In this document: in pieces, positions 1 to 64,000 of the stretch | Layout: each line of letters opens with the position of its first letter | How positions within the stretch are numbered: the first letter of the stretch is position 1 | From: Candidatus Kapaibacterium sp. | GTDB taxonomy: Bacteria; Bacteroidota; Ignavibacteria; Kapaibacteriales; WFXC01 | Reading direction: 5' to 3' | Length of the DNA: 64,000 nt | Assembly: GCA_026996895.1 (NCBI GenBank) | Contig: JALWJX010000082.1 | Coordinates: 38,031-102,030 of the forward strand | The notes under the pieces: model-generated | Databases searched by the model: none | Seen by the model: the letters and a program-made list of their open reading frames with translations, nothing else | Told to the model about the DNA's origin: nothing | Made by a program: the position numbers and the translations under genes

Positions 1-621
1 GCCGGGGTTTCGTGATGAATTTTTCGATGTAGACTTCCGGATTACCGAATGCTGCTTCTGCCTCATTGCGAGCAGTAATCCACGCCCGTTCCAGCTCTTC
101 CGGCGTATGCACCAGACGCATTCCCTTGCCACCGCCGCCAGCCGCTGCTTTGAGCATCACCGGATAGCCAATCGCATCGGCAATTTCCTTCGCTTCTTTG
201 AGCGAATGCACACTCCCATCACTGCCCGGCACCACAGGAACCCCTGCTTTTTTCATCGTCTCCTTTGCGGCTGATTTGTTCCCCATCAGCGCAATGGCTT
301 CAGCAGACGGTCCAATGAAAATGATGCCGGTATCCTCACAAATCTGTGCAAAGTCCGGATTCTCTGCTAAAAACCCATAGCCCGGATGAATTGCATCAGC
401 ACCGGAAATTTCCGCTGCGGCAATGATCGATGGGATGTGCAGATAACTCTGTTGACTGCTGGCTTCTCCGATGCAAATCGCCTGATCGGCTAACCGCACG
501 TGTAATGAGTCCCGATCGGCTTTGGAATAAACCGCTACTGCTTCAATTCCCAGTTCGTGACAGGCTCGAATGATCCGTACCGCAATTTCACCCCGATTTG
601 CAATGAGCACTTTCCGGATCA
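1..621 (-). CDS. accC: Acetyl-CoA carboxylase biotin carboxylase subunit, N-terminal part. The gene runs off the window edge, and GTG is the likely start at 621.
   Basis: The minus-strand translation begins [33 protein letters not shown] and continues through [25 protein letters not shown], the ATP-grasp glycine loop typical of biotin carboxylase. It lies immediately downstream of accB. Confidence 0.9.
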
Positions 622-643
622 CCGCTGGTTCCTCCCGCAATTG

Positions 644-1171
644 TTAATCTGGCTTGATGAAGAAGAGTGGCTGCCCATATTCAACTGGCTGAGCATTTTC
701 TACCAGAATTTTCACAACTGTCCCGGCAATGTCGCTTTCAATTTCGTTCATCAATTTCATCGCCTCAACGATGCAGAGCGTATCACCCGGATTGACGTGA
801 TCGCCTACTTTGACAAACGGTTCAGCATCTGGAGCCGGCGCCCGGTAGAACGTGCCGACAATGGGTGACGTAATCACGTGGAGATTTTCCTCTTCTTCCT
901 TCACTGCCGGTTCAGACACCTCCGATGGTTGCTCTGCTGGCTCTGCTGATGCCGTTGCTGGCGTCGCTGCTGGTGCCTGCGGCATCGGCGGTGTTGGGGG
1001 AACAGCAGGATAGGGAATGGCAACGGGCGCTGAAACCGTATTCCCATTGCTTCCCTCTGAAGAATGCTTGGATAGCCGCAGCTTAAACGATTCCGTTTCC
1101 AGCTCCAATTCCGCTGCGGAACTGTTGTCGAACAGTTTCAGAAGCCGTCGCAACAATTGTAAATCCATCAT
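644..1171 (-). CDS. accB: Biotin carboxyl carrier protein of acetyl-CoA carboxylase.
   Basis: It has the C-terminal biotinyl domain with the [10 protein letters not shown] motif (biotinylated lysine) and a Pro/Ala-rich linker. It forms an accB-accC operon. The likely start is the internal MMDLQLL, which is preceded by an aaagggg ribosome-binding site; the longest ORF extends to 1198. Confidence 0.9.
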
Positions 1172-1393
1172 CGCCCCTTTTCTCTGCGTAACAAACATAC
1201 AAACTTACGAAAACAGCGGTAGATAGCCGAGCGCTTGCCAATTCCTGCCATCGGTTCAACACCCTGCCCATCCCAACCAGCTCTTTTGTTCGCCAGCAGA
1301 CGACGGTGGAAAATTTTGCCTGTTAAATGACCTGTACAAAGCAGTTGGAATGTCGCAGATCATTGGATGGTTGAACAAAACACGGAAATCTGT

Positions 1394-2698
1394 ATGATGA
1401 AAGCGACTCGCCTGATCACACTGTTTCTATGTGCCAGTCTTTCGCTCTTTGCCCAGCGGTGGATCGATCAGTTCTACCCACGCCCGATTTTTCATATTAA
1501 ACTCAGCGATGAAGAGAAGCTGATGTATTTCAGCATCGAAGATCAGTTCGATACTGCTACTGTTGGATGTATGATCGGAGAGTTTCGCCTCCTGTTTGCC
1601 GATGGCACAGAACGGTTGATTCCTATCATTTATCAGCCAATCCCAGACGAAGGATTGTCAGGAGAAACAGCACCAGGGAAAGATGAATTCCTGGCTGCCT
1701 TGGCTCGAACAAAGACCTTTACCATTCCCGAAAATGCCCAATTGTTCTTCTTCCGCTCACTGCTGCGGGTGTTCAGCACTGAAAAAGAGATTATGCCGCA
1801 ATCGCAATGGGATGCGCTCGTGCGCCGCTGGGATGACCACTTCTGGATCACCCCGCCGGGATGGGTGCTGGACACGGTGATCTTTGTGACTGAACTGTGT
1901 CGCGCTTCAGATGGACAGCGTCTGGCAGTGCTGGACAGCGTTGGAATGTTGCCCAATCCCGACTCCTGGTATGTTCGCCCGTTCGGCACAGAGATTCTTC
2001 AGAATCGCCATTTCCGATCTCTCCCCGCGCAGTATGCTGGGACCGAAGCCTTTATCCGAATTGTCCCTTATCGCTATGGACCCACGCCGCTCGGTCTGAA
2101 GCTTTTCCGGGTATGGTCGTGGTGCTCACTTTCGACCCTGCGAGACTTCGACAGTGTATCGATCACGACTGGCTGGCAAAACTGGCGCATCCGCGGCGAT
2201 GATTGGGATTCTCTCTACGCAGCCTACTACGAACAGTTGCGCGCCTATCTGGACTCCGGTCTGGCTGCTTCCGGTACTCTCCCACCCCACACCGCAATCC
2301 TTTTGAGTGAAAAAATCAAAGAAGATTACTTCGCCCGGTATTCGGAAACAGAAAACGTTCTCCACAATCCAGAAAAAATGGCTGAACTATTAGCGAAAAA
2401 GCAGGTAACACCCGAATCTTCAGCAACTCCAACCAGACTCCAGCTCGAAGTACAGCAATCCGGCACCGACGCGCTCCTTGTCTCTGTTACCTCTCCTGAA
2501 CGAATATCAGACGCTGCTTTGATCCTGCTGGATGGAACGGGCAAACGCATTGCCGAGCTGTGGCGAGGCGAAATACCCTCCGGCTCCTTCCAGATCGAAG
2601 TGCCGTTACCCTCGCAATTAGCAGCAGGACATTATCTGGTGTTCCTGTCGAATCCGTGGGGACCGTCGAAAGGACGTGGTATTCGCATACAGCGGTAA
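1394..2698 (+). CDS. Hypothetical secreted protein.
   Basis: It has an N-terminal signal-peptide-like segment (MMKATRLITLFLCASLSLFAQ). No recognisable catalytic motif was seen. The longest ORF starts at 1367. Confidence 0.5.
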   Translation: MMKATRLITLFLCASLSLFAQRWIDQFYPRPIFHIKLSDEEKLMYFSIEDQFDTATVGCMIGEFRLLFADGTERLIPIIYQPIPDEGLSGETAPGKDEFLAALARTKTFTIPENAQLFFFRSLLRVFSTEKEIMPQSQWDALVRRWDDHFWITPPGWVLDTVIFVTELCRASDGQRLAVLDSVGMLPNPDSWYVRPFGTEILQNRHFRSLPAQYAGTEAFIRIVPYRYGPTPLGLKLFRVWSWCSLSTLRDFDSVSITTGWQNWRIRGDDWDSLYAAYYEQLRAYLDSGLAASGTLPPHTAILLSEKIKEDYFARYSETENVLHNPEKMAELLAKKQVTPESSATPTRLQLEVQQSGTDALLVSVTSPERISDAALILLDGTGKRIAELWRGEIPSGSFQIEVPLPSQLAAGHYLVFLSNPWGPSKGRGIRIQR

Positions 2699-2992
2699 GC
2701 ATCCAGCCGTGCCGGTTTGAAGAAAGGCTATAACGAAGATGCAAACGCAGGTTCAGGCGGTGGCTGATGATTCTGGTTGCAAGCGGGAAAGGTTATAACC
2801 GCAGGGCTCAAATTGTCACAAGCCTGCTCAGCACTGGTATCTCGATGGGGTTATGAGGCTGATCGGTGTGCTTTTGCATAATGGCGTTCCGCTGCTTTTA
2901 CTTTTGCACGTATCGGAACGCAGTCACGGGAACCCGATTTTGCCGACATTGCGTAATTTTGATTTTCCAATCGGCGTCAAAGGAGATGTGGA

Positions 2993-3700
2993 ATGGCATT
3001 AACAACCACCCAACTGGAACGGTGGCTCCACCCTCTGGTTGCCGCCGCCTTCCCGGAGCACAAAAACAGCGCCATTATGACCGCCCTGGAAACGGCTCTT
3101 GTCCGACATCAATGTTCCAACCTCGAGGATGCTTTCTTCAAAATCGACCTGCTCCTTCAATCAATCGCCACAGAGCTCAACGATACGCCGTGCTGTCAGT
3201 TAGACCTATTACAGTTTGAACTCACCGAGCGGGTTATCCGAACGACGCTCACCGCATACCTGCACCACCATTTTGCCCGATTTCCGGAAGTTGATCATCA
3301 GGATGCGGTACAGCAGGCGTTTCTCGCCCTGTATGCGGAAGCACCGGAAAACGTTCGCTCTTCGCCCCGGCGACTCTGGCGATATGCTTACACAGCCGCT
3401 CGAAACTTCCTGCTGCGCCAGGATCGGTACTATCACCGCTTTTTGCCTGAGCATCCTCACCTGCTGATATCACTCACCACGCCAGAGGATATTTGTGCAA
3501 GCCGGCTCGATTGGGAACGGATACAGGCCTTTGTCCAGCAGAGTTTTGGCACCCGGAGCTACCAACTCTTTCGCCTCTGGCTCGAAGGATGGACGTTGAA
3601 AGAGTTAGCGCAGCGCTTTCACATTGCAACGACCACACTCCACCGCCGATTGAAGGACGTCATCAATGCGGTTCGAGATCGATTTTCAAATCCGTCATAA
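2993..3700 (+). CDS. Hypothetical DNA-binding protein with a sigma-70 region-4-like C-terminal helix-turn-helix.
   Basis: The C-terminal segment WTLKELAQRFHIATTTLHRRLKDVINAVRDRF resembles the region 4.2 HTH of sigma factors. The rest of the protein is unassignable. Confidence 0.4.
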   Translation: MALTTTQLERWLHPLVAAAFPEHKNSAIMTALETALVRHQCSNLEDAFFKIDLLLQSIATELNDTPCCQLDLLQFELTERVIRTTLTAYLHHHFARFPEVDHQDAVQQAFLALYAEAPENVRSSPRRLWRYAYTAARNFLLRQDRYYHRFLPEHPHLLISLTTPEDICASRLDWERIQAFVQQSFGTRSYQLFRLWLEGWTLKELAQRFHIATTTLHRRLKDVINAVRDRFSNPS

Positions 3701-3744
3701 CGCAGAAGCAATGTGCCCTCACCCTCATCCTCTCCCGGAGGGAG

Positions 3745-3895
3745 AGGGAATGATGTTTGCCGACTAAAGTCGGCGCTCCCAGTGCCGGCGCTCCCGGTTT
3801 GCTGGAAGCGCACGCTTCAGCGTGTCTGGGAGCGCACGCTTCTGTGTGCATCGTCTTTGCCGACGAAACTCGGCGTTCCCCGGTATAGGACAGAC
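3745..3895. repeat. Cluster of REP-like hairpin repeats (unit TGCCGAC-N4-GTCGGCGCTCCC plus GGAAGCGCACGCTT modules) between convergent genes.
   Basis: The perfect short inverted repeat gccgacNNNNgtcggc followed by gctccc occurs twice here. It recurs at 20985-21300 in inverted orientation and at 58285-58445. Confidence 0.6.
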
Positions 3896-3896
3896 A

Positions 3897-5018
3897 CTAC
3901 CGCTTCAAGCGTCGATCTTTCCAGTAAACGTGGCGGGGAATGAGAAACAGCGGAAGCGAAACTTCCAGCAACTGAAAAAACAGCAGGATCGAGATCAGGC
4001 GTGGTCGCAGAATTTCCCACTGGCGCAGCGTACGCACTGCTGGCAATAGCAGCACCACATCGTAGACGCAGCGGGCTCCCAGCAGCACCATCGCCGCCAG
4101 TGGGGATCCCAGCAGCGCAGCGATCACGCCCAGCCAGTAGGCAACAGTCACCGTCATAAAGGCAACCGCTTTCCATCCCAGTGCTGTTCCCCCGTGCACC
4201 CAGCGATGGTGTTGTCGCAAGTATTCCCGGAAGGTTCGTAAAGGATACGTCAGCACGTAGGTCTGCGGTGACAGCATATATACGCACCGATATCCCTGCT
4301 GACGAACGGCTAAGAGCAGTGCTAAATCTTCGGTGAGCATTGAGTACGGGATCTGCTCCAATCCGCCAGTTTGCTGATACGCTGAATGGCGAATAGCCAG
4401 GTTGTTACCAAAGCATCCCAGCGGCACATTCCATCCCAGTCCAGCACGAGCCAGGGTGTGGTTATACAACCACTCCACCTGCTGCAACTGGTCGAACCAT
4501 CGATGGGCAACCATTGAGGAAAAGGAAGCGACACATCCCACTGCCGGTGATTGGAACGGCTGTACCATTGCTGCGATCCACGTCGCCGGGACAATACAAT
4601 CGGCATCGGTAAACAGCAAGATTTCTCCGGTAGCGTATCGAACCCCTGTTGCCAGTGCCCGCGCTTTCCCTACCAGTGGGCTATCGACAGACTGCGTACT
4701 GACCACCCGTAACCGCTGTCCGTATTGTTGCTGCAACTGGTGCAGAATCTCAGCCGTCCGATCCTCGGACTGGTCATCGACCACAATGACTTCAAAATGC
4801 GGATAATCATTCCGAAAAACTGAGTGCACACATTCCGCAATATGCTGCTCTTCGTTCCGGGCAGGAACAACGACCGACACCAGTGGCTGATACGCACCAC
4901 CGCTCTTTCTGCTAAACTGGCGCTCAAACTGCCGTGCTCTCCGATGCCCAAACCAGAAGAAACAGAACCGAATGGTCAGCAAACCAAAACCTATGAAGAA
5001 GAACCACTCCCAGCTCAT
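3897..5018 (-). CDS. Family 2 glycosyltransferase, membrane-integrated.
   Basis: It has the GT-A motifs VVVPARNEEQHIAECVHSV and TDADCIVP (DxD), with an N-terminal transmembrane helix and C-terminal transmembrane segments. Confidence 0.8.
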   Translation of the reverse strand: MSWEWFFFIGFGLLTIRFCFFWFGHRRARQFERQFSRKSGGAYQPLVSVVVPARNEEQHIAECVHSVFRNDYPHFEVIVVDDQSEDRTAEILHQLQQQYGQRLRVVSTQSVDSPLVGKARALATGVRYATGEILLFTDADCIVPATWIAAMVQPFQSPAVGCVASFSSMVAHRWFDQLQQVEWLYNHTLARAGLGWNVPLGCFGNNLAIRHSAYQQTGGLEQIPYSMLTEDLALLLAVRQQGYRCVYMLSPQTYVLTYPLRTFREYLRQHHRWVHGGTALGWKAVAFMTVTVAYWLGVIAALLGSPLAAMVLLGARCVYDVVLLLPAVRTLRQWEILRPRLISILLFFQLLEVSLPLFLIPRHVYWKDRRLKR

Positions 5019-5102
5019 AATGTTCAGTCTACCTTGCCAGCCTCACCGCCACTCCAACGTTTCAACTCCTTGCAATACGCCCCCTGCCACTTTCCTGCAA
5101 TG

Positions 5103-6782
5103 CTATGAAGAACGCATCTGCAGTGCCCGCCATCGGTTCAGCACAGCAGCAAATTCCTGCATCCGGAAAGCAGCAAAGTTATGCGGCGCCGCTGCCAATC
5201 CTTCCACTCCCCGATGCTCCAGAAAATCGTGCAGGAGATGCAAAATTTCATCAACCGTATGCCGGCCATCAATCCACTGCTTTCGCAGCGCCAGCTCTAA
5301 GGCTGCGGCTAAAGCATTGAGCTGTCCATCTTCCACTAACTGTTCAACAAACCGCAAATCGATAGCTGCTTTCCCGGCAACAATTGTTTCCATCCCTTTT
5401 GCTTTAATTGCAATTTCTCGTTTGCCACGACGCAATTGCAATCGGGAAGGATCTGGCACTCGCGGTTGAGGAAAAGGAAAGGGCGTTTCAGCCTCGACTT
5501 TTCGATGCGTCGGGTATTGCTGTGCAACTGCCTTTGCCTGCTCCGTCACATTCAAGGGTCGGTATTCAACCATCGCAATGACGGTATCAGCAACATCGAA
5601 ATAATCACCGCTCCCCCCCATCACCAGAATGGTCGACACCCCGTGCTCTTCATAGAGCTGCCGAACGCGATCGATAAAGGGGGTGATTGGTTCCCGGTCT
5701 TTCGCAATCAATGCCTGCATCCGGGCATCCCGGATCATAAAATTGGTTGCCGACGTATCTTCGTCGATCAGCAACACCTCAGCCCCTGCTTCCAGCGCCT
5801 CGATGATATTGGCTGCCTGCGAAGTGGAACCACTGGCGTTTTCGGTCGAAAAGTGAGCGGTATCGATTTTCATCGGTAAATGGGCAATAAATGGCGAGAT
5901 GTTCACATTGTGAACACACCGTCCATCTTCTGCCCGAATCTTCACCGCCGTGGGATTGGTGACCACGAACTCCCGCCCATCGCCGGGGATATGGAGATAG
6001 ACCCCCCGCTCCAGCGCTCGAAGCAGGGTAGACTTACCGTGGAATCCCCCCCCAACGATGAGGGTTACTCCCTCCGGGATTCCCATTCCCCGGATGCGAC
6101 CGTGGTGTGGCACTTCAAACTCACACTCCAGCTCCGGGGGGGACTGAAACGGCACTGCTGGGGGGGAAGGCATCGGGTCTTCAGAAATTCCGCTTTCCCG
6201 TGGCAAAATGCTCCCATTCGCAATGAATGCCACCAACCCCATTTCTGCCAGCCGGGAGCGGATCGTCTCCGCATCAATGGCAACTTCCAGATGCTTCTGC
6301 AAACGGTCCAGCGGCTGGCGATCATACGGCAACACCTCCATTACTACAGCAGGCAATTGTTCACACAGCAACGTTGCTGCCTGATACCCCCGGATGCGGC
6401 GTCCCGATGCCGGCAATTGAACGGTAAGCCGCACAACAACCTCATCACTGCTGATCAAGCACCCGGTACGGTCCAGAATCTCATTGCCCGGAGGATCGAT
6501 GGACAGTTCCGGATACGGACGGAGTGCCTGCCAGAAGCGCCGCTGGAGGAAGTCCCGTAGCGCTGTCCGCTGCACCGGCAATTCCATCAGCGCAGGAGGA
6601 TACTTTGCCACCTGTTGATCCATCCGAATCTGCACAACACTGGGCGGAGCAAATGGATCGGGTTGCACGCGAAGAAAGCGCAAATGAAATCCCGGAAAGT
6701 GAAACTCCTGATGCAAAAGTTCCTTATAGCCCCCATATCCCCGCCTATCCAGACGATGGAGCAACGACCGCAAACGATTCAT
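5103..6782 (-). CDS. Predicted ABC-class ATPase (COG3044-like ABC-ATPase domain protein).
   Basis: It has the Walker A motif GGGFHGKSTLLRAL. The N-terminus (LDRRGYGGYKELLHQEFHFPGFHLRFLRVQPDPFAPPS) matches, as I recall it, the conserved N-terminus of the predicted-ATPase-of-the-ABC-class family. Confidence 0.55.
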   Translation of the reverse strand: MNRLRSLLHRLDRRGYGGYKELLHQEFHFPGFHLRFLRVQPDPFAPPSVVQIRMDQQVAKYPPALMELPVQRTALRDFLQRRFWQALRPYPELSIDPPGNEILDRTGCLISSDEVVVRLTVQLPASGRRIRGYQAATLLCEQLPAVVMEVLPYDRQPLDRLQKHLEVAIDAETIRSRLAEMGLVAFIANGSILPRESGISEDPMPSPPAVPFQSPPELECEFEVPHHGRIRGMGIPEGVTLIVGGGFHGKSTLLRALERGVYLHIPGDGREFVVTNPTAVKIRAEDGRCVHNVNISPFIAHLPMKIDTAHFSTENASGSTSQAANIIEALEAGAEVLLIDEDTSATNFMIRDARMQALIAKDREPITPFIDRVRQLYEEHGVSTILVMGGSGDYFDVADTVIAMVEYRPLNVTEQAKAVAQQYPTHRKVEAETPFPFPQPRVPDPSRLQLRRGKREIAIKAKGMETIVAGKAAIDLRFVEQLVEDGQLNALAAALELALRKQWIDGRHTVDEILHLLHDFLEHRGVEGLAAAPHNFAAFRMQEFAAVLNRWRALQMRSS

Positions 6783-8551
6783 CGGACTACTACCCTTTTC
6801 TGGTATTTCCCCCCTTTGACCGAATCAAAGGTTATCTGTATCGGACCCGTACCCCGAACAATCCAGCTTACCCGAACAGCGCCGAAACCAGGAATACGTT
6901 CAATTTTAAGACGTTCAGGATGCGTCTGCTGCGCCTCAAAAGTTGGCGAAAACACCGTTCGATGCACTCCCCCCGCCAGTACTGGCAGTCCCTGCAGTGT
7001 AACAATGTCCGGCCGGGTAATTCTGTTTTTGACATCAACCTGCAAACGGGTGGGGAATGCCCGGTGGTTGTGAATAATCAGCGTGACGCGGTAGCGCTGT
7101 TGCCCCAAGGGAATCACCTGAACAGAGTCCAGCGTAATCAGCGGCAAATGGTAGGCGTGCCAGAGCGTAAAAATCATATTGCGATGGCATTCTTCTTCCA
7201 GCAGGAAGGAGGGGGGCATCCGCGTATACGTTTTCTTGAATCCCCCCACTTCTACCACCCCATACTGGGGGTGAGCAACAGGTTGCCAATCAACGAAGGC
7301 TTCGCCCAGCAACAGGTACCGATCAAATTTATACAGATCTTTGCCCGCCCCGAACCAGTTGTCTTTGGGATACTGCTTCCGAAACATATTGTATGGCGTC
7401 CACAGCTCATTGACAAACGGAAGAATTCCTTCCGCACCGTACATCCAGTCCGTTTCCCCCCCATAGACGGTGTACAAATCCCTGTGCGTCACCAGGTATC
7501 GGTAGCCGGGCAGAATTTGTTCACCGAACTTCCCCATCAGATCGAAAAGTTTCAAATCTTCTGATTCGATCCGATCCTCTTTCGCCCCCGGTCCCCGCAA
7601 AATCATCCCTCCGGCATTGTGATAGGATTGTCCCCCAAGGATGTTAGGATGGGATTTGATAAAATCGGAAACTGCTTTCGTTTCGGGGAGCGAAAACGGG
7701 AACCAATCGGCGCCGTACTGCACATAATGTGGGCGCCACATCCATCCCCAGTTGCGATTCGGATCGTAATACCCATCCCCATCTTCGTTGATCTGCCCAT
7801 CGCCGTCATTATCGTACCCTTCGGTCCAGAACAGATAGTACTCCCCCTCTTCGTCAGGGCGTGCTCGGACCATTCGTCGGGGATCTTCGGGATCCACCTT
7901 CCACCGCCCTCCCGGCGCTCGAACCCGCATCTGCGTAATGTACCCATCCCCGTTAAGATCATCCGGCGGATCCTCATTGATGAGACCGTCGCCATCATCA
8001 TCGCGCGGTACCTGCCCAGAGCGGGGACTATGGGGATTGTTCGCACTGTGCATAAACCGATCGCGGCTATCAGGACTCTGTCCCGGAACAATGTAGAAAG
8101 TACGGGTATCCAGCAACTCCGTGATAAATGGATTATTGCCATAGCTTTCTAAGAGAAACCACGCTGTATACAGCGCAACCTCCACTGCCTGAACCTCATT
8201 GGCGTGGATGGAAGCATCAATGTACATCGCCGGTTTGTCTTCCGGTTTCCCTTTCTGGAAATTGGTAATGGTCAAAGCCCATAGCGGGCGTCCTCCGTAG
8301 GATGTGCCAATCTGCTCCAACCGGCATAAATGGGAAAAGGTTCCAGCAAAGCGGTGGACTAATGCCGTAACCCCTGCCCAATCGTAGTACCGATTCCACG
8401 CCACCTCAATTTTCGGATTGTTCGGTGCCCCTAAGGCTTTCAGCGCCGACGGGACCATCTCAACACTTTGCGTCTGTGCCCTGCTGCCTCTGCCGGGAAA
8501 GCTGATAAGGATAACCACAACCAACCACCAGAGCTTCTGCCAGTTCATTGC
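6779..8551 (-). CDS. M14-family zinc carboxypeptidase with an Asp-rich calcium-loop insert; secreted.
   Basis: It carries the HANEVQAVE zinc-binding HxxE motif and a signal peptide (MNWQKLWWLVVVILISFPG). The inserted repeats DDDGDGLINEDPPDDLNGDGY and DNDGDGQINEDGDGYYD look like calcium-binding loops. The start is placed at the internal M preceded by a signal peptide; the longest ORF extends to 8629. Confidence 0.8.
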   Translation of the reverse strand, partial: AMNWQKLWWLVVVILISFPGRGSRAQTQSVEMVPSALKALGAPNNPKIEVAWNRYYDWAGVTALVHRFAGTFSHLCRLEQIGTSYGGRPLWALTITNFQKGKPEDKPAMYIDASIHANEVQAVEVALYTAWFLLESYGNNPFITELLDTRTFYIVPGQSPDSRDRFMHSANNPHSPRSGQVPRDDDGDGLINEDPPDDLNGDGYITQMRVRAPGGRWKVDPEDPRRMVRARPDEEGEYYLFWTEGYDNDGDGQINEDGDGYYDPNRNWGWMWRPHYVQYGADWFPFSLPETKAVSDFIKSHPNILGGQSYHNAGGMILRGPGAKEDRIESEDLKLFDLMGKFGEQILPGYRYLVTHRDLYTVYGGETDWMYGAEGILPFVNELWTPYNMFRKQYPKDNWFGAGKDLYKFDRYLLLGEAFVDWQPVAHPQYGVVEVGGFKKTYTRMPPSFLLEEECHRNMIFTLWHAYHLPLITLDSVQVIPLGQQRYRVTLIIHNHRAFPTRLQVDVKNRITRPDIVTLQGLPVLAGGVHRTVFSPTFEAQQTHPERLKIERIPGFGAVRVSWIVRGTGPIQITFDSVKGGKYQKRVVVR

Positions 8552-10170
8552 AACCTCACCGACACTGTTTGCCTGCCTGCTGACGGAGAACCAACCGTTA
8601 TCTTTGTCGTTCCGCGGCCAACGATCCACAACGACAGCCGCTGCTGCTCTCCCGGTTGTAACGGTTGCGGCAACACAAAGTGTTTCGGGCGGTTGAGCAA
8701 ATGCTGTCCATTCGCCAGATGCACCCGCACGTGCAACGGTCGGAGCGCGCGCACTGCTCTACCAACTACCGTGTGGGTTGGCAATTCACCGATGTTGCGC
8801 ACGATCAAATCCACCCGGTATACACCTGCCTGTTCCTGCTTCACCTGAGCAGAAAGGTGCAGGCGGGGTAATTGCCGGAGCAGTTCCAGCACAACCGGCA
8901 TCCATCGCTGTGGAAGCAATGGGAGAGTGTCCGGCGGCGGATTCCAGAGTGCAAAGGGAGCGAAGCCACCGACTTCCACGCGATGATCTGGAAAATCTGG
9001 ATGTGTTATTGACCGCCACGGGCGGAACAGAACGGTATCCTGCTGCTGTTGCGCCCACCGCAATGCTCGAATCTCGATCGGCTCAATTTCTCCCGGCAGC
9101 GTCATCGTGTCAACCGCTGGATACGCCCACGCCGGAGCGCAGAGGCTCAATCGCCCGGCATCATAGAACACCCACTCTCCGAAGCTCCCCGGTGGCACTG
9201 TTTCTTCGCCAACAAATGGGCAGAGAGAATCCAGCTGCTGCACCAATCGGCGATACGCAAGGGAATCTTTCCGAAATCGGTTCGGCTTCGTTGGGTTCTC
9301 TGGATACCGCAAACGCCACGGAAAGTGGATATTGTCATACGGCGTCCAGCCAAAGACAACCAGAATCTCCGGGTGCTGGAAGAGGAAAAATCCTATGGCA
9401 CGGGTTTCTGGCTCTGAAAAGGGATGGCGACCGTGGTGTGCACGATACGGTTGATAGCGATGCGTGAAGTTTCGATCTATGTTGACCCCGCCACGTGGAT
9501 CTTCGTTGATCTGTGCATCACCGTCATTATCCCGACCTTCAAGCAGGAACTGAAACGCTCCCACTTCTCCCCGAGCCCGATCGACTTTCTGCGCCAGCGC
9601 TGAGTCATCCGGATGGTAGGTCCACTCAGCCTCCGGGACGTCATAGATGCGCATCCACCGGACGACCCCATCGCCATCCAGATCTTCTCCATCATCTTCA
9701 TCAAATCGTCCATCGCGATCTTCATCCTCAGAACGCAGATTACCGGAATATGCCCGCTGTGGATGCTCAAAAAATCCCTCCAGCGGTTCCGGCGAAAGGC
9801 GGGGGATAAAATACACCGCTCGGCCCTGCAACAGTGCCTGAACCGAATCCCAGCGCGCTAAAAACTGTTGCAGTAGCCCCACGCACACTGCCGGACTGGT
9901 TACATCGGTCGGCGCGATACCACCGACAAACAGCACGGCTGGGAGCGTATCAGCAGGCATTGCCGACAATTTCACCGCAAGGATTGGAATACCTGAATGG
10001 GTCACCCCGATCGTATCGATTCGCACAATCGCAGGATACTGGGTTGCCAGTTGATGAAGTAACGCTCCTTCACTACGTGCCGGACGAAACGTTTGTGCCA
10101 GCAATGGTATCGTGTATCCCAGGAACAATATGGTAGCAGTCCACCTGTAAATCTTCCGCTTTTTCCTCAT
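8545..10170 (-). CDS. M14-family zinc carboxypeptidase paralog with an Asp-rich insert; secreted.
   Basis: It is a tandem paralog of the downstream gene and carries similar DEDRDGRFDEDDGEDLDGDG and DNDGDAQINEDPRGG loops. It has a signal peptide (MRKKRKIYRWTATILFLGYTIPLLAQ) and an aggag ribosome-binding site before the ATG at 10170. The longest ORF extends to 10200. Confidence 0.75.
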   Translation of the reverse strand: MRKKRKIYRWTATILFLGYTIPLLAQTFRPARSEGALLHQLATQYPAIVRIDTIGVTHSGIPILAVKLSAMPADTLPAVLFVGGIAPTDVTSPAVCVGLLQQFLARWDSVQALLQGRAVYFIPRLSPEPLEGFFEHPQRAYSGNLRSEDEDRDGRFDEDDGEDLDGDGVVRWMRIYDVPEAEWTYHPDDSALAQKVDRARGEVGAFQFLLEGRDNDGDAQINEDPRGGVNIDRNFTHRYQPYRAHHGRHPFSEPETRAIGFFLFQHPEILVVFGWTPYDNIHFPWRLRYPENPTKPNRFRKDSLAYRRLVQQLDSLCPFVGEETVPPGSFGEWVFYDAGRLSLCAPAWAYPAVDTMTLPGEIEPIEIRALRWAQQQQDTVLFRPWRSITHPDFPDHRVEVGGFAPFALWNPPPDTLPLLPQRWMPVVLELLRQLPRLHLSAQVKQEQAGVYRVDLIVRNIGELPTHTVVGRAVRALRPLHVRVHLANGQHLLNRPKHFVLPQPLQPGEQQRLSLWIVGRGTTKITVGSPSAGRQTVSVRLQ

Positions 10171-10380
10171 CACGCTCCTGACAACTTCCTGGAGCACCAT
10201 TTTCTACCAAAAAAGCAAGACAAACGAAAAGCGTCCCTTTTTCGTATAAAAAGAACAGCGCGCTCTGCGCAGGCAAAGGGGCACAAACGCTTAAAGGGCT
10301 CTAAAAACCCGACCCTTTCAGGGCACGAGCTGCTCTGGTACGGGGGTGTTTTACCTCCCCATCAAAAACCGCAGGAAGGA

Positions 10381-11808
10381 ATGTTGAACAAAAGAAGGAA
10401 GAAGGACAAAATGACGCAAAACGGACACCGCAGTAATGGCAGTGTATCATCTCTACCGTATCCGTACAAAGCCTACAATGTTCACACATTTCGGACTATC
10501 CCGCAGGTCCAGCAGTATCTGAGTCCGCAGCAACAATTTGAAATTACGGTTGTCGCGCAGGTCTTTCCTTTCAAGACCAATTCCTATGTGATCAACGAGC
10601 TCATCAACTGGGATGACATTCCCGACGATCCCATTTTCCGCCTGACCTTTCCTCATCGGGATATGTTACTGCCGGAAGATTTCGACCGTATTGCAGCACT
10701 GCTGGAAGCCAAGGACAGCGCTGGATTACGACAGGCGGTCTATGAAATCCGAATGAAGTTAAATCCGCATCCTGCCGGGCAGTTGGATTACAACGTTCCT
10801 GTCTGGAAAGGGGAACGCCTCAAAGGGATTCAACACAAATATCGAGAAACCGTGCTCTTCTTTCCCAGCCAGGGACAGACCTGCCACGCTTACTGCTCTT
10901 TTTGCTTCCGCTGGCCCCAATTTGTGGGGATGAATGATCTCAAATTTGCAATGCGAGAAGTAGAAAAACTCATTGGCTACCTGCAGGACCATCCCGAAGT
11001 CACGGATGTCCTGTTCACCGGCGGAGATCCGTTGATTATGAAAAGTTCGCTGCTGGCAGGCTATCTGGATGCCCTGATCGACGCTGATCTTCCGCATATT
11101 CGCACCATCCGGTTGGGAACGAAGTCACTGGCTTATTGGCCCTACAAATTCTTCGCCGAAGGGGAAGAAAGCGAGCAGTTATTAGCAGCTTTCCGCCGCG
11201 TCATCGACGCCGGTAAGCATTTAGCAGTGATGGCACACTTCAATCATTATCGGGAACTGGAAACCGAAGCGGCTGTTGCCGCAATCGAGGCTATTCGATC
11301 CACTGGAGCTGAAATCCGGACTCAATCGCCGGTGCTGCGATATATCAATGCTGACCCGAATGTGTGGGCACGAATGTGGCAGCGACAGGTCGAATTAGGC
11401 TGCATTCCATACTATATGTTCGTCGTGCGGGACACCGGTGCCCAGCACTACTTTGGCATTCCGCTGGTGGAAGCGTGGGAAATCTACCGTCAGGCGTGCA
11501 GCCGCGTCAGTGGCATTGCCCGTACCGTCCGAGGTCCCAGTATGTCCACGCATCCCGGCAAAGTGGAAATTCTGGGTCCTCAATCGATCAATGGGCAAAA
11601 GGTGCTGGTCCTGCGGATGCTCCAGGGCAGAAATCCGGAATGGACCTACCGACCATTTTTTGCACAATACGACGAAACGGCTCTCTGGCTGGATGACCTC
11701 AAACCCGCATTTGCGGAGAAATTCTTCTTTGAAGACGAGCTTCGGGCATTTGAAGCCCGGAAGAAAGCCGAGTATGCGCAGATTTCAGACATTGCGCAGG
11801 TTGTATAA
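10381..11808 (+). CDS. KamA-family radical SAM protein (lysine 2,3-aminomutase-like).
   Basis: It has the CHAYCSFCFRW CxxxCxxC cluster followed by the GGDPLIM motif characteristic of the KamA family. A GGAAGGA ribosome-binding site precedes the ATG at 10381; the longest ORF starts at 10093 but would overlap the divergent upstream gene. The protein has a C-terminal extension relative to canonical KamA. Confidence 0.75.
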   Translation: MLNKRRKKDKMTQNGHRSNGSVSSLPYPYKAYNVHTFRTIPQVQQYLSPQQQFEITVVAQVFPFKTNSYVINELINWDDIPDDPIFRLTFPHRDMLLPEDFDRIAALLEAKDSAGLRQAVYEIRMKLNPHPAGQLDYNVPVWKGERLKGIQHKYRETVLFFPSQGQTCHAYCSFCFRWPQFVGMNDLKFAMREVEKLIGYLQDHPEVTDVLFTGGDPLIMKSSLLAGYLDALIDADLPHIRTIRLGTKSLAYWPYKFFAEGEESEQLLAAFRRVIDAGKHLAVMAHFNHYRELETEAAVAAIEAIRSTGAEIRTQSPVLRYINADPNVWARMWQRQVELGCIPYYMFVVRDTGAQHYFGIPLVEAWEIYRQACSRVSGIARTVRGPSMSTHPGKVEILGPQSINGQKVLVLRMLQGRNPEWTYRPFFAQYDETALWLDDLKPAFAEKFFFEDELRAFEARKKAEYAQISDIAQVV

Positions 11809-11822
11809 ACAACCAATCCTCA

Positions 11823-11849
11823 GGGCGGCGCCTTCTGGCGCTCCGCCCT
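11823..11849. terminator. GC-rich hairpin between the convergent KamA-family and folK genes; candidate bidirectional terminator.
   Basis: gggcggcgcc-ttct-ggcgctccgccc forms an imperfect stem between two convergent stop codons. Confidence 0.35.
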
Positions 11850-11854
11850 CTGCT

Positions 11855-12370
11855 TTACGACACCAGCGTTAAAAATGCGGTAGCGCTCAGCCACCGCCTT
11901 ACCATAGCCGTATCAGGGCAGCGGCGAAGTAGATCCTGTATGGAGACCCCAAAAGAGGGATGGATCATCGCCGGCGCAACGTCGGCTGCTGGCTGGAGGA
12001 CAAAGCGACGATGGTGCATCCGGGGATGCGGCACCTGCACCTGCGCAGAAGCATACTGGTGCTCGCCATACAAAAGCAAATCTAAATCGATTTCTCGCTC
12101 CCTGCCGTGCTGATGTCGCTGCCGTTCGATCTGGCGCTCCAATCGCTGCAACTGCTGGAACAGGCTCAAGACCGAAAGGGCGGTATAACCAAAAAGCACC
12201 AGATTGAGAAACAGTGGCTGAGAGCGAAAACCCACCGGCTCGGTTTCGTACACCGCCGAGCTGCGAATGTCAAACAAGATTTTTTCCTGAACTAAAGCAG
12301 CGGTGGCCCGACGGAGAAAATAGAATCGGTTGCCAAGATTGCTGCCCACGCCTATCAAAACGGGAATCAT
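11855..12370 (-). CDS. folK: 2-amino-4-hydroxy-6-hydroxymethyldihydropteridine diphosphokinase (HPPK).
   Basis: The N-terminus is MIPVLIGVGSNLGN, and the motifs YETEPVG and REIDLDLLLYG match HPPK signatures. Confidence 0.85.
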   Translation of the reverse strand: MIPVLIGVGSNLGNRFYFLRRATAALVQEKILFDIRSSAVYETEPVGFRSQPLFLNLVLFGYTALSVLSLFQQLQRLERQIERQRHQHGREREIDLDLLLYGEHQYASAQVQVPHPRMHHRRFVLQPAADVAPAMIHPSFGVSIQDLLRRCPDTAMVRRWLSATAFLTLVS

Positions 12371-12744
12371 CGACGACGGTGAAGCTCTACTTCTATAAAA
12401 TCCACCATATGCTGGATCGGCGGACTGAGCTTCCGAACCCGGATGGTTGCCTGTTGAATCCGTGGAAATTGCTGGAGCACCTGTTCCAGCAGGTAATCTG
12501 CTACTTTTTCAATCAGGTAGAACTTGTGATGATTGAGTGACCGGGTTAGCAGTTCAACAATAGCTTCGTAATTCACTGCATCAGCCAGCGCATCGGTTTC
12601 GATTGCTCGACTGGCATCGTACCACACTTCCAGGTCAATGGCATATTTGCCACCCAGCACCCGCTCTTCTGAAATTGCCCCGTGATATGCGTGCAGTCGC
12701 AAGTTCGTAATTCGCAAGCAAAGCAAAGGGTGCTCAGTGTCCAT
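12367..12744 (-). CDS. folB: Dihydroneopterin aldolase.
   Basis: The segment LRITNLRLHAYHGAISEERVLGGKYAIDLEVWYD is typical of FolB. It lies adjacent to folK. The start is placed at the internal MDTEH to avoid overlap with hutI. Confidence 0.8.
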   Translation of the reverse strand: MDTEHPLLCLRITNLRLHAYHGAISEERVLGGKYAIDLEVWYDASRAIETDALADAVNYEAIVELLTRSLNHHKFYLIEKVADYLLEQVLQQFPRIQQATIRVRKLSPPIQHMVDFIEVELHRRR

Positions 12745-13993
12745 TGTCCACAACTTTTTGCCCTCGTACCCACACTTGCTGGACGTGATTGACACCAAAG
12801 TGATAGATCATTTCTGCTGCCTGGGACACATCCAGCACTAAGAAGTTCGCTTCTTTCCCCACTTCCAGACTGCCCATCCGGTCGGCAGCATCCACGGCCG
12901 CCGCACCATTCAGTGTCGCGGCGGTCAGTGCTTCTTCTACCGTCATTCGCATCTGCGTACACGCCATTGAGAGCATCAACTGCATATTTTCCGTGAACGA
13001 AGATCCGGGATTGCAGTCCGTTGCCAGTGCCACCGGCAATCCCGCATCGATAAGTTTCCGGGCTGGTGCATACGGCATCCGGAGGAAATAGGACGTGCCG
13101 GGCAGAACGGTTGCCACCGTTCCCGCCTGCTTTAACGCTTTGATCCCTCGATCGGAAATCTGGAGTAAATGATCGGCGGACACCGCCGAAAACCGCGCTG
13201 CCAGCTCTGCCGCTCCGGTGTTCGCAAATTCATCAGCGTGCAGCTTGATTTTCAACCCGTGCTGTTGCGCCACCTCCAGTATACGCTCTGCCTCTGCGGG
13301 GGTGTAGTAGCCTTCATCAACAAAAACGTCGCAGAACTGTGCCAGCCCTTCCTGCGCTACTTGCGGAATCATTTCTTCACAAATCAACTCGATATACCGC
13401 TGCCGATCCGAACGATATTCGGGAGGGAAATCGTGGGCGCCCAGAAAGGTCGCAAAAATCTCTACTGGCACCTGCTGCTGCAATGCCCGAATTGCTCGCA
13501 GTTGTTTCAACTCCGCTTCCACACTCAAGCCATAGCCACTTTTAATCTCCAGCGCCGTTGTGCCCCACCGGATTGCATTCCACACTCGCGGAAGCGAATG
13601 CGCTACCAATTCCTCAACCGATGCCTGCCGTACTGCCTCCATCGTCCGCAAAATGCCCCCTCCTTCAGCCGCAATTTCCAGATACGACACGCCACGGAGG
13701 CGGCGAACAAATTCATCGGTACGATTGCCAGCGAACACAATGTGGGTATGGGAATCCACAAATCCCGGAATAACGGCACGCTGCTCACAATCGACAACCT
13801 TAACGTCATCCCACAGATCCTGACGCAGCCCTTCCAGCGCTTCCTCTGTTGATCCAATCCACCGGATGTGGGTATCAAACACCATTGCACTATTGTGGAG
13901 CACACGCAATTGATTCATCGCCGCTCCCCGCTTTGCGCCGCCATCAGCTCCAGCAATGGTTACCAGTTCGCTGATATTGGTTAACAACCACAT
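12734..13993 (-). CDS. hutI: Imidazolonepropionase.
   Basis: It has the amidohydrolase metal ligands (GFVDSHTHIV, KLHADEF, ATDCNPGSS), matches HutI in length and motif order, and has an MWLLTNISELVTIAG N-terminus. Confidence 0.8.
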   Translation of the reverse strand: MWLLTNISELVTIAGADGGAKRGAAMNQLRVLHNSAMVFDTHIRWIGSTEEALEGLRQDLWDDVKVVDCEQRAVIPGFVDSHTHIVFAGNRTDEFVRRLRGVSYLEIAAEGGGILRTMEAVRQASVEELVAHSLPRVWNAIRWGTTALEIKSGYGLSVEAELKQLRAIRALQQQVPVEIFATFLGAHDFPPEYRSDRQRYIELICEEMIPQVAQEGLAQFCDVFVDEGYYTPAEAERILEVAQQHGLKIKLHADEFANTGAAELAARFSAVSADHLLQISDRGIKALKQAGTVATVLPGTSYFLRMPYAPARKLIDAGLPVALATDCNPGSSFTENMQLMLSMACTQMRMTVEEALTAATLNGAAAVDAADRMGSLEVGKEANFLVLDVSQAAEMIYHFGVNHVQQVWVRGQKVVDNGH

Positions 13994-14012
13994 CGCTGCC
14001 CTTCCCTTGATA

Positions 14013-15020
14013 CTACCGCAACGCCAGTGCAAAGTTAATGATTTCCTCTGGAATGTCAGGGTGGTTGGTCTGCGATAGATCGGCTGCTACTTCCAGCGGC
14101 AGCGGCGGTTGAATGTGTCCGGTATAAAAAGCGGTGTAGAACCCGCTGTCTGCATCACTGAGCGCATCCTTTGCCATCCGATATCCCAGCCAACTGGCAC
14201 GCAGAATATCCGTCACCGCTGCTTTCCCACCCCGCTGGAAGTAGCTCATATCCACCGTTCGCACTTCCCGCTGGATTCCACGACGCTGGAAGATCTCTTC
14301 AAAAATCGTCTGTATTTCCTCCAGCGATTTTGGATACGCCTCGCTGACGATGATGCGAGTATCGCGATCCCGCTGCGAGGCGATCGTTGCTAATTTCTCG
14401 AAGTCCACCTGCTCATTCGGGCGAATTACATATTCTGCTCCGGCAGCAATACCCGAAAACAGTGCCAGAAAAGCAGAGTCTCGTCCCATCGATCGGATCA
14501 GGTACAGTCGGCGGTGGCTACTGGCAGTATCCCGAATCCACTCCAGCATCTGGAGGCTTTTGTCAATCGCACTGTAAAAGCCAATGGAAGTGCCATAGAT
14601 GTTGCAAACATCGTTATCGATCGAACCGGGGGCAAAGAGAATGCGCGTCCGCCACTGCTCTTTCCGTAAAATCTGATTGATCACATTTGCCGCCTGCAAA
14701 CTGCCATTGCCACCACACACAAAAAGATAGTCAAAAGCTTCGTCGTGCAAGTTCCGGGCAACGGTTCGCTGGACCTCTGGATCTTCTTTCAACTCTGGAA
14801 ATCGCAAAGTCCCCAGGATCGTTCCTCCTGTCGTCAGGATGCCAGCAACGTCACGTTTACCAAGCCGACGATAGTGGTTAAACGCCAGCCCCCGCCACCC
14901 ATCAATGACGCCCCACACCGAGGTTTCCGGTCGAGTGTTCAGAAGCGTTCGCACCACTGCGCGGATAAAAGCATTCATTCCCGGCGAATCACCACCACCA
15001 GTCAGGATGGCACATTTCAT
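14013..15020 (-). CDS. pfkA: 6-phosphofructokinase (PfkA family), copy 1.
   Basis: It has MKCAILTGGGDSPGMNAFIRAVVR, the SMGRDS motif and the GSIDNDV catalytic loop. Confidence 0.85.
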   Translation of the reverse strand: MKCAILTGGGDSPGMNAFIRAVVRTLLNTRPETSVWGVIDGWRGLAFNHYRRLGKRDVAGILTTGGTILGTLRFPELKEDPEVQRTVARNLHDEAFDYLFVCGGNGSLQAANVINQILRKEQWRTRILFAPGSIDNDVCNIYGTSIGFYSAIDKSLQMLEWIRDTASSHRRLYLIRSMGRDSAFLALFSGIAAGAEYVIRPNEQVDFEKLATIASQRDRDTRIIVSEAYPKSLEEIQTIFEEIFQRRGIQREVRTVDMSYFQRGGKAAVTDILRASWLGYRMAKDALSDADSGFYTAFYTGHIQPPLPLEVAADLSQTNHPDIPEEIINFALALR

Positions 15021-15214
15021 TGCTCTCGCCCTCCATTTCTGTTCTCGTCTTACCGAAAAGCTGTTATCGACGTTTCCTCCAGATTCCCATTGGTACGCTG
15101 CGCCTCACACCTTCAGGGTTCAACCCTGACGGTCACCTGTTTGCCAGACCGGCGACCATAAAGCAGTGGAACATTCGTCGCCTTTGCCGCTTTTGGCAGG
15201 GAACCAGGAAACGG

Positions 15215-16303
15215 ATGCGCATTCTCTTTCTCAACTCTATTGGCACAAAGAAATTCGGCGGCGGCGAACGATGGATGATTACTGCCGCCAGCGGCTTAGC
15301 GCAGCGGGGACATACCATATTCGTTGGAGGGAAGAAAAATGGGCGCTTCCTGCAGCAGGCGCAACGCGCCGGGCTTACAACGGTTCCCCTGACCATTCGA
15401 TCAGACATCAGTCCGCTGGCGACGTGGAAAATTGCTCGATTTCTTCGACGCAAACGGATTGACATTCTGGTGTGCAATCTCAACAAAGATGTCCGAGTTG
15501 CCGGACTGGCTGCTCGACTGGTCAAAACGCCGGTTGTCATCGCCCGGCACGGTGTCCTGCTCTGCGGTCCCAAATGGAAACACAAAGTCACTCTGACCCG
15601 GTTAGCAGACGGCATCCTGACCAATACGGCATCTATCAAAGCGGTATACGACTCCTATGGGTGGTTCGGCCCGGACTTCGTCAAAGTCATTTACAACGGT
15701 GTTGCAGATCTCACCACCGTTGCCCCCCATGACTTCGGGCAGGAATATCCCGGCAAACAGGTTATTGTGAGCGCTGGTCGCTTATCGGAACAAAAAGGAT
15801 TTCCATTTCTCATTGAAGCGGCGGCACTGCTGCGACAACAGCGAGATGATTTTGTCGTGCTGATCGCAGGTAGCGGACGTCTCCGGACACAATTAGAGCG
15901 GCTGATTGAGCGCCACCATCTCAACAACACGGTTTTCCTTATTGGCTATCGTGATCCTGTGGCGCCCTTGCTTCGTGGCAGTGATATTGTTGCCTTAGCG
16001 TCCCTGTACGAAGGAATGCCCAACGTGATTCTGGAAGCAATGGCAGCGGCAAAACCGGTAGTGGCAACGGCGGTCAACGGAATTCCGGAACTGGTGGAAC
16101 ACGAGCGAACTGGATTACTTGTCCCCCCGAAAAATCCAGAAGCGCTGGCAACAGCGCTCCAGCAATTACTGGACAACCCCGATCTGCGATCTCGCTACGG
16201 ACAAGCGGGATATGAGCGCGTCCGCTCCCGCTTTACCATCGACCGAATGATCGATGAACTGGAAGCATACTTTGCACAAAAACTTGCCGAGCGGCAACGG
16301 TGA
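15215..16303 (+). CDS. Family 4 (GT-B) glycosyltransferase.
   Basis: The C-terminal EGMPNVILEAMAAAKPVVATAVNGIPELV matches the GT4 EX7E-type motif region. The start at MRILFLN follows an RBS-like aggaaacgg; the longest ORF begins at 15020. Confidence 0.8.
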   Translation: MRILFLNSIGTKKFGGGERWMITAASGLAQRGHTIFVGGKKNGRFLQQAQRAGLTTVPLTIRSDISPLATWKIARFLRRKRIDILVCNLNKDVRVAGLAARLVKTPVVIARHGVLLCGPKWKHKVTLTRLADGILTNTASIKAVYDSYGWFGPDFVKVIYNGVADLTTVAPHDFGQEYPGKQVIVSAGRLSEQKGFPFLIEAAALLRQQRDDFVVLIAGSGRLRTQLERLIERHHLNNTVFLIGYRDPVAPLLRGSDIVALASLYEGMPNVILEAMAAAKPVVATAVNGIPELVEHERTGLLVPPKNPEALATALQQLLDNPDLRSRYGQAGYERVRSRFTIDRMIDELEAYFAQKLAERQR

Positions 16304-17349
16304 TGAGCCTGGTGCGGGATCTCCATCGATGGATCAAAAAACGGCTGGTAGCGCGGCTGGTCTCTCCTGCTTCCCCACGTCCGATGCCATATCCGCCAGC
16401 CCGTATTGGCATACTGAGCTGGGAGCGATGGGGCGATGCTATCCTGCTGACGTCGCTGGTGCGTGGTTTACATCAAGGATTTCCTCAGGCTGAGCTGACC
16501 ATATTCACATTCTCGGATGCATCGAAACAGTTTTTCCACCAATTTTGCCAGGAATATCCGTGGCTGCAATACTGCTTTTATGAGCGACTGACGCAGTTGC
16601 GTACCTCCGAACTTCCGCCTTTTGACTGGCTGATCAGTACCAAAGATCACTTTTCTGCGACGTTTGTGCTGGCATTGGCCTCCATTCCCCATCGATACCG
16701 CATTGGCTTTGCTCACCCGGACTATGCCCGGTACCTCCATCTTCCGGTTGTAACGCCGTATGAAATGCCGATCGTCGAAAAGTACCGATCCCTTCTGCAG
16801 CGGGTTGGCGTTACGATATCCGATGAATCGCTGCGTCCCGTGATACCATTGCAATCGGTTCGATCGGCAATCTGGCAATGGATTGAGCAGCATCGCAACG
16901 ATCGCCCCATCGGGATTAACCTCAGTGCAGGACATCCCGATCGTTGCCTGACGGAAGCCCAGGTGCGGGCACTCATCGAGCACTTTGCTCCGTATCCTGT
17001 CATCCTCTTTGCCGTTGGCGCGCAGCAATCCATCGTGCCAATCTTAGCCAGGCATTACCCTTCGGTGCTGTTGCCGCCATCGCCAGCGTCTATTTTCGAA
17101 GCGGCGGCGCTGCTTCAGGCTACCGCTCTGCTGATCTCTCCGGACACCGCGCTGGTACACGCCGCTTCGGCTATGCGCACACCGGTGGTTGTTTTGTACC
17201 TAAACCAACACCGATTCGCCGAACGCTTCGCCCCATATCGCGTTCCCTACCGGCGTCTCATTACCGATGGTGCAACAATTGCGACAATCTCTACGTCCAG
17301 CCTCATTCGTGCCATCGAAGCGTTATGGGCAGCCCAGAATGAAGCATAA
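16300..17349 (+). CDS. Family 9 glycosyltransferase (heptosyltransferase-like).
   Basis: It matches a GT9 heptosyltransferase fold in length and motif order (GDAILLTSLVRGLHQGFPQAELTIFT) and is translationally coupled to the flanking GT4 genes. Confidence 0.65.
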   Translation: MMSLVRDLHRWIKKRLVARLVSPASPRPMPYPPARIGILSWERWGDAILLTSLVRGLHQGFPQAELTIFTFSDASKQFFHQFCQEYPWLQYCFYERLTQLRTSELPPFDWLISTKDHFSATFVLALASIPHRYRIGFAHPDYARYLHLPVVTPYEMPIVEKYRSLLQRVGVTISDESLRPVIPLQSVRSAIWQWIEQHRNDRPIGINLSAGHPDRCLTEAQVRALIEHFAPYPVILFAVGAQQSIVPILARHYPSVLLPPSPASIFEAAALLQATALLISPDTALVHAASAMRTPVVVLYLNQHRFAERFAPYRVPYRRLITDGATIATISTSSLIRAIEALWAAQNEA

Positions 17350-18568
17350 GCTGCTAATCCTATCCGAAGACTTCCCACCATATCCGGGTGGCATTGCCCA
17401 ATGGGCGCGGGGCATTGCGGTAGGTATTGCGAAAATGGGGGTCGAAGTTCACGTGCTTACCCGACACCGCAAAGATTTCATCCCGATTGCTCCTCATCCC
17501 AACGTGCACCTTCACTTCGTGTACGGCAAACGCTGGGCACAATTCCGCTCGCTGTACTATCGCCGCGCGGTTCGGGAACTGCTTGCTAAGGTCTTTGGCA
17601 TCGACACCATCATCGCCACAACGTGGAACGTCGCACGCGGTCTGGGTTCGATCATCGCAGCAGAACGCATCCGGTTGCTTACGGTTTTGCACGGAATGGA
17701 AATCACGCGTCGAATGCCGCGATGGAAACGGGCACTGCTATTGCACACGCTCTATAAAAGCAATCTGCTGATCGCTGTCAGCCAGTTTACGGCACAATCG
17801 GTGCTCCGCCTTGACCCCCTGCTCAAACACAAAATGTACGTTTTTCCCAATGGTGTCGATCCTGATCGCTTCCGTCCTGACATTGATCCCCAGCCGCTTC
17901 GAGAACGCTACCAGTTGACAGGCGAAGAAAAAATCCTACTGACGCTTTCCCGGATCATTGAGCGGAAAGGGCACGATCGCGTACTGGAAGCGCTTCCCTC
18001 TGTGATCCAGCACTTTCCTCACACGCGGTACTTTATCTGCGGTCCGGGCGATCCAGCATACGTTGCAAAGCTGCGAGCTATGGTAGAACAGAAAGGATTT
18101 GAGCCGTATGTCATTTTTGAGGGATATGTGCCGGAAGCAGACCTTCCTGTTTTCTACAACCTGTGCGATGTCTATATTATGCTTGCTCGAACGATTGCCG
18201 AAACCGGCGATGTTGAAGGCTTTGGCATTACCTATCTGGAAGCCAATGCGTGCGGTAAACCGGTCATTGCTGGATGCTCCGGCGGTGTAACGGATGCCGT
18301 CATCGATGGTGTCACGGGACTGTGTGTGGATCCCGACAATGTGCCAGCCATTGCCGATACTATCTGCCGACTGTTTGCCGATCCCGCACTGGCGCAGCGC
18401 CTTGGGCGCGCAGGACGGCAACGGATTGAACGGGAATTGAGCTGGGACCGAATTGCTGAAAAAATGCTGCCGCTTCTCTTTCCTCTGACGCACGTCAATC
18501 TTGCCGAACCAAATCCGTCATCGGTTTACAATGAACAAGTCGAAACAAAGCAGGGAGAAACGCAATGA
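17339..18568 (+). CDS. Family 4 glycosyltransferase.
   Basis: The N-terminus [25 protein letters not shown] and the C-terminal [29 protein letters not shown] are GT4-like. Confidence 0.8.
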
Positions 18569-19890
18569 ATTTTCAAAAGCTCACGCTAAAAGCACAGGAT
18601 GCTATGCAGAAGGCGCAGGAAATTGCGGCATCCCACAGCCATCAAGCGATCGAACCGGAGCACCTCCTTTATGCTCTGCTGCAAGATAGCTCCGGCATTG
18701 TACGCCCAATGCTGCTCAAGCTGGGAGCGAACGTTGACTACATCGAATCAGAACTGGAGCGTGAACTGGAACGATTGCCCAAAGTAAGCGGAGCGGCTCT
18801 GGGGAATCAGTATCTGTCCAAAACGCTGGTATCGGTGCTGGAAGCAGCGCTACAGGAAGCGCAGTCAATGCAGGACGAGTTTGTCAGCACTGAACACCTG
18901 CTCATTGCCCTTGCAGAATCCAAAACGGAAGCTGGACGGATTCTGACGGCGCAAGGTGCAACGAAGGAGACTATTTTACGGGTGCTCCAGGAATTCCGGG
19001 GATCGCGCCGGGTCACGGACCAGGCGGCTGAAGAGAAGTATCAGGCACTGAAGAAATACGGTAGAGTGTTGAACGACGAAGCCCGGCAGGGCAAACTGGA
19101 TCCGGTCATCGGACGGGAAGAGGAAATCCGACGTGTTTTGCAGGTACTTTCACGGCGAACCAAAAACAATCCCGTGTTGGTTGGCGATCCCGGCGTCGGG
19201 AAAACAGCGATTGTCGAAGGGATCGCCCAGCGAATCGTTAACGGAGATGTACCGGAGAACCTGAAGACCAAAACCATTGTGCAACTGGACTTAGCCGCCT
19301 TAGTCGCTGGTACTTCCTTCCGGGGACAGTTTGAAGAGCGGCTCAAAGCGGTGATCGAAGAAGTGGTCGAATCCAACGGGGAAATTATTTTGTTCATCGA
19401 CGAAATCCACACGCTGGTTGGAGCGGGCAGTGCGCAGGGCAGTATGGACGCTGCCAACATTCTGAAACCGCCATTAGCCCGCGGGGAGCTCCGATGCATT
19501 GGCGCTACTACGCTGGACGAGTACCGCAAGTACATTGAAAAAGACCCGGCGCTGGAGCGGCGATTCCAGAAAATTCTGGTTGAAGAGCCGTCGGTTGAGG
19601 AGACCATTTCTATTCTGCGGGGACTGAAAGAGCGGTACGAAGTTCATCACGGCGTCCGCATTACAGATGCTGCGCTGGTTGCTGCTGCGGAGCTATCCGA
19701 CCGTTACATCAACGACCGCTACCTGCCCGACAAAGCGATTGATCTGATCGACGAAGCTGCCAGCAAGCTCCGCATTGAAATCGACTCTATGCCCGAAGAG
19801 CTGGACGCACTGGAGCGGCGCATCCGACAACTGGAAATCGAGCGAGCGGCGCTGTTACGGGAACTGGAAGCAGCCCCAGCGTCGGCATAA
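18565..19890 (+). pseudogene. clpB: clpB-like chaperone gene truncated after 441 codons. It retains the Clp N domain, nucleotide-binding domain 1 and the start of the coiled-coil M domain; nucleotide-binding domain 2 is absent.
   Basis: It has Clp N-terminal repeats, the Walker A motif [20 protein letters not shown], and an NBD1 that ends in the M-domain helix ([23 protein letters not shown]) followed by TAA. No downstream ORF encodes the second AAA module. Confidence 0.6.
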
Positions 19891-20037
19891 CAGCGATAAC
19901 GCAGAGGACAGCGTCCCGGCACTCTCTGCCGACTTTCTTCCGTCGCTCCAGAGAGCAGCAGATAGCGGAGTGCCGGGTACCTTAGCGCAAAAGCGTAAAT
20001 TTGCAATTCCCTAAGCATCGCAACAACTGTCTCAGTA

Positions 20038-20259
20038 ATGGATATGGACGCTCGCAACAAATTCCAGCACCTGCTCCGGGAATTGTTCCAGTTCGACACT
20101 GCCGATCTGGACTTCGGCATCTACCGTATTATGAACCGCAAGCGGGAGGTCAACGCTGTTTCAAAAGAAAAGATATCTTTGCCAATCGACGGGCTCTGTT
20201 TTGCGCCCCTCTTTTGCTGTACACGCAACCGATGGAATGTTCACCGTGCAGGTGGTTGA
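20038..20259 (+). pseudogene. 73-codon gene remnant, apparently the N-terminal fragment of a larger protein.
   Basis: The segment FQHLLRELFQFDTADLDFGIYRIMNRKRE reads like a conserved N-terminal motif but stops abruptly. It is wedged between truncated clpB and the toxin-antitoxin pair, and its identity is uncertain. Confidence 0.3.
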
Positions 20260-20277
20260 AAATCTGGAGGAGAGAAA

Positions 20278-20592
20278 ATGCCATTGAAAATCCAGTATTC
20301 CCGCAGCGCTCTTGAAAAGTTCTGCAAGCGATGGCACATTCAGGAACTTGCTCTTTTCGGCTCTTCACTGCGGGAGGACTTCCGACCTGACAGTGATGTG
20401 GATGTTCTGGTCACCTTTCAACCTGGGATCTTCTGGTCCTTTCGGGACTGGCTCCAGATGGTGCGTGAACTGGAAGCTATTTTTGGACGAACGGTAGACC
20501 TGGTGGAACGCCGGATGGTAGAGCAAAGCAAAAACTATATCCGCCGCAATCATATTCTCACTCACCTGGAGCAGGTCTATGTGGCGCGATGA
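20278..20592 (+). CDS. mntA: Nucleotidyltransferase antitoxin (MntA-like) of a HepT/MntA type VII toxin-antitoxin pair.
   Basis: It has the minimal nucleotidyltransferase motif [18 protein letters not shown] (GS-x9-DxD). Confidence 0.8.
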
Positions 20593-20920
20593 GGCATACC
20601 TTCTCGATATGCTGATTGCTGCCCGCGAAGCCAGAGATTTCAGTGAGGGACTCACCTGGAAGACATTTCAACAGAGCTCTCTCCACCAGCATGCTATTGC
20701 TAAGGCATTGGAGAATATCGGCGAGGCAGCACGAAAAGTGTCGAACGAAATGAAAGCTGCTCATCCCGAAATTCCGTGGAGAGAGATTGTCGCATTGCGC
20801 CACCGTATTGCCCACGATTATTTCCACCTCGACTTAGTGCGGATATGGCAAATTGTGCAGGAAGACGTACCCACCCTCATTCGGCTCCTTGAACCGCTAA
20901 TACCTCCAGAGGAGCATTAA
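20579..20920 (+). CDS. hepT: HEPN-domain (DUF86) toxin HepT.
   Basis: The Rx4HxY HEPN motif is present in LRHRIAHDY. The gene overlaps mntA by 14 nt, as is typical for this pair. Confidence 0.8.
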
Positions 20921-20984
20921 CGACCGTTGGGGGAATTGTTTCAACCGCAATGCACTTTGAAGCGTGCATCCAGTAGCATCCTAC

Positions 20985-21300
20985 CGGGGGCGCCGGATTC
21001 AGCCGGCATGTTTCTGCACACTAAAGTATGCGCTCCAACCGGGAGCGCCGACTTCCGTCGGCAAAAAATAGAAGGATACACTAACGTAAATGTGTAGTAG
21101 GGGCGACCGGCCGGTCGCCCCTACGGGTGTGGATGATGTGACCAGCGGGGTTGCGCCGACTGGGAGCGCCGGCTTTAGCCGGCAAAGAATGCACCCGGAA
21201 GTGTGCGCTCCCAGTAAACCGGGAACGCCGACTTTCGCTGGCATATCTGGAACACCGACTTCCCGAAAGATAACTACAGATGTAGGCACTGCCGATTTGC
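20985..21300. repeat. REP-like hairpin repeat cluster (inverted orientation relative to 3745-3895) between convergent genes.
   Basis: It contains gggagcgccgac-ttcc-gtcggc, gggagcgccggc-ttta-gccggc, the ggggcgaccggccggtcgcccc palindrome, and gcgctccc modules. Confidence 0.6.
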
Positions 21301-21325
21301 CCCGGCAAAACAGCGAATTGACACT

Positions 21326-22387
21326 TTAATAATCCGACGAAAGGCGGAAGCGGAGGATACGGTCGTTGCCCGTATCGGCAATGTAGAGGATGCCGTTGTA
21401 GAATGCTACCCCCCTGGGCTGGCGAAACTGCCGCAGTCCATCGCCACTGCCACCAAAGGAGTAGGAAAACTCCTGACCGAAAAAGTTGAACTTGTACAGC
21501 GAGTCCTTGCCCGCATCGATGACGTAAAGATTGCCGTACCGATCATACGTCACATCTTCGGGCTGCGAAAAGCGGTTGACACGCAACAGATCGGTGTTGT
21601 CCGCAGGCATAAACTTCGGACGCCAGTCTGCAATTTCACCGCCCATATACCGGAGCCACTGAACCTTGAACTGCATATCCGGTCCAATCTGGGTAAAGGC
21701 AAAGTCGTACGTATTCCGCCCGGTCACCGATATACCGCTGGGTTGCTGCAGCGAGTTAAGCGCGGTTCCGACAGGGCGAAGAACAGGGACGGGAGAAATC
21801 AGTTGATCATCCGCTCCGATCTGAATCACGGCATCATCGGGATCGACCGGCGACACGTTCGATGGTCCAGTGCGGGTCACCAGATACGAGTTATCCGGTA
21901 GCACCGTAATCCCCGTAAAACGGCGAGCCGGTTTCTGCAACTCTGTGTAAACGACCCGAACTGGTGCTTTTGCAATCTGATGTGCTACTGCACGCAACTC
22001 AATGCGGTAGATCGCCCCAACGGTTACAGGCTTTCCATTCAGCACTGTATCCAGCTCTCCGCACACCAGCAAATCGAATCGCCCATCCTGCGCCAGCGCG
22101 ACTGGCCGTTTAATTCCCGTGGCTGTGCCCAACCATCGACCGGCTAAATCCAGCATCACCACGCGATCGTTATCCGTATCCGCCACGTAGATAAAAGGTT
22201 CACGTCCAACCAGCACATCCGATGGACGGCGAAAACCGGTCCACGGTGGACGCACCGGCGTATACACCGTATCATTGACGGTTTGCGTTGTGTCGATCGG
22301 CGCTGTCGGTGGCACCGGCTTTTCATGGCAGTGCGTCAACAGCAGGATCGTAACGCCAAGCAGTCCCCAGAAGCGGAGCATCTTCAC
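21326..22387 (-). CDS. NHL-repeat lipoprotein.
   Basis: It has a lipoprotein signal (MKMLRFWGLLGVTILLLTHC). NHL-like beta-propeller blades end in YVADTDNDRVVMLD, LYVIDAGKDSLYKF and ILYIADTGNDRILRF. Confidence 0.65.
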   Translation of the reverse strand: MKMLRFWGLLGVTILLLTHCHEKPVPPTAPIDTTQTVNDTVYTPVRPPWTGFRRPSDVLVGREPFIYVADTDNDRVVMLDLAGRWLGTATGIKRPVALAQDGRFDLLVCGELDTVLNGKPVTVGAIYRIELRAVAHQIAKAPVRVVYTELQKPARRFTGITVLPDNSYLVTRTGPSNVSPVDPDDAVIQIGADDQLISPVPVLRPVGTALNSLQQPSGISVTGRNTYDFAFTQIGPDMQFKVQWLRYMGGEIADWRPKFMPADNTDLLRVNRFSQPEDVTYDRYGNLYVIDAGKDSLYKFNFFGQEFSYSFGGSGDGLRQFRQPRGVAFYNGILYIADTGNDRILRFRLSSDY

Positions 22388-23391
22388 TCCTCCGGTGATT
22401 GTTGCAGCACCAAACTCAGTCGATGGAGCATCCCAAAGTAGCGTGTTGGTAACAGGCTGTAGTCAATCCGGATACGCCATCCAGTGAAGAGTGGAATCTG
22501 GAGCCCCACGCCCGCTGTCCACGGCGTTAGTGGAGCATTGATGCGATACGCCGCCCGCACCTGAATCTGAAAGGGCATTGCAACCGACAGTTGCCGGGCA
22601 TACTCTCCACCGATCACATACTGTTCCGCCTGATCCGCCGGATGATCAAATTGCACCGTGGCAGTCAACCGTTGCAGTGAATCCTGAAGCACCTCGGTCG
22701 CAACCCCAAAGCGGAAATTTGTCGGAGGAGCAAAGCTTCGCAGCGTCGAACTGGAGTCGTGCGGGTACAGCGGCACCGTTCCCCGTGGTTTTAACGGCGT
22801 ACCGAAATTGGAAATTGCCAGCGCAATGCGGGTGCGCGCCAGCCCTGTGTAATACAACGTCCCCAGATCAAACAACACGCCCTGGAGTGTTGCTTTGCCC
22901 AACCGCTCGGATACGCCCACAACCGTTATCCCTGCCGAAAACTGATCGGTAAAGCGATGCGCATAGGACAATCCAGCGTGAATATGTTCAACGATGAACC
23001 ACTCACCCGTTCCGTATGGCTGCACCTCTGTGGTCACCCGAAGAGGATCGATGCCCAGCCGCGCTACATTGACCGCCACCGCATCATCAGATCCCACGTG
23101 ATAGAGTGCCGAAGCAGCAATCAAGCGGGAACCTGCCAGCCACTGCGCAGCGGAGAATGACGCCTCGAATGATCGAGTCTGGAACAACCCTGCAGGATTG
23201 GCAACCACCACCGATGCGTCATTGGCTAACGCGACAACGCCATCATTCAAACCAGCAGCCCGTGCGGAAAGCGGAATTTTCAACGCCGCACCGATCGTTG
23301 TCCCCACCCGTTCTTCACCAAACGAAGGGATCAACTGCGCTTTGACCGGTAGCAGCAGCATTCCCAACAACACACCCAGAACGAACCGCAT
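22384..23391 (-). CDS. PorV/PorQ-family outer-membrane beta-barrel protein (T9SS-associated).
   Basis: It has a signal peptide. The N-terminal segment GAALKIPLSARAAGLNDGVVALANDASVVVANPAGL resembles, as I recall it, the conserved PorV/PorQ N-terminus. The rest alternates beta-strand patterns. Confidence 0.5.
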   Translation of the reverse strand: MRFVLGVLLGMLLLPVKAQLIPSFGEERVGTTIGAALKIPLSARAAGLNDGVVALANDASVVVANPAGLFQTRSFEASFSAAQWLAGSRLIAASALYHVGSDDAVAVNVARLGIDPLRVTTEVQPYGTGEWFIVEHIHAGLSYAHRFTDQFSAGITVVGVSERLGKATLQGVLFDLGTLYYTGLARTRIALAISNFGTPLKPRGTVPLYPHDSSSTLRSFAPPTNFRFGVATEVLQDSLQRLTATVQFDHPADQAEQYVIGGEYARQLSVAMPFQIQVRAAYRINAPLTPWTAGVGLQIPLFTGWRIRIDYSLLPTRYFGMLHRLSLVLQQSPEE

Positions 23392-26237
23392 CAGAACTCC
23401 ACCATCATTTCCAACCGAAGCATTCGGCGCGAGGCATACCGCGCCGGGTTAAAAGGATACGGATCCAGCGGGGGCTGCAACTGTGGATACAGCGGATCAT
23501 TCCACGACACCGGTGTTGGATCGCCGTATTCGTATGCACGTCCGGTAACGGGATTGAGAATCTGGGAATTTTTTCGATCGAACACGTTCAACACTTCCAA
23601 TCGGAACTGCACTTTTGTGTGTCCGACCGCAACGGCTTTACTGATCGTCACATCCAGCCACCACCACGGATCACCCAGGGCTTCCAGATACCGATTCTCG
23701 TCCCGCTGATACACCGGCTTTCCATTTGGTAGCCGCACCTGCTCGCCCGTTGCAGGATCTATGACCGGCACATACGGCGTGTACCGCAGACCGGATCGAT
23801 AGGTAAATCGGGTATACACCGAAACATCCGCAAGCCAGGGAAGATCGAACCACGGCTGCTCCGCTGAGCTGGTTAGTATCGCTATCGCATTGACATTGAT
23901 CGGCCGATCCCACGACAAAAACACTTCGCCCAACCGCTCATCGGTGATACCTCGAACAATCAAAATGCCTTCATCCGCCGAATTGCTTTTCCCCGTCACC
24001 ACGGAATACGACGCGGAGATTTGTCCCGTAAACCAATCGCCAATCCGTTTTTTGAACTCCACCTCAATGCCCCTGGATCGGGCGTAATCGGCATTGACGT
24101 ACGTTAAGAAACTCCCTCCGGCGAAACGTGGGTTATCAGTCCGCACCCGCCGCGTCTGAACGTAGTCAAAAATGTCTTTGTAGTAGGCGGTCACGGTCAG
24201 TACATCATTGGAGGTAATTTGTGTCCGAATGCCAATTTCATACGCAATGCTGGTTTCTGGATCCAGATCCGGGTTGCCAAATCGCTGATACGTGGAATAC
24301 GCCTGCTGTGGCATCAGCTTCGCATAGACATACTGAGGACGTGGCAATTTGCTGAAATGCCCGAAGCTAAAAAAGAGCGTCTGGTTATTCGTAATCGGAT
24401 GGGAAATACCCAGCCGGGGATTGAGCCGGATTTTCCACCGTCGACCAAACAGGGCAATGGTCTTGCGGAGATAATTCTGACGCTGCTGCTGCGAAATAGT
24501 GGTGCGTCCGGGATCTGCTATCGCTGCGTCGACTTCCGATCCGGGCGCCCAGAAATCAAGTCGAACGCCATAGTTCAGGATCAATCCCCGAAACGTGATG
24601 TTGTGCTGGATATACCAATCGCCAAGGATCGGATGAACGTGAAACACATCATTGTTGAGCCCCAGCGGCTCATACCACGGCGCATAGATATTGGCTTGCT
24701 GTAGCTCCTGAAATCGAAGTTCAAGCCCCGTTTTGATGCGATTTTTCTCTGCAAAAAAGTATGTCACATCCCCCCGGATGGTCCATTCATCGACGAAGTG
24801 GTCGTTCCAGATGTAACCATTGCCCACATCATAGAAGCCATCACCGGGGATAATGCCCAGATGCAGGGAGTCGCCAGTGTCATAGTAGTGCGCCGGAATG
24901 GAGGGGATGTCTGCTGGTGGTTCGTAAGCATCATAATCCCGGCCATTTGCATCCACCTTCAGGCGAGAGTAGAAATTGCTAATCCGCAGCTCATACAGCA
25001 ATTGCTTCGACACCGTATGCATCCAGCTTATTTTCTGGAATTGAGCAATGTTGCCATAGGTAAGAGCTCCGTCGAAATGCCCCTGAAACCGATATTGATA
25101 CCCCGGATCAGGGCGGACATACTCCAGATTCGTCTGAAGCGAACGGGTATTCTGATTGAGCCGCCAGCTCTGGTAGAGGGAATAACTCAACCGCTGCATC
25201 GGCGTCGGCATCCACTCCAGCTTCACATACGCATTCGCCATATTCTCCTGCCGCAAAGAAAGCCAGCGGGGAAGGATCGAGGAACGAACGGTCGTGCGGG
25301 CAAATGCAGGAACAATGTAGTCGGAAGCATTCAGGTATAACGAAGCAAAGAACGTAGCGCTACCTGGCAAACGAACACCCAGCGCTGGCAACACGTACGT
25401 TGTCAACGGTTCCGGACCACCAATGGAGAACTCGAAGATGTCAGTAATAAACGGCGAATTGGTGTCCCGATCGTATGGGTTGCGGCGATGGATCAAATAT
25501 CCCCGGCGAAGTCCTACGTTGCCCCGATACGTTTTGCTTCCTGACCGGGTCTTGATATTGATCACCCCCGCCGTTGTTTGCCCAAATTCTGGATTGATCC
25601 CCCCGGTAATGATCTCCATTGTCTCCACAGCACTGGCGCTTAAGTGTAATCCGAAACCGGTACCCGCCAGTGGATCCTGCACCGATACGCCATCCAGCAA
25701 ATAAGCTGTTTCATACCCCCGGCTCCCCCGAATATGGATCTCCTGATTCTGCTCAATAATTCCCGGCTGCAAGGTCAAGACTTCAGCTATCTGTTCCACC
25801 GGCATTTGCCGAATGGTCTCCCGCTCGATTAACTGGATGCTTTGCGTCTCTTCAACATCGATCAACGGCTTTTTGCCAATCACGACGACTTCCTTCCCCA
25901 GAGAAATAGTCGCTTCTTCCATCGCTATATCGACTGTCACCGTATCTCCCCCCCGTATCCGGATGCCGGTCTTCTTCACCGTTTTATACCCCACATAGCT
26001 CACTTCCAGCGTATACTCTCCAGGTTCAACGTTGCGGATCAGGAAACGCCCACGGGGATCGGAAAACGCTCCGTAGTACGTCCCCGGGATCCGGACCGTC
26101 GCAGACACTAAGGGCTTGCCGCTACGCTTGTCTCGCACCGTACCACGGATCACTCCAGACTGCTGGGCAGCAGCAACGCTGCACCATCCTATGATGCTGA
26201 GAACAAAGATCCACCATATCAACCGACCTCGCATCAT
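23391..26237 (-). CDS. TonB-dependent receptor with an N-terminal carboxypeptidase-regulatory-like domain (SusC-like architecture).
   Basis: It has a signal peptide and a CarbopepD_reg-like beta-sandwich (GVIRGTVRDKRSGKPLVSATVRIP...GEYTLEVSYVGYKTVKK). The plug motif region DGVSVQDP is present, the barrel is long, and the protein ends in a C-terminal F. Confidence 0.8.
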   Translation of the reverse strand: MMRGRLIWWIFVLSIIGWCSVAAAQQSGVIRGTVRDKRSGKPLVSATVRIPGTYYGAFSDPRGRFLIRNVEPGEYTLEVSYVGYKTVKKTGIRIRGGDTVTVDIAMEEATISLGKEVVVIGKKPLIDVEETQSIQLIERETIRQMPVEQIAEVLTLQPGIIEQNQEIHIRGSRGYETAYLLDGVSVQDPLAGTGFGLHLSASAVETMEIITGGINPEFGQTTAGVINIKTRSGSKTYRGNVGLRRGYLIHRRNPYDRDTNSPFITDIFEFSIGGPEPLTTYVLPALGVRLPGSATFFASLYLNASDYIVPAFARTTVRSSILPRWLSLRQENMANAYVKLEWMPTPMQRLSYSLYQSWRLNQNTRSLQTNLEYVRPDPGYQYRFQGHFDGALTYGNIAQFQKISWMHTVSKQLLYELRISNFYSRLKVDANGRDYDAYEPPADIPSIPAHYYDTGDSLHLGIIPGDGFYDVGNGYIWNDHFVDEWTIRGDVTYFFAEKNRIKTGLELRFQELQQANIYAPWYEPLGLNNDVFHVHPILGDWYIQHNITFRGLILNYGVRLDFWAPGSEVDAAIADPGRTTISQQQRQNYLRKTIALFGRRWKIRLNPRLGISHPITNNQTLFFSFGHFSKLPRPQYVYAKLMPQQAYSTYQRFGNPDLDPETSIAYEIGIRTQITSNDVLTVTAYYKDIFDYVQTRRVRTDNPRFAGGSFLTYVNADYARSRGIEVEFKKRIGDWFTGQISASYSVVTGKSNSADEGILIVRGITDERLGEVFLSWDRPINVNAIAILTSSAEQPWFDLPWLADVSVYTRFTYRSGLRYTPYVPVIDPATGEQVRLPNGKPVYQRDENRYLEALGDPWWWLDVTISKAVAVGHTKVQFRLEVLNVFDRKNSQILNPVTGRAYEYGDPTPVSWNDPLYPQLQPPLDPYPFNPARYASRRMLRLEMMVEF

Positions 26238-27868
26238 CAGGGCACCTGAAACTCCTCTACCAGAATATGCTCCAGCAACCGGGCAGCCCCCCCGTTGCGC
26301 TGAAATGCGGACAGCGGCAGATTCAGAAAAAATTGCTGATCAACGGTACTCTGGATAATAACCGGGGGAGTACCGTCATAATCCGATTTTGGCGGCAACA
26401 GATACAGCGATCGAGCCGCAGCGGTGGGGAATAATCGATGAATACCAACGACATTCCCGCTCCCCTTGACCAATCGGGGATACCGCTGCAGCGCCTGCTC
26501 CGTCCGCATCAACGTATCGCCGGGGCGAAAAACGGTCGGAGAGGAAAAGAGCTCCTGCGCAGAGAGACTATCCAGCGGTGCAAAGTCCAGAATTTTCTGC
26601 CGTTCCTGCAGCGTTGGCAAATTCGGCAGTGGGGCACTAAAGATCAGCTTCCCACCGGCGGCAAGATAGCCTGGCAACACCGTTTGCGGAATATCCAGAG
26701 ATAATCCAATGTCGCCGTACCAGAGCACAACATCGAAAAGTTTTAAGGTTTCAACAAACATCGGGGTCAGCAGCCGCGGCAGGTTGCGATACCAGCCGTC
26801 GCTGCCACGCTCCCGAATGTTCAAAAACTCGTATCGTCCCGCATACCGCCCCCCGCCAATGGTATCCAGTGCCGTCTGATAGAACTGGTGGGAACGTTTG
26901 TCAAAAGAATCCTCGACAACCAAAATCGGACCCGCAGGCTGCTTCACATACCACACTCCATCCGGAGGAGGATACTGCAATACAGCACTCCGCAGTCCCC
27001 CCCGGTCCACTGCGCGGATATACAGGACATTAGGAGCATTCAGGCGGAGTCCATCTGCCGCCCGCAGCGTCAGCATCGTTTGCGTCGGTGGGATCCGGTG
27101 CCATTCTGCAGTCTCACTGCTATCATTGAGTGACCATTCGATTGCAGCCAGTGTTTCGTTTCCATCGAAATCGTAAGCGGCAAACACGAAGGTTGCCACC
27201 GGGAATGTCGTATCAGGCAAACGCATCAGGGCTGCTGCGGCAGGGGTGGAATCTGGTCCCCAGAAAATCTGCGGCGGCGTGTTCACGACCCGGTATTCCA
27301 CCACTGCGGGTGACAGATCGACCGCTCCTTCCAATCCCCGGAATTCCTCTTCCGGTGGATCCCATCGACCATTACCATCGCGATCGTCAAAAGGAATCGG
27401 CATACTGGTGTCTGCCGGCGGCTCCCATACCACCGAATTGTCCACAGCAGCAACGGCGAAACGGAAGGTAGAGTCGGGACGGCGTAAGCGCAACTGGAAC
27501 AATGAATCATTCCGCCGGGTAAAGTACCAGCGGCGAAAATCCCAGGAAAACAGAAAGCCGATCACCAGACCATCGGGATCATCACCGTACCAGTAGACGT
27601 GGACCTGGCTGGACTGCTCGGTTCGCACTGAGTCAACCGCCAGAAACGTTTCTGGCCGCCGATTTCCCCGCTCTTCTGGCGCTGGCGGTTCTGTACATCG
27701 ATGAAAACTCAGCAAAAGTACAACCCCCAGGCTCCAGACGCTCAAAATGCTCCAACAGGATTTCACTATTTCACGCCACCACTGTGTGCCTACCTGATCT
27801 GCGAAAGTGCAAAAATACAAAATGCTGGTGGGATGTGCACGTGCTGTGTACTCAACCCGAATCGACAT
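26237..27868 (-). CDS. Hypothetical lipoprotein; first gene of an operon with the TonB-dependent receptor.
   Basis: It has a lipoprotein-like signal (LSVWSLGVVLLLSFHRC) and no identifiable domain. Its stop overlaps the receptor start by 1 nt. The true start is uncertain. Confidence 0.45.
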   Translation of the reverse strand: MSIRVEYTARAHPTSILYFCTFADQVGTQWWREIVKSCWSILSVWSLGVVLLLSFHRCTEPPAPEERGNRRPETFLAVDSVRTEQSSQVHVYWYGDDPDGLVIGFLFSWDFRRWYFTRRNDSLFQLRLRRPDSTFRFAVAAVDNSVVWEPPADTSMPIPFDDRDGNGRWDPPEEEFRGLEGAVDLSPAVVEYRVVNTPPQIFWGPDSTPAAAALMRLPDTTFPVATFVFAAYDFDGNETLAAIEWSLNDSSETAEWHRIPPTQTMLTLRAADGLRLNAPNVLYIRAVDRGGLRSAVLQYPPPDGVWYVKQPAGPILVVEDSFDKRSHQFYQTALDTIGGGRYAGRYEFLNIRERGSDGWYRNLPRLLTPMFVETLKLFDVVLWYGDIGLSLDIPQTVLPGYLAAGGKLIFSAPLPNLPTLQERQKILDFAPLDSLSAQELFSSPTVFRPGDTLMRTEQALQRYPRLVKGSGNVVGIHRLFPTAAARSLYLLPPKSDYDGTPPVIIQSTVDQQFFLNLPLSAFQRNGGAARLLEHILVEEFQVP

Positions 27869-28015
27869 CGGGAATTTCTATCCATTTGCCGGTCCGGGAT
27901 GCCATCTTCCCATCCACTCGCATTGGAGTTCGGAGCAACGCAGAGATCACTCCTCTACCTCGTTAAATCCGGTCCTCTGCGCAGGAGCATTCCACCCCTT
28001 CAAAACACCCGGCGA

Positions 28016-28038
28016 AAATTACGTAATTTTACGTATTG
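28016..28038 (+). promoter_or_regulatory. 23-nt conserved motif aaattacgtaattttacgtattg with an ACGTAA-TT-TTACGT palindrome. It lies 68 nt upstream of the 28106 operon and is identical at 52058-52080.
   Basis: It is an exact 23/23 match at two loci, both at the same distance upstream of paralogous giant-protein operons. A second palindrome, CTACATTTGTAG, lies at 28058-28069. Confidence 0.55.
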
Positions 28039-28105
28039 CAAGGGTTGCGGCTATTTGCTACATTTGTAGAGATTTTGGAACAGTAGCTCCAGACATAAAC
28101 AAAGA

Positions 28106-31100
28106 ATGCGAAGAGCGTGGATCAGTGCTATAGGAATTTTCATCAGCGTTTCGGTTATCTGGGGACAAACGCCTTCCAACGGCGCATTGCTGCTGACCAA
28201 CAATGCTGCTTTTGTTGTCCTCCCTGGCAGCGACATTACCATTGCAACCAGTGCGGGGATCAAACAGGAAAATGCCAGTGCAATCGTGCTGTACGGCGAC
28301 CTGGAAAATCACGGTAAGATCGTCCCCGGCGATGGATACCTGTTGTGTACGGGTCCTTCGACGCAGGTCCTCCGGGGTACTCGGGAAATTACTCTTAACC
28401 ACTGGTGGTTCCGGAAATCTGCTCCTTCCGACGTTGTCAAAATCGACAACGATGTGCGGGTCTATCAGCCGCTCACTGTGAATACGGTCACCTTAGAAAT
28501 CATCCACAGCAGCTCACACACGGTCACCCTGGACAGCGATCTTAAAATCAATGCTGATGGCAAGTGGATCGTTGCTTCAACGGGGACGACGGGACGCGAC
28601 CATCAAATTGTGCTCCGTGGCAATGCCCAAATCGATGGACAATGGATTCTCCGACCCATTCTGAACAACGACAACTATCGTGCCCGCCTGCGATTTCAAA
28701 CGACCGCAACGCAAACACTCACTGGCAGCGGGACGGTGCAATTCTACCAGGTCATTCTCGACAAAGGAAGCAAGGCAAACCGGGTTGAAAGCCGGATGAA
28801 CGTCGGGCTGAGCGCTCTGGGCTCAGGCTCTGCGATGGATTTCATCGCCGGTACGTGGCAGCAAACGACGGGAACGTTGACATTCGACAATGGCGTGAGC
28901 GTTTCTTACAACGAAACTATTGCCGCTAACGGATCACTCCAGATCCTGGGCGATGCTTCGATGATCATCGGGCAAAATGGCGTTGGAAGCTCTTTGATCC
29001 TCGACGGAGGCGAATTCATCGTAAACACGACTGGATTTGCCAATATCGGCAGCCAGAACGATAATTCCCTGCAATACACGGATGCTGGCGGCAGTCGATT
29101 CGAGCTCCATCAGGGAACAGTGACTGTTGCTGGACGCTTTTCACGCCAAACGGCAACGGGAACCAACACAATAGACTATCTCCAGACGGGGGGCACGCTG
29201 ATCGTCGGTGCCGTTGGTCACTCGAACGGCTCCCTCGGAACCTTTGATATCGGTGCCAGCGGCTCTTCCTTCACAATGGGCGGCGGGACTATCATTTTGC
29301 GCAATGCAAACAGCTCCGGAAGCAGCAGCCGTCCGGCAGATTTCAATGTTCAGGCAGCAACCGTTGCAGTCTCCGGCGGCACGGTTCAATTTGGCGATGC
29401 AGGGACGACAACACTGCAGCGATTCGATTATGATGTCCCCAACGGCGCATTGTGGCACGTATCGGTCAGTTCTGCGAACGCCACGGTTTACCCTTTTTCC
29501 CCAACTTCCGATCTCCGCATTCAGGGGAACTTCTACAATGCAGGCAGATGGGATGGGACACAAACGCGATCGGGCACTGCTGTCTCAACGGCTGGGATTG
29601 TCTTTGAAGGTAGTGGTGCCACGTCGCAAACGGTGCGAAGTCTGGGAACAACGACCTTTGCAACGTTGCGGATGAACCGCGGTGCCGGCAGCGGCATTGT
29701 GCAACTGCTCGATGACATTTCTGTCTCCCACCAGGTTGATCTGCGCGAAGGCAGCAATAGCCAGCCACAGATTCTGGCGCTGGGCAGTGGAGCCAATCTC
29801 TATGTGCTGAGCACCAGCACCACGGCAATTATCGACTACGCCAGTGCGCCAATCCGATACATTCGCACCAGTACCACCAGCGGCCGTGTCGTATGGAACG
29901 TTACGGCGGGAAAGACCTACTTCTTCCCCATAGGATCAGCCGAAAGTGGTGATACGTACACTCCCGCTGAAGTTGCTATCGGCAGTGGCGGCAGCGATGG
30001 CAGGATCGGCATCCGGGTCTCCCGTGGGCAACGTGCCGATGGAGCGCATCTCCAACTCCCGTCGAGTGCAACAGACTTTCTGCGACGATACTGGTCGATT
30101 TCCAACGTCACAATGACCCATCCTGCACAATGGACGTTCTACTATCAGGATGGCGCTGCATACCTTGCAGGCAGTGAAGCGAATCTGGCGCAAGCAGGGC
30201 GATGGCGACCAATCAACGAGGCGCCCGGTGGCAACTGGGTCGGCTACGCTGCAACCGTTAACCCATCACAGAATTTCTTCCAGTTGCCCACCCTTGACGC
30301 TTCACTGCTGGAAGGAGATTGGACCTTAGCCAATGAAATTTTCCGACAAATTTTCTACAGCCGCCAGAGCGGACCGTGGAGTCAGCACACTTCGTGGACA
30401 TATAGTCCTACCCACGTCGGACCCAGTGTGGCAACTGGCGTTTATCCCGCCGCCGCCACGGATTCTGCTGTTATAGGCGGCGGCAGTTATGGTGTCGGCA
30501 ACCACCATATCCAGTTGGATCTTTCCGTCACGATCGGTGGCGTTACTGTCGGCACCTCAGCTACCAACACCGGCACCTTAGAACTCCGGGATAACATCAT
30601 CAGCGGTGATTGGTTTGTCCTCCAAGATCAATCCACCCTGATGATTGGCTCGACCAGTGGCATTATGGCAGCCCCAGCGGCAGCAGGGAATGTGCAGACG
30701 ACCTATCGAGTTTTCGCCACAACCGCAACATACGTCTACAATGGCACAACGAACCAGACGATCGGTACTGCTCTTCCTTCGACCGTCGCAACATTTCGGG
30801 TCGACAACACAGGACCTGCCGGCAACAATCGCGTAACGGTAGACCGAACCATCCAGGTCACCCGGGACTTAGAAATCCTCCAGGGCGAATTAGACGTCAC
30901 AACGGTCACAATGCCCAATGTTAGCGCCAGCGGAAATTTTGTTCTGGCTACCGACGCATCTGTCCGCATAGGGGGGAGCAACAACTTCGGTGCAGCCTTC
31001 GCCGGTTACACCACTTACACCTTAGCCACCAGCAGTACGGTGGAATTCTACGGCAACAGCAAAACGGTCGATATGCCTCCAAACGGCGGACTCGGCTATG

Positions 31101-31291
31101 GCTATCTGGTCATCTCTGATGCACCAACGAAGTACATCAATGCACCGTTGCGGGTCCGTCGGGACGTGACGATCAATCCCGGTGCTTTCCTCTGGAACAA
31201 CGTCAGCGGTAATCAATTCCAGGTACTCGGCAATATTGTCAATCACGGGCAGCTATGCAACGACGGTATTATCGAAATTGGAATACCATAG
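28106..31291 (+). CDS. Large secreted Ser/Thr/Gly-rich protein of unknown function (1061 aa), encoded upstream of giant fiber-like protein 1.
   Basis: It has a signal peptide (MRRAWISAIGIFISVSVIWGQ) and low-complexity beta-rich composition. It appears co-operonic with 31416-39587, with a 124-nt gap and no intervening motif. Confidence 0.6.
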   Translation: MRRAWISAIGIFISVSVIWGQTPSNGALLLTNNAAFVVLPGSDITIATSAGIKQENASAIVLYGDLENHGKIVPGDGYLLCTGPSTQVLRGTREITLNHWWFRKSAPSDVVKIDNDVRVYQPLTVNTVTLEIIHSSSHTVTLDSDLKINADGKWIVASTGTTGRDHQIVLRGNAQIDGQWILRPILNNDNYRARLRFQTTATQTLTGSGTVQFYQVILDKGSKANRVESRMNVGLSALGSGSAMDFIAGTWQQTTGTLTFDNGVSVSYNETIAANGSLQILGDASMIIGQNGVGSSLILDGGEFIVNTTGFANIGSQNDNSLQYTDAGGSRFELHQGTVTVAGRFSRQTATGTNTIDYLQTGGTLIVGAVGHSNGSLGTFDIGASGSSFTMGGGTIILRNANSSGSSSRPADFNVQAATVAVSGGTVQFGDAGTTTLQRFDYDVPNGALWHVSVSSANATVYPFSPTSDLRIQGNFYNAGRWDGTQTRSGTAVSTAGIVFEGSGATSQTVRSLGTTTFATLRMNRGAGSGIVQLLDDISVSHQVDLREGSNSQPQILALGSGANLYVLSTSTTAIIDYASAPIRYIRTSTTSGRVVWNVTAGKTYFFPIGSAESGDTYTPAEVAIGSGGSDGRIGIRVSRGQRADGAHLQLPSSATDFLRRYWSISNVTMTHPAQWTFYYQDGAAYLAGSEANLAQAGRWRPINEAPGGNWVGYAATVNPSQNFFQLPTLDASLLEGDWTLANEIFRQIFYSRQSGPWSQHTSWTYSPTHVGPSVATGVYPAAATDSAVIGGGSYGVGNHHIQLDLSVTIGGVTVGTSATNTGTLELRDNIISGDWFVLQDQSTLMIGSTSGIMAAPAAAGNVQTTYRVFATTATYVYNGTTNQTIGTALPSTVATFRVDNTGPAGNNRVTVDRTIQVTRDLEILQGELDVTTVTMPNVSASGNFVLATDASVRIGGSNNFGAAFAGYTTYTLATSSTVEFYGNSKTVDMPPNGGLGYGYLVISDAPTKYINAPLRVRRDVTINPGAFLWNNVSGNQFQVLGNIVNHGQLCNDGIIEIGIP

Positions 31292-31415
31292 CTCCGGTGT
31301 ATCATAGCGGTGTTACGGGGGCTGTCAAACGCTATCTGGCACTTTGTGCGCAACCTACGCACACTGCACTGAAAATGGCAAAATATTTTGGGTAATAAAT
31401 CAAGGAAGTCTGGTG

Positions 31416-34400
31416 ATGAAACACAGAGTCCAATTGATACTTCTGATCTGGTTGATTTTTTCACCCTTACTCTGGTCTCAGGGCAATCCCAGCGTTGGAA
31501 TCGGCACTTTTACCCCTGATCCTTCTGCAATCTTAGAGCTTCGCTCCACATCGAAGGGGTTCTTGGTGCCACGAATGACAACGGCACAACGGAATGCGAT
31601 CAGCTCTCCTGCTCTCTGGCTGCTGATCTTCAACACTGATACCCAGCAGTTTGAATACTGGAACGGCACGGTATGGATCCCGCTGATTTCTATACAAAAC
31701 GTCAGCAACAGTGCCTGGTCTCTCAGTGGCAACACGCTCACCGGGAGCGAGTTTCTTGGATCTGTGAATCTCCAGCCGGTAGTGTTCAAGACCAATGGTG
31801 CGGAGCGAATGCGGATTTCCACGACCGGCAATGTTGGTATCGGCATCATTACGCCGACCAATACCCTGCACGTTAAAGCAACCAGCAATCCCCTGCGACT
31901 GGAAGGCTTGCAGTCTCTGAGCAACGCTTCTACAATCTTAGCGGTCGATGCCAACGGCGTTGTCTACACCACCAGTGCCAGTTCCTTTACGGCATCGAAC
32001 GCCTGGTCGCTGACAGGAAATGCCGGCACTGATCCAAACACCGACTTTCTGGGTACGACGGACAATCAACCGCTGGTGATTCGGACGAACAACACCGAGC
32101 GGATGCGGATTCTGGCATCCGGTTTGGTCGGGATCGGAACCAATACCCCAACGAACACGTTGCACGTCAAAGCAACGAGCAACCCACTGCGGTTGGAAGG
32201 CGTGCAAACTACTGCCAGCGCTTCGACCCTGTTAGCCATCGACGCCAATGGGGTCGTGGTCTCGACCAGTGCCTCGACTTTTGTTGCCAACAACGCTTGG
32301 GCACTCAGCGGCAACACGCTCACTGGCAGTGAGTTCCTCGGATCAGTCAATGCCCAGCCGGTAGTGATCCGAACGAACAACACCGAGGCGATGCGGATCG
32401 ATGCCAATCAACGGGTGGGAATTGGAACGAACGCACCGAGCCACACCCTGCACGTTGCTGCGCCCAGCAATCCGTTGCGACTGGAAGGGTTGCAGTCATT
32501 GAGCAATGCGGGAACGATCTTAGCCGTGGATGCCAACGGTGTTGTCTACACCACCAGTGCCAGTGCCTTTGCTGCTGCTAACGCCTGGTCGCTGACAGGA
32601 AATGCCGGCACTGATCCGACAACGAATTTCCTGGGCACTACTGACAATCAACCGTTGGTGATCAGAGTCAATAATCTGCAAGCTGTGCGAATTGAACCAA
32701 CGAACCAAACGATCAATATCATCGTGGGAACTTCCAACATCGTCACTGCGGGCGTCTATGGAGCTGTTATTAGCGGTGGTGGATATGGAAACAATGAAAA
32801 TAAAGTCACAGACAACTTCAGTACAGTAAGCGGAGGAGTTTCAAATCAAGCTGGGAACAATAACGCTGATGTAACCGATGCACAGTACGCCACGGTCGGA
32901 GGAGGCTACGGAAATACTGCCAGCGGTTTAGGCAGCACTATTAGCGGTGGATGGAACAACACTGCCAGTGCTGCCCGGAGTACGATTGGTGGAGGATATA
33001 ACAACAATGCCATCGGATGGGGAACCACTATTGGGGGAGGTGCTGATAATATTGCCAGCAGCGAGTATAGCACAGTCAGTGGTGGGAAAAACAACAATGC
33101 CAACGTTGCTTATAGTACCATTGGAGGAGGTCTGCAAAATACTGCCAGTGGTCAATATAGTACCATTGGAGGAGGTCTGCAAAATACTGCCAGTGGTCAA
33201 TATAGTACCATTGGAGGAGGTCTGCAAAATACTGCCAGTGGTCAATATAGTACCATTGGAGGAGGCAGTGCTAATATAACAGGTGGCGATTGGAGCACTG
33301 TGAGCGGAGGATGGACAAACATTGCCAGCGGAGGTGGCAGCGTTGTTGGTGGTGGACGGGGCAATACAGCAGGTGGAGCCTATAGTACCATACCTGGAGG
33401 TCTCAACAACTCTGCCCTGGGTGATTATACCTATGCAGGAGGAAGAGCGATGTATTTGAGTACCTCGGCCAACCATACCTTTGTCTGGGGCTATGCAACG
33501 GCAACTTCTGCTATCACCGCCTCCGACGCCTTCCTCATCGGTCCCTACGGGAACAACTACCGCGTTGGGATCAATGTCGTTAATCCTACTGCTGCTCTGC
33601 ATGTCACCGCTGGAACGTGGACGTATCCATTGCGACTGGAAGGATTGCAGCCACTGAGCAACGCCGGAACGATCTTAGCGGTCGATGCCAACGGCGTTGT
33701 CTACACCACCAGTGCCAGTGCTTTTGCTGCTGCCAATGCCTGGACGCTGACAGGGAATGCCGGGACTGATCCAGCAATTAACTTCTTGGGTACAACGGAC
33801 AATCAACCACTGGTGATTCGCACCAACAACCTTGAACGGATGCGGATCTCCACGACCGGCAATGTCGGCATTGGCATCAGCACGCCGACCAACACGTTGC
33901 ACGTCAAAGCAACGAGCAACCCACTGCGGTTGGAAGGCGTGCAAACTACTGCCAGTGCTTCGACCCTGTTAGCCATCGACGCCAATGGGGTCGTGGTCTC
34001 GACCAGTGCCTCGACTTTTGTTGCCAACAACGCCTGGGCACTCAGCGGCAACACGCTCACTGGCAGTGAGTTCCTCGGATCAGTCAATGCCCAGCCGGTG
34101 GTGTTCAAGACCAGTGGAATTGAAGCGATGCGGATCGACGTTGATCAGCAGGTTGGGATCGGCACCAGCACACCAACGAACACCTTGCACGTTAAAGCGA
34201 CCATCGATCCGTTACGACTGGAAGGGTTGCAAACCACCAGTGCTACTGCGACGGTCCTGGTTTCGGACGCTGCGGGGATCGTGTACACCACCAGCGCTAG
34301 CGCTCTTGCTGCTGCCAATGCCTGGTCGCTCACTGGCAACGCTGGAACCAACCCAGCGAGCAACTTCTTAGGCACCACGGACAATCAGCCACTGATTATC

Positions 34401-37400
34401 AAAGTTAATAACGCACAGGCATTGCGCATAGAGCCAACTGTCGGATCCCCAAATATTCTGGGCGGCTACGGATTGAACAGTATCTCCAGTGGCGTAGTTG
34501 GAGCTGTTATCAGCGGTGGGGGTAGCACTGGATTATCGAACAAAGTCACCGACAATTATGGTGTTATCGGAGGCGGCGTGGGAAATCAAGTGGGAAACAA
34601 TAGCGGAGGAGCTATCGATGCTCAGTATGCAACCGTAGGTGGCGGCTATGGAAACACTGCCAGCAGTACCTCGAGCACCGTGGGTGGCGGTGAACTTAAC
34701 ATTGCCAGTGGACTCCGGAGCACTGTTGGCGGCGGTTATAGCAACACTGCCAGTGGCGATAGGGGTACTGTGGGAGGAGGTTACGGGAATACCGCCAGCG
34801 GCCCGGGCAGCACCGTTGCTGGTGGCGAGAATAATACTGCCAGTGGTGGCGTGAGTGCTGTGGGTGGCGGTGACAACAATATTGCCAGTGGTGATGTGAG
34901 CACTGTGGGTGGCGGTTATAGCAACATTGCCAGCGGTGCAGGAAGTACTGTGGGCGGCGGTACAAACAACACTGCTAGTGGCAATACCAGTACCGTATCA
35001 GGTGGAGCTTTCAATACTGCAGCAGGTGACGTTTCCTGGGCTGGAGGAGCATACATGTATCTGTCGCCCACCGCCGATCACACCTTTGTCTGGGGCTATG
35101 CAACGGCAACTTCTGCTATCACCGCCTCCGACGCCTTCCTCATCGGTCCCTACGGGAACAACTACCGCGTTGGGATCAATGTCGTTAATCCTACTGCTGC
35201 TCTGCATGTCACCGCTGGAACGTGGACATATCCATTGCGATTAGAAGGCTTGCAACCACTGAGCAATGCGGGGACAATCTTAGCGGTTGATGCCAACGGT
35301 GTTGTGTACACCACCAGTGCCAGTGCGTTTGCTGCTGCTAACGCCTGGGCACTGACAGGGAATGCCGGAACCGATCCAGCAATCAACTTCTTGGGTACTA
35401 CGGATAATCAACCGTTGGTGATTCGCATTAACAACCTTGAGCGGATGCGGATTTCCACCATCGGCAACGTCGGCATTGGCATCAGCACGCCGACCAACAC
35501 CTTGCACGTCAAAGCGACCAGTGATCCGTTGCGGTTAGAGGGCGTGCAGAGCAGTGCTAATGCGACGACCCTGTTAGCCATCGACGCCAGTGGAGTGGTA
35601 GTATCGACCAGCGCCTCGACCTTTGTTGCCAACAACGCTTGGGCACTCAGCGGCAACACCCTCACTGGCAGTGAGTTCCTCGGATCGGTCAATGCGCAGC
35701 CGGTGGTGATCCGGACCAACAACACCGAGGCGATGCGGATCGATGCCAACCAACGGGTGGGGATTGGAACCAATGCACCGAGCCACACCTTACACGTTGC
35801 TGCGCCCAGCAACCCGCTGCGGTTGGAAGGCTTGCAACCTCTGAGCAATGCGGGGACAATCTTAGCCATTGATGCCAATGGCGTGGTGTACACGACCAGT
35901 GCAACATCCTTCACCGCTGCCAATGCCTGGTCGCTCACAGGAAACGCCGGGACTGATCCAAACACCGACTTTCTGGGCACGACGGACAACCAACCGCTGG
36001 TGATTCGGACGAACAACACCGAACGGATGCGGATTCTGGCATCCGGACTGGTCGGCATCGGAACCAGCACACCGAGTCATACGTTGCACGTCAAAGCAAC
36101 GAGTGACCCGTTGCGGTTAGAGGGCGTGCAGAGCAGTGCTAATGCGACGACGCTGTTAGCCATCGATGTCAATGGGGTCGTGGTCTCGACCAGTGCCTCG
36201 ACTTTTGTTGCCAACAACGCTTGGGCACTCAGCGGCAACACGCTCACTGGCAGTGAGTTCCTCGGATCAGTCAATGCCCAGCCGGTAGTGATCCGGACGA
36301 ACAACACTGAGGCGATGCGGATCGATGCCAGTCAACGGGTGGGGATTGGAACGAACGCACCGAGCCACACCCTGCACGTTGCTGCGCCCAGCAATCCATT
36401 GCGTCTGGAAGGCTTGCAGTCATTGAGCAATGCCGGAACCATCTTAGCGGTCGATGCCAACGGCGTTGTCTACACCACCAGTGCAACATCCTTCACCGCT
36501 GCGAATGCCTGGGCACTCAGCGGCAACACCCTTACTGGCAGTGAGTTCCTCGGATCGCTCAATGCCCAGCCCGTGGTGTTCAAGACTAATGGCGTAGAAC
36601 GAATGCGAATTACTGCTGCTGGTGACATTGGCATTGGAACCACAACTCCAGGTGCCAAAGTTGACATCCGGGCGAATAGTGCCAGCGATCTGCTGGTTCG
36701 CATCTGGAACGCTGGTGGCAATGCAAAATTCCGCATCGTTGGTCAGGGTGGCAGTGCACAACCACGGTTTCAGTATACGGTCAACGCTGAATGGCTCTCC
36801 GAGATTGCCGGCAACACCAGTACAGGTTTGGAATTCCGAGTTCGTGCTCCGTCGGATCCAAATGACGAAGCAACTCTGGCAACCCGAACCCGGATGGTGG
36901 TTGGGAGGACGGGCAATGTCGGCATTGGAACGCTATCGCCAACGAATCGACTCCACGTCGTTGCTCCCAGCAACCCACTGCGACTGGAAGGGTTGCAGTC
37001 ATTGAGCAATGCGGGAACGATCTTAGCGGTCGATGCCAACGGCGTTGTCTACACCACCAGTGCAACATCCTTCACCGCTGCGAATGCCTGGGCACTGAGT
37101 GGGAATGCGGGAACCGATCCAAACACCGACTTTCTGGGTACGACGGATAATCAACCGCTGGTGATTCGGACGAACAACACCGAACGGATGCGGATTCTGG
37201 CATCCGGACTGGTCGGGATTGGAACCAATACCCCAACGAACACGTTGCACGTCAAAGCAACGAGCAACCCACTGCGGTTGGAAGGCGTGCAGACTACTGC
37301 CAGCGCTTCGACCCTGTTAGCCATCGATGTCAATGGGGTCGTGGTCTCGACCAGTGCCTCGACTTTTGTTGCCAACAACGCTTGGGCACTCAGCGGCAAC

Positions 37401-39587
37401 ACGCTCACTGGCAGTGAGTTCCTCGGATCAGTCAATGCCCAGCCGGTAGTGATCCGGACGAACAACACTGAGGCGATGCGGATCGATGCCAATCAACGGG
37501 TGGGGATTGGAACGAACGCACCGAGCCACACCCTGCACGTTGCTGCGCCCAGCAATCCGTTGCGTCTGGAAGGGTTGCAGTCATTGAGCAATGCCGGAAC
37601 GATCTTGGCGGTTGATGCTAACGGTGTGGTCTACACCACCAGCGCCAGTTCCTTTACAGCATCGAACGCCTGGTCGCTGACAGGAAACGCCGGGACTGAT
37701 CCGACAACGAATTTCCTGGGAACTACCGACAATCAACCACTGGTGATTCGCACCAACAACCTTGAACGGATGCGGATCTCCACGACCGGCAATGTCGGCA
37801 TTGGCATCAGCACGCCGACCAACACGTTGCACGTCAAAGCAACGAGCAACCCACTGCGGTTGGAAGGCGTGCAAACTACTGCCAGTGCTTCGACCCTGTT
37901 AGCCATCGACGCCAATGGGGTCGTGGTCTCGACCAGTGCCTCGACTTTTGTTGCCAACAACGCTTGGGCACTCAGCGGCAACACGCTCACTGGAAGTGAA
38001 TTTCTCGGATCGGTCAATGCGCAGCCGGTAGTGATCCGAACGAACAACACTGAGGCGATGCGGATCGATGCCAACCAACGGGTGGGGATTGGAACCAATG
38101 CACCGAGCCACACCTTACACGTTGCTGCGCCCAGCAACCCGCTGCGGTTGGAAGGTTTACAACCACTGAGCAACGCCGGAACGATCTTGGCGGTTGATGC
38201 TAACGGTGTGGTCTACACCACCAGCGCCAGTTCCTTTACAGCATCGAACGCCTGGTCGCTGACAGGAAACGCCGGGACTGATCCGACAACGAATTTCCTG
38301 GGAACTACTGACAATCAACCGCTGGTGATTCGGACCAACAATGCGGAACGGATGCGAGTGTTAGCCTCTGGCTACGTTGGTGTTGGGACGACCTCTCCAA
38401 CTGCCCGGTTAATGGCAGTCGAAGATGCACCCGGACAGGCAGTGATGCGAATCCAGAATCTGGATGCCGCTGGTCTTTCCGGTATTGAATTTCTGACCCA
38501 CACCTCTGCTGTAATGGGGTACGTTGGGCTGGAACCTGGCGGCGGTGCTCTGCGCATCTGGAGTCAGTCAAATATGATCCGGTTCTATACCAACGGCGTA
38601 GAACGGGTGCGAATCACGACCACCGGAAACGTTGGAATCGGATCCTTAGATCCGCAATATCGGCTGCACATTGAAGGCGATGGAATGATGTACGCCTCTG
38701 GAGAATTCGGCAAGGGCGCAACGATGCCAGAAGGAGCAAAGACGGCGTTCATCTGGAATCCGCGCAAAGCGGCATTGCGAGCAGGATCGGTGACAGCAGA
38801 TCAGTGGAACGATGCTCAGGTCGGCGCTTACACCGTCGCTTTTGGTAAAAACACGATTGCCAGTGGCGCATTTTCCGTTGCGGTTGGAGAAAACACGGTT
38901 GCTGAAGGAGCGGCTGCGTGGGTCGGCGGTCGGAATTTGCATCTGCTCCCGGATGCAACGGGTACGTTTGCCTGGGGCAATACCGAACACTCCACATCGA
39001 TCGAAACCAGTTATGCGTTCCTGATTGGTCCTGGAGATACGCCCTACCGTGTCGGGATCAACACGGCAACACCGACGTACGCACTGGAGTTGCCCAATGA
39101 CTCGCGAGCGAACGTGGGACAGGCACGAGCAAACGCGTGGCTGACATACGCAGATCCACGGATGTGGAGTGCAACTGAACCCATTGGCGCAACCAGTGAG
39201 CTGTTGTCACAACTCCAACCGCTTCGATACCGCGATGTTGCAGGCAAGAGCGGCTTCAGCTTTGATCCCCAGCAACTGGCAGCGGTTCTCCCGGAAGCGG
39301 TGGGGGTTCCAGCAGACAGCTCGCAGCAGTGGAGTATTAACTATGCAGCGCTCATTCCTGTGCTGGTCGCAATGCTCCAGGAACAGCAGCAGCAAATCCA
39401 GCAATTGCGGCAACAGAATCTGGCATTGCAACAGCAAGTTGCCGAAACACAGCAACTCCGGAAGCGACTGGCAAAAATGGAGCAGCAACTGTCAACGCTG
39501 GAACAGTTACAGCAGCAGGTTCGGTACCTGATCCAGCTCCAGCGTGAAGCACGCCCCGTTCCAACAGCAAGCAACGGCGGAAAATAA
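31416..39587 (+). CDS. Giant secreted repeat protein (about 2,720 aa). It has a signal peptide, about twenty ~95-aa modules, two YadA-head-like Gly-rich 14-mer blocks, a C-terminal tail-fiber intramolecular-chaperone (peptidase S74)-like domain and a Gln-rich coiled coil.
   Basis: It has a signal peptide (MKHRVQLILLIWLIFSPLLWSQ) after an aggaag ribosome-binding site. The module consensus is NAWSLTGNAGTDP..FLGTTDNQPLVIRTNN.ERMRI...VGIGT.TPT.TLHVKATSNPLRLEGLQ....LAVDANGVVYTTSAS. The STIGGGLQNTASGQYSTIGGG repeats resemble the YadA head. The C-terminus (LQPLRYRDVAGKSGFSFDPQQLAAVLPEAVGV....QWSINYAALIPVLVAMLQEQQQQIQQL) resembles the S74 chaperone domain. Confidence 0.8.
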   Translation: MKHRVQLILLIWLIFSPLLWSQGNPSVGIGTFTPDPSAILELRSTSKGFLVPRMTTAQRNAISSPALWLLIFNTDTQQFEYWNGTVWIPLISIQNVSNSAWSLSGNTLTGSEFLGSVNLQPVVFKTNGAERMRISTTGNVGIGIITPTNTLHVKATSNPLRLEGLQSLSNASTILAVDANGVVYTTSASSFTASNAWSLTGNAGTDPNTDFLGTTDNQPLVIRTNNTERMRILASGLVGIGTNTPTNTLHVKATSNPLRLEGVQTTASASTLLAIDANGVVVSTSASTFVANNAWALSGNTLTGSEFLGSVNAQPVVIRTNNTEAMRIDANQRVGIGTNAPSHTLHVAAPSNPLRLEGLQSLSNAGTILAVDANGVVYTTSASAFAAANAWSLTGNAGTDPTTNFLGTTDNQPLVIRVNNLQAVRIEPTNQTINIIVGTSNIVTAGVYGAVISGGGYGNNENKVTDNFSTVSGGVSNQAGNNNADVTDAQYATVGGGYGNTASGLGSTISGGWNNTASAARSTIGGGYNNNAIGWGTTIGGGADNIASSEYSTVSGGKNNNANVAYSTIGGGLQNTASGQYSTIGGGLQNTASGQYSTIGGGLQNTASGQYSTIGGGSANITGGDWSTVSGGWTNIASGGGSVVGGGRGNTAGGAYSTIPGGLNNSALGDYTYAGGRAMYLSTSANHTFVWGYATATSAITASDAFLIGPYGNNYRVGINVVNPTAALHVTAGTWTYPLRLEGLQPLSNAGTILAVDANGVVYTTSASAFAAANAWTLTGNAGTDPAINFLGTTDNQPLVIRTNNLERMRISTTGNVGIGISTPTNTLHVKATSNPLRLEGVQTTASASTLLAIDANGVVVSTSASTFVANNAWALSGNTLTGSEFLGSVNAQPVVFKTSGIEAMRIDVDQQVGIGTSTPTNTLHVKATIDPLRLEGLQTTSATATVLVSDAAGIVYTTSASALAAANAWSLTGNAGTNPASNFLGTTDNQPLIIKVNNAQALRIEPTVGSPNILGGYGLNSISSGVVGAVISGGGSTGLSNKVTDNYGVIGGGVGNQVGNNSGGAIDAQYATVGGGYGNTASSTSSTVGGGELNIASGLRSTVGGGYSNTASGDRGTVGGGYGNTASGPGSTVAGGENNTASGGVSAVGGGDNNIASGDVSTVGGGYSNIASGAGSTVGGGTNNTASGNTSTVSGGAFNTAAGDVSWAGGAYMYLSPTADHTFVWGYATATSAITASDAFLIGPYGNNYRVGINVVNPTAALHVTAGTWTYPLRLEGLQPLSNAGTILAVDANGVVYTTSASAFAAANAWALTGNAGTDPAINFLGTTDNQPLVIRINNLERMRISTIGNVGIGISTPTNTLHVKATSDPLRLEGVQSSANATTLLAIDASGVVVSTSASTFVANNAWALSGNTLTGSEFLGSVNAQPVVIRTNNTEAMRIDANQRVGIGTNAPSHTLHVAAPSNPLRLEGLQPLSNAGTILAIDANGVVYTTSATSFTAANAWSLTGNAGTDPNTDFLGTTDNQPLVIRTNNTERMRILASGLVGIGTSTPSHTLHVKATSDPLRLEGVQSSANATTLLAIDVNGVVVSTSASTFVANNAWALSGNTLTGSEFLGSVNAQPVVIRTNNTEAMRIDASQRVGIGTNAPSHTLHVAAPSNPLRLEGLQSLSNAGTILAVDANGVVYTTSATSFTAANAWALSGNTLTGSEFLGSLNAQPVVFKTNGVERMRITAAGDIGIGTTTPGAKVDIRANSASDLLVRIWNAGGNAKFRIVGQGGSAQPRFQYTVNAEWLSEIAGNTSTGLEFRVRAPSDPNDEATLATRTRMVVGRTGNVGIGTLSPTNRLHVVAPSNPLRLEGLQSLSNAGTILAVDANGVVYTTSATSFTAANAWALSGNAGTDPNTDFLGTTDNQPLVIRTNNTERMRILASGLVGIGTNTPTNTLHVKATSNPLRLEGVQTTASASTLLAIDVNGVVVSTSASTFVANNAWALSGNTLTGSEFLGSVNAQPVVIRTNNTEAMRIDANQRVGIGTNAPSHTLHVAAPSNPLRLEGLQSLSNAGTILAVDANGVVYTTSASSFTASNAWSLTGNAGTDPTTNFLGTTDNQPLVIRTNNLERMRISTTGNVGIGISTPTNTLHVKATSNPLRLEGVQTTASASTLLAIDANGVVVSTSASTFVANNAWALSGNTLTGSEFLGSVNAQPVVIRTNNTEAMRIDANQRVGIGTNAPSHTLHVAAPSNPLRLEGLQPLSNAGTILAVDANGVVYTTSASSFTASNAWSLTGNAGTDPTTNFLGTTDNQPLVIRTNNAERMRVLASGYVGVGTTSPTARLMAVEDAPGQAVMRIQNLDAAGLSGIEFLTHTSAVMGYVGLEPGGGALRIWSQSNMIRFYTNGVERVRITTTGNVGIGSLDPQYRLHIEGDGMMYASGEFGKGATMPEGAKTAFIWNPRKAALRAGSVTADQWNDAQVGAYTVAFGKNTIASGAFSVAVGENTVAEGAAAWVGGRNLHLLPDATGTFAWGNTEHSTSIETSYAFLIGPGDTPYRVGINTATPTYALELPNDSRANVGQARANAWLTYADPRMWSATEPIGATSELLSQLQPLRYRDVAGKSGFSFDPQQLAAVLPEAVGVPADSSQQWSINYAALIPVLVAMLQEQQQQIQQLRQQNLALQQQVAETQQLRKRLAKMEQQLSTLEQLQQQVRYLIQLQREARPVPTASNGGK
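31700..38350 (+). repeat. Intragenic tandem and interspersed DNA repeats (285-bp modules, many more than 90% identical over more than 300 bp) inside the giant gene.
   Basis: Near-identical stretches occur at about 32170-32480, 37260-37570 and 37850-38150, and at about 31830-32000, 33820-33990 and 37780-37950. The same spurious antisense ORFs (MHAFQPQWVARCFDVQRV...) appear three times. Confidence 0.8.
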
Positions 39588-40012
39588 ATAAAAGGAAATA
39601 GACATTACCAGCGCTGCGCCTCCCTGGTTCAAAAGCTCTACTCTGCGCAGCAGTGCGTATGCCAGTAAATATTCGTCTGGCGGTTCCAGCAGGGATGCTC
39701 TGAGCTAACATTACCGATACAAACTAAGCAAAGAAGCCGCTTTTATACATCTGCTATTCGCACCGAACGCTCATTACACTCGACAAGAACAAAAGCGGCT
39801 TCTCTACGCACCGCATTAACACAGCGAATTAAATTAGACATAGAGAGGCACAACCCATAGGTTATCCCCGTGCATTCCGCTGCCAGCAGCGACACAGCAT
39901 ATTGCCATTGCGTACTTCATTCTCACAAACAGCGTGTCTTGTAGAAATAGGTCTTTACCCGGGCAAAAATACAGGGGGTCAGGGATTGTCATCCTCCTTT
40001 GGGCAGAGGAAA

Positions 40013-40043
40013 GCAGGATGCTCTGCTGAGCAAAGCATCCTGC
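40013..40043. terminator. Perfect 10-bp stem-loop (gcaggatgct-N11-agcatcctgc) just downstream of the minus-strand outer-membrane-protein gene.
   Basis: The stem is a perfect inverted repeat. A weak T-tract (TTTCC) follows on the minus strand. Confidence 0.3.
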
Positions 40044-40056
40044 AAAGTGGCTATTC

Positions 40057-41196
40057 TCAGTTCAGATTGTATAGCAGGTTGATGTTAAAAGTGTATCGGT
40101 TTGGCTGATCTGTTGTGAGCTTCGTTGACGCACCGATACCGATACTAACGTTACTCTCAACATAATACAGGAAGGAAGCATCGATAAAGTGCGTTACAAC
40201 GGAGGTAGCGGCTGCATCAGCATTAAGGGTATACCCCAGAATGAAATTAATTCGGTTGCTCAGCTCATAAATGTAATCCAGGGTCAGCCGCGCAGCAAAA
40301 TGTTTGAAGAAGGTGGAATCCATCGGAGTATACAACTCGCCCAGCGTATTGACCTGCATCCGCCAGCCAATTGGATAAGAAAACCGTCCTGACAGAGCAA
40401 ATCGGGGTGCTCCGGCAGCTGTGGTATCCGGCGTGGTTATGACCATATTTACACCCAAGGATAAGTCCCAACCGAAATATCGGGGATTAACAATTTGATT
40501 TAATCCGAACAATACCTGCCGGACGCGAAAAACCCCAATAGCACTGAGCTTCTGTCCTTTAAGCTTACCAGACTTTTCCAGTTCCTGCTCAATGTCTTTC
40601 AACCAGTATACTTCATAGACTTCTTTATACTTATCCCGGTACTCTGCCTCCCGCTCGATGATATTTGCAATGCGAATCATCGTTTCCTTAGGTAAAGGAT
40701 CGGTCAGCAACTCTTCTTTCAGCAACTGCTCTTCGATCCGTACTGCCTTCGCAAGAGCGGTGGCATCAATGAAGCGTCCATATCCCGTACCTGCTGTTAC
40801 ATCCGATGCAATTCTTTCATAGCCTTTTTGATGATGGAGATTTAACTGTCCATATCCAAACCAGTCGTAGTCAGCCAAAATATACTTTCGAATACTGGCT
40901 CGCAGAAAAGCGCCGTGTGTCCACTCGCCAAATTCCTTCCCTCCTGATCCATCAAAATCAATAAACCAGGCGAAAGGCAGAGAAGAATAAAACCACCGGA
41001 GTTTCGCAGCGACCGCAGCACGATTGCTCGTGACCGAATCTCCCGTCTGTGCCCAGTTCCAAAAACCGGTTACCCACAGCGCCCGGGCAGAACTAATGGG
41101 AACCTGATAATCTGTCACTGAAACATTCTGTGCTCTACCTGTCAAGGACAGGCTGATAAAGCAGACTAAAGCAAGCAACACCCCAGAGCGTTTCAT
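40057..41196 (-). CDS. Hypothetical outer-membrane protein (signal peptide, beta-rich).
   Basis: It has a signal peptide (MKRSGVLLALVCFISLSLTGRAQ) and alternating aromatic and hydrophobic beta-strand patterns. The family is unknown. Confidence 0.5.
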   Translation of the reverse strand: MKRSGVLLALVCFISLSLTGRAQNVSVTDYQVPISSARALWVTGFWNWAQTGDSVTSNRAAVAAKLRWFYSSLPFAWFIDFDGSGGKEFGEWTHGAFLRASIRKYILADYDWFGYGQLNLHHQKGYERIASDVTAGTGYGRFIDATALAKAVRIEEQLLKEELLTDPLPKETMIRIANIIEREAEYRDKYKEVYEVYWLKDIEQELEKSGKLKGQKLSAIGVFRVRQVLFGLNQIVNPRYFGWDLSLGVNMVITTPDTTAAGAPRFALSGRFSYPIGWRMQVNTLGELYTPMDSTFFKHFAARLTLDYIYELSNRINFILGYTLNADAAATSVVTHFIDASFLYYVESNVSIGIGASTKLTTDQPNRYTFNINLLYNLN

Positions 41197-42017
41197 TGTA
41201 CTGATCCCTTCATTTGTTGAACAAATTGTGCATTAGGCAAAACAATGTTTTTTCCTTCTTCCTCAGATTGTACCATAGAGACTAAGGTGCCAATTGCTAC
41301 CAGTGTCCCGCGGATGTTCCCTACCTGAATAGATGTTCCAGGTTTCAACTGCCTTTGCAAGTAGTAGCCAGCTAACAGGTTCTTCACAATCTCAACGCTG
41401 CCCAATCCCATACTCAAAGCAAAAGCAATACCCAGACTTGCCAGTAATGTAACAACCACAAGAACCAGAATATCAGCGGCAATATTGAGCTGGGAAAGTG
41501 TAATAATGAGAGTCACAAGGATGATCAATCCCCGAACAATCGCACCGACGGCTCTGGAATACTCAGCTCCAATTCGAACGGCTGCTCCTTCAGCCAATCC
41601 ACCTAACACGCGGGCCGCCCAAAAGCCAATCACCAGAATTATCAGGGCAACTAAAAGATTTGGAAGGTAATAAACAATTCGTCCCACTACATCGGCAAAA
41701 AATCCCAAATTCAGAATATCAGAAATCGGTAGCAAAAACAACAGCAGAATAATCCAGAACAAAAGGCGCCCAACATACCAGCTTAAAGCTCGCCGAAACC
41801 CTGCTGTTCGAAGAAAGCTTTCGATCCCCGCTTTCTCCGCTACTCGATCTGCTCCAACTGCCTGAGCAATCCGAGTTGCGATCTTCTGCGCAATTTTAGC
41901 GATAACATAGGCAATCAACAGTAGCAGCAATGCAGCCGCTATCTTCGGAACGTAAATCAGCAACTGTGCCAAAGCAGCCTGTGTTGACCGAACAATCACA
42001 TCAAACCATTTTTCCAT
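41193..42017 (-). CDS. Small-conductance mechanosensitive channel (MscS family).
   Basis: It has N-terminal transmembrane helices and a C-terminal MscS beta domain (VQVGNIRGTLVAIGTLVSMVQSEEEGKNIVLPNAQF). The start is placed at MEKWF; the longest ORF extends to 42077. Confidence 0.65.
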   Translation of the reverse strand: MEKWFDVIVRSTQAALAQLLIYVPKIAAALLLLLIAYVIAKIAQKIATRIAQAVGADRVAEKAGIESFLRTAGFRRALSWYVGRLLFWIILLLFLLPISDILNLGFFADVVGRIVYYLPNLLVALIILVIGFWAARVLGGLAEGAAVRIGAEYSRAVGAIVRGLIILVTLIITLSQLNIAADILVLVVVTLLASLGIAFALSMGLGSVEIVKNLLAGYYLQRQLKPGTSIQVGNIRGTLVAIGTLVSMVQSEEEGKNIVLPNAQFVQQMKGSVQ

Positions 42018-42247
42018 TTTTTCCGATCTCCCATTTATAAAACTGACTCTGCTGCGTAGTCCTGGTAAAAACGGCAAAACAATTGCCGATGAAGATTTTG
42101 CAACTCTGAATAATCCAATCGCTAAAAAGCCGCGCTATTTCCGCGTGTTGAATTTTTTCGAGTAAAATTTCCAGCTCTACAGGCTCGCTGTTCTTTGTTA
42201 CTTCATTATGATGTTGCTGCAATTGCATTTTCTTCGTTAGGTTGTTG

Positions 42248-42835
42248 TTACTCAAACAAACGCTGGAAAATTCTGAGAAACTGAGCCTTTGCACGCGAAA
42301 TTTTCATTTTTGCCCCATTTAAAGTTGTTCGGAGCTTTTGAGCGATATAAGTGAGCGGGCGGTTTTTAAAATATCGCAGAATAAACGCTTTCCGATATTC
42401 CTGTCGCATTCGGCGGAGAATTTCCCCCAGAATTCTCCAGAATTGCTGTTCCTGAAGTGGCGACATCAGAGATTGCTCTATCAACTGAAAATTCGGCTCG
42501 TGCTCGGTGTTGAGTAAAAAACGTGCCCTTCGATTCTGTGCCAAACGGTAAGTAAGACTGAGATTGATCACAATCCGCGTTAGCCAGGTTTTAAAGCTAC
42601 TCTCGCCCCGAAACCCGGATATATGGAAATACACCCGGATGAAGGCTTCCTGCACAATATCCTGAGCATCTTCTCGATTCTTTACGTACCGCAGGGCAAT
42701 CTGATAGGCGTATCGTTGATATCGTTTTACCAGTTCGGTAAAAGCTCTCTGCTGCAGCGGAAGTTCTTCCTGACACCGCTTTACCAATTCTTCATCCGAC
42801 AACTTCTGTATTTCCTCCACCTGCATAGAAACCAT
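42248..42835 (-). CDS. ECF-type RNA polymerase sigma-70 factor.
   Basis: Region 2 (YQIALRYVKNREDAQDIVQEAFIRVY) and region 4 are recognisable, and the protein has ECF length (195 aa). Confidence 0.8.
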   Translation of the reverse strand: MVSMQVEEIQKLSDEELVKRCQEELPLQQRAFTELVKRYQRYAYQIALRYVKNREDAQDIVQEAFIRVYFHISGFRGESSFKTWLTRIVINLSLTYRLAQNRRARFLLNTEHEPNFQLIEQSLMSPLQEQQFWRILGEILRRMRQEYRKAFILRYFKNRPLTYIAQKLRTTLNGAKMKISRAKAQFLRIFQRLFE

Positions 42836-43303
42836 TACATTGTCTCAACCTTTCTGCTTTCAAAGCCAGCGCATTTGCTGCACTGTTCTTTCTTAGACTG
42901 CTGGCGAGGAAGGAAAGTAACAGTTAATCTGCAGAGAGAGCCAGATTCTTTCTTCACGCCGCCATACCCGAACCTCTTCTGAGTAACAGAAGGGAAGGTA
43001 TTACCACGTTTAAGCCAAAAACGAGGGGATAGAGAAGATACGCCTTTTCTCCCTCGAGCCCGAACCACATTAAAACAGAGGAATCAATGGAACAATGGGA
43101 TATCTCAGAAACAGATGGTACATCATTGCACTTCTGAGCACACCGAAAACGCTATCCCGATCCAACCGAACTTTGCTGTTCCTTCGCACGAGGCGAACTC
43201 CGAATAGCAAAGCAATACTACAACACGTTTGTAATCACCATTTCCTCCTTTGCACCCTTGTTAAAACTTCACCTCCCTCAGCCACCTTTCTGGGCTTTCT
43301 ATA

Positions 43304-45577
43304 TTAAGTTTCTGCATTAAACTGTTTCGGATGCGCTGAGTCCGGAAGAGCAGCCAGCACCGGGGAACGATGTTCCAGTTGAAATCGATGCAATAGTTGC
43401 TGCAAATCAGCCGCAAGTTGCGACAGATGTTTTGCTGTTTTTGCCAGCTCGGTGATGCCGTCAGCGCTCTGAGAAACAGCGTCAACCATCGCCGAAACAT
43501 TCTCTGCCATCCGCTGACTGGTCACGGCTTCCTGCTCCATAGCGGCAACAATTTGCAATAGCATCTGCTCAACGGTTTCCGAAGATTGGACAATTTCCTC
43601 CAGCGCCTGCTGTGCCCGACTGGTGTGGCTCATTCCTTCATCAACCGTTTTGCTCACCTCCTGCATAGCGTCAACGGTATCCATTGTTGATTGGTGCAAT
43701 CGCTGAATAATCTCTGCGATCTCTTGTGCCGACGTACCGGTACGCTCTGCCAATTTACGTACTTCATCAGCAACAACGGCAAAGCCACGACCGGCATCGC
43801 CAGCACGCGCTGCTTCGATGGCTGCATTGAGTGCCAGCAGATTCGTCTGGTCTGCAATTTCCGTAATAACGGCCGTAATAACCTGGATTTGCTCTGCTGC
43901 CTGCTGCAATGCGCTTAGCTGATCGGTTGCAGTCTCAACCCGCTGGGCAATTTGTTGCATTTGCTGCAGCACCTGTTGAAGTACTGTTCTGCCGTTCTCT
44001 GCAACATTGGCTGCCTGGCGAGAAGCATCTCCAACATGGTGGACATTACGCGAAGTCTCTGCAATCGACCGACTCATTTGCTCCACTGCCGCGGCAATCT
44101 CCGTACTCTGAGATGACTGCTCCTGTGCCGTTGCTGCCAGTTGTTTCGTAGTCGAGTCCATTTGCTTTGCCGCCGATGCTACATTTTCCGCCGTTGCCCG
44201 CAGCTTCCCTATAAGCTCATTCCACGCCCCTAACAATTTTTGAACCTCTTCCTGTATTTGCTGAATGACCGGTGGCGCATCCGTCGCCGTACGTAAATGA
44301 ACGCTCAGATTGCCCTGTGCCATTTGCCGCAACACTTCGCCAACCACCTGGGCATACTCCAGCAACTTCTGGTTCACCTGGCGCAACTCCTGTTGCATAC
44401 CGATCAATCGTTCTCCTACTTCCAGCAATACGTGCGCTAACTCTCCAATCTCGTTCTTCATTGTGGCAATGGCCTGAAGCTTCCGTCGCTGAAGTTCCCC
44501 CTGTTGCAGCGATCGCACTGACTGGACAATTCCCGTCACACCTTCCACAACAACAGAGCTTCCAGCCAGACTGATGATAATGAGTGCGATAACCAATAAT
44601 CCAGCCAGTCCAACAGTTGCATAAACAAACTGCTGTTCAGAATGATACTGTTGCTCTATCTTCTCGACAGCAAACTGCGTAACCTGCGCATTCCACTGAT
44701 AGAACTGATCAATTACCTTCGTAGCTCGCTGGAAAAATTGCTGAGGATCCCCCTGTAGCAAAGCGCTCTCAAGGAAGATATTTTCTACCTCTGACAAAAA
44801 CTCCATAGCCTGTGGCAACAACATCCGGAGTTGTGCAGTAAAGCGCTGTATGGACCCCTCCGAGGGTTTATACCGTTGCAGCAGTTGATCAATATGGTCT
44901 CTGTACTGGAGCGCCTGATGAAGTAATTGGCGCATCTGAACCCGTTCTATCTCAGCTAACTGCTTTTGAGCCCGTGCAAGAAGCCCGCTGCCCAATCCAC
45001 GTAATTGTCCCAATGCCTCTGTTAAGACTGGCACATGCTGGTACTGCAACACCATCAACGTCATCCATTCATCGGAAAATTTACTTTTCCGCAGCAAACT
45101 GTTTTCCAGCTCCAGTGTCGTTGCAACCAACCTCGAATGATACTGAAAATCCTCTGCCGCTGTATGCTGTCGCCATTCCCCCTTCAACTGCTGCCACCGC
45201 TGCTCGATGGATCGTAGCAGACTCTGCGCCTCTACTGCTTGCTGAAACATCGCATCTACCATAATCACCCGGTGCACTGACTGGATTAACGAATCTGTTT
45301 GCTGCTCGACAGAACGGAGCTGAGCAATCACCGTTTGATTGCCGTTCAAATACTGGCTTGCTAATCCCCGATGGAGCTGGAAGGAACGCTGAAGCTCTGC
45401 CAGTGGCACTAAAGCTCGAATAACCGCCAGATTTTCTCGTGGCACCTGTAATGCTTTTGAATTACTTCTCACGGCGACTATGAGGAGCAGGGCAGCAACG
45501 GTCAGAACACCAGGAATAAAGATCCAACGAAAAATCTTCCGGATGCTCAGCCAGGCAATGATACGCGACCATCCCAT
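43304..45577 (-). CDS. Methyl-accepting chemotaxis protein.
   Basis: It has an N-terminal transmembrane helix, a periplasmic sensor region, a second transmembrane helix, HAMP, and the conserved MCP signalling hairpin [33 protein letters not shown]. Confidence 0.85.
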
Positions 45578-45789
45578 TGAACTCTCCTCATCAGTTGCTC
45601 AACATTGACCATTGAATTGCTCTCTCGCTCCACCAGGAGCAATTTCCCAGGACCACAGGAGACGCGACACCATTTACTTTCCTCCCACCTCAACGTTGCA
45701 TCCTTTCTTAACCTTGCGCCTACCATTTAAAAAAGAAAACATACGTCCATCTTCAGGGATTATTGCAAATAAGACAATAATATCTGTTT

Positions 45790-48700
45790 TTACTTCACCC
45801 CGATCAGCCGGGTTACTGTCCACACACCGTCGGAGCAGCGGAGGAAAAAGGTGCCGCTATGCCCAAGCTGAGCACGGTGGAGAACCAATGTACTGTGCCA
45901 GCTTCCGGTGGTGGGATCATACTCAAATGCAGACAACGGCGGAACAAGGGTAAGGATCAACTGTCCAAGAGCAGAGTAAATTTGAATCCGAAAGTTCGAA
46001 GGTGACCGAACTCCCGCTAACTGAATCATTGCTTGATCTGTCAGTGGATTAGGCGCAATCGTAACGCTTAAACTCCCGGTAGTAGGGTTGAGCAGTTGCG
46101 GCGCCCCTTCTTTGTAGATACGAAGATGAAACGTCCCCGGTTGATAGTGCTGCGGCAAAACATAGCTGAAACCATCCGGAAAGAGCCAGCGCACGCTGTC
46201 GATCCAGACGGGCGAATACTCCATATCACCCAATCCCACTAGCAAGGGAAGCGATACAAGGACATCAGCAGACTGGTCACTATAAGACTGCGGAATAGCA
46301 ACCGTATGCCAGCCCGTCTGCGGCAAAGTGCGCAACGCAGGATCTAAAGGGGTAAGAACCGTAGCATTCCATCGGGCAAAAATGACATATTGCTGCGGCT
46401 GCAATTGTTGCAGTATCGGCTCCAAAACCCCTCGAATCTCCAACCATACTGTATCGCCCGGTGCTCCTTCGAACGGCACAATACTCCAGCGGGCAACGGC
46501 TGTTCGCTGCGCCTGTCCAATCACGGGAAATGTGACTATGAAAGGACATAGTCCCAACAAACGCACCTGCAGGGTATCGGTATGGAGTGTATCCAGAGCA
46601 AAAAATTCAACTGCCAGTTCCAGCGCCTCACCCGGTCTCAGTGTATCAGGCAATAACGGCTTCATCCACACAATTCGGAACAGGGTAGCAGCCTGAAAAT
46701 GTGCCTGTTGCACCCACAGCGGCGTTGTCCCGCGATTCACAATGCGAATGGTATCGATGCGGCGAGTTGCGACTGGAACAGCAGGCAATGACACCGCTGT
46801 CGGCGCTGCAACTGAATCAAAGTGGCGGAAACCGGTTACGGCAACACCCGTGCGCTCTCCGCAGGGCAAGGACGTCAGCCATAGCGTATCGCTCCACTCA
46901 CCCTTCGGCGGTATACCCCGGATGTGGAATGCTACGGAATCAAAGGGCAAGAGCGTCGAAGCAGCTAAATCACCGTCCATCCACGCAGGAAGTTGACCCA
47001 CCGTAAGGAACAACGTATCCGCTGTACGGTTGCTTATCCACAATGTGGTATCAAGCTGGGGACGGCACACGCGAAGAGAATCCAGTTGGAGTTCGGGAAC
47101 ACCAAGGGACGGGACACGCGCGGCTGCCAGGAGCGGAATTTTCATCGTATCAACGCAGCCTCGAACGGAATATGCCACCGACAGAGCAGCCCGAAACTCC
47201 CCATCCAAAGCAGGCTGGCAAACGATGCGGGCAATAAACGTTTCCTGAGGCGCTAAAAATGGAGGCAGAGAAGTTGATAGCACAAACGGCGCTGGTACCG
47301 TCCATTGATGAATCCACAACGTATCGGTCGGCGACCGATTCTGTAACTGTACAGCCGTATCAAGCGGAAATCGGCAGAGAGTGTGGACACCGTAATCCAC
47401 CACTGCGAGATCCGTTGTAAAAGGCTGTAATTTGTTTCCGCTCACTGCGATCGGAATGGCATATTGACACGGCGTATACCGCAATTTGAGGGTATCGGCA
47501 AAAACGCCCTGTTGGTAGGGAGCAAATCGAATCGTTACGGTTGTCGCTGCACCGGGTGGTAGCAGGATCGGCAAAGGGGTCTGAATGGCAAAAGCATCGG
47601 AAGCATCGGCGGCAACAATGGTATGGGCAACCGTGTCAGGATTGACAATCTGGATGCTCTGGGTCGTCTGTGGAGCACACTCACTTAGCGTGCCAAACTC
47701 TATCACTGAAGGGAACGTTTGCAAAGGAACTTCGGGCAAAAGAAACACAGGGATCGCTGGAGTCACGATGGTATCGCATTCTCCGATTAGCAAAGCACGA
47801 TACCACAGGGTATCCCCCGGATCGCCGCTTGTGGTTGTCCGAAGTGTTGGTGAGGCTTGATAGTACACCGGTTGCCACGGCCGATCCTGACGATCCCGCC
47901 ATTGCCACCGATATGCTAAGGCATCTTCCGCCCGGACAAACAGGGTTATTTCTTCTCCAGGACAGACCGTGGGAGAAGTCGACAGTGTAATCACTTTCGG
48001 CGACGCCGCCTTCCGCACGGAAGCGCCGCGAGTTGCTGTCGAACACTCCTGATAGAAAAATATCGCTCGAAACAGCGCCGATGGTGACACCGTATCTGCC
48101 CGGCGAATCACCAGAAATTCTTCTGTTGTCCCCGGCAACAATTGCCACGTATACCCTCCATCATCACTCCGCTGCCACCGAACAGAGTCGTAAGGATAGG
48201 CAGAAGCATAGAAAACCGCAGAGTCATTGGGACATACGCTCTGGGTCACAGGATGCACCGCAATTTGTGGCGCTGGTCGCAACCGAAGCCGCGCTGGCTC
48301 ACTTACCGCGACGCCACAAACATTACTCAAGCGCAACCGAAACAGGGCATTCTGCTGTGATTGTCCAACGGTTGGCAAAAATAACTGGTATCGGCGCTCG
48401 TACGGCAGCGGCGTCCAGGACTTCCCTCCGTCCGTACTCCGCTCCCACACTCGCTCCGGCAGCGGATAGCCTCCGCCTTCTGCTTCAAACAGTACATCGC
48501 TGCCCGGACAGACCGTCACATCCTCTGGATGCCGGCTAATCTGCGGTGGCTGATACCACACGATCGCTCCTTCCGAACGGTCATAGAGGACAGATCCATC
48601 CGTAGAGGTGGCAACAACAGCAAACAGCGTGTCTTCTGTTGACCGCTCTGGCAATATCCACTGAAAAGTGGTATCACGTGCCGCCACCACACCTATCGGA

Positions 48701-50799
48701 AACTGATGCTGCGGTGAAGCAAGCCAGAGAGCAAAAGAATCCAGATGGGCAGTAGCACGCCATTGAAATCGAATCGAATCGCCGGGACATCGAGCAACAA
48801 GCGTATCAGGCGCCAGCAGGCGAAGTGGATACTGGAGTACCGTCACAAAGGCATCCGGTACCACCTGTGCCTGCGGATATGCTCCCCGGGCACTTTCAGG
48901 AAGTACTGGAGAGGTCGTTGTCCCTGCCAGTACAAATCGCATTGCTGCTGACGGCAACTGACGCAGCACCGTCGGCTCGTCCCGACCAATTCCGCCGAAA
49001 TACGAAGCATAGAGCAGTCGGGACAATGAAAAATCCAACTGCAACACGATGGCATCCAGATCCCCCCCGGATTCCGGCTGATCCGCATCCGGGGTCGTGG
49101 GGAATTGTGCAGAGCTGGTCCAGCCAGCCAGAAAGAACGTGGAATCCTCAAGTGCCAGCAGTGCCACTGGCTGTTCCCATCCCTGGGTTCCAACGTAGGT
49201 TGCTGCCTGAAGCTCCAGCGAGTCACGGAAATTGAGTACTGCTATCCAGATATCATCTCCTCCCTGGTAGTTTGAGTCTACGGCGCCGACGGTGACAGGA
49301 AAATCATCGGAATTGGTCACTCCGCAGAGGGCGATACCAGCAGCAGCCGGAGCGAGCGCTATGGCGTAATCTGTCAGGCGACCGCCCAGGAAACTGGAAA
49401 AGCGAAGCGTAAAATCCGGCAATGTGATTGCCGACACAAAGGCATCGAATGGACCGTGCAACGATGGTTGCAAAGCATTCACCACAGGAAAATCTGCCGA
49501 AGACGTCTTGCCAGCAACCCAGAGCATTCCATCCAGAACCATCGCTGCGATCGCAACGTCGGAACCGCTTCCACCGAAGTAGCTTTGCCACAGCGGATGG
49601 TACAGGGTATCCAGCGCAATACAATAAAAATCCGTCGCTCCCTGCAAGTGATCGAACACTGCCGTGGAGCTTACGGGAAGATCATCGGAAAGGGTTTCCA
49701 GCACTACAATTTCCATCCCGTCACCGCTGGCAATTGCCTTGCCAACATCCGTTCCTGCACCACCGATGTAAGAAGCATAATGCAGGGTCGTCAGGACGGT
49801 GTCGAATACCGCTACAAACGCATCGGTCTGCCCACCACCATAATCGGGTTGAAATGCAGACACTGTTGGAAAATCCTGTGAGCTGGTTTTTCCCGTAATC
49901 CAGACCTTCCCATTCCGCACTGCTACAGCAGTTGCTGCTTCATCGCCACTGCCACCAATCAAAGTGAAAGCGACTAATCGCAACGTTGGCGACAACACCG
50001 CAAGGAAGGCATCCGTTGGCGGTGCAAAAGTGGTATCATACCCCCCCCGGTGTGAAGGCAAGTCTGGCGAAGCAGTGCTGCCAACAACTATGATATTCCC
50101 GTTGGGCAACACAGCTCCATCGGTAATGACGTCATCACCGCTACCACCAAAGAAGGTACTCCGCACCACCGGATCCACCCACGACGGGACTGGCAGCTCA
50201 GGCGAGATCGTCACAATCGAATCCTGCACCGTTGCAAACTCTGCCGGAACCGATCGAGTCAGTACCGGTAAAACAACCTGGAGACGCTCGTGATAAACAA
50301 CGCCGGTCTTTGTTTGAATTTCCAGCGATGTTTTCCGTGCCCTCAGCGTATCCGCCCCATCCACAATCCACAATACGGATGGCACTGTCCCCAGCCATTC
50401 ATAATGGAGGCGACCCCGGTCAATCCAAAGGTGCAACTGTGTTGCTCCCGTCTCGCTGCGCAACCACAACTCCGAGTACGGCTGGCAATAAAACGGCTTT
50501 GCATTTCGCACAACGGTCCACCGTACCGGTAACGGCGATTGCGGCGTGACGACAGGCAACGGAAGGGAATACTGGAGAAAAACAACTGCTCCGGTCGTTC
50601 CTGTTGAATCCACGGAGTAATAATCAAACAGCAAGCCCCGGGTTGTCACCCAGAGCCACGCATCGGGCAAGCGACTCCAGAACAGCACGGTGTCAGGATA
50701 CCGTCCATCGTTGGGAATAAATCCTGCAATCGGCAAACGCGCATACACAGGGATCAATCCCACCAGAATGAGCCAGACAATAACTCGACGCACTCTCAT
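45790..50799 (-). CDS. Giant (1669 aa) secreted protein with SBBP beta-propeller repeats, Ig-like regions and a T9SS-type C-terminal sorting domain.
   Basis: It has a signal peptide and repeated FGGSGDD...GKTSSQDFP and GGSGDEAAT...TSSADFP blocks of the Bacteroidetes-type SBBP propeller repeat. The C-terminal ~80 aa ending in FFLRCSDGVWTVTRLIGVK resemble a T9SS sorting domain. Confidence 0.7.
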   Translation of the reverse strand: MRVRRVIVWLILVGLIPVYARLPIAGFIPNDGRYPDTVLFWSRLPDAWLWVTTRGLLFDYYSVDSTGTTGAVVFLQYSLPLPVVTPQSPLPVRWTVVRNAKPFYCQPYSELWLRSETGATQLHLWIDRGRLHYEWLGTVPSVLWIVDGADTLRARKTSLEIQTKTGVVYHERLQVVLPVLTRSVPAEFATVQDSIVTISPELPVPSWVDPVVRSTFFGGSGDDVITDGAVLPNGNIIVVGSTASPDLPSHRGGYDTTFAPPTDAFLAVLSPTLRLVAFTLIGGSGDEAATAVAVRNGKVWITGKTSSQDFPTVSAFQPDYGGGQTDAFVAVFDTVLTTLHYASYIGGAGTDVGKAIASGDGMEIVVLETLSDDLPVSSTAVFDHLQGATDFYCIALDTLYHPLWQSYFGGSGSDVAIAAMVLDGMLWVAGKTSSADFPVVNALQPSLHGPFDAFVSAITLPDFTLRFSSFLGGRLTDYAIALAPAAAGIALCGVTNSDDFPVTVGAVDSNYQGGDDIWIAVLNFRDSLELQAATYVGTQGWEQPVALLALEDSTFFLAGWTSSAQFPTTPDADQPESGGDLDAIVLQLDFSLSRLLYASYFGGIGRDEPTVLRQLPSAAMRFVLAGTTTSPVLPESARGAYPQAQVVPDAFVTVLQYPLRLLAPDTLVARCPGDSIRFQWRATAHLDSFALWLASPQHQFPIGVVAARDTTFQWILPERSTEDTLFAVVATSTDGSVLYDRSEGAIVWYQPPQISRHPEDVTVCPGSDVLFEAEGGGYPLPERVWERSTDGGKSWTPLPYERRYQLFLPTVGQSQQNALFRLRLSNVCGVAVSEPARLRLRPAPQIAVHPVTQSVCPNDSAVFYASAYPYDSVRWQRSDDGGYTWQLLPGTTEEFLVIRRADTVSPSALFRAIFFYQECSTATRGASVRKAASPKVITLSTSPTVCPGEEITLFVRAEDALAYRWQWRDRQDRPWQPVYYQASPTLRTTTSGDPGDTLWYRALLIGECDTIVTPAIPVFLLPEVPLQTFPSVIEFGTLSECAPQTTQSIQIVNPDTVAHTIVAADASDAFAIQTPLPILLPPGAATTVTIRFAPYQQGVFADTLKLRYTPCQYAIPIAVSGNKLQPFTTDLAVVDYGVHTLCRFPLDTAVQLQNRSPTDTLWIHQWTVPAPFVLSTSLPPFLAPQETFIARIVCQPALDGEFRAALSVAYSVRGCVDTMKIPLLAAARVPSLGVPELQLDSLRVCRPQLDTTLWISNRTADTLFLTVGQLPAWMDGDLAASTLLPFDSVAFHIRGIPPKGEWSDTLWLTSLPCGERTGVAVTGFRHFDSVAAPTAVSLPAVPVATRRIDTIRIVNRGTTPLWVQQAHFQAATLFRIVWMKPLLPDTLRPGEALELAVEFFALDTLHTDTLQVRLLGLCPFIVTFPVIGQAQRTAVARWSIVPFEGAPGDTVWLEIRGVLEPILQQLQPQQYVIFARWNATVLTPLDPALRTLPQTGWHTVAIPQSYSDQSADVLVSLPLLVGLGDMEYSPVWIDSVRWLFPDGFSYVLPQHYQPGTFHLRIYKEGAPQLLNPTTGSLSVTIAPNPLTDQAMIQLAGVRSPSNFRIQIYSALGQLILTLVPPLSAFEYDPTTGSWHSTLVLHRAQLGHSGTFFLRCSDGVWTVTRLIGVK

Positions 50800-51019
50800 T
50801 CACGTTTCCACTCCGCGCTCCGATCCTATAATACGGTTGACGAACATCTCCAGACAACCGATAGAAAAGCAAAGGTATCTTAATTACATCAGCAAGCTGG
50901 CATATACCTGACCATCTTTGGTGACGATGGACGGTTCAGGTTGGTGATCACAACAGGTCCATCTGTGAGAAAGCAGGAAGTTATCCGTCTTGCAGGCTTT
51001 GCAAAAACCGAAGAAACCG

Positions 51020-51922
51020 ATGAAACGACTCTCTGCAGCAACTATCGCAGATGCCTGGCTGCTTTTCATTACCATTATCTGGAGCGGTACGTTCGCTTTG
51101 ATTAAGCTGGCACTGCAGGAAATCCCGCCGTTGACCTTTACCGCTGTCCGTTTTACCCTCGCTTTCCTTGCCAGTACTTTCGTGTGGCGCTCTTCTCTGT
51201 CCTCATTGTCCCGGAATCGATTTCGGCAGGGCGTAGTGTTGGGCATCCTGTTTGGCTTCGGCTTCTATCTCCAGACACTGGGGTTGCTCTTCACCAGCGT
51301 TGGGAATTCCGCCTTTATCACCGGTGCTCTGGTTGTCTTTACTCCCTTCGCCTACTGGCTGATCGAACGAAAACGCCTGTCCATCCATCACATCATCAGC
51401 GTTGCCATTGTCTTCGCAGGGCTTCTCATCTTTGTACGTCCGGCCGCAGCCTTTAATATCGGAGACGGTCTGACCCTGCTGAGCGCAGCAGGATGGGCAT
51501 TGTACATTGTCTATGTAGACGTGTTCACCCGGTCTGTCGCAGCGCATCATATCTGGTCAGTCACCGGGCAACTGGTCATTGTACAGTTTGGCGTCACAGC
51601 TGTGCTGGGAATAGCTCTTGCTTTCTTCCTTGAATCCCTCCCTTCTCTTCATTCCATCTCGTGGCAAGCAATTGGTGCACTACTGTATACTGCCCTGCTG
51701 GCATCAGTTGTTGCAACAGGCATTCAAACCTACTATCAACGTCGGACCACTCCCGTACGTGCCGCGCTGATCTTTGCCTTGGAACCCGTGCTGGCGGCAC
51801 TGCTTGGCGTCTGGATATTAGATGAATCCTTCGATCTCTGGCACTGGATCGGCGGAACGCTGGTGATCAGCGGCGTTCTCTGGACCGAACTCCGTTCCGC
51901 TGCTGAAAACTCCTCTGGATAA
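51020..51922 (+). CDS. EamA-family (DMT superfamily) transporter.
   Basis: It has ten predicted transmembrane helices and a tandem EamA-like duplication. The longest ORF starts at 50990. Confidence 0.7.
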   Translation: MKRLSAATIADAWLLFITIIWSGTFALIKLALQEIPPLTFTAVRFTLAFLASTFVWRSSLSSLSRNRFRQGVVLGILFGFGFYLQTLGLLFTSVGNSAFITGALVVFTPFAYWLIERKRLSIHHIISVAIVFAGLLIFVRPAAAFNIGDGLTLLSAAGWALYIVYVDVFTRSVAAHHIWSVTGQLVIVQFGVTAVLGIALAFFLESLPSLHSISWQAIGALLYTALLASVVATGIQTYYQRRTTPVRAALIFALEPVLAALLGVWILDESFDLWHWIGGTLVISGVLWTELRSAAENSSG

Positions 51923-52057
51923 AATGGTATAGCCCCGATACCGGCATAGCCCAGCGAACTCTGAATCTTTACTGAAGAACGGTCCTCCAGGGTAAGTTGG
52001 CGGCCTATTCTCGGCTATTTTGCTCTTTCTTGCCGATCGACTCAGCGCTTCCGGTTC

Positions 52058-52080
52058 AAATTACGTAATTTTACGTATTG
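52058..52080 (+). promoter_or_regulatory. Second copy of the 23-nt palindromic motif aaattacgtaattttacgtattg, 62 nt upstream of giant fiber-like gene 2.
   Basis: It is identical to 28016-28038. Confidence 0.55.
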
Positions 52081-52141
52081 ATTTTTCAGCTGCCAACGTG
52101 TATTTTTGCCGTGATATACGCAAAATACAGGAGAAAACACG

Positions 52142-55100
52142 ATGATGGCACAATTGTGGAAACCGCGCCTAAATACAGTATTATTGACGATCGCTCTCTG
52201 GACTGTCTGTATCATTGCTGGCTGGTCTCAGACAGTTTTCCGCGAAGGAGGCATCCCCCGGATGGTCATTGCAACTACCGGCAATGTAGGGATTGGTACA
52301 ACCACTCCTTCTATCACTGCATTGCTGGAACTCAGCTCAACCTCCGCGGGGATCCTCATTCCCCGACTCACTCAGGCAGAGCGAGATGCAATCAACTCCC
52401 CTGCGTTGTGGTTATTGATCTTCAACACCACCGCCCAGCAGTTTGAATACTGGAACGGTTCGCAGTGGATTCCTTTAATTTCTGCTACTTCTCTCACTTC
52501 CAGCAGTTGGTCACTGACGGGGAACGCTGGAACCGACCCAGCGACCAATTTTCTGGGTACCACGGATAACCAGCCGTTGGTGATTCGGACGAACAACACC
52601 GAAGTAATGCGGGTTACCACTACTGGCAACGTTGGGATTGGCACCAGTGCTCCCGGCTATCGCCTTCACCTTGCTGCTGATGGGATGATCTATGCGGAAG
52701 GAACTTTTGGTGCGGGAGCAACCGTTCCGCCGGGAGCGAAGACAGCGTTTATCTGGAACCCGCGCAAAGCGGCGATTCGAGCTGGACAGGTAACGGGCAA
52801 TCAGTGGGATGATGCGAATGTTGGCAACTACTCGGTTGCTTTTGGGTACGCTAACACTGCCAGTGGTGCTGGGAGCACCGTTGGTGGTGGGCAGGGCAAC
52901 GTTGCCAGCGGTCAGAATAGCACCCTCGGTGGTGGCTACCTGAACACCGCCAGCGGCAACTGGAGCACTGTCGGCGGCGGCTATCAGAACACCGCCAGTG
53001 GCGTTACCAGTACCATCGGTGGTGGTCTTTCCAACACTGCCAGCGATTATTATAGCACCGTCGGCGGCGGTCAACAAAACATCGCCAGCGGCACTGGCAG
53101 CACCGTCAGCGGCGGCGTCCAGAACACTGCCAGCGGGCACTATAGCACTGTTAGCGGTGGCTTTTACAACACCGCCAGCGGTTACTCCAGTATTGTCAGC
53201 GGGGGTCGGAACAATACTGCTGGCGGTGATTACTCCTGGGCAGGTGGCGGCTATATGTACCTCAGCGCTGCTGCCGATCGCACCTTCGTCTGGGGGTATG
53301 CCACGGTGACAACGGCGATTACTGCTTCGGATGCCTTTCTGATTGGTCCGTATGGCAACAGTTACCGTGTTGGGATCAACGTATTGAACCCTGCCGCGGC
53401 ACTGCATGTCAACGTTGGAAGCTGGTCGTACCCGCTACGGGTGGAAGGATTACCGACAACGAGCGCCAGCAGTACGGTGCTGGTCTCAGATGCCGCAGGG
53501 ATCGTGTACACCACCAGTGCCAGTGCACTGGCGGCATCCAATGCCTGGTCGCTGACAGGAAATGCCGGGACCGATCCAACAACGAATTTCCTGGGAACCA
53601 TTGACAACCGACCCCTGGTGATTCGCACGAACAACACCGAAGTAATGCGGGTTACCACTACTGGCAACGTTGGCGTTGGGACAGTGACACCAACAGTGAA
53701 GTTACACGTCAAGGCTGTCAGCAATCCGCTACGGCTGGAAGGGTTGCAGCCTTTGAGCAACGCCAGCACGATTTTAGCCGTCGATGGTAGCGGCGTGGTC
53801 TACACCACCAGTGCCAGTAGCCTGGCATCTGCCAGCGCGTGGAACATTACGGGGAACAGTGGTACAGATCCAGCAACGAACTTCTTAGGAACGACCGATA
53901 ATCAGCCGCTGGTGATTCGGACCAACAATGTAGAGCGGATGCGGATCACTGTTAACGGCTATGTTGGCATTGGAACAGATACTCCTGGGGAAATGCTGGA
54001 TATTGTCGGCAACTCCGATGCTGATCTGAATCTCACTTCCTTTGGTTCTTCCATTAGCACTATTCATATGCGTCGAGCCTTAGGAAGCAAATCTTCTCCA
54101 GCACCGGTAACCAACAATAACAACTTAGGTGGTGTCGAAGGCTTAGGGTACGACGGAACACAATACGTCCGGGCTGCGGGTATTGATTTTCAGGTTGATG
54201 GACCGGTCACCGCCAATGTAGTACCAGGACGGATTGTATTTCGAGTCCGACGACAAGGAAGTACCAGCTGGGGCGGAGAGGAGCAGGTGTTTATCAAAAA
54301 TGATGGAAAGGTAGGAATTCGGGTTGCCCATCCAACACATCGGCTGCACGTTGTAGCAGAAACTGGGGAAGATCCGCTCCGCCTGGAGGGTCTGCGAACG
54401 ACAACAGCGACGGTGGATTTGCTGGTTGCCACAGCCAGCGGCAGTGTGCATACCAGCAACGTACAGAGTTTAGTGGGCACTGTCGCCTGGTTGCTCACTG
54501 GAAATGCGGGGACAGATCCGGCGACGAATTTCTTAGGAACGACCGATAATCAGCCGTTGATCATCAAAGTAAACAACACGCAGGCATTGCGCATTGATCC
54601 CAACAGTGTATCGCCCAACATTATAGGCGGGTACAGCGGCAATAGCATTGCCAGCAGCGTTGTTGGGGCAATCATTAGCGGTGGTGGGAAGACAGCGGGA
54701 ACCAATCAGGTCACTGATAATTATGGCGTAGTCGGCGGCGGCGCTGGCAATCGAGCTGGCAATAATAGCGGGACAACCACTGATGCAGCGTATGCAACTG
54801 TGGGGGGAGGCTACGTTAATATAGCCAGTGGACAATACAGTATGGTTGGAGGGGGACAGAGCAACGTTGCCAGCGGGAACCATACTGTAGTTGCAGGGGG
54901 ATATAACAATCATGCCATTGGCAGTTACACTGCCGTTGGAGGGGGCATTAATAACAGTGCAAATGGCAATTATGGAATTGTCAGTGGAGGGGAACTCAAC
55001 AATGCCAGTGGTAGTTATAGCACCATTAGTGGGGGAAAGAGCAACATCGCCAGTGGTCAATACAGTGTTATAGGAGGCGGAATAAATAATGTTGCCAGCA

Positions 55101-58100
55101 ATACTTACAGTACCGTAGGAGGTGGATCTGGAAATCAAGCCAGCAGTTGGGCCAGCACAGTGGGAGGAGGACAGGGAAACACGGCAGGAGGAAATGGTGG
55201 AACGATCAGCGGCGGAGAAAACAACACTATCAATGCAGTTCTGGGTACAATCGGAGGAGGACAGGGAAACACGGTCAGTGGAGATAGAGGGACAATTGCA
55301 GGGGGACAGAATAACGCTGTTAATGGTATTGCAGGCACAATCGGAGGAGGACAGGGAAACACGGCAGGAGGAAATGGAAGTACAATCGCTGGAGGACAAA
55401 GTAATACTGCCAGCAGTAGTTATAGCAGCATTGGTGGAGGTATAAACAACAGTGCCAATGGCAACAATAGCACCGTTGGCGGTGGGGAACTCAACAGTGC
55501 CAGCGGCAGTCATAGTACTGTTGGAGGTGGCAAGAGCAACGCTGCTGGAGGTAGTTATAGCACAATCGGGGGAGGCATTAATAACGCTGCTGAAAACAAC
55601 TATAGTGCAGTCGTTGGCGGTCAAAATAACAAAGCCAGAGGATGGTACAGCACGATTGGAGGTGGAGGTGATAATAGCGTGAGCGGGAGATATAGTACGA
55701 TCAGCGGAGGAAGGGGCAATACCGTAGCAGGCGATTATGGATGGGCTGGGGGACGGGGAATGTACGCCGTGAGTTCTGCTGATCGGACCTTTGTCTGGGG
55801 CTATGCAACAGCGACGACGGCAATTACGGTATCAGATGCGTTTTTGATCGGTCCGTACGGGAACAGCTATCGAGTCGGGATCAACATACTGAATCCAACC
55901 GCGGCATTGCACGTCAATGCTGGGACGTGGAGCTACCCATTGCGGGTAGAGGGATTACCCTCAACCAGTGCCAGTAGCACAGTGCTGGTATCGGATGCCA
56001 GTGGGATTATTTACACCACCAGCGCCAGCAGTCTGGTCGGAAGTAATGTATGGTTGTTAACCGGCAATGCGGGCACGAATCCGGCAAGCAATTTCCTGGG
56101 TACCACCGATAATCAACCACTATCGATCCGCAGCAACAATCAGGAGGTTGTGCGAATTTCAACCTCGGGTGTGCAAATGCTACATCATAATACCACCTCT
56201 GTCCTCAGCATAGGTCCCAATCAACGAGTGAAAATTCAGGAATACCAACCGCACAGTGGAACTGATATTGGTGCCCCGGTGTGGGGGCGAGGCAGGATCA
56301 GTGTTGGAGGGACTGTCATCACAGGCTTTTGGCCCGCCGTGAAGTTTAACACGTACTGGAATCCTGCCGTAAGTCAGAACGTCCACATCACAACAGGGTC
56401 AGCATTCGTGATCAACCACGAACAGGACCCCGCTGCAAACAATCTGGTCATTTACTACTCCCCGTACCGATCAGCAGGTCAACAGTTTCAATACAATATA
56501 GGGCTTGCACTGACAACTTCCGGCAATGTTGGCGTTGGAACTGATACCCCAACAGCGAAGCTCCATATCAGCGCAACCAGTGCACCTTTGCGGCTGGAAG
56601 GATTGCAGGCAACCAGTGCAACGACAACCTTGTTGGCAGCAGATGGGCAGGGGGTGGTATATGCAACCAATGCCAGCAGTTTGATCAACAATCAGGCGTG
56701 GTCATTATTTGGCAACAGCGGGACGGACCCAGCAGTGAACTTCGTAGGAACTATCGACGCCCAACCGCTGGTGTTCCGGACGGGCAACGTTGAACGGGCG
56801 CGGATTACAACAGCAGGGCATCTGGGGATTGGAACCTCAAATCCCGGGTGGCTTCTGGATGTTGCTGGAACTGTCCACTTCGGAACCAGCGGAAACTTTG
56901 GAACCATCATTGCTGATATGCAGGCAGCCAACTTGTATGCTGGGGGATTGCAGGTGCGTAAGCGTGGAGCCACTGGAGATGCAAATGCGGCCGTCGTGGA
57001 TGGTTCAGAAATTGGTTATCACGATTTCTGGGGCTGGGATGGGAACAATTACAAGCGGTTAGCATACGTATTGGTAACCGCTCACGGAAATATTACCCCA
57101 GGCAGCGGTGGGGGCGATTATGCGATCGTAACTCGGGATCCAACGACCAATACTGAAGAGACTCGACTTTTCATCGATGCTCGAGGATATGTTGGGATCG
57201 GAACGACAACGCCGCTGCGACGCCTGGTGGTTGGCAATGACGATATTAACGGCATCAGTCTGGAAGAAGGCACCAGTCCGAATGCGGGATATTTGCGTTT
57301 TGGCGATAATACGGGATGGAAGTTTCACATTGGTCGCTCTCGGGAAAGCACATCAGGACCGTTGAATATAAGCACAACCGGGGTATTGGTAACAATTCAG
57401 GATGACGGCAACGTAGGAATTGGCAACACAGCACCACCAGCAACGTTGACAATCACAAATGCTATAGAGCTGCGCGGCAGTGGGAATGTATCATCGGTAG
57501 AAAGTGATATTCTCTTCACCTACAGCGGCGGTATTGCGGCGCAGAATAGTTTATACTTCTTCATTGATGCTGACAACAATGATGATGATACTCGAGCTTT
57601 CCGATTTCGCCGCAATGGGGAGACCATTAGTTCAACCAACACTGAAGATTTAATGGTCATTCGGGAAAGTGGAAAGGTTGGCATTGGGGTCGGTAATCCG
57701 AGCAATATTCTCACCATCGTACAAAACTCTTCCACAGATCCTATTGCCGATGCGTGGACAACGTATTCCACGCCGGAGACGAAAATCGTGTTAGGAACAC
57801 TGGATGCTGAAGCGCTGGAAGAATACCTCCGCCAGTTCAAGCAGTTGCCCATATATAAATGGCAGCGGACGGAAAGCGAACCGATCCGGGTCAGTGCAAT
57901 GGCAGAACCGGGCACACCGTCAGAAATTATGGCGTACGATGAAAAAGGAGAAATCCAGGGAATCGACCTGCAGGGATACATCGGGTTCTTACACACAGTG
58001 GTCAAAGCCCAACAGCAAATCTTAGAGCAGCAGCAGGCAGCGATCCAGCAACTCCAGACATCGACGCAACGCCAGCAGACAGAGATCCAGCAGCTTCGGC

Positions 58101-58246
58101 AACAACTGGCAACTCTGCAGCAGGTGCTGGAGCAGGACAGGAAACGCCAGGCGGAAGTAACAGCGCTGCGGCAGGTAGTGCTCCAGCTGCAGCAGCAAAT
58201 CGAACAGCTCCAGCAGCAACTCAAAGTGACACAGAGCCAGCAGTAG
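52142..58246 (+). CDS. Giant secreted repeat protein 2 (2034 aa), a paralog of 31416-39587 with the same module types, Gly-rich 14-mer blocks and a C-terminal S74-like chaperone domain plus Gln-rich coiled coil.
   Basis: It has a signal peptide (MMAQLWKPRLNTVLLTIALWTVCIIAGWSQ). Modules read NAWSLTGNAGTDPATNFLGTTDNQPLVIRTNNTEVMRV. Gly-rich repeats read STVGGGQGNVASGQNSTLGGG. The C-terminus reads STPETKIVLGTLDAEALEEYLRQFKQLPIYKWQR...IQGIDLQGYIGFLHTVVKAQQQILEQQQAAIQQL. Confidence 0.8.
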   Translation: MMAQLWKPRLNTVLLTIALWTVCIIAGWSQTVFREGGIPRMVIATTGNVGIGTTTPSITALLELSSTSAGILIPRLTQAERDAINSPALWLLIFNTTAQQFEYWNGSQWIPLISATSLTSSSWSLTGNAGTDPATNFLGTTDNQPLVIRTNNTEVMRVTTTGNVGIGTSAPGYRLHLAADGMIYAEGTFGAGATVPPGAKTAFIWNPRKAAIRAGQVTGNQWDDANVGNYSVAFGYANTASGAGSTVGGGQGNVASGQNSTLGGGYLNTASGNWSTVGGGYQNTASGVTSTIGGGLSNTASDYYSTVGGGQQNIASGTGSTVSGGVQNTASGHYSTVSGGFYNTASGYSSIVSGGRNNTAGGDYSWAGGGYMYLSAAADRTFVWGYATVTTAITASDAFLIGPYGNSYRVGINVLNPAAALHVNVGSWSYPLRVEGLPTTSASSTVLVSDAAGIVYTTSASALAASNAWSLTGNAGTDPTTNFLGTIDNRPLVIRTNNTEVMRVTTTGNVGVGTVTPTVKLHVKAVSNPLRLEGLQPLSNASTILAVDGSGVVYTTSASSLASASAWNITGNSGTDPATNFLGTTDNQPLVIRTNNVERMRITVNGYVGIGTDTPGEMLDIVGNSDADLNLTSFGSSISTIHMRRALGSKSSPAPVTNNNNLGGVEGLGYDGTQYVRAAGIDFQVDGPVTANVVPGRIVFRVRRQGSTSWGGEEQVFIKNDGKVGIRVAHPTHRLHVVAETGEDPLRLEGLRTTTATVDLLVATASGSVHTSNVQSLVGTVAWLLTGNAGTDPATNFLGTTDNQPLIIKVNNTQALRIDPNSVSPNIIGGYSGNSIASSVVGAIISGGGKTAGTNQVTDNYGVVGGGAGNRAGNNSGTTTDAAYATVGGGYVNIASGQYSMVGGGQSNVASGNHTVVAGGYNNHAIGSYTAVGGGINNSANGNYGIVSGGELNNASGSYSTISGGKSNIASGQYSVIGGGINNVASNTYSTVGGGSGNQASSWASTVGGGQGNTAGGNGGTISGGENNTINAVLGTIGGGQGNTVSGDRGTIAGGQNNAVNGIAGTIGGGQGNTAGGNGSTIAGGQSNTASSSYSSIGGGINNSANGNNSTVGGGELNSASGSHSTVGGGKSNAAGGSYSTIGGGINNAAENNYSAVVGGQNNKARGWYSTIGGGGDNSVSGRYSTISGGRGNTVAGDYGWAGGRGMYAVSSADRTFVWGYATATTAITVSDAFLIGPYGNSYRVGINILNPTAALHVNAGTWSYPLRVEGLPSTSASSTVLVSDASGIIYTTSASSLVGSNVWLLTGNAGTNPASNFLGTTDNQPLSIRSNNQEVVRISTSGVQMLHHNTTSVLSIGPNQRVKIQEYQPHSGTDIGAPVWGRGRISVGGTVITGFWPAVKFNTYWNPAVSQNVHITTGSAFVINHEQDPAANNLVIYYSPYRSAGQQFQYNIGLALTTSGNVGVGTDTPTAKLHISATSAPLRLEGLQATSATTTLLAADGQGVVYATNASSLINNQAWSLFGNSGTDPAVNFVGTIDAQPLVFRTGNVERARITTAGHLGIGTSNPGWLLDVAGTVHFGTSGNFGTIIADMQAANLYAGGLQVRKRGATGDANAAVVDGSEIGYHDFWGWDGNNYKRLAYVLVTAHGNITPGSGGGDYAIVTRDPTTNTEETRLFIDARGYVGIGTTTPLRRLVVGNDDINGISLEEGTSPNAGYLRFGDNTGWKFHIGRSRESTSGPLNISTTGVLVTIQDDGNVGIGNTAPPATLTITNAIELRGSGNVSSVESDILFTYSGGIAAQNSLYFFIDADNNDDDTRAFRFRRNGETISSTNTEDLMVIRESGKVGIGVGNPSNILTIVQNSSTDPIADAWTTYSTPETKIVLGTLDAEALEEYLRQFKQLPIYKWQRTESEPIRVSAMAEPGTPSEIMAYDEKGEIQGIDLQGYIGFLHTVVKAQQQILEQQQAAIQQLQTSTQRQQTEIQQLRQQLATLQQVLEQDRKRQAEVTALRQVVLQLQQQIEQLQQQLKVTQSQQ

Positions 58247-58284
58247 AGGAGAAACCCGCGCCTGCAAGCACACGTGTACCCAGC

Positions 58285-58445
58285 AGGAAAGCGCTTCTTA
58301 GGATGCATTCTCTGCCGACGAAAGTCGGCGCTCCCGGTGGGGTTCACTGGAAACGCACGCTTTAGTGGGCGTTCACTGGGAACGCACCCTTGAGGGTGCA
58401 CTCTCTTTGCCGGCTAAAGTCGGCGCTCCCGGTAGAGTGCTTGTT
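58285..58445. repeat. REP-like hairpin repeat cluster between the convergent fiber-2 and TauE genes.
   Basis: tgccgacgaaagtcggcgctcccgg and tgccggctaaagtcggcgctcccgg flank ggaaacgcacgcttt and gggaacgcaccctt modules. Confidence 0.6.
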
Positions 58446-58446
58446 G

Positions 58447-59202
58447 CTACCACTGGGTATACAAAAAGTAGAGGGCAAAGAGCAGGATCGTGGTACCGTA
58501 GATGCGTTCCAGCACCTGATTCCGCAACCGAATGGCGATCCGTGCTCCCCAGTAGCCAAAGGGGATCACAATCGCGGCAAGCAGTCCGGCAACGACAGGA
58601 TCGATATGCTGCAACAGGAAATGCGTAACCGTAGATGGAATGGCAAAGCCGGCAACACAGAGCAGCGATGTTGCTAATGCCTGCTTCAACGGCAATCGCA
58701 GCAATCGGACAAAGGCAGGCACCATCACAATGCCCCCCCCAATCGCTAAAAACCCGGAGAGGAAACCCGCCACCATCCCGGTCACCAGGACGTTCAAGGT
58801 CGTCACGTTTGGTTCCTGTTCCACTCTCCCCTGCAAAATCCAGCCGCGGATAAAGAACATCGCGCCCGTTCCAAACAAAAACACTGCGGTGAGAATCATC
58901 AACAACTTCCCGCTCACCCATTCCGTAGCGTATGCGCCAAACACGTTGGCAGGAATTCCTACCAGCAACGTCATTCGAGCAACGCGCCAGTGAACCAGTT
59001 TCCTCCGGGAATACGCCACAGCACCAGCGACGGCTGACGGAATGGCAACTGGGATGGGGGTTCCCAGCGCCAGCAACGGCGGTAATGCCAGAAAAATTCG
59101 GAGCAAAGGGGTGGATAAAAGCGCGCCACCGATGCCAAATAATCCAGAGCTCAATCCCACAACAGCACCGATCCATAGAATGTGGTACCACTGTGGCGGC
59201 AT
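58447..59202 (-). CDS. TauE/SafE-family anion exporter (sulfite-exporter-like membrane protein).
   Basis: The two internal repeats have glycine-rich motifs (GLFGIGGALLSTPLL and LAIGGGIVMVPAFV) typical of TauE/SafE. Confidence 0.7.
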   Translation of the reverse strand: MPPQWYHILWIGAVVGLSSGLFGIGGALLSTPLLRIFLALPPLLALGTPIPVAIPSAVAGAVAYSRRKLVHWRVARMTLLVGIPANVFGAYATEWVSGKLLMILTAVFLFGTGAMFFIRGWILQGRVEQEPNVTTLNVLVTGMVAGFLSGFLAIGGGIVMVPAFVRLLRLPLKQALATSLLCVAGFAIPSTVTHFLLQHIDPVVAGLLAAIVIPFGYWGARIAIRLRNQVLERIYGTTILLFALYFLYTQW

Positions 59203-60656
59203 CAGAGTTGCTCAATAGCAATCATATTCGTGCGCACCTTTTGTTGCAGCGGTCGACCCAGCGTAATCACTACTCTTGACCCTTTCGGAAAGAACTCTGC
59301 TGCCAATCGTTGTTTGATCTGCTCAATAGCTTCATCGGTATTGGTAAACTTCGGAAAGAGCAATGGAACGACCCCCCATAGTAATTTGACCCGCCGGGCA
59401 ATGGTCTGATCATAGGTCACCGCAAACAGGGATGGCTGAGGACGTTGTGCCGCCACCTGACGCAGTGTCTCCCCGCTATAGGTCAAAATTGCCAGTGCCG
59501 CAACGGGCAAATTCCGGGCGATTTCCACCGCTGCTCTGGCAATGGCAATGGGCCGTTGATCTCTGGTTGACCATCCTTTGGGCTCGCTGCGCGGATGCCA
59601 CTGTGGCAATTCCCGTTCAGCGGCAGAACAAATCATCCGCATATATGCCACTGCTTCCACGGGATATGCCCCAACGGAAGTTTCTGCGCTGAGCATTACC
59701 ACATCCGTTCCGTCCAGCACAGCATTGGCAACATCGCTGGCTTCTGCCCGTGTTGGACGCGGATTGTGCACCATCGATTCCAGCATCTGTGTTGCGGTAA
59801 TGACCAGCTTTGCCCGCTCATTGCACATCCGAATAATGCGCTTCTGCACGATCGGCACTTCCGCCGCCGGAATTTCCACGCCCAGATCGCCACGGGCGAT
59901 CATAATACCGTCAGACACGTGGAGGATTGCCTCAATGTTATTGACCGCTTCCGGCTTTTCAATTTTTGCAATCAACCACGGCTCAACCGCTGGCTGCTGG
60001 CGGTGAATGAACCGGCGAACCGCCTGCACATCTTTCTCACTGCGAACAAAGGAAATCGCAATGTAATCACACTGATGTTCCAGCGCAAAGCGAACATCCC
60101 GGCGATCCTTGGGAGTAAAAGCAGGCAGTGTCAACGCTACTCCCGGCACATTGATCCCTTTGCGGGACTTCAGGATACCACCGTCTATTACCACCGCCTT
60201 CACAATGCCATTGCGCACCTGCTCAACCCGTACCTGAAGCAAACCGTCATCAAACAGCAGGACATTGCCTGGCTTAACATCCTGGGCTAAGGTTGGAAAC
60301 TGCAACGGGATAACATCCAAAGGTTTGCCCAGCTCCTGCCACTTTCGCACACTGGCAAAGTACACCGGCTTTCCGGGGCGCAGCATCACTTCCCCATTGG
60401 GCAAATCTCCAACCCGCAGTTTTGGACCCTGAATATCCGCAACGATGGGAATTACAATGTTGAGCTCTTTCTCCAGCGACCGGATCAGCTCGATTATGCG
60501 GGCGTGCATCTCGTGATTGCCGTGGGACATATTGAGGCGGAATGCAGAAGCACCTGCTTCCAGCACCGCTCGCAACTTTTCCTTCGACGCAATCGCAGGA
60601 CCCACAGTACATAGAATCTTCGTGCGGTACGTAACCGCCGGTGCTTTTCGCATCAT
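59202..60656 (-). CDS. pyk: Pyruvate kinase.
   Basis: It has the N-terminal TKILCTVGPA, the MSHGNHEMH region, the K+/Mg site MIARGDLGVEIP and a C-terminal allosteric domain. Confidence 0.9.
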   Translation of the reverse strand: MMRKAPAVTYRTKILCTVGPAIASKEKLRAVLEAGASAFRLNMSHGNHEMHARIIELIRSLEKELNIVIPIVADIQGPKLRVGDLPNGEVMLRPGKPVYFASVRKWQELGKPLDVIPLQFPTLAQDVKPGNVLLFDDGLLQVRVEQVRNGIVKAVVIDGGILKSRKGINVPGVALTLPAFTPKDRRDVRFALEHQCDYIAISFVRSEKDVQAVRRFIHRQQPAVEPWLIAKIEKPEAVNNIEAILHVSDGIMIARGDLGVEIPAAEVPIVQKRIIRMCNERAKLVITATQMLESMVHNPRPTRAEASDVANAVLDGTDVVMLSAETSVGAYPVEAVAYMRMICSAAERELPQWHPRSEPKGWSTRDQRPIAIARAAVEIARNLPVAALAILTYSGETLRQVAAQRPQPSLFAVTYDQTIARRVKLLWGVVPLLFPKFTNTDEAIEQIKQRLAAEFFPKGSRVVITLGRPLQQKVRTNMIAIEQL

Positions 60657-60659
60657 TTA

Positions 60660-61559
60660 CTATGAACGTTCTTTCGCTGTGATACCAGAATGGGGTGATT
60701 GTACGGCATCCGTTGCCCATAGCAGCTTTTCTTTCAGCAAATCGTAATACGTTCGAGTTTTCTGCCGCAGCAATTTGAACGCATACCGGGATTTATACAG
60801 CGGGACTCGCTGATTATTGCCCAGGGGCTGGACGACCATCCCATCTGCCAGCAATTGTACGTGTCCCGATTCCGAAAACGGCTCCACCGCGATCTCGACG
60901 CTATCAGGAACGACTAATGGGCGAACCGTCAGCGAATGTGGTGCCACAGGAGTGATGCAAAAGACATCGCACGACGGGGCAATAATCGGTCCTCCGCTGG
61001 CAAGAGAATACGCCGTTGATCCTGTTGGGGTAGAGACAATCAGCGCATCGGCGCGATAGCTGGAAATCAACTTGCCGTCGATGTATGCTTTGACCGTAAT
61101 CATCCGGGAAAAATCCTGCTTGTGCACGACAAAGTCGTTCAACGCATACGCCACCTGATCGTTAATTCGGCATTCCAGCACTGACCGATGCTCAATGATG
61201 TAGTCACCTGTCAACACTGCTGAAATAGCGGCATCCAGTTGTTCAACGGAAAACTCTGCCAGAAATCCCAGTTTGCCAATGTTGATTCCCATCACAGGCA
61301 AAGCGCTTTTGAGAAAAATATGGCACGCTTTCAGCATTGTACCATCACCACCAAAGGACATCACGACGTCGGCAAAGCGCTCAAACTCCTCAAACGGCAG
61401 CACTTTCACATATTCTCGAACGGTGCTGCTCAACCGGCGCGCTGCTTCAGGATCGATGCAGCACGGTACATCCAGCGATTGGAGCATTTGAATAGCCTGT
61501 TCAACCGCTTCCAGCGCCTGCGGTTTGCCAAGGTGGACGAATAATCCGATACGTCTCAT
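60660..61559 (-). CDS. nadK: NAD(+) kinase.
   Basis: It has the GGDGTMLKA motif, the NDFVV segment and the GSTAYSLASGGPI motif. Confidence 0.85.
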   Translation of the reverse strand: MRRIGLFVHLGKPQALEAVEQAIQMLQSLDVPCCIDPEAARRLSSTVREYVKVLPFEEFERFADVVMSFGGDGTMLKACHIFLKSALPVMGINIGKLGFLAEFSVEQLDAAISAVLTGDYIIEHRSVLECRINDQVAYALNDFVVHKQDFSRMITVKAYIDGKLISSYRADALIVSTPTGSTAYSLASGGPIIAPSCDVFCITPVAPHSLTVRPLVVPDSVEIAVEPFSESGHVQLLADGMVVQPLGNNQRVPLYKSRYAFKLLRQKTRTYYDLLKEKLLWATDAVQSPHSGITAKERS

Positions 61560-61918
61560 TGTTCCGCCGATGACTCTGACGATGAAGACGCTTCTGGCGT
61601 CGCTGATGGAGGAGAAGATGGGGTATCCGATCCAGACTCAGCCGATGTTTGCGCAGCCTGCTGCGCCTGCCGTTCTTTTTCCAGCGCATAGTTAACGCGC
61701 AACACGTGCAGCGCATCCTGAAGAATGCGCTTTTCGGTCTCAGAAAGATTCCCCTGTGTCTTTTCCTCCAGCAACGCCAGCACTTCAATCGAAATTTTCG
61801 CCAGGCGCAAATCCACCTGGGTTTGCCCCGTCAGTGGATTCTGCAATTTTCCCAGGCCGATCATTCCCTGCGTGTAAAATTGCTGAACCAATTCTTCCCA
61901 CCGCATCATACCAACCAT
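61556..61918 (-). CDS. Small conserved hypothetical protein (possibly DUF1844-like) with an acidic Ser-rich tail.
   Basis: The pattern LGKLQNPLTGQTQVDLRLAKISIEVLALLEEKTQGNLSETEKRILQDALHVLRVNY resembles, as I recall it, the DUF1844 family. It is translationally coupled to nadK. Confidence 0.4.
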   Translation of the reverse strand: MVGMMRWEELVQQFYTQGMIGLGKLQNPLTGQTQVDLRLAKISIEVLALLEEKTQGNLSETEKRILQDALHVLRVNYALEKERQAQQAAQTSAESGSDTPSSPPSATPEASSSSESSAEQ

Positions 61919-62865
61919 TTTGCTAATTCCACATACACCGATGGAACGATGCGACGATAGCGCTCCAGCGTTTCAAAGGGAACGAATGTCAACTGTCCCT
62001 GGTGCTGTCCTACATATCCATCGGTTTTCCCTTCCAGAAGGGCATCAACTGCTACCTTGCCCAGAAAACTGCCCAGAAGCCGATCCCGCACCGTCGGCGA
62101 TCCTCCCCGCTGAATATGTCCCAACAACGTTACTCGCGACTCAATGCCATACTGCTCTCGAAAATACTCCGCAAATGCCAGCGCGCCCCCTTTCTCGTCC
62201 CCTTCAGCAACGACAACAATCACTCGCCGATCCGGTCCAATGCGCTGAATTTCTTCGTATAGACTCTGAAAATCTGTTCGTTCCTCCGGTAGAGCAATAT
62301 ATTCTGCTCCTCCTGCAATGCCAGCATACAGGGCAATATAGCCCGACCACCGTCCCATTACCTCGACAAAAAAGATTCTGCCGTGCGACTCTGCTGTATC
62401 GCGAATTTTGTCAATCGCTTCCATTGCCGTATTGACTGCCGTATCAAACCCCAGCGATTCATCAATTCCCGGAATATCGTTATCGATAGTCGCAGGAACG
62501 CCAACAATGGGAATCTGATGTTCCTGCCACAACGTATGAGCTGCCTTGAACGAACCTTCTCCTCCGCAGATAATCACTCCCTCGATCCCCGCACGATGGA
62601 GCTGCTCTGCACACCGGGCGCGAACCGATGGGTGCAGAAAATCCGGGAATCGGGATGTTCCCAGAATCGTCCCACCACGTCCAATGATGTCAACCGTATC
62701 CAGCCGACCAAGTGGGATAAAATCGCCTGCCGCCAATCCCCGCAATCCGGAGCGGATGCCCTGCACCTCAATCCCCCTGCGCTCTGCGTAGCGTACCACC
62801 GCCCGAATACAGGCGTTCATCCCCGGCGCATCTCCTCCGCTGGTCAGCAAACCAATCCGCTGCAT
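61906..62865 (-). CDS. pfkA: 6-phosphofructokinase (PfkA family), copy 2.
   Basis: It has MQRIGLLTSGGDAPGMNACIRAVVR, VMGRWSG and ATIDNDI. The start is placed at MQRIGLL; the longest ORF extends to 62943. Confidence 0.85.
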   Translation of the reverse strand: MQRIGLLTSGGDAPGMNACIRAVVRYAERRGIEVQGIRSGLRGLAAGDFIPLGRLDTVDIIGRGGTILGTSRFPDFLHPSVRARCAEQLHRAGIEGVIICGGEGSFKAAHTLWQEHQIPIVGVPATIDNDIPGIDESLGFDTAVNTAMEAIDKIRDTAESHGRIFFVEVMGRWSGYIALYAGIAGGAEYIALPEERTDFQSLYEEIQRIGPDRRVIVVVAEGDEKGGALAFAEYFREQYGIESRVTLLGHIQRGGSPTVRDRLLGSFLGKVAVDALLEGKTDGYVGQHQGQLTFVPFETLERYRRIVPSVYVELAKWLV

Positions 62866-63262
62866 CCCCTTTCCGAACTCTAACCGCAAAAAGACAAATA
62901 TACAGAAAACCGTTTGGAGAGAGGATCGACTTTCAGCCAACATCTTTTCGTCTTAACATTTTTCTCTTGAGTCCCACCATTCCGCTCAATCGGTCGACAC
63001 AACAGACAGCGCTGTAAAAAAGCATCGAACGGCGCAACGCGCTACCTCCGTCAGGCGACTTTACATCGCTATCCTCTGTGCCTTTCTACTCCCAGCGTGT
63101 TGGTTGAGCACCTTCTTAATCTCCCTCGATTCTACGACTTCCACCACTGTTCTTCACAAAATAAACCCTCGCTCAGAACTTTAGGCTGAAATTCCAACAG
63201 CGACAAACTACAAGACTTCACAGCACGTTTGCATCATACCGAACAATACAAAGCGTACAAAG

Positions 63263-64000
63263 ATGTTGCAACGCATTGTACTTGGCGGATACAAATCAAT
63301 CCGAAACGTAGACCTGGAACTTCGCCCCATCAATATTCTCATTGGAGCCAACGGCTCAGGAAAATCCAATTTCATCAGCATTTTCCAGTTTATGAACCGC
63401 CTCGTCAACCAGGGAATGCAACGATACGTCGCTCAGGCAGGCGGCGCAAACCAACTGCTTCACTATGGACGCAAAGGAAGTGACCGCCTCTTCGTAGAAC
63501 TCTGGTTCCGCACGGACGAATCGCTTCTCAACGGCTATCGCTGCTCCCTGATCCCGACCGATGAAGACCTGCTCGTCTTCGAAGAAGAGTCTGCTGCTTT
63601 CCATAATCTCTCCGAGTACCCCGATCCCTATTGGTCAAAAGAGTCTCATACCGTGCACAGCGAAACGCTGTTACCTCAGTGGGTGGAGGAAGAAGACACC
63701 GTCTCGCGTTACGTGTTGCAAGCTCTGAAGTCCTGGCAAGTGTACCACTTCCACGATACAAGCCCATCAGCGCGAGTCAAACAAACCGGTGACATTTATG
63801 ACAACCTTTTCCTCCGCCCTGATGCCTCCAATCTGGCAGCGTATCTGTATCTACTCCAGGAACAATTCCCAAAACACTACCGGAACATTGTCGACACCAT
63901 TCGCCGGGTCGCCCCATTCTTCGGCAATTTCGTGCTCCGTCCATCTCCTTTGAATCCGGACACCATCCGGCTGGAGTGGCAGGAACGCGGTTCCGATATG
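63263..64000 (+). CDS. P-loop ATPase of the SMC/ABC-like AAA_15/AAA_21 type (partial; 3' end beyond the window). This ATPase type frequently occurs in defence systems.
   Basis: The ATG-initiated frame runs open to the window edge (MLQRIVLGGYKSIRNVDLELRPINILIGANGSGKSNFISIFQFMNRLV...). The Walker A motif GANGSGKS is embedded in the N-terminal pattern typical of these ATPases. Confidence 0.6.
   Translation, partial: MLQRIVLGGYKSIRNVDLELRPINILIGANGSGKSNFISIFQFMNRLVNQGMQRYVAQAGGANQLLHYGRKGSDRLFVELWFRTDESLLNGYRCSLIPTDEDLLVFEEESAAFHNLSEYPDPYWSKESHTVHSETLLPQWVEEEDTVSRYVLQALKSWQVYHFHDTSPSARVKQTGDIYDNLFLRPDASNLAAYLYLLQEQFPKHYRNIVDTIRRVAPFFGNFVLRPSPLNPDTIRLEWQERGSDM

Follow-up and report, generated by a model that had tools for sequence, protein, structure and literature searches.

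We analyzed a 64-kb stretch of DNA from Candidatus Kapaibacterium sp. (hereafter the window) around a clpB-like open reading frame, here called clpB-N, which lies on the plus strand at positions 18565 to 19890 and encodes 441 amino acids. Its ATG start overlaps, within ATGA, the stop codon of the GT4 glycosyltransferase gene located upstream. An earlier note on this DNA had described a frame that stops after residue 441, within the M domain of ClpB, and this is what we found. The polypeptide comprises the N-domain, NBD1, the AAA lid and M-domain helix L1, and the corresponding Pfam domains were Clp_N (PF02861, 3.5e-27, in two stretches), AAA (PF00004) and AAA_lid_9 (PF17871). Walker A (GDPGVGKT), Walker B (FIDEIH) and the arginine fingers within ALERRFQ could all be read in the translation, and the NBD1 catalytic motifs, including ALERRFQ, were invariant across alignment A3. 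Against the ClpB model TIGR03346, the frame covered positions 1 to 431 of 853 and scored 680.4 bits, below the equivalog cutoff of 1232.1. Mapping onto PDB structures equated residues 2 to 437 with residues 2 to 436 of Escherichia coli ClpB and placed the C terminus 8 residues past the equivalent of E. coli E432. In the AF2 model, the final element is a single long helix (residues 387 to 440). Of the M-domain, helix L1 alone is thus present.

NBD2 (AAA_2) and the ClpB_D2-small domain are absent from the polypeptide. Furthermore, neither a second ClpB-type Walker A (GP[TS]GVGKT) nor any other NBD2 signature tested was found in the six frames of the window, in agreement with the earlier statement that coding capacity for the second AAA+ module is lacking downstream. 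No CIRCE heat-shock operator was detected upstream of either ClpB half with up to 5 mismatches allowed, and no Rfam family reached its gathering score anywhere in the window. A weak terminator-like hairpin lies on the plus strand at 19917 to 19931, 27 nt past the clpB-N stop; we list it as a candidate only, because such sites were not more numerous than expected from shuffled sequence.

The segment downstream of clpB-N

The region from 19891 to 21325 is a strain-variable slot, separate from the question of clpB-N, and it had four different contents among close relatives. In the window, it contains a 73-aa open reading frame (20038 to 20259, plus strand), in which only 20059 to 20151 encode a methyltransferase N-terminal motif, the rest being unrelated read-through. 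Residues 6 to 46 matched positions 4 to 45 of the 1057 positions of the PADLOC MTase_III model (E = 3.5e-6), and residues 8 to 38 were 80% identical to a 1082-aa plasmid-encoded "DNA methyltransferase" whose gene lies beside a DEAD-box helicase gene. No further pieces of this methyltransferase were found anywhere in the window. The frame had been proposed to be the N-terminal remnant of a larger protein, and it does match only the start of methyltransferases of about 1,000 aa; judged from these matches, it contains what is left, 31 residues, of a restriction-type methyltransferase of that size. It was present in the related loci L001 to L004 and L007 and absent from L005 and L006, whose homology to the window stops at 20042.

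The remnant is followed on the same strand by an mntA-like nucleotidyltransferase antitoxin gene (20278 to 20592, 104 aa; PF01909 at 7e-14) and a hepT-like RNase toxin gene (20579 to 20920, 113 aa, motif RHRIAHDY; PF01934 at 4e-26). MntA matched PADLOC PDC-S09 (8.6e-24), and both products scored below the NCBIfam cutoffs of 60 bits (NF047752, 41.6 bits for MntA; NF047751, 28.9 bits for HepT). The antitoxin gene comes first and overlaps the toxin gene by 14 nt, both the GSx10DxD and the Rx4HxY motifs are present, and the pair is apparently intact in the window. In the sister strains L001 to L004, a 565-bp deletion corresponding to 20287 to 20851 has removed mntA from codon 4 on together with codons 1 to 91 of hepT. 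The deletion junction carries a 4-bp ATTG microhomology, and the intact pair of the window therefore represents the older state.

At its right border, the slot ends in a cluster of at least five REP-like hairpin repeats (20977 to 21317) with the core GGGAGCGCCGRCTT and GCCGAC-N4-GTCGGC stems, together with a perfect 28-nt palindrome at 21097 to 21124. We counted 12 copies of the core in the window, where 0.98 would be expected, and they lie in three places in all: the cluster itself, 3767 to 3880 and 58322 to 58430. Similar repeats bracket the alternative insert of L005 and L006. The toxin-antitoxin pair and the REP cluster that had been reported downstream of clpB-N were thus both confirmed, by Pfam and by repeat counts, respectively.

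Conservation of the short N-terminal gene

An identical 441-aa protein was encoded in seven independent assemblies from different samples. Between the window and L001, the gene differed at 36 synonymous and 0 non-synonymous sites, and between the window and L005 at 33 and 0, respectively. Compared to the sister species L102, we counted about 250 synonymous and 15.5 non-synonymous differences. clpB-N is under strong purifying selection. The truncation had alternatively been attributed to an assembly or sequencing error, that is, to a frameshift or a chimeric join hiding a full-length clpB. Frameshifted clpB genes do occur in metagenome-assembled genomes (L086 and L089), but nothing specific pointed to such an error here: frame and stop were the same in all seven assemblies, NBD2 coding capacity was lacking in every frame of the window, and the stop position recurred on contigs as long as 3.2 Mb. 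We therefore give this explanation practically no credence.

The position of the C terminus was also conserved. In 117 of the 120 best homologs (72% to 98% identity), the protein ended 2 to 11 residues past the ALLRE motif; the search apparently listed only targets up to about 1.75 times the query length, so that full-length ClpB could go unlisted. In the alignment, the columns of A429, L430, R432 and E433 were invariant or nearly so. The homologs of L008, L009/L010 and L102 lie in differing gene contexts, and no NBD2 gene was found near clpB-N in any of these loci. Among close relatives, no unsplit fragments read through the split site, except for two of Ignavibacteria type. A comparison of the N-half with protein representatives clustered at 50% identity returned mixed fragments and was uninformative on split versus unsplit forms.

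A complementary family of C-terminal halves

We identified a separate and equally conserved family of stand-alone C-terminal halves of 437 to 453 aa, with their own starts, which begin where the N-halves end. Its members contain the remaining M-domain (helices L2 to L4), NBD2 and the small domain. By PDB mapping, the C-half corresponds to E. coli ClpB 435 to 854, compared to 2 to 436 for the N-half; on Thermus thermophilus ClpB, the two halves span 428 to 845 and 1 to 425, respectively. The cut falls at the tip of M-domain motif 1, in the turn between helices L1 and L2 (E. coli 433 to 435), and both the PDB mapping and alignment A1 indicated that the halves meet without loss or overlap of ClpB sequence. 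In the AF2 model of the C-half, a 59-residue helix comes after 8 disordered residues at the N terminus. Both motif-1 helices, together with an R-E pair, are conserved across the two halves. We rejected the putative C-halves P0202 (Melioribacter) and P0203 (Kryptonium) as evidence, because they resemble pieces of unsplit genes that arose in gene calling.

These data bear on the proposal that the locus is a deletion or insertion scar, in which the loss of an island also took the 3' half of clpB and left a dead 5' fragment behind. Part of this proposal stood: a decayed defence-gene remnant, a toxin-antitoxin pair and REP repeats do lie directly downstream, in a spot that is demonstrably prone to rearrangement. 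However, the loss of the clpB 3' half at this spot did not hold. The end point is shared by the 117 homologs mentioned above, down to 72% identity and in unrelated contexts, only synonymous differences (33 to 36) separate the strains, the clpB-N stop is unchanged in all four variants of the slot, and neither gap nor overlap separates the cut from the start of the C-half family. A scar that took the 3' half of clpB is thus highly improbable.

The halves might also be joined after translation by a split intein. In cyanobacteria, split-intein DnaE is made as two unlinked halves of one protein, which the unlinked ClpB halves resemble. However, the N-half carries only 2 to 11 residues (8 in the window) after its ClpB sequence, and the C-half has about 8 to 15 residues before it. 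Since such tails leave no room for an intein fragment in either half, there is hardly any chance that trans-splicing is involved.

Genomic arrangement of the two halves

Both halves co-occur on a single contig of 3,201,621 bp (contig_14017), with an N-half (P0120) near 0.70 Mb and a C-half (P0276) at 1.325 Mb, about 620 kb apart. In the related lineage L106, the two genes adjoin: clpB-N (437 aa) follows dnaK, and 22 nt, including AGGAG, separate its TGA stop from the ATG of clpB-C (453 aa). Co-regulation is not evident in Kapabacteria, since clpB-N there is unlinked from the C-half and shares its orientation with LPS glycosyltransferase genes. The conserved neighborhood of clpB-C was absent from the window; in the window's own genome, clpB-C would probably lie beside plsY-gpsA-kdtA. 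Six candidates for the C-half of the window's own species (P0269, P0196, P0201, P0270, P0250 and P0208), chosen from the pattern of their sources and from where they fell in the tree, all came from other samples, and clpB-C of this species was not found among them.

A contig profile scan with the C-half saturated on the universal motif IDMSEYM and provided a near-random set of 80 bacterial clpB loci, which served as an unbiased control for the rarity of splitting. Only three of these were stand-alone C-halves, and the tree placed all three in the same clade; two further loci were plain frameshifts (L086 and L089), in which the N-part is adjacent in another frame. The two-gene form appears to occur in Kapabacteria-like bacteria and in some Ignavibacteria and Chloroherpeton-like relatives. 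In the trees, unsplit genes were positioned within the split clade, which would fit either one fission with later re-fusion or several fissions.

We considered whether ClpB-N could be an independent short paralog that has no relation to the C-half family and works by itself, perhaps as an adaptor or an NBD1-only ATPase, in a cell that also has a separate full-length ClpB. The lack of linkage in Kapabacteria and of a partner from the window's species would fit this idea, full-length matches may have been hidden by the apparent length bound of the homolog search, and NBD1-M alone is an active, oligomerizing ATPase in vitro (PMC4239642). However, the two halves complement each other exactly at the cut. 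ClpB-N has kept helix L1, which is conserved as far as the equivalent of E432 and would have no partner without L2. The two genes adjoin behind dnaK in L106, and, apart from the two Ignavibacteria-type cases, unsplit fragments of close relatives do not cross the split site. Taken together, we consider a free-standing paralog rather unlikely. The earlier note had allowed for a known short ClpB-N paralog: a short form does exist, but it is not a known, named paralog and seems to be half of a ClpB that is encoded by two genes.

A proposed two-gene ClpB

We conclude that the frame at 18565 to 19890 is very likely a complete and functional gene, the first of two that encode the ClpB disaggregase, and that 19891 to 21325 is an unrelated variable slot. 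This conclusion draws on sequence complementarity, conservation, purifying selection, co-occurrence on one chromosome and the adjacent two-cistron form by dnaK. We infer from these that the halves assemble physically, that they are active and that the window's own genome carries a clpB-C. In this scheme, the split of an ancestral single clpB would have fallen between helices L1 and L2 of the M-domain, in the turn that joins them. ClpB-N would keep the N-domain, NBD1 and helix L1, and helices L2 to L4, NBD2 and the C-terminal small domain would come from a ClpB-C of about 445 aa, whose gene lies at another site in the genome. The two polypeptides would re-associate non-covalently: motif 1 would be rebuilt by L1 zipping onto the first half of L2, and NBD1 would stack on NBD2. 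Six such pairs could make up the two-tiered ring typical of ClpB, through which aggregated proteins are threaded in cooperation with DnaK; the latter would bind motif 2 in the C-half. The loss of heat-shock disaggregase capacity predicted earlier is therefore probably not real.

More generally, it is likely that a lineage of the FCB group (Kapabacteria-like bacteria and some Ignavibacteria and Chloroherpeton-like bacteria) runs its Hsp100 disaggregase from two genes, often hundreds of kilobases apart, cut at the tip of the M-domain coiled coil so that motif 1 doubles as a heterodimerization zipper. This would allow separate expression, dosage and regulation of the two AAA+ tiers. Where the genes adjoin, as dnaK-clpB-N-clpB-C, the arrangement may represent either the starting point of the split or a way back to a fused gene. 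We found no earlier description of a natural split clpB in the literature on split clpB, gene fission, Kapabacteria and Ignavibacteria, as far as it is accessible mostly outside subscription journals.

If the two-gene ClpB holds, hundreds of entries in metagenome-assembled genomes annotated as "AAA family ATPase" or "Clp protease N-terminal domain-containing protein" would be ClpB halves, and their host genomes would no longer seem deficient in ClpB or ridden with pseudogenes. A natural break kept for long at the tip of motif 1 would also offer a test of how much the covalent L1-L2 turn contributes to the head-to-tail M-domain contacts by which ClpB is repressed, and of whether a 1:1 covalent link between the NBD1 and NBD2 tiers is needed. 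It further raises the question of how stoichiometry is maintained with unlinked genes. The segment with the remnant and the toxin-antitoxin pair is an ordinary strain-variable hotspot.

Comparison with known systems

Like type VII MntA/HepT toxin-antitoxin systems, the pair in the slot consists of a small nucleotidyltransferase gene followed by an overlapping HEPN RNase gene. Unlike them, it remains under the NCBIfam cutoffs, and it is dispensable, having been deleted in sister strains of the same species. The repeats resemble REP elements in being short, GC-rich intergenic hairpins that are clustered, dispersed in the genome and located at rearrangement borders, but their sequence family is specific to this lineage.

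With regard to ClpB/Hsp104 (TIGR03346; E. coli ClpB and T. thermophilus ClpB, 1QVR), clpB-N is collinear with E. coli residues 2 to 436 and the partner family with 435 to 854. However, those proteins are single polypeptides of about 860 aa, whereas here two genes are involved, and each half falls under the TIGR03346 equivalog cutoff because of this. Additionally, the NBD1 pore-loop tyrosine of ClpB/Hsp104 is replaced by phenylalanine (SFRG) throughout the split clade.

T. thermophilus ClpB has been engineered into two pieces, NBD1-M and NBD2, and covalent linkage was reportedly unnecessary for chaperone activity (Beinker et al. 2005, as cited in PMC4239642). This is similar to our case in that ClpB is made as two separate polypeptides. 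Nevertheless, the artificial cut lies after the whole M-domain, whereas the break described here is natural and conserved, lies at the tip of motif 1 and places L1 and L2 on different chains. Motif 1 of ClpB has been defined as E410 to Y455, with K431 and E432 at its end; the mutant E432A is repressed, and deletion of the motif (deltaM1, deltaE410-Y455) yields a hyperactive protein (PMC4023160). The natural break falls 1 to 3 residues past the E432 equivalent, but, unlike in the mutants, motif 1 is here neither deleted nor mutated.

A conserved N-terminal ClpB protein with a fixed end point

The clpB-like ORF at 18565-19890 (+ strand; clpB-N) encodes 441 aa comprising two Clp_N repeats, an AAA module and AAA_lid_9, and covers positions 1 to 431 of the 853-position ClpB equivalog model TIGR03346. 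Scanning the 64 kb for motifs in all six frames revealed no second ClpB-type Walker A or other signature of the second AAA+ module (NBD2). The earlier note had described this ORF together with a 73-aa ORF, an MntA/HepT pair and a REP cluster, all of which are indeed present, and had proposed that a local deletion or insertion truncated clpB, or else that the sequence was in error. An assembly or sequencing artefact is contradicted by the recurrence of the identical 441-aa protein in seven contigs, drawn from separate NCBI MAGs, from ENA assemblies and from one Logan run. DNA identity of these strains to the window is 95 to 97.5%, and their clpB-N genes differ from that of the window by 33 to 36 synonymous and zero non-synonymous substitutions (about 250 and 15.5, respectively, for the sister species). 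These counts amount to strong purifying selection on clpB-N and do not fit a decaying fragment.

The database homologs speak against a local truncation as well. In 117 of the best 120 (72 to 98% identity; many on contigs of 0.1 to 3.2 Mb), the protein stops 2 to 11 residues past the ALLRE motif. The few longer proteins in this set are N-terminal start-codon extensions, and the only ones to continue into the M-domain are two Ignavibacteria-type fragments (P0106 and P0109) and one chimera. Where homologs are named, the names assign the lineage to Kapabacteria/Kapaibacterium and to MAGs loosely labelled "Ignavibacteria/Chlorobi/Bacteroidota." Between lineages the neighbourhoods are unrelated: clpB-N is preceded by a histidine kinase gene in one locus (L008), by a thioesterase gene in two (L009/L010), and by LPS-type glycosyltransferase genes in the window and the sister species (L102), with no NBD2 gene near clpB-N in any of them. 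Assembly error and local deletion are both rejected as explanations of the "truncated" gene.

The start codon of clpB-N shares an ATGA (18565-18568) with the stop codon of the GT4 glycosyltransferase gene before it, so that clpB-N appears to belong to the transcript of a GT4-GT9-GT4 LPS-core-like operon. At this junction the sister species has a 20-nt gap, and the upstream genes are unrelated in other lineages. In the NBD1 pore-loop segment (19303-19341, residues 247 to 259) the aromatic is Phe, compared to Tyr in E. coli ClpB (KYRG). Split N-halves almost always have this Phe, as does the unsplit relative P0109; it is a clade trait not produced by the split.

A complementary family of stand-alone C-halves

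Queries with the C-terminal portion of an unsplit relative, followed by a profile search, recovered well over 100 stand-alone proteins of 437 to 453 aa (clpB-C) that harbor AAA_2 and ClpB_D2-small and lack both Clp_N and NBD1. Each has a start codon of its own and a short unique N terminus, and the contigs that carry them reach 4.35 Mb. In the alignment, they start exactly where the N-halves end. On the solved structures, the window protein spans residues 2 to 436 of E. coli ClpB and 1 to 425 of T. thermophilus ClpB, and a C-half spans 435 to 854 and 428 to 845, respectively; on this mapping, no ClpB sequence is lost or duplicated. The last element of the N-half AF2 model is one long helix (387 to 440), and the C-half model opens with 8 disordered residues followed by a 59-residue helix. 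The break thus falls in the turn between M-domain helices L1 and L2, at the tip of motif 1 (E. coli E410-Y455). In the N-halves, R432 and E433 (K431/E432 equivalents) vary little or not at all, and in the C-halves conservation picks up again at R16-L17.

The two halves appear to belong together. One 3,201,621-bp contig encodes an N-half (P0120) near 0.70 Mb and a C-half (P0276) at 1.325 Mb. On a 1.81-Mb contig of a related lineage (L106), both genes are adjacent, directly 3' of dnaK, in the order clpB-N (437 aa), TGA, a 22-nt spacer with AGGAG, and the ATG of clpB-C (453 aa), whose start (MTE...) is seen again in seven independent clusters. The clpB-C of the window's own species was not found, as all six candidate C-halves came from other samples. 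Homologs retrieved apparently did not exceed about 1.75 times the query length (the longest were 760, 586 and 622 aa for queries of 441, 335 and 447 aa, respectively), so that the missing full-length ClpB among them is not evidence of its absence in nature, and these genomes may have a second full-length ClpB paralog.

Kapabacteria-like clpB-C genes share a neighbourhood that is not present in the 64-kb window: divergent upstream plsY, gpsA, kdtA, larC-like, DUF1361 and UDP-glucose dehydrogenase genes (L011, L012, L097, L100, L104 and L105), and downstream DUF5723 plus, in most loci, CoA_binding_2. The plsY/clpB-C intergenic region extends 300 to 680 nt upstream of clpB-C. It contains a near-palindromic box, TTACGYAA (often AAGTTACGCAAC; L012 3018; L097 7404/7508/7702; L104 7588; L105 7650; L098 18). 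The window has only three copies (2949, 28019 and 52061), each 45 to 90 nt before the start of a + strand gene (2993, 28106 and 52142), and none upstream of clpB-N. This box could be a promoter or regulator site specific to the lineage. The window also contains very large ORFs at 28106-31291, 31344-39587, 45790-50799 and 52142-58246 (1061, 2747, 1669 and 2034 aa), the first of which has no Pfam match on record.

The segment downstream of clpB-N is a strain-variable slot

As suspected in the earlier note, the 73-aa ORF (20038-20259) is an N-terminal remnant of a larger protein. Its residues 6 to 46 match the N terminus of a 1057-position PADLOC methyltransferase model, and residues 8 to 38 share 80% identity with a plasmid-encoded "DNA methyltransferase" of 1082 aa whose gene adjoins a DEAD-box helicase gene. 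Homology is limited to 20059-20151, and no other piece of the methyltransferase gene was found in the window. The MntA-like nucleotidyltransferase gene (20278-20592) and the overlapping HepT RNase gene (20579-20920) retain their signature motifs. Downstream of hepT lies a cluster of REP-like hairpin repeats (20977-21317), whose core (GGGAGCGCCGRCTT) occurs 12 times in the window versus about one expected, clustering also at 3767-3880 and 58322-58430 in other intergenic regions. A perfect 28-nt palindrome within the cluster (21097-21124; GTAGGGGCGACCGG/CCGGTCGCCCCTAC) differs from the REP core.

Comparison of strains shows that the interval from clpB-N to the NHL-repeat gene is a variable slot. 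In the window and L007 it holds the remnant, intact MntA/HepT and REPs. L001-L004 differ from this only by a deletion of 565 bp (window 20287-20851) between ATTG microhomologies, by which mntA and most of hepT are lost. L005/L006 part from the window sequence at 20042 and have a 3.4-kb insert, bracketed by REPs, that encodes a sigma-70-family factor, a 74-aa protein, a mechanosensitive-channel-like protein and a 379-aa protein. Because these proteins (genes at 3914-6734 in L005) are 71 to 93% identical to the products of window genes at 40087-42838 (- strand), the cassette is either a second copy that has diverged or was imported from a relative. In the sister species, the slot is occupied by a 266-aa coiled-coil gene instead. 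The clpB-N stop is the same in all variants, and the slot content is therefore unrelated to the shape of clpB. A decayed defence island with a toxin-antitoxin pair is thus a fair description of 19.9 to 21.3 kb, an ordinary segment, but does not account for clpB.

Rarity and history of the split

The profile scan across species-representative genomes was saturated by a universal motif and thereby yielded 80 bacterial clpB loci that are close to a random sample. Of these, over 70 were single genes of 855 to 990 aa, two were plain frameshifts and three were genuine stand-alone C-halves. In neighbor-joining trees of either half, all split forms and a few unsplit Ignavibacteria-type genes formed one clade beside Bacteroidia, the unsplit genes nesting next to the adjacent-split group. 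This topology would fit either a single old fission, with re-fusion in places where the two halves remained neighbours, or several separate fissions at one permissive loop. A 445-aa stand-alone clpB-C (L026, CAZGXC010000063.1) comes from a MAG labelled "uncultured Hyphomicrobiales." Its grouping with other stand-alone C-halves in the FCB-group clade, nearest to L018, suggests a contig that was probably mis-binned or mislabelled rather than an independent alphaproteobacterial split. No description of a natural split clpB was found in the part of the literature covered.

A proposed two-chain ClpB

We conclude that the ORF most probably encodes the N-terminal half of a naturally split ClpB, a new form of a very well-known machine that is relevant to AAA+ chaperone specialists. 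A split intein was excluded because the tails of both halves are very short. The best-supported mechanism is a two-chain ClpB, whose assembly and activity we infer. Helix L1 of ClpB-N would pair with the first half of ClpB-C L2, rebuilding motif 1; NBD1 would stack on NBD2 of ClpB-C; and six such pairs would form the ring, with motif 2, carried by the C-half, as the DnaK docking site. Biochemical precedent is provided by engineered T. thermophilus ClpB: as cited in PMC4239642, Beinker et al. (2005) found that NBD1-M and NBD2 can be made separately and that chaperone activity is obtained without their covalent linkage.

Follow-up and report, generated by a model that had tools for sequence, protein, structure and literature searches.

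What are the short GC-rich palindromes that recur between converging genes in the window (the whole 64-kb stretch of DNA analysed here), and how do they come to be clustered there? The sequence-only reading had taken them for a REP/BIME-like family of hairpin modules, clustered at three sites and restricted to convergent intergenic regions. We find that they are a real, structured, multi-copy and intergenic family, whose content turns over within flanks that are 92-95% identical.

Palindromic modules lie in three clusters of the window

The module GCCGAC-N4-GTCGGCGCTCCC occurs seven times in the window, against 0.11 occurrences expected, and solely inside the three clusters. The pattern GCCGACNNNNGTCGGCGCTCCC, with up to 3 mismatches, likewise gives 7 matches against 0.11 expected, a number reached by none of 100 shuffles; these matches lie at 3759 and 3859 on the plus strand (cluster 1), at 21041, 21162 and 21221 on the minus strand (cluster 2), and at 58314 and 58409 on the plus strand (cluster 3). 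Matches to GGAAGCGCACGCTT with up to 2 mismatches (4 in the window, 0.62 expected) all fall within the same three clusters. A strict definition of the unit (the head GGGAGC, allowing 1 mismatch, then GC, a stem of 6 bp and a loop of 4 nt) yields 13 units in the window, all of them inside the clusters and none elsewhere; several decayed or partial units are also seen at the cluster edges. The three sites of clustering named in the sequence-only reading are thus confirmed, as are the orientation of cluster 2, which is opposite to that of clusters 1 and 3, and its GGGGCGACCGGCCGGTCGCCCC palindrome at 21100-21121.

Each cluster lies between convergently transcribed genes, as had been claimed, and five of the six flanking ORFs have a Pfam match. 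Cluster 1 separates an ORF with weak similarity to sigma-70 (2993-3700, +) from a GT2 glycosyltransferase (3897-5018, -), cluster 2 separates a HepT toxin (20579-20920, +), with its MNT partner upstream, from an NHL-repeat protein (21326-22387, -), and cluster 3 separates a 2034-aa repeat protein (52142-58246, +), for which the C-terminal part scanned gave no Pfam match, from TauE (58447-59202, -). The MNT (nucleotidyltransferase) and HepT (HEPN RNase) genes form a toxin-antitoxin pair (20278-20920, +) that ends 65 nt before cluster 2. We note that the 2034-aa ORF and a second giant ORF of 2747 aa (31344-39587, +) contain nested DNA repeats with periods of ~582, 294 and 45 nt; since both have UspA1-type adhesin repeat matches, they are probably surface adhesins. 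A further large ORF of 1669 aa (45790-50799, -) had no Pfam match in the part scanned.

Cluster 2 is identical base for base in an independent ENA assembly, and its first ~225 bases are identical in a Logan assembly, up to the end of the contig. Because both assemblies (reached via the HepT gene, and from the same strain as the window) agree with the window, cluster 2 is not an assembly artefact. The Logan contig (L120, 907 nt) corresponds to window 20900-21123 and ends inside the palindrome called C1 below; short-read assemblies appear to be broken by the cluster repeats.

A single tagged hairpin with two types of stem

The sequence-only reading had listed GCCGAC and GCACGC modules as separate motifs. 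They are instead two stem variants of a single unit of ~29 nt, which consists of a conserved unpaired head, (a)CTGG-GA-GC, a 6-bp GC-rich stem that starts with GC and ends with C, a TTNN loop of 4 nt (in ~80% of units TTTA or TTCA), the second half of the stem and a short tail. Units of type A have the stem GCCGRC (GCCGAC or GCCGGC) and an A-rich tail, with the consensus aCtGGGAGCGCCGaCTTtaGtCGGCAaa (156 units), and units of type B have the stem GCACNC (GCACGC, GCACAC or GCACCC) and the tail ATT.TCT, with the consensus aCtGGGAgCGCAC.CTTcAG.GTGCAtt (123 units). With its 6-bp stem and 4-nt loop the unit falls within the 20-40 nt of a REP palindrome. Read as codons, GCC GAC GAA AGT CGG CGC TCC CGG directly yields the peptide ADESRRSR, and this accounts for the spurious ORF translations that had been reported across the modules.

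Cluster 1 opens at its left edge with a module that we call D (3716-3750, +), in which CCCTCACCC is followed by the sequence CCTCTCCC-GGA-GGGAGAGG, which folds as an 8-bp hairpin. Next come a perfect A unit on the minus strand (3758-3783; CTGGGAGC GCCGAC TTTA GTCGGC A), with a head-only partial A unit, CCGGGAGCGCCGGC (3784-3797, -), joined to its 5' side; two B units on the plus strand (3802-3826, CTGGAAGC GCACGC TTCA GCGTGT; 3826-3850, CTGGGAGC GCACGC TTCT GTGTGC A); and an A unit with one stem mismatch (3858-3884, -; GGGAAC GCCGAG TTTC GTCGGC A).

In cluster 2, what appears from the sequence to be a degenerate B unit, CTGGATGCACGCTTCAAAGTGCA, with a head short by 2 nt (20951-20973, -), is followed by an A unit (20986-21007, +; GGGGGC GCCGGA TTCA GCCGGC), a B unit (21016-21037, -; TGGAGC GCATAC TTTA GTGTGC) and a perfect A unit (21041-21062, +; GGGAGC GCCGAC TTCC GTCGGC). 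The middle of the cluster holds C1 (21097-21124, with no strand assigned), a GTAG-tagged perfect palindrome of the form GTAGGGGCGACC-GGCC-GGTCGCCCCTAC, and a putative degenerate REP of C2 type, GTGACCAGCGGGGTTGCGCC (21138-21157, -), recognized by comparison with intact copies at loci L037, L069, L072 and L103 and cut off by the A unit that follows (21162-21183, +; GGGAGC GCCGGC TTTA GCCGGC). This A unit forms a tail-to-tail doublet with the next B unit (21191-21212, -; GGGAGC GCACAC TTCC GGGTGC). Beyond the doublet lie an A unit (21221-21242, +; GGGAAC GCCGAC TTTC GCTGGC), a probable decayed A unit that has lost its 3' half-stem, CTGGAACACCGACTTCCCGAAAG (21247-21269, +), and, at the right edge, a GTAG-led hairpin, GTAGGCAC-TGCCG-ATTTGCCC-CGGCA (21282-21307), that may be another decayed unit.

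Cluster 3 has four units: a perfect A unit (58313-58339, -; GGGAGC GCCGAC TTTC GTCGGC A), a B unit with an insertion in its 3' half-stem (58349-58372, +; GGAAAC GCACGC TTTA GTGGGCGT), a second B unit (58378-58399, +; GGGAAC GCACCC TTGA GGGTGC) and an A unit (58409-58430, -; GGGAGC GCCGAC TTTA GCCGGC).

Units of the two types alternate in orientation and their stems covary

Between adjacent units (those no more than 120 nt apart), an A and a B always point in opposite directions (124 of 124 pairs), and two units of the same type point the same way in 65 of 66 cases. Spacing is tight in tail-to-tail A-B pairs (mostly 6-10 nt) and looser in head-to-head pairs, and B-B tandems mostly lie 7 nt apart. 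A tail-to-tail doublet is an imperfect palindrome of 55-60 nt. That of cluster 2 (21162-21212) has an 11-bp outer stem made by the two heads, with a folding z score of -5.75, and in cluster 3 the second B unit and the A unit beside it form two hairpins enclosed by an outer stem of 7 bp. Overall, clusters and doublets fold far better than shuffled sequences, with z scores of -3.3 to -5.75. Inverted REP pairs of alternating type, the hallmark of BIMEs and REPINs, are therefore present, with outer stems of 7-11 bp.

Watson-Crick alternatives are seen at three places in the stem: C-G and A-T at position 3, G-C and C-G at position 4, and A-T, G-C and C-G at position 5. Among 145 distinct units, 95.2% of stem cells are paired, compared with 74.3% in shuffles, a percentage that is inflated by the preselection of units for at least 4 Watson-Crick pairs, as the compensatory changes are not; in 196 stem cells both partners have changed, and none of 500 shuffles reaches the observed values. 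Pairing drops to 18-33% when the partner columns are slid. Selection for an RNA hairpin on one strand would be expected to permit G.U mismatches and not A.C. Non-Watson-Crick stem cells of the two kinds are, however, equally common (G.T, n = 50; A.C, n = 54), and this symmetry argues that there is no RNA-strand bias and fits either a palindrome that acts at the DNA level or the use of both strands.

The family is abundant in two related genomes

An exact-pattern scan of one genome per species, in chunks of up to 8 kb, matched at least 111 chunks. Exact A units were found in at least 29 chunks of the metagenome-assembled genome (MAG) WFXC01, "Candidatus Kapaibacterium sp. S141_32_esom", and in at least 21 chunks of the MAG JALWUI01, "Ca. 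Kapaibacterium sp. M2_metabat2_scaf2bin.264", which makes at least 50 separate chunks for the two relatives taken together. These chunks hold ~150 and ~105 units, respectively, a density of ~7 per 10 kb in the matched Kapaibacterium chunks. Together, the window and the related chunks (~430 kb) contain ~280 units (A, 156; B, 123), and the motif is thus far from limited to the three sites of the window; the high copy number expected of a REP family is evident from the 13 window units and from both MAGs. Most of the other chunks listed gave single matches in GC-rich genomes, viral contigs scanned for the pattern gave no matches, the window contains no tRNAs, and a literature search with the raw sequence strings returned only unrelated primer matches.

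The first 6540 nt of the window are 94-95% identical to contig WFXC01000030.1, which indicates that the window comes from a close relative of the MAG WFXC01. We also note a contig of 1506 nt (L025; JALWWX010000119.1) that is binned as Aquificales and consists almost entirely of A, B and C units, including 10 A/B units. Since the JALWUI Kapaibacterium MAG was produced in the same study, this is probably a mis-binned repeat contig.

Clusters are mosaics that include classical GTAG repeats

The clusters are mosaics in which GTAG-tagged REPs and a CCCTCTCCC/GGGAGAGGG hairpin lie beside the A and B units. Three GTAG-tagged elements are distinguished: C1, which has the form given above (GTAGGGGCGACCGGCCGGTCGCCCCTAC) and folds at -15.2 kcal/mol (z -5.1), C2 (GTAGGGGCGACCCGGCTGGTCGCCC) and C3 (GTAGGGGCGAAGCAGTGCTTCGCCC), the last two often as inverted doublets with the GTAG tags outside. 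Such REPs occur in the same spacers as A and B units in the window (21097-21124), at L029, L037, L069, L072 and L103, and elsewhere. The window stretch 21088-21160, which includes C1, has matches at a dozen related loci, and several loci have a copy, 82-85% identical, of the ~190-nt composite in cluster 2 (A, C1, degenerate C2, A, B). Module D is present in 12 copies in the WFXC chunks and 5 in the JALWUI chunks, adjoining A, B or C units. GTAG repeats are the REP class tied to RAYTs. C1-C3 make up a second REP family, of the classical kind, in a lineage to which a survey from 2013 assigned no GTAG repeats (PMC3733652).

Cluster content turns over between close relatives

Two pairs of orthologous loci differ in unit number within conserved flanks, as is characteristic of BIMEs. 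At the ortholog of cluster 1 in WFXC01000030, the flanks (94-95% identical) and the D hairpin are common to both sequences, and the WFXC01000030 copy differs in its A and B units and has, besides, an additional D hairpin and a GTAG palindrome. In the second pair, locus L028 of WFXC01 and contig 150 of JALWUI01, the flanks are ~92% identical. Here a 30-nt indel corresponds to exactly one A unit plus spacer, a 15-nt insertion corresponds to one extra head, a multi-unit block of ~190 nt is tandemly duplicated, and C and D modules stand in place of A and B units.

Extra heads are not limited to this pair. Head-only stutters of the form aCTGGGAGCGCC(N2-6)aCTGGGAGCGCCGAC... are found in at least 22 places directly 5' of full A units, including the partial unit at window 3784-3797. 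They are also seen at L028 6736-6758 and L069 421-443, and sometimes two or three stand in a row. All units, like all extra heads, begin with CT. The stutters may be the footprint of cut-and-rejoin events or of slippage, and, by analogy with TnpAREP-type enzymes, the CT starts might reflect cutting at C|T. None of the ortholog comparisons captured a clean empty site marking a transposition event, and slippage or repeat recombination could therefore yield part of the turnover without a transposase.

Clusters favour spacers downstream of genes but are not restricted to convergent ones

In the window, clusters occupy 3 of ~5 convergent junctions and 0 of ~33 other junctions. The restriction to convergent regions that had been claimed does not hold in the wider sample. 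Considering multi-unit clusters only, with the clusters masked and with crude ORF calls, we could assign 40 of 60 clusters in the relatives to spacers, the rest lying at chunk edges or in ambiguous settings. Of the convergent spacers 15 of 40 held a cluster, compared with 18 of 166 co-directional and 7 of 38 divergent ones, an approximately fourfold enrichment of convergent over other spacers (odds ratio 4.3, p = 3e-4). Even so, 25 of the 40 assigned clusters lie in co-directional or divergent spacers. For three co-directional clusters both flanking genes have Pfam support: one lies between genes for an MFS transporter and an OmpA/VWA protein, one between GcpE and isocitrate/isopropylmalate dehydrogenase, and one between an M14 peptidase and a short-chain dehydrogenase. 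Conversely, the 469-nt convergent spacer at window 39588-40056 contains no A, B, C or D unit, and thus not all roomy convergent spacers are occupied. The niche is intergenic (the three window clusters and the 40 assigned clusters all lie between ORFs, as befits extragenic palindromes) and preferably after gene 3' ends, not convergent only.

A preference for gene 3' ends raises the possibility that the hairpins are selected by the host as RNA 3'-end elements, serving convergent genes as terminators or as barriers to 3'-exonucleases. Consistent with this idea, gene 3' ends precede all three window clusters, convergent spacers show the enrichment described above, a T-rich tail (ATyyTTT) follows B hairpins, several of which pass a simple terminator-like scan, and the clusters fold as RNA with z scores of -3.3 to -4.4. 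Several observations nonetheless make such a role unlikely as the explanation of the family. G.U-compatible mismatches are no commoner than A.C and so favour neither strand; A units lack a T tract on the strand on which they are read; of 18 co-directional spacers, just 5 have the terminator-like strand of B facing the upstream gene, a proportion that is not significant in either direction; seven clusters lie in divergent spacers, on the promoter side; and the variation in unit number at orthologous sites would be odd for a tuned terminator. As a side effect, a terminator or stabiliser role is possible.

The mobility of whole elements could also be invoked. If the units were MITEs, or the ends of insertion sequences, moved by a DDE or other non-Y1 transposase, they would be expected to be multi-copy, intergenic and variable between relatives, as they are, and the ~190-nt composite (A, C1, C2, A, B) found at several loci with 82-85% identity might be taken for such an element. 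We regard this explanation as improbable. The ortholog comparisons reveal no terminal inverted repeats around an element of fixed length and no target-site duplications, and cluster length and composition vary freely, which is not how a MITE behaves; the entity that is repeated is the 29-nt tagged hairpin, whose variable number and order are the behaviour of REPs and BIMEs, and no transposase gene stands beside any cluster among the flanking genes examined. It is hardly credible that each cluster is instead a structured non-coding RNA gene or some other defined element, for example a riboswitch or a CRISPR-like array. In favour of this reading are a strong predicted structure and sub-threshold Rfam matches to Sr006 and to whalefall-1 (on module D, 20.4 bits where the gathering score is 37; E = 0.0037). 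Against it, no Rfam family reaches its gathering score for the clusters, the sub-threshold matches fall on the D and C modules and none on A or B, and units differ in number, order and spacing between clusters and between orthologs, are spaced irregularly without unique spacers and use both orientations. On anatomy, we reject the MITE, ncRNA-gene and CRISPR-like readings.

A proposed mechanism for the assembly of the clusters

Tagged and covarying palindromes, present in many copies, intergenic, assembled in alternating clusters and changing rapidly in content, bear out the proposal that the family is REP/BIME-like. We consider it probable, at roughly 70%, that the clusters are BIME-like mosaics of non-coding REP-type palindromes that are reshuffled as single-stranded DNA by a putative RAYT.

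Under this model, units would fold as hairpins in single-stranded DNA, and neighbouring A and B units would give REPIN-like doublets able to form an outer stem from their two heads. Head and hairpin would be recognised by a RAYT (a REP-associated tyrosine transposase, of the HUH Y1 kind) whose gene would lie elsewhere in the genome, and this enzyme would cut and rejoin DNA at nearby sites, such that arrays are generated and reshuffled. Units would persist mainly where insertion is harmless, and it is presumably because insertions are harmless there that spacers after 3' ends, above all those of convergent pairs, are enriched. Effects on transcript 3' ends would be a by-product.

We did not find the gene for such an enzyme in the sequence at hand. 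A six-frame search for the RAYT motif ([ND]H.H ... Y..N[PQ], and looser forms) gave no match in the ~430 kb, which are a small part of each genome, and phmmer with the RayT of E. coli (rayT of NC_000913.3) gave none in the window, the 111 genome chunks and 6 metagenome contigs. The six contigs are short ones matched in a metagenome scan with an over-specific pattern, and none carries a transposase. With no RAYT in the ~430 kb searched, RAYT-driven mobility is something that we infer. Also counting against assignment to a RAYT/REP system is the head of the A and B units, which is not the canonical GTAG or CGTC tag.

Comparison with known REP systems

The closest parallels in arrangement are the REPs and BIMEs of E. 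coli (Y, Z1, Z2), which, like the Kapaibacterium units, are short tagged palindromes with at least two stem types that alternate in orientation, and which, like the Kapaibacterium clusters, are intergenic mosaics with linker motifs in which unit number varies between close relatives. The grammar of A and B units matches the behaviour of Y and Z REPs in E. coli BIMEs (PMC6006769, PMC3333891), and BIME number per locus varies between E. coli strains (PMC3333891). In single-stranded DNA, the cleavage site of E. coli TnpAREP is C|T, close to a functional REP (PMC3333891), and A and B units likewise begin with CT. The Kapaibacterium family differs in that its head is CTGG-GA and not GTAG, in that its stem, a plain helix of 6 bp, lacks the conserved mismatch needed by TnpAREP, and in that its host belongs to the Bacteroidota/Chlorobi group, with no cognate RAYT in the ~430 kb searched.

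In layout, the units resemble the REPs and REPINs of Pseudomonas (GTAG-1, and SBW25 GI GTGGGAGGGGGCTTGC), with which they have in common a tag, an unpaired GA, a GC-rich stem, a loop starting with TT and a short tail. The order of tag, unpaired dinucleotide and stem in GTAG-1 and GTAG-2 REPs (PMC3733652) is matched by CTGG-GA-stem, and the head of the P. fluorescens SBW25 GI REP, GTGGGAGG (PMC3116915), parallels the CTGG-GA head. As with Pseudomonas REPINs, inverted A-B doublets can fold into a longer hairpin. The first tag base of A and B units, however, is C and not G, and the partners of an A-B doublet carry unlike stems, so that the doublet folds with an internal bubble or as two hairpins with an outer stem.

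Compared with the GTAG and CGTC superfamilies (Di Nocera et al. 2013), C1, C2 and C3 are textbook GTAG REPs, inverted doublets included, whereas A and B units carry neither terminal tag (CTGG or CCGG precedes GA) and would fall among the 'untagged' or degenerate-tag classes of that survey. For Bacteroidetes and Chlorobi the survey lists CGTC repeats alone, its GTAG repeats being those of Proteobacteria, Cyanobacteria, Chloroflexi and the PVC group (PMC3733652).

Near-identical units of type A (GGGAGCGCCGGC-TTYA-GCCGGCA) are present in two Haloferula genomes (Verrucomicrobiota) and in one Vicinamibacteria MAG (Acidobacteriota), at L021 2238-2298, L024 3204-3263, L060, L014, L040 and L109. Some of these form inverted doublets of one stem type, and no B type was seen among them. 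The loop is TTTA or TTCA in 10 of 12 (the exceptions are TGCA and TTCC), although it had been left free in the search pattern. On sequence similarity, these units hint at a wider family that spans phyla. Given that near-identical units recur in Haloferula and Vicinamibacteria despite the free loop, A and B units might even constitute a REP superfamily of their own, with a CYGG-GA-GC head and two obligatorily inverted stems, served by an uncharacterised RAYT clade that crosses phyla; we advance this suggestion tentatively and think it less likely to be true than false.

Implications

To our knowledge, REP, BIME and REPIN systems have been worked out almost entirely in Proteobacteria. REPs and BIMEs are a known kind of element, and the A/B family opens no new mechanism. 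Its novelty lies in a grammar of two inverted types combined with a non-GTAG head, in a phylum-level group in which such elements have hardly been described. There is also a practical side, in that the clusters break short-read assemblies, yield spurious ORFs (...ADESRRSR...) and can cause mis-binning, so that the quality of MAGs gains from annotating them. The grammar itself, unusually clean with its two inverted stem types and its head stutters that start with CT, could serve to test models of array building by RAYTs, and the A/B family would extend the REP/BIME class to the uncultured Kapaibacterium lineage.

Follow-up and report, generated by a model that had tools for sequence, protein, structure and literature searches.

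The window analyzed here, a 64-kb stretch of DNA matching Candidatus Kapaibacterium, comes from a lineage of the phylum Bacteroidota that is known solely from metagenomes. Its gene content is that of an ordinary bacterial chromosome and includes genes for PFK, pyruvate kinase, glycosyltransferases, a TonB receptor, an MCP, and an ECF sigma factor. Two loci on the forward strand encode giant fibers. At the first, the opening gene of operon A (28106 to 31291) encodes a secreted "leader" of 1061 aa that has a signal peptide and belongs to no Pfam or NCBIfam family; a giant fiber gene of ~2720 aa (31416 to 39587) follows. At the second, a paralogous fiber gene of 2034 aa (52142 to 58246) encodes a signal peptide, UspA1/YadA-head-like repeats (UspA1_rep, E = 3.9e-13), and a Q-rich C-terminal coiled coil. 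The two fibers share near-identical internal modules, in which GNVGIGT...LHV alternates with UspA1/YadA-head-like runs of SxVGGGxxNxASG, and both terminate in the Q-rich coiled coil. Neither a T9SS C-terminal domain nor a Peptidase_S74 domain was detected in the giant fibers, and a C-terminal intramolecular-chaperone (Peptidase_S74) domain, lacking Pfam support, is not claimed. Elsewhere in the window, a 441-aa ORF with Clp_N, AAA, and AAA_lid domains (18565 to 19890) could be a truncated or frameshifted ClpB/ClpC-like gene.

An identical 23-mer, AAATTACGTAATTTTACGTATTG, precedes both loci at 28016 to 28038 (+) and 52058 to 52080 (+), at distances of 68 nt and 62 nt from the ATG codons at 28106 and 52142, respectively, as the original prediction had stated. 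No further match with up to three mismatches is present in the whole 64-kb window, and the chance expectation from 100 shuffles is 0; on these counts, chance and a frequent repeat were both rejected as the origin of the 23-mer. Both copies are intergenic (27869 to 28105 and 51923 to 52141), with all overlapping ORFs being short. A position inside a genuine upstream ORF was rejected for this reason and because the DNA upstream of approximately -60 is unrelated in the relative L008.

Read from 5′ to 3′, the 23-mer consists of an A-rich flank (28016 to 28019 in copy 1), a 16-bp two-fold-symmetric core, TACGTA-ATTT-TACGTA, and the triplet TTG. The core, TACGTAATTTTACGTA, is the predicted operator and occupies 28020 to 28035 and 52062 to 52077 (strandless). 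The inverted repeat ACGTAA-TT-TTACGT that had been noted previously is correct and grows by one base on each side to TACGTAA-TT-TTACGTA, a two-fold-symmetric site within the 16- to 20-bp range of LuxR/GerE operators. Because TACGTA is its own reverse complement, this sequence equals two TACGTA hexamers 10 bp apart (TACGTA-N4-TACGTA), and the tandem and inverted descriptions of it are equivalent and inseparable. A direct-repeat, OmpR/PhoB-type reading of two TTACGTA units was dropped in favor of a symmetric dimer once the linkage to GerE-type regulators described below emerged. Palindromes of the general form TAnnTA-N4-TAnnTA occur just twice in the window, and both are the operator cores.

The last three bases of the 23-mer (28036 to 28038 and 52078 to 52080, both +) correspond to the TTG of a -33 promoter element and do not belong to the operator. 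At both loci, a box of the form TAnnTTTG follows the TTG after exactly 20 nt: TACATTTG at 28059 to 28066 (+) and TATTTTTG at 52101 to 52108 (+). A consensus for Bacteroidota housekeeping promoters was reportedly described by Bayley in 2000 and Chen in 2007. It is cited as TTTG at -33 and TAnnTTTG at -7, with the -7 box located at -12 to -5 relative to the transcription start (PMC9723704). In both cases here, the box lies 15 to 120 nt before the start codon and the TTG 19 to 21 nt before the box, as in Bacteroidota sigma-A promoters, and TTG-N19-21-TAnnTTTG is thus predicted to be the -33/-7 promoter that the housekeeping sigma factor of Bacteroidota uses. The -7 box of the first locus lies within the palindrome CTACATTTGTAG (28058 to 28069), which had been noted as a second palindrome found at the first locus only. 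The palindrome is indeed confined to that locus, but the functional element that it contains is the -7 box rather than an extra operator, and the second locus carries this box at the identical offset.

Full matches to TTG-N18-21-TAnnTTTG in the 64 kb are limited to the two 23-mer loci. The TAnnTTTG box as such is not over-represented in the window (26 occurrences versus 23 expected), but 8 of the 26 are located 15 to 120 nt upstream of gene starts, where 0.79 would be expected under random placement. This concentration upstream of genes indicates that the organism uses the Bacteroidota -33/-7 promoter type. A scan for E. coli-type -35/-10 promoters, the wrong type for this phylum, was uninformative (9 matches versus 7.7 expected). 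An ECF sigma factor gene is present at 42248 to 42835; an ECF promoter was rejected as a reading of the motif, given that the -7 box is of the housekeeping type and that the hexamers are 10 bp apart rather than 16 to 17. With transcription starts predicted at approximately 28071 and 52113, the 16-bp core would lie at -51 to -36, centered at -43.5. In geometry alone, this is the arrangement of a class II activator site, which is centered at approximately -41 to -44, abuts or overlaps the -35 region, and keeps a fixed register.

Neither the motif, nor a near-copy of it, nor a consensus -7 box precedes the fiber gene at 31416 (interval 31292 to 31415), which bears out the earlier observation that no copy is found there. 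TAnnTTTG is absent between 28066 and 33476. On this basis, it is plausible that 28106 to 31291 and 31416 to 39587 are cotranscribed. A third giant secreted protein is encoded at 45790 to 50799 (-); it has 1669 aa and choice-of-anchor D/ASH-type Ig domains. Its gene has its own TAnnTTTG box at 50870 to 50877 (-) without a TACGTA operator, which places it outside the fiber regulon.

Conservation was examined in relatives by scanning one genome per GTDB species for the exact 20-mer TTACGTAATTTTACGTATTG, with the -7 box left unconstrained. All seven matches fall in two Candidatus Kapaibacterium genomes. Together with the two copies in the window, these make nine sites; TAnnTTTG is located exactly 20 nt after the TTG in 9/9, and a paralogue of a fiber or fiber leader is encoded downstream in 9/9. 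The promoters fall into four classes, which precede the 1061-aa leader and giant fiber (class A), the 2034-aa fiber (class B), a 725-aa paralogue of the class A leader (class C), and a paralogue of the class B fiber (class D). When the four classes are aligned, the invariant positions are confined to A-ATTACGTAATTTTACGTATTG and TA--TTTG. An interspersed repeat or MITE does not account for this pattern: there are two copies in 64 kb and three to four exact copies per related genome, all of them at promoters, and homology around the motif is confined to 21 to 23 nt plus the -7 box. Identity limited in this way points to selection on the motif itself and effectively excludes both the duplication of a cassette and the spread of a mobile repeat. 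The symmetry, the association with promoters, and the fiber or leader context of all nine sites support the view that the 23-mer is a non-random, dyad-symmetric element behaving as the operator of a dimeric transcription factor would, as its geometry had suggested in the original prediction. The exact Kapaibacterium copies fit a small putative regulon, which could be larger, since the search in relatives was confined to exact 20-mers.

Among more distant relatives, leader-gene orthologues of 37% identity are not preceded by the motif. The wiring is therefore lineage specific, with no phylogenetic footprint past close relatives. In one such relative (L095/L096), a gene for a 1084-aa Reg_prop/Y_Y_Y/His_kinase sensor (4694 to 7948) is located 52 nt upstream of the 37%-identical leader orthologue, which suggests a different regulatory wiring. 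The 1061-aa class A leader (tail at window 31250 to 31291) and the 725-aa class C leader (leader genes in L009/L003) have similar tails, ...N(H/N)G.(L/I).N(D/G)G.IE(I/V)G. The tail sits just ahead of the next large gene in both cases, and neither leader belongs to a known family.

Beyond Kapaibacterium, metagenomes were scanned with the pattern ACGTA-NNN-TTACGT-N-TTG-N19-21-TAnnTTTG, into which the TTG and the -7 box were built. In total, 73 loci were found, with GC contents of 25% to 60%, in samples from the human gut, the termite gut, marine sites, and other sources. The positions left free in the pattern are biased: the base before the first ACGTA is nearly always T, which completes TACGTA, and the second ACGT is followed by A in almost all matches. 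The 638 kb of fetched DNA was then rescanned for TACGTA-N4-TACGTA with at most one mismatch, yielding 130 sites. Nearly every one is either a proximal site, followed by TTG and, after 19 to 21 nt, by TAnnTTTG, or an extra copy 22 to 34 bp upstream of a proximal site. After removal of related sequences, 38 distinct promoters share this layout. Their spacer is 20 nt in 32/38, an A-tract lies ahead of the core, with A at -3 in 32/38, and TTG abuts the core in 38/38, most of these having been preselected with TTG in the pattern.

The constancy of the register partly reflects the search itself, as most metagenome matches had to contain the TTG and the -7 box. Unbiased support for it comes from the nine Kapaibacterium sites, from the additional sites found in the rescan, and from the loci reached through their regulators (see below). 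Extra copies in L036, L038, L048, L068, and L074 were not selected for the box, and the -7 box is still found at the same offset. The distal extra cores are not followed by TTG, which shows the 16-mer operator to be separable from the TTG of the promoter.

Downstream genes are annotated for about a third of the 36 independent locus groups. Most encode secreted or surface proteins, and the rest include small proteins and regulators; no rRNA, tRNA, or ribosomal-protein gene is found among them. Examples are a T9SS protein with Por_Secre_tail, a 950-aa Big_2 lipoprotein, beta-helix proteins, a DUF5018 lipoprotein, and an eCIS_core/Tlde1/lysozyme toxin, and the protein downstream of the site in L037 shares the N-terminal module of the Kapaibacterium fibers. 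Judged from these sequences, the putative operator-plus-promoter module is widespread in Bacteroidota and fronts many unrelated genes. The proposal of a regulon dedicated to fiber genes, which the exact Kapaibacterium copies fit in that all of them are found at fiber or leader genes, thus has to be qualified. A full-text search of incomplete coverage found no published description of a TACGTA-type element in Bacteroidota promoters.

Several copies of the motif may also be present on one contig. L068 (JACCDZ012025751.1, 1 to 11707), an AT-rich contig (GC 0.28) that resembles phage DNA in its small genes on the same strand, carries 13 copies of TACGTATAACTACGTA-TTG-N20-TAtcTTTG, approximately one per gene or gene pair. 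A protein encoded on it has distant phage homologues only. Two other phage-like contigs, L048 and L036, carry 7 and 5 copies of the motif, respectively, and no GerE gene is visible on any of the three fragments. A general phage promoter was rejected as an explanation, as a scan of IMG/VR recovered only one viral family.

Candidate regulators were sought by clustering all ORFs located up to 4 kb from the sites across the 36 locus groups. Two families recur in at least three groups, one with a GerE/LuxR-type helix-turn-helix (6/36) and the other a 62- to 71-aa protein of unknown function (4/36). LuxR/GerE-type genes are the sole recurrent regulator neighbors, and every GerE ORF in the fetched loci lies 0 to 302 nt from a site. 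They comprise response regulators, encoded immediately downstream of the site in L011, upstream in L013, and divergently in L034, where the core is present in four copies; small LuxR solo proteins (L019 and L074); and a divergently encoded protein of ~520 aa (ORF frame of 572 codons) that combines TPR repeats and a membrane segment with a GerE domain at its C terminus, found on 12 or more human-gut contigs. The 62- to 71-aa family (MEKNIIDQEIIALAERTKYY...CDSWLSEEEG) matches no Pfam family, and its genes immediately follow motif promoters in four independent locus groups from the termite gut (L017, 3146 to 3358 [-]; L026; L025; L049). The L026 copy is divergent from a motif-driven lipoprotein gene, and the family could be a co-regulator.

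The association was also approached from the protein side. Six homologues of the TPR-GerE regulator (33 to 62% identity) were fetched with their flanks, and TAnnTA-N4-TAnnTA sites were present in the adjacent intergenic DNA at 6/6 loci. Four of these loci contain five promoters with the same register (16-mer, 3 nt, N20, and TAnnTTTG): L088, L089 (twice), L092, and L093. The sites front neighboring genes for Big_2 or OmpA-like surface proteins, which is the layout seen in Kapaibacterium. The hexamers are variants, namely, TAGGTA/TACCTA in L088, L089, L092, and L093 and TAAGTA/TACTTA in L091. The recognition helix of the regulator goes with the central dinucleotide of the hexamer, RTIDTHK with CG, RT(V/I)D(A/S)HK with GG/CC, and RTVGTHK with AG/CT, in what is a small sample, and a simple rule from recognition helix to operator mispredicted one case (P0014). 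Operator variants that differ with the neighboring regulator are predicted for the operator of a transcription factor and not for an element intrinsic to the polymerase. HU-HIG (PF18291) genes adjoin two of the TPR-LuxR regulator loci (L090, 218 to 844; L091, 942 to 1391).

A second test of this kind, with three NarL-type response regulators 56 to 62% identical to that of L034, found nearby sites for 0/3. The helices of these homologues differ (RTV[DN]WHK), and response regulators need not adjoin their targets. Long tandem arrays of short repeats lie beside NarL-type response-regulator genes in L098 (3149 to 3300; unit of ~25 nt, aagcctgcggcgataaaagggataa) and in L099 (1580 to 1975; gttagtg/ataactga-type units).

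Neither the window nor the 8-kb Kapaibacterium loci L003 to L009 yielded a GerE gene in searches with tblastn, a home-made GerE HMM, and Pfam (neighboring genes); the search for regulators in Kapaibacterium returned a single stand-alone receiver domain, in L005. The assignment of a regulator to Kapaibacterium therefore rests on analogy with the other lineages, and we infer both its identity and its signal. We consider it probable that the 23-mer unites the operator of a LuxR/GerE-family dimer with the -33 element and that it serves, most likely by class II activation, the co-regulated fiber operons of Kapaibacterium. The 23-mer would form the upstream half of a composite promoter composed of the A-rich flank, the 16-bp operator, TTG, the 20-nt spacer, and TAnnTTTG. 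A dimer of a LuxR/GerE-family regulator, with a NarL/FixJ-type helix-turn-helix, would most likely bind the operator at about -51 to -36 (center, ~-43.5), directly beside sigma region 4, and would most likely act there as a class II-type activator of transcription. One regulator encoded outside the window could thereby switch on three to four giant-fiber or leader operons together. Next to the absence of a GerE gene near the Kapaibacterium sites, the NarL-type homologues without sites, and the mispredicted operator, further observations weigh against this reading: core promoter elements of perfect consensus are atypical of activator-dependent promoters, and the phage-like contigs combine 5 to 13 copies of the motif with no visible GerE gene.

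The sign of regulation might also be the opposite, with the same operator and protein family serving a repressor. A dimer at -51 to -36 would then silence a strong consensus promoter until a signal arrives, for instance by making the alpha-CTD or sigma region 4 inaccessible. Repression stays a rival because the -33 and -7 elements are of perfect consensus at all Kapaibacterium sites, so that an activator is not obviously needed, and because the multiple distal copies 22 to 34 bp upstream could support cooperative repression or looping. We regard it as unlikely, however. Repression does not call for base-pair-exact spacing from the -33 element, and repressor sites usually overlap the -35/-10 region or the start, whereas here the spacer and the -7 box are free of overlap. 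Activation is favored by the strictness of the register, which is kept even where the -33 triplet departs from consensus (TAT in L089 and TTT in L092), as expected for class II activation.

Alternatively, the core could be an intrinsic, UP-like element that marks very strong promoters, its reader being either the alpha-CTD of RNA polymerase or a single factor universal in Bacteroidota. The element is AT rich with an A-tract, spans -36 to -57, and contains two hexamers separated by one turn of the helix; its fixed register, its phylum-wide occurrence, and its abundance on phage-like contigs that lack a visible regulator gene would all suit such a role. Against this stand the invariant CG core, which is unlike minor-groove UP elements, the extra copies that are out of register, the lack of rRNA, tRNA, and ribosomal-protein genes among the annotated downstream genes of about a third of the locus groups, and the rarity of the element in IMG/VR. 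A single universal reader, moreover, cannot explain hexamers that shift to TAGGTA/TACCTA or TAAGTA/TACTTA with the adjacent regulator. We therefore consider an intrinsic element improbable.

That no dedicated factor is involved, and that a promoter cassette was recently duplicated or gene converted among fiber paralogues, is very improbable. The downstream genes are paralogous and identity is perfect over 23 nt, but it ends abruptly at the motif: the spacers, 5′ untranslated regions, and upstream flanks of the four classes are unrelated while the -7 box is kept, longer homology between the classes was looked for and not found, and the core recurs in unrelated lineages and genes. A site of DNA inversion or methylation-based phase variation is the least credible of the alternatives, for although Bacteroidales switch surface proteins via invertible promoters, the targets here are surface proteins, and TACGTA is a 6-bp palindrome of the kind that restriction-modification systems target, no long inverted repeats bracket the promoters (only chance-level, imperfect pairs of 11 to 16 nt within 800 bp), and each of the three genomes has both promoters in the ON orientation.

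The favored reading, an operator for a LuxR/GerE-type dimer placed against the -33 element, has several relatives among known systems. In E. coli, NarL and NarP bind "7-2-7" heptamer pairs, TACYYMT-N2-AKRRGTA, through a dimer of GerE-type helix-turn-helix domains. The site described here is likewise 16 bp long and two-fold symmetric, with arms that begin TAC... and end ...GTA; a dimer of LuxR/GerE C-terminal domains is predicted to bind it, and response-regulator genes adjoin some sites (L011, L013, and L034). In contrast to NarL/NarP sites, the hexamers are TACGTA, TAGGTA/TACCTA, and others. The site is also fixed against the -33 element of a Bacteroidota promoter, a constraint not shared by NarL sites, which are found in many positions and orientations. 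Many of the regulators, moreover, are not response regulators but TPR-transmembrane-GerE or small solo proteins. At class II promoters with a lux box or tra box (LuxR, TraR, and LasR), a dimer of GerE-type domains binds a palindrome centered at approximately -42 to -44, against or across the -35 region, and activates by contacting RNA polymerase. The palindrome described here has the same predicted position, and as in those systems, where the regulator is autoregulated, the regulator gene is often adjacent or divergent. Those boxes, however, have 18 to 20 bp and are bound by proteins with an acyl-homoserine-lactone-binding domain; no autoinducer domain was seen in the regulators here, and the promoter is TTG/TAnnTTTG with a 20-nt spacer.

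The promoter itself agrees with the Bacteroidota housekeeping type in its TTG, its TAnnTTTG, their spacing, and the distance to the start codon. Upstream of -33, no defined element belongs to that consensus; the 16-bp core is an add-on at a subset of promoters. The UP element of the E. coli rrnB type is similar in being AT rich at approximately -40 to -60 and in having two sub-sites one helical turn apart, and differs in that the element described here has a CG-containing palindromic hexamer, variants that track the regulator, copies out of register, and no housekeeping genes seen downstream.

Tentatively, the motif may be one specificity class of a phylum-wide module in which GerE regulators of the TPR-membrane, response-regulator, and solo types dock on TAnnTA-N4-TAnnTA sites welded to the -33 element and switch large surface, adhesin, and toxin genes, including those of human-gut Bacteroidales. 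The central dinucleotide of the hexamer and one to two helix residues would then form a re-programmable recognition code. The operator and the regulon appear to be new and the regulator family is known; few operators have been defined in this lineage and for this promoter type. For Kapaibacterium, the analysis identifies promoters for three to four operons that encode surface fibers of several thousand residues and makes their co-regulation likely; the transcription starts and the operator mutations that it predicts are exact. Few such sites have been mapped well for the transcription factors of Bacteroidota, and a compact module found in lineages as different as hot-spring Kapaibacteria and the Bacteroidales of termite and human guts would aid the annotation of regulons for surface proteins, among them adhesins, T9SS cargo, and eCIS-type toxins. 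The module might also provide orthogonal, switchable promoters for engineering gut Bacteroides. The concept is that of a transcription-factor operator beside a promoter, which extends known principles rather than overturning them.

Two further observations concern genes downstream of motif promoters in the metagenomes. In L060, a motif promoter at 2814 to 2860 precedes a 592-aa ORF that resembles polymorphic toxins and combines eCIS_core (DUF4157), Tlde1, and phage-tail-lysozyme domains. A family of membrane proteins of ~60 aa (MIYTITITISILVALNF...LSPTGS) is encoded 83 to 91 nt downstream of promoters of the form TACGTAA(C/G/T)(G/A)(T/G)TACGTA in seven loci (L010, L014, L030, L035, L053, L067, and L071).

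Follow-up and report, generated by a model that had tools for sequence, protein, structure and literature searches.

Locus organization and encoded protein

The sequence analyzed here, called the window throughout, is a 64-kb stretch from Candidatus Kapaibacterium (Bacteroidota). It represents ordinary chromosomal DNA, which carries genes for glycolysis and glycosyltransferases and lacks phage genes. It contains a gene for a predicted exported beta-helix protein (the target), which is followed in the same direction by the gene of a large fiber protein (fiber 1). A paralogous fiber gene (fiber 2) is located further downstream. The features of the locus are as follows.

28016..28038, + strand: first copy of the shared 23-nt element, AAATTACGTAATTTTACGTATTG, upstream of the beta-helix gene
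28036..28066, + strand: Bacteroidota-type promoter match (TTG, 20 nt, TACATTTG; -33/-7), 40 nt 5' of the ATG of the beta-helix gene
28106..31291, + strand: beta-helix gene, ATG start, 1061 aa, predicted exported beta-helix protein
28106..28165, + strand: signal peptide, aa 1-20, assigned by eye, with predicted signal peptidase I cleavage after G20 and Gln at +1
28166..28420, + strand: N-terminal cap, aa 21-105, common to the N termini of giant family members
28421..29785, + strand: beta-helix 1, aa 106-560
29786..30340, + strand: inserted beta-sandwich domain, aa 561-745, motifs FPIG...Y.P and RYW
30341..30505, + strand: linker, aa 746-800, motif FYSRQSGPWSQHTSW, from alignments A1 and A2
30506..31288, + strand: C-terminal family module, aa 801-1061, beta-helix, end ...NDGIIEIGIP
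31292..31415, + strand: intergenic gap between the target and fiber 1, 124 nt
31416..39587, + strand: fiber 1, ATG at 31416, 2723 aa, signal peptide
31479..31691, + strand: fiber 1 constant N-domain, aa 22-92, QGNPSVGIGT...PRMTTAQRNAI...WIPLIS
52058..52108, + strand: second copy of the 23-nt element and promoter (TTG, 20 nt, TATTTTTG), 34 nt 5' of fiber 2
52142..58246, + strand: fiber 2, 2034 aa, fiber 1 paralogue (44-47% identity)
52274..52483, + strand: fiber 2 N-domain, aa 45-114

The initial annotation described a 1061-aa signal-peptide protein at 28106 to 31291, rich in Ser, Thr, Gly, Asn, and Gln and devoid of any placeable motif, and this description holds. The ORF is exact, from its ATG start to the stop codon at 31289 to 31291, and its product contains 11.8% G, 10.9% T, 9.3% S, 6.2% N, and 4.7% Q, with just 1.0% K. 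Searches against Pfam, NCBIfam, and PHROG (E≤0.1 or 0.01) gave no match, nor did a profile search against PDB sequences. When compared to a strain at 91.7% nucleotide identity, the codon differences comprise 212 synonymous and 33 non-synonymous changes, and 223 of the 265 differences fall in third positions. The target is thus a real gene under strong purifying selection. No BLAST-level internal repeat was found within the protein. A six-frame profile search of the whole window matched the target alone, in line with the earlier statement that the second fiber locus has no equivalent gene; fiber 2 (52142 to 58246) has no target relative beside it, and the neighboring 1669-aa protein is unrelated.

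The N terminus, MRRAWISAIGIFISVSVIWG followed by QTP after the cleavage site, has a basic n-region and a hydrophobic core of 16 residues, as judged by eye from the sequence. Its Gln at position +1 agrees with the Bacteroidetes Q-rule (PMC5837995), and the same residue is found at +1 in fiber 1, fiber 2, the TonB receptor, and most target relatives. The only two cysteines are residues 81 and 1051, and the target is therefore not a lipoprotein.

Besides the constant N-domain, fiber 1 has long internal repeats and YadA-head-like GGxxNxA rolls; its C-terminal part comprises a tail-fiber-like region and a coiled coil. Part of it matches Bd2133 (PDB 8ond; E = 2.6e-8) and Bd3182 (8ojn). The N-domain is 47 to 69% identical in fiber 2 and in the genes adjoining the target's relatives, and phage structural proteins commonly contain it (172 confirmed stretches in IMG/VR). 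Fiber-like proteins of this type have a constant N-domain of ~70 residues, and everything distal to it is variable.

Transcription signals

The 23-nt element contains two TTACGTA units, which lie 10 nt apart, and it overlaps the promoter, whose -33 TTG is formed by the final three bases of the element. It occurs only twice in the window, at 28016 to 28038 and at 52058 to 52080, against a chance expectation of 0 copies. No copy lies in the 124-nt gap, as had been noted for the shared operator of the initial annotation. The promoter consensus was taken from the literature (passages of PMC6847099 and PMC7366714). In the form TTG-N17-23-TAnnTTTG, it matches just six times when both strands of the 64 kb are counted; the sites at 28036 to 28066 and 52078 to 52108 are two of these, each with a 20-nt spacing. 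In strain L011 (97% identical), upstream conservation starts exactly at the 23-nt element and continues to the ATG. The element precedes the target gene in L008 to L011 only. Candidate assignments of the element as an ECF-sigma promoter, LytTR site, or NarL heptamer were compared by eye, and none fitted.

The proposal that the target and fiber 1 form one operon is compatible with the gap between these co-directional genes, which contains neither a terminator-like site (folding z-score of -0.08) nor a TTG-N-TAnnTTTG promoter match. One weak sigma-70-like match (9 of 12) is present at 31278 to 31305, and a weak -7-like sequence, TATTTTGG, lies 25 nt ahead of the fiber 1 ATG. In strain L011, the gap sequence is replaced rather than conserved. 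Given this replacement and the -7-like sequence, fiber 1 may have a separate promoter in the gap. Co-transcription of the two genes is plausible.

Predicted fold and domain layout

The fold of the protein had initially been called unknown; structure prediction now gives an elongated, right-handed parallel beta-helix of ~1000 residues with one inserted beta-sandwich. In the model, the beta-helix rungs reach the last residue, and there is no Ig-like sandwich at the C terminus. The best structural matches are the adhesin passengers Vag8, UpaB, Ag43, TibA, and SRRP, and tailspikes also occur among the fold matches. A Foldseek search of the full model against the PDB returned generic beta-helices only, with nothing at E<1e-3.

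Residues 21 to 135, which include the N-terminal cap, align with ten family members (P0059, P0064, P0065, P0067, P0068, P0070, P0094, P0103, P0077, and P0099), relative to which the target cap has a 6-residue deletion. The pLDDT of the cap is low because the cap-aligning rows were not usable in the model alignment. The linker motif FYSRQSGPW...W (aa 750 to 765) looks G8-like by eye, and it also opens the N terminus of the cap-less homologues. Pfam G8 (PF10162) has no match in the target at E≤0.1, and it is matched by 9 of 26 target relatives.

Family membership and architecture

Sequence comparison indicates that the target belongs, as the smallest form, to an unnamed, undescribed family of about 1000 to 5352 aa. 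Neither Pfam nor NCBIfam has a model for it, and no member that has been studied was found. The suggestion of a locus-specific accessory is not supported, given the spread of the family: the target profile matched 2,021 representative clusters. So far, the family ranges over Kapaibacterium/Kapabacteriales, Ignavibacteria-labelled MAGs, and unassigned metagenome contigs. The query for the metagenome scan was a C-terminal alignment of four sequences, and in a word-indexed homologue search, the C-terminal profile recovered fragments only. The best profile matches are proteins of 3,500 to 5,350 aa, matched at their extreme C terminus, together with proteins of 1,000 to 1,090 aa. Homologues at 35 to 40% identity form a cap-less subclass.

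The C-terminal module of the target matches the final 270 aa of 11 family members (1,000 to 5,350 aa) at 35 to 46% identity. The family ends in ...N-x-G-[VI]-I-E-I-G-COOH, and the target has the module pattern N-x-G-[VI]-[IL]-[ED]-I-G as NDGIIEIGIP. The broader terminal pattern N-x-G-x-[IVL]-x-[IVL]-G is present in 61 of the 147 best representatives. The last ~130 aa of the module are found only at the very C terminus of family members, and profile positions 930 to 1057 match the terminal unit of the giants only. The two ends of the family (N-cap and C-module) are constant, and length is set by internal repeats of a beta-sandwich plus a beta-helix segment. The target has one such repeat unit, and the giants have 6 to 10.

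Examples of giants are P0059 (4,825 aa), P0062 (5,352 aa), and P0067 (4,224 aa; record named Kapabacteriale_UBA2268). The last 1,050 aa of P0059 are 41% identical to the target, and the homology spans the whole length of the latter. Like the target, the giants carry the N-cap, a C-module ending in ...N-x-G-V-I-E-I-G-x, and an adjoining fiber-like gene. Unlike the target, they are four to five times longer, and the fiber gene order is opposite. Conserved downstream in the giant loci are three uncharacterized proteins (A, ~750 aa; B, ~690 aa; C, ~430 aa), a WD40 protein with a T9SS domain, an OmpA-family protein, a response regulator (GerE), and a CHASE/PAS kinase. Profile and tblastn searches of the 64-kb window for these downstream genes, including the GerE response regulator, found none; they may sit elsewhere in the genome or serve the giant members alone.

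Conserved pairing with fiber genes

The arrangement of target and fiber 1 is the same in three strains at 97 to 98% identity. Independent support for a partnership comes from the cap-bearing relatives with a readable upstream side, which were picked among the best matches with long contigs and do not constitute an exhaustive census. In all eight of these other loci, a fiber-like gene on the same strand adjoins the beta-helix gene, with a gap of 3 to 89 nt.

L034: 464-aa fiber-like protein, then P0059
L035: 479-aa fiber-like protein, then P0064
L036: 834-aa and 333-aa proteins, then P0077
L037: 182-aa protein, then P0065
L038/L039: 777-aa protein, then P0067
L040: 585-aa protein, then P0094
L041: 1,408-aa protein, then P0103
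L042: 443-aa protein, then P0070

The adjoining gene carries the N-domain of the window fibers in seven of the eight loci; the tie is weaker in L035, where only a C-terminal domain is shared. The adjoining proteins carry a precomputed Pfam match to PF26696 (PTL_trimer). The 464-aa protein of L034 is 33% identical to fiber 1 over 351 aa (E = 2e-36), and the 834-aa protein of L036 is 36% identical to fiber 2 over 378 aa (E = 6e-45). The target likewise has an adjacent, co-directional gene with a PF26696-type fiber N-domain, that of fiber 1, 124 nt downstream. This brings the pairing to nine loci, eight of them outside this species. The order in the window, beta-helix then fiber, is the opposite of that in all eight other loci.

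About ten cap-less homologues of ~1,000 aa have no fiber gene in their flanks (≤10 kb per side, some limited by the contig). The first 12 genome loci had made the fiber link appear species specific, and this view was rejected on the basis of the loci of cap-bearing relatives. A divergent TonB-receptor operon was also considered as a conserved partner; a weak match to the N-terminal domain (26%) at a single locus was all that appeared, and the other three genes are not conserved.

Fiber and beta-helix genes therefore form a conserved pair, and gene neighborhood supports the partnership that the initial annotation had envisaged for the target. Such neighborhood shows functional coupling, not contact. 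From these comparisons, the target is probably the working partner of the fibers.

Comparison with known secretion routes and surface systems

No T9SS sorting domain was detected in the target, either of type A (PF18962/TIGR04183) or of type B (TIGR04131), using Pfam and NCBIfam at E≤0.1. Pfam also gave no type Va translocator barrel (12-stranded, PF03797) and no TPS domain (PF05860), and no POTRA/ShlB-type TpsB partner gene was seen among the annotated neighbors. As no outer-membrane route is detectable for the target, its surface exposure is assumed.

Type Va autotransporters share a passenger-like fold with the target, which differs from them in having no C-terminal barrel and in belonging to the Bacteroidota. 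The passengers of Vag8, UpaB, pertactin, Ag43, TibA, Hap, and Pet are 7 to 14% identical to it, and the likeness is one of fold rather than of demonstrated common origin. The likeness to the TpsA proteins EtpA, HMW1, and HxuA is a general beta-helix similarity. True homology to the target modules exists in T9SS beta-helix/G8 surface proteins of Bacteroidia and Ignavibacteriales (P0004, P0005, and P0013), whose beta-helix and beta-sandwich modules match the target profile with E values down to 1e-62. PF18962 ends 11 of the 26 aligned relatives; in the target and the proteins closest to it, the IEIG module stands at the C terminus in its place.

Pectate-lyase-fold enzymes and tailspike depolymerases have the beta-helix fold in common with the target but no sequence family (Pfam, PHROG). 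Phage tailspike/tail-fiber assemblies resemble the locus in that a beta-helix gene adjoins a trimeric fiber gene. No member of the target family was found in 80 phage loci with the fiber domain.

The closest cellular parallel to the fibers is offered by the mosaic adhesive trimer (MAT) fibers of Bdellovibrio (Caulton et al. 2024, PMC10769870). Both are cellular and phage-tail-fiber-like and carry a signal peptide, and in both the N-domain is constant and the distal parts vary, a likeness of architecture. The surface element that binds the invariant MAT N-domain is stated to be unknown (PMC10769870). MAT fibers differ in that no beta-helix partner is reported for them, and Bdellovibrio differs from Kapaibacterium in phylum and lifestyle. 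A beta-helix partner at the present locus would fill a role analogous to that of the MAT surface receptor.

Proposed role of the beta-helix protein

The reading that we favor, with a probability of roughly 0.55, is that the beta-helix protein and the fiber or fibers are made together and act together in one cell-surface appendage. The target would be exported by Sec without lipidation and would then pass beyond the inner membrane. It would be transcribed with fiber 1 from the promoter at 28036 to 28066, and the duplicate of this promoter and its upstream element would serve fiber 2. Contacts are likely to be made by the constant ends of the beta-helix protein, one of which would touch the envelope of the cell and the other the fiber's constant N-domain. 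The protein would thereby act as a stalk or docking element, and the variable fiber ends would carry out binding. A docking or anchoring role for the target is what we infer from this arrangement.

Alternatively, the target could be a beta-helix adhesin that stands alone and shares gene cluster and regulation with the fibers as part of one adhesion regulon, with no contact between them. This is a possible but clearly less probable account. It agrees with the best fold matches, which are passengers of self-sufficient adhesins, and with the existence of cap-less homologues without fibers; fiber 2 stands alone, with no adjoining beta-helix gene, and the shared promoter element would by itself account for co-expression. 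What speaks against it is that the 3- to 89-nt adjacency is kept in eight of eight visible loci though both proteins have diverged to 33 to 41% identity, which exceeds what a shared regulon would demand. In addition, both families combine constant ends with variable middles, which suggests conserved contacts.

It is rather unlikely that the target is a glycan-degrading enzyme (depolymerase, lyase, or hydrolase) encoded beside the fibers as tailspikes are beside phage tail fibers. That arrangement is the one seen in phages, but no family member was found in the 80 phage loci with the fiber domain, adhesins without enzymatic activity head the fold matches, and Pfam returns no beta-helix, pectate-lyase, or glycoside-hydrolase match even at E = 0.1. 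Moreover, across 26 target relatives, glycines are the only invariant residues, and no conserved acidic cluster was seen.

A usher-, chaperone-, or secretion-channel-like factor for fiber export or assembly seems less likely still. The conserved gene neighborhood would suit such a role, as would the finding that neither target nor fiber has a recognized outer-membrane sorting domain. However, structure prediction yields a soluble, elongated beta-helix and no membrane beta-barrel, and family members of 5,352 aa are unfit as chaperones or channels. The earlier idea of a usher- or baseplate-like partner falls on the same grounds, given that the target contains no usher barrel (PF00577) or PHROG baseplate family and shows no sequence or fold similarity to usher, chaperone, or baseplate proteins. 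Finally, it is very improbable that the target acts in the periplasm as a NosD- or AlgG-like beta-helix protein, independently of the fibers and with a meaningless adjacency, in view of the fiber-gene pairing conserved in distant loci, the implausibility of 4,000- to 5,000-aa relatives in the periplasm, and the T9SS sorting domains on distant relatives, which are therefore secreted.

Returning to a joint appendage, bacteria beyond the classic models display phage-tail-fiber-like adhesins on their cells. The target locus and the eight distant loci point to a concrete candidate partner for fiber attachment. If the pairing is merely regulatory, the finding shrinks to another hypothetical beta-helix adhesin. 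At 1061 aa, the target form is short enough for expression, and its constant ends can be tested against the ~70-residue fiber domain.

A more specific version of this proposal is tentative and doubtful at present, namely that the cap-bearing family as a whole is a docking element for the fiber N-domain and that the IEIG-COOH module is a new anchoring or export signal independent of T9SS and type V secretion. Anchoring or export through this module might involve the uncharacterized proteins conserved downstream of the giant members. A large family has in any case surfaced that is covered by neither Pfam nor NCBIfam and bears no recognizable outer-membrane sorting signal. Its giant members lie in a conserved operon of uncharacterized genes, in a class of Bacteroidota with hardly any cultured members.

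Sequence and predicted fold of the target protein

The features that recur in this analysis are listed below, with positions in the window.
28106-31291, + strand: target gene, ATG start, encoding a 1061-aa exported protein
31416-39587, + strand: fibre 1, phage-tail-fibre-like
52142-58246, + strand: fibre 2, phage-tail-fibre-like
28016-28038 and 52058-52080: two copies of a 23-mer, upstream of the target and of fibre 2
28036-28066 and 52078-52108: Bacteroidota-type promoter matches, each with a 20-nt spacer
28163-28168 (target), 31476-31481 (fibre 1) and 52226-52231 (fibre 2): predicted cleavage sites exposing Gln at +1

The coordinates, length and predicted signal peptide agree with the initial annotation of a secreted protein, as does the noted richness in Ser, Thr, Gly, Asn and Gln (G 11.8, T 10.9, S 9.3, N 6.2 and Q 4.7%; Lys only 1%). 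Both Cys residues are distant from the N terminus, which reads as a predicted signal peptidase I signal peptide (MRRAWISAIGIFISVSVIWG, with QTP after the cleavage site). Gln is at predicted +1 in the target, both fibres, the neighboring TonB receptor and nearly all relatives of the target (P0059 to P0103), in line with the Bacteroidetes Q-rule (PMC5837995). These predicted sites informally extend the reach of the rule to Kapabacteria. Compared with strain L011 (91.7% nucleotide identity), codon changes in the target are synonymous in 212 cases and non-synonymous in 33, showing that it is a real, constrained gene.

As the annotation had reported no placeable motif, so the target had no match in Pfam, NCBIfam, PHROGs or PDB sequences, and T9SS, autotransporter and TPS domains were absent in Pfam and NCBIfam scans. 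A glycan-degrading enzyme is ranked lower than a partnership with the fibre. The fold, initially called unknown, is predicted by AlphaFold2 to be an adhesin-like beta-helix. The model, built from an alignment of 26 sequences, is all-beta (mean pLDDT of 76, pTM of 0.64), with a pLDDT of 80 to 97 over aa 110 to 560. At aa 561 to 745, a beta-sandwich is inserted between two helix segments; modeled by itself, it gave low confidence and only weak structural matches.

A beta-helix family with constant ends

A word-indexed search with the target recovered three relatives, one at 98% and two at 37%, plus distant surface proteins with T9SS tails, while an exhaustive profile search matched 2,021 clusters. 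The best profile matches were proteins of 3,500 to 5,350 aa, aligned through their last residue, and proteins of 1,000 to 1,090 aa. Over the last 1,050 aa of the giant P0059 (4,825 aa), identity to the target is 41%, a closer match than any ~1,000-aa protein provides. Giants consist of 6 to 10 repeats of a beta-sandwich plus helix segment, and only their last repeat unit contains the terminal ~130 aa. The last ~270 aa are 35 to 46% identical across the family, and 61 of the 147 best representatives end in N-x-G-x-[IVL]-x-[IVL]-G, typically NNGVIEIGQ. At the other end, aa 21 to 135 of the target align with the N termini of giants, P0077 and P0099. The ~1,000-aa homologues from Kapaibacterium and Ignavibacteria (35 to 40% identity) lack this cap and start at TTFYSRQTGAW, the motif at target aa 750. 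By these alignments, the target is the minimal form (N-cap, helix, one unit and C-terminal module) of a previously undescribed family whose ends are constant.

Pairing with fibre-like genes

In the 97 to 98% strains, a fibre follows the target, as in the window. Every related MAG contig breaks inside fibre 1, possibly because of its long, nearly identical internal repeats (~190 aa, copies up to 83% identical). For the cap-less homologues, no fibre lay within the retrieved flanks (at most 10 kb on each side, some shortened by contig ends); genes that recur around them encode a Reg_prop/Y_Y_Y histidine kinase, small outer-membrane barrels and proteins of the OmpA family. The impression from these loci that a partnership was unsupported was overturned by the cap-bearing relatives. 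In all eight loci with a visible upstream side, the immediate upstream same-strand gene is fibre-like, at a gap of 3 to 89 nt.

Table. Fibre-like genes immediately upstream of cap-bearing relatives (locus; upstream gene; relative)
L034; 464 aa; P0059
L035; 479 aa; P0064
L036; 834 aa and 333 aa; P0077 (1067 aa, nearest the target in size)
L037; 182 aa; P0065
L038/L039; 777 aa; P0067 (Kapabacteriale_UBA2268)
L040; 585 aa; P0094
L041; 1408 aa; P0103
L042; 443 aa; P0070

Seven upstream genes have a precomputed Pfam match to PF26696 (PTL_trimer). By BLAST and alignment, the upstream proteins carry the post-signal-peptide domain of fibres 1 and 2 (N-domain) at 47 to 69% identity, with the consensus xNVGIGTxxPxxSALLxL.STxxGxLxPRMTxAxRxxIxxPAxGL...FxYYxGxxW. 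L035 is weaker evidence because this domain is not in its called ORF; its upstream gene has a C-terminal domain in common with the 443-aa protein of L042. The 834-aa protein of L036 repeats the remaining fibre architecture, namely, a GTDP repeat, GGxxNxA rolls and a tail-fibre-like C terminus with a coiled coil. The pairing of the beta-helix family with fibre-N-domain genes is thus conserved, and a periplasmic protein without relation to the fibres is ranked lower. Of the initial interpretation, the partnership with a fibre stands, supported by these loci. The gene has no equivalent at the second fibre locus, as annotated, but a locus-specific nature is not supported given the size of the family, and the suggested usher or baseplate-like role finds no support in Pfam, PHROGs or the predicted beta-helix.

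Giant loci (L022 to L032, L034, L035 and L038 to L042) share an operon order of NAD synthase, GerE response regulator, fibre-N-domain protein and giant beta-helix. Downstream come three proteins without Pfam matches (about 750 to 865, 690 and 430 aa), then a WD40 protein that has a T9SS tail, a member of the OmpA family, a response regulator and finally a CHASE/PAS kinase. Of the Pfam-less proteins, the first ends in ...NNEGIIEINQ, echoing the C-terminal motif of the family. Apart from the fibre and beta-helix genes, none of these conserved genes is present in the window.

Relation to phage and Bdellovibrio fibres

The paralogues fibre 1 and fibre 2 show matches to tail-fibre PHROGs of phages and to portions of the Bdellovibrio MAT fibres Bd2133 and Bd3182. 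Caulton et al. (PMC10769870) presume that MAT fibres attach through their invariant N-terminal domain to a surface element yet to be identified. In IMG/VR phage contigs, the N-domain is common, being confirmed in at least 172 stretches (43 to 64% identity). It lies away from the N terminus in three of four ORF-mapped loci (ORFs of 650 to 1,500 aa), one ORF matching tail-spike PHROGs. In phages, the domain sits within large structural or tailspike-like proteins, among virion structural genes of true virion modules. No relative of the target was found in 80 phage loci with the N-domain (L043 to L122). The pairing is accordingly a cellular one rather than left over from a prophage.

We propose that the target is a surface protein of predicted beta-helix fold that is coupled to fibres of the phage type. 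Target and fibre would act in one surface appendage, with the beta-helix protein as a stalk or docking element whose constant ends may contact the envelope and the fibre N-domain. An assembly factor for the fibre is ranked below this reading. The target is a testable candidate for how phage-like fibres are mounted on cells.

Promoter, 23-mer and intergenic gap

The Bacteroidota-type pattern TTG-N17-23-TAnnTTTG has six matches in the window on both strands, among them the two upstream of the target and of fibre 2, and these genes have both promoter and 23-mer in common. The 23-mer, with no third copy in the window, comprises two TTACGTA units 10 nt apart, one helical turn, and its last bases form the -33 TTG. 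Upstream intergenic DNA of L011 is unrelated up to the first base of the 23-mer and almost identical from there to the ATG. The element thus lies away from the -7 box, a placement that points to an activator or UP-type site and not to a repressor operator. The 35 to 40% homologues lack it in their upstream DNA. An independent, co-regulated adhesin was considered and is ranked lower than a shared appendage.

The 124-nt gap between the target stop and the fibre 1 ATG has no operator copy, as annotated, and a check for signals separating the genes found no terminator-like site, no consensus promoter and no stable structure (z-score of -0.08). It holds one weak σ70-like match and a -7-like TATTTTGG with one mismatch. 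The gap sequence is kept in two strains and replaced by other sequence in L011, where the scan detects no terminator either. Cotranscription is therefore only plausible.

Genomic setting

Near-identical loci occur in MAGs of Candidatus Kapaibacterium sp., a genus placed in Bacteroidota by NCBI. The window is ordinary chromosome, encoding phosphofructokinases, pyruvate kinase, NAD kinase, glycosyltransferases, M14 peptidases, an MCP and an MscS channel. Divergent genes upstream of the target encode a 543-aa protein (function unassigned), a CarboxypepD_reg-TonB receptor, a 335-aa protein and an NHL-repeat protein. A 1,669-aa protein encoded divergently from the EamA-fibre 2 unit (45790-50799, - strand) combines a choice-of-anchor D domain and an Ig domain with a weak match to a T9SS sorting domain, and shows no relationship to the target.

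In L008 (98% strain, 1-13689), the MscS gene and a 379-aa gene adjoin the NHL-repeat gene; in the window (21326-42077), they lie past the fibre 1 end on the opposite strand. Hence, the ~18-kb block from NHL to fibre 1 differs between strains by inversion or relocation, unless one of the assemblies is in error. At 18565-20920, a ClpB-like ORF stops at 441 aa, with only Clp_N, first AAA and lid domains. Two small overlapping ORFs follow (20278-20592 and 20579-20920), by eye resembling a nucleotidyltransferase/HEPN toxin-antitoxin pair (motif RHRIAHDY), and the clpB truncation may have been caused by insertion.
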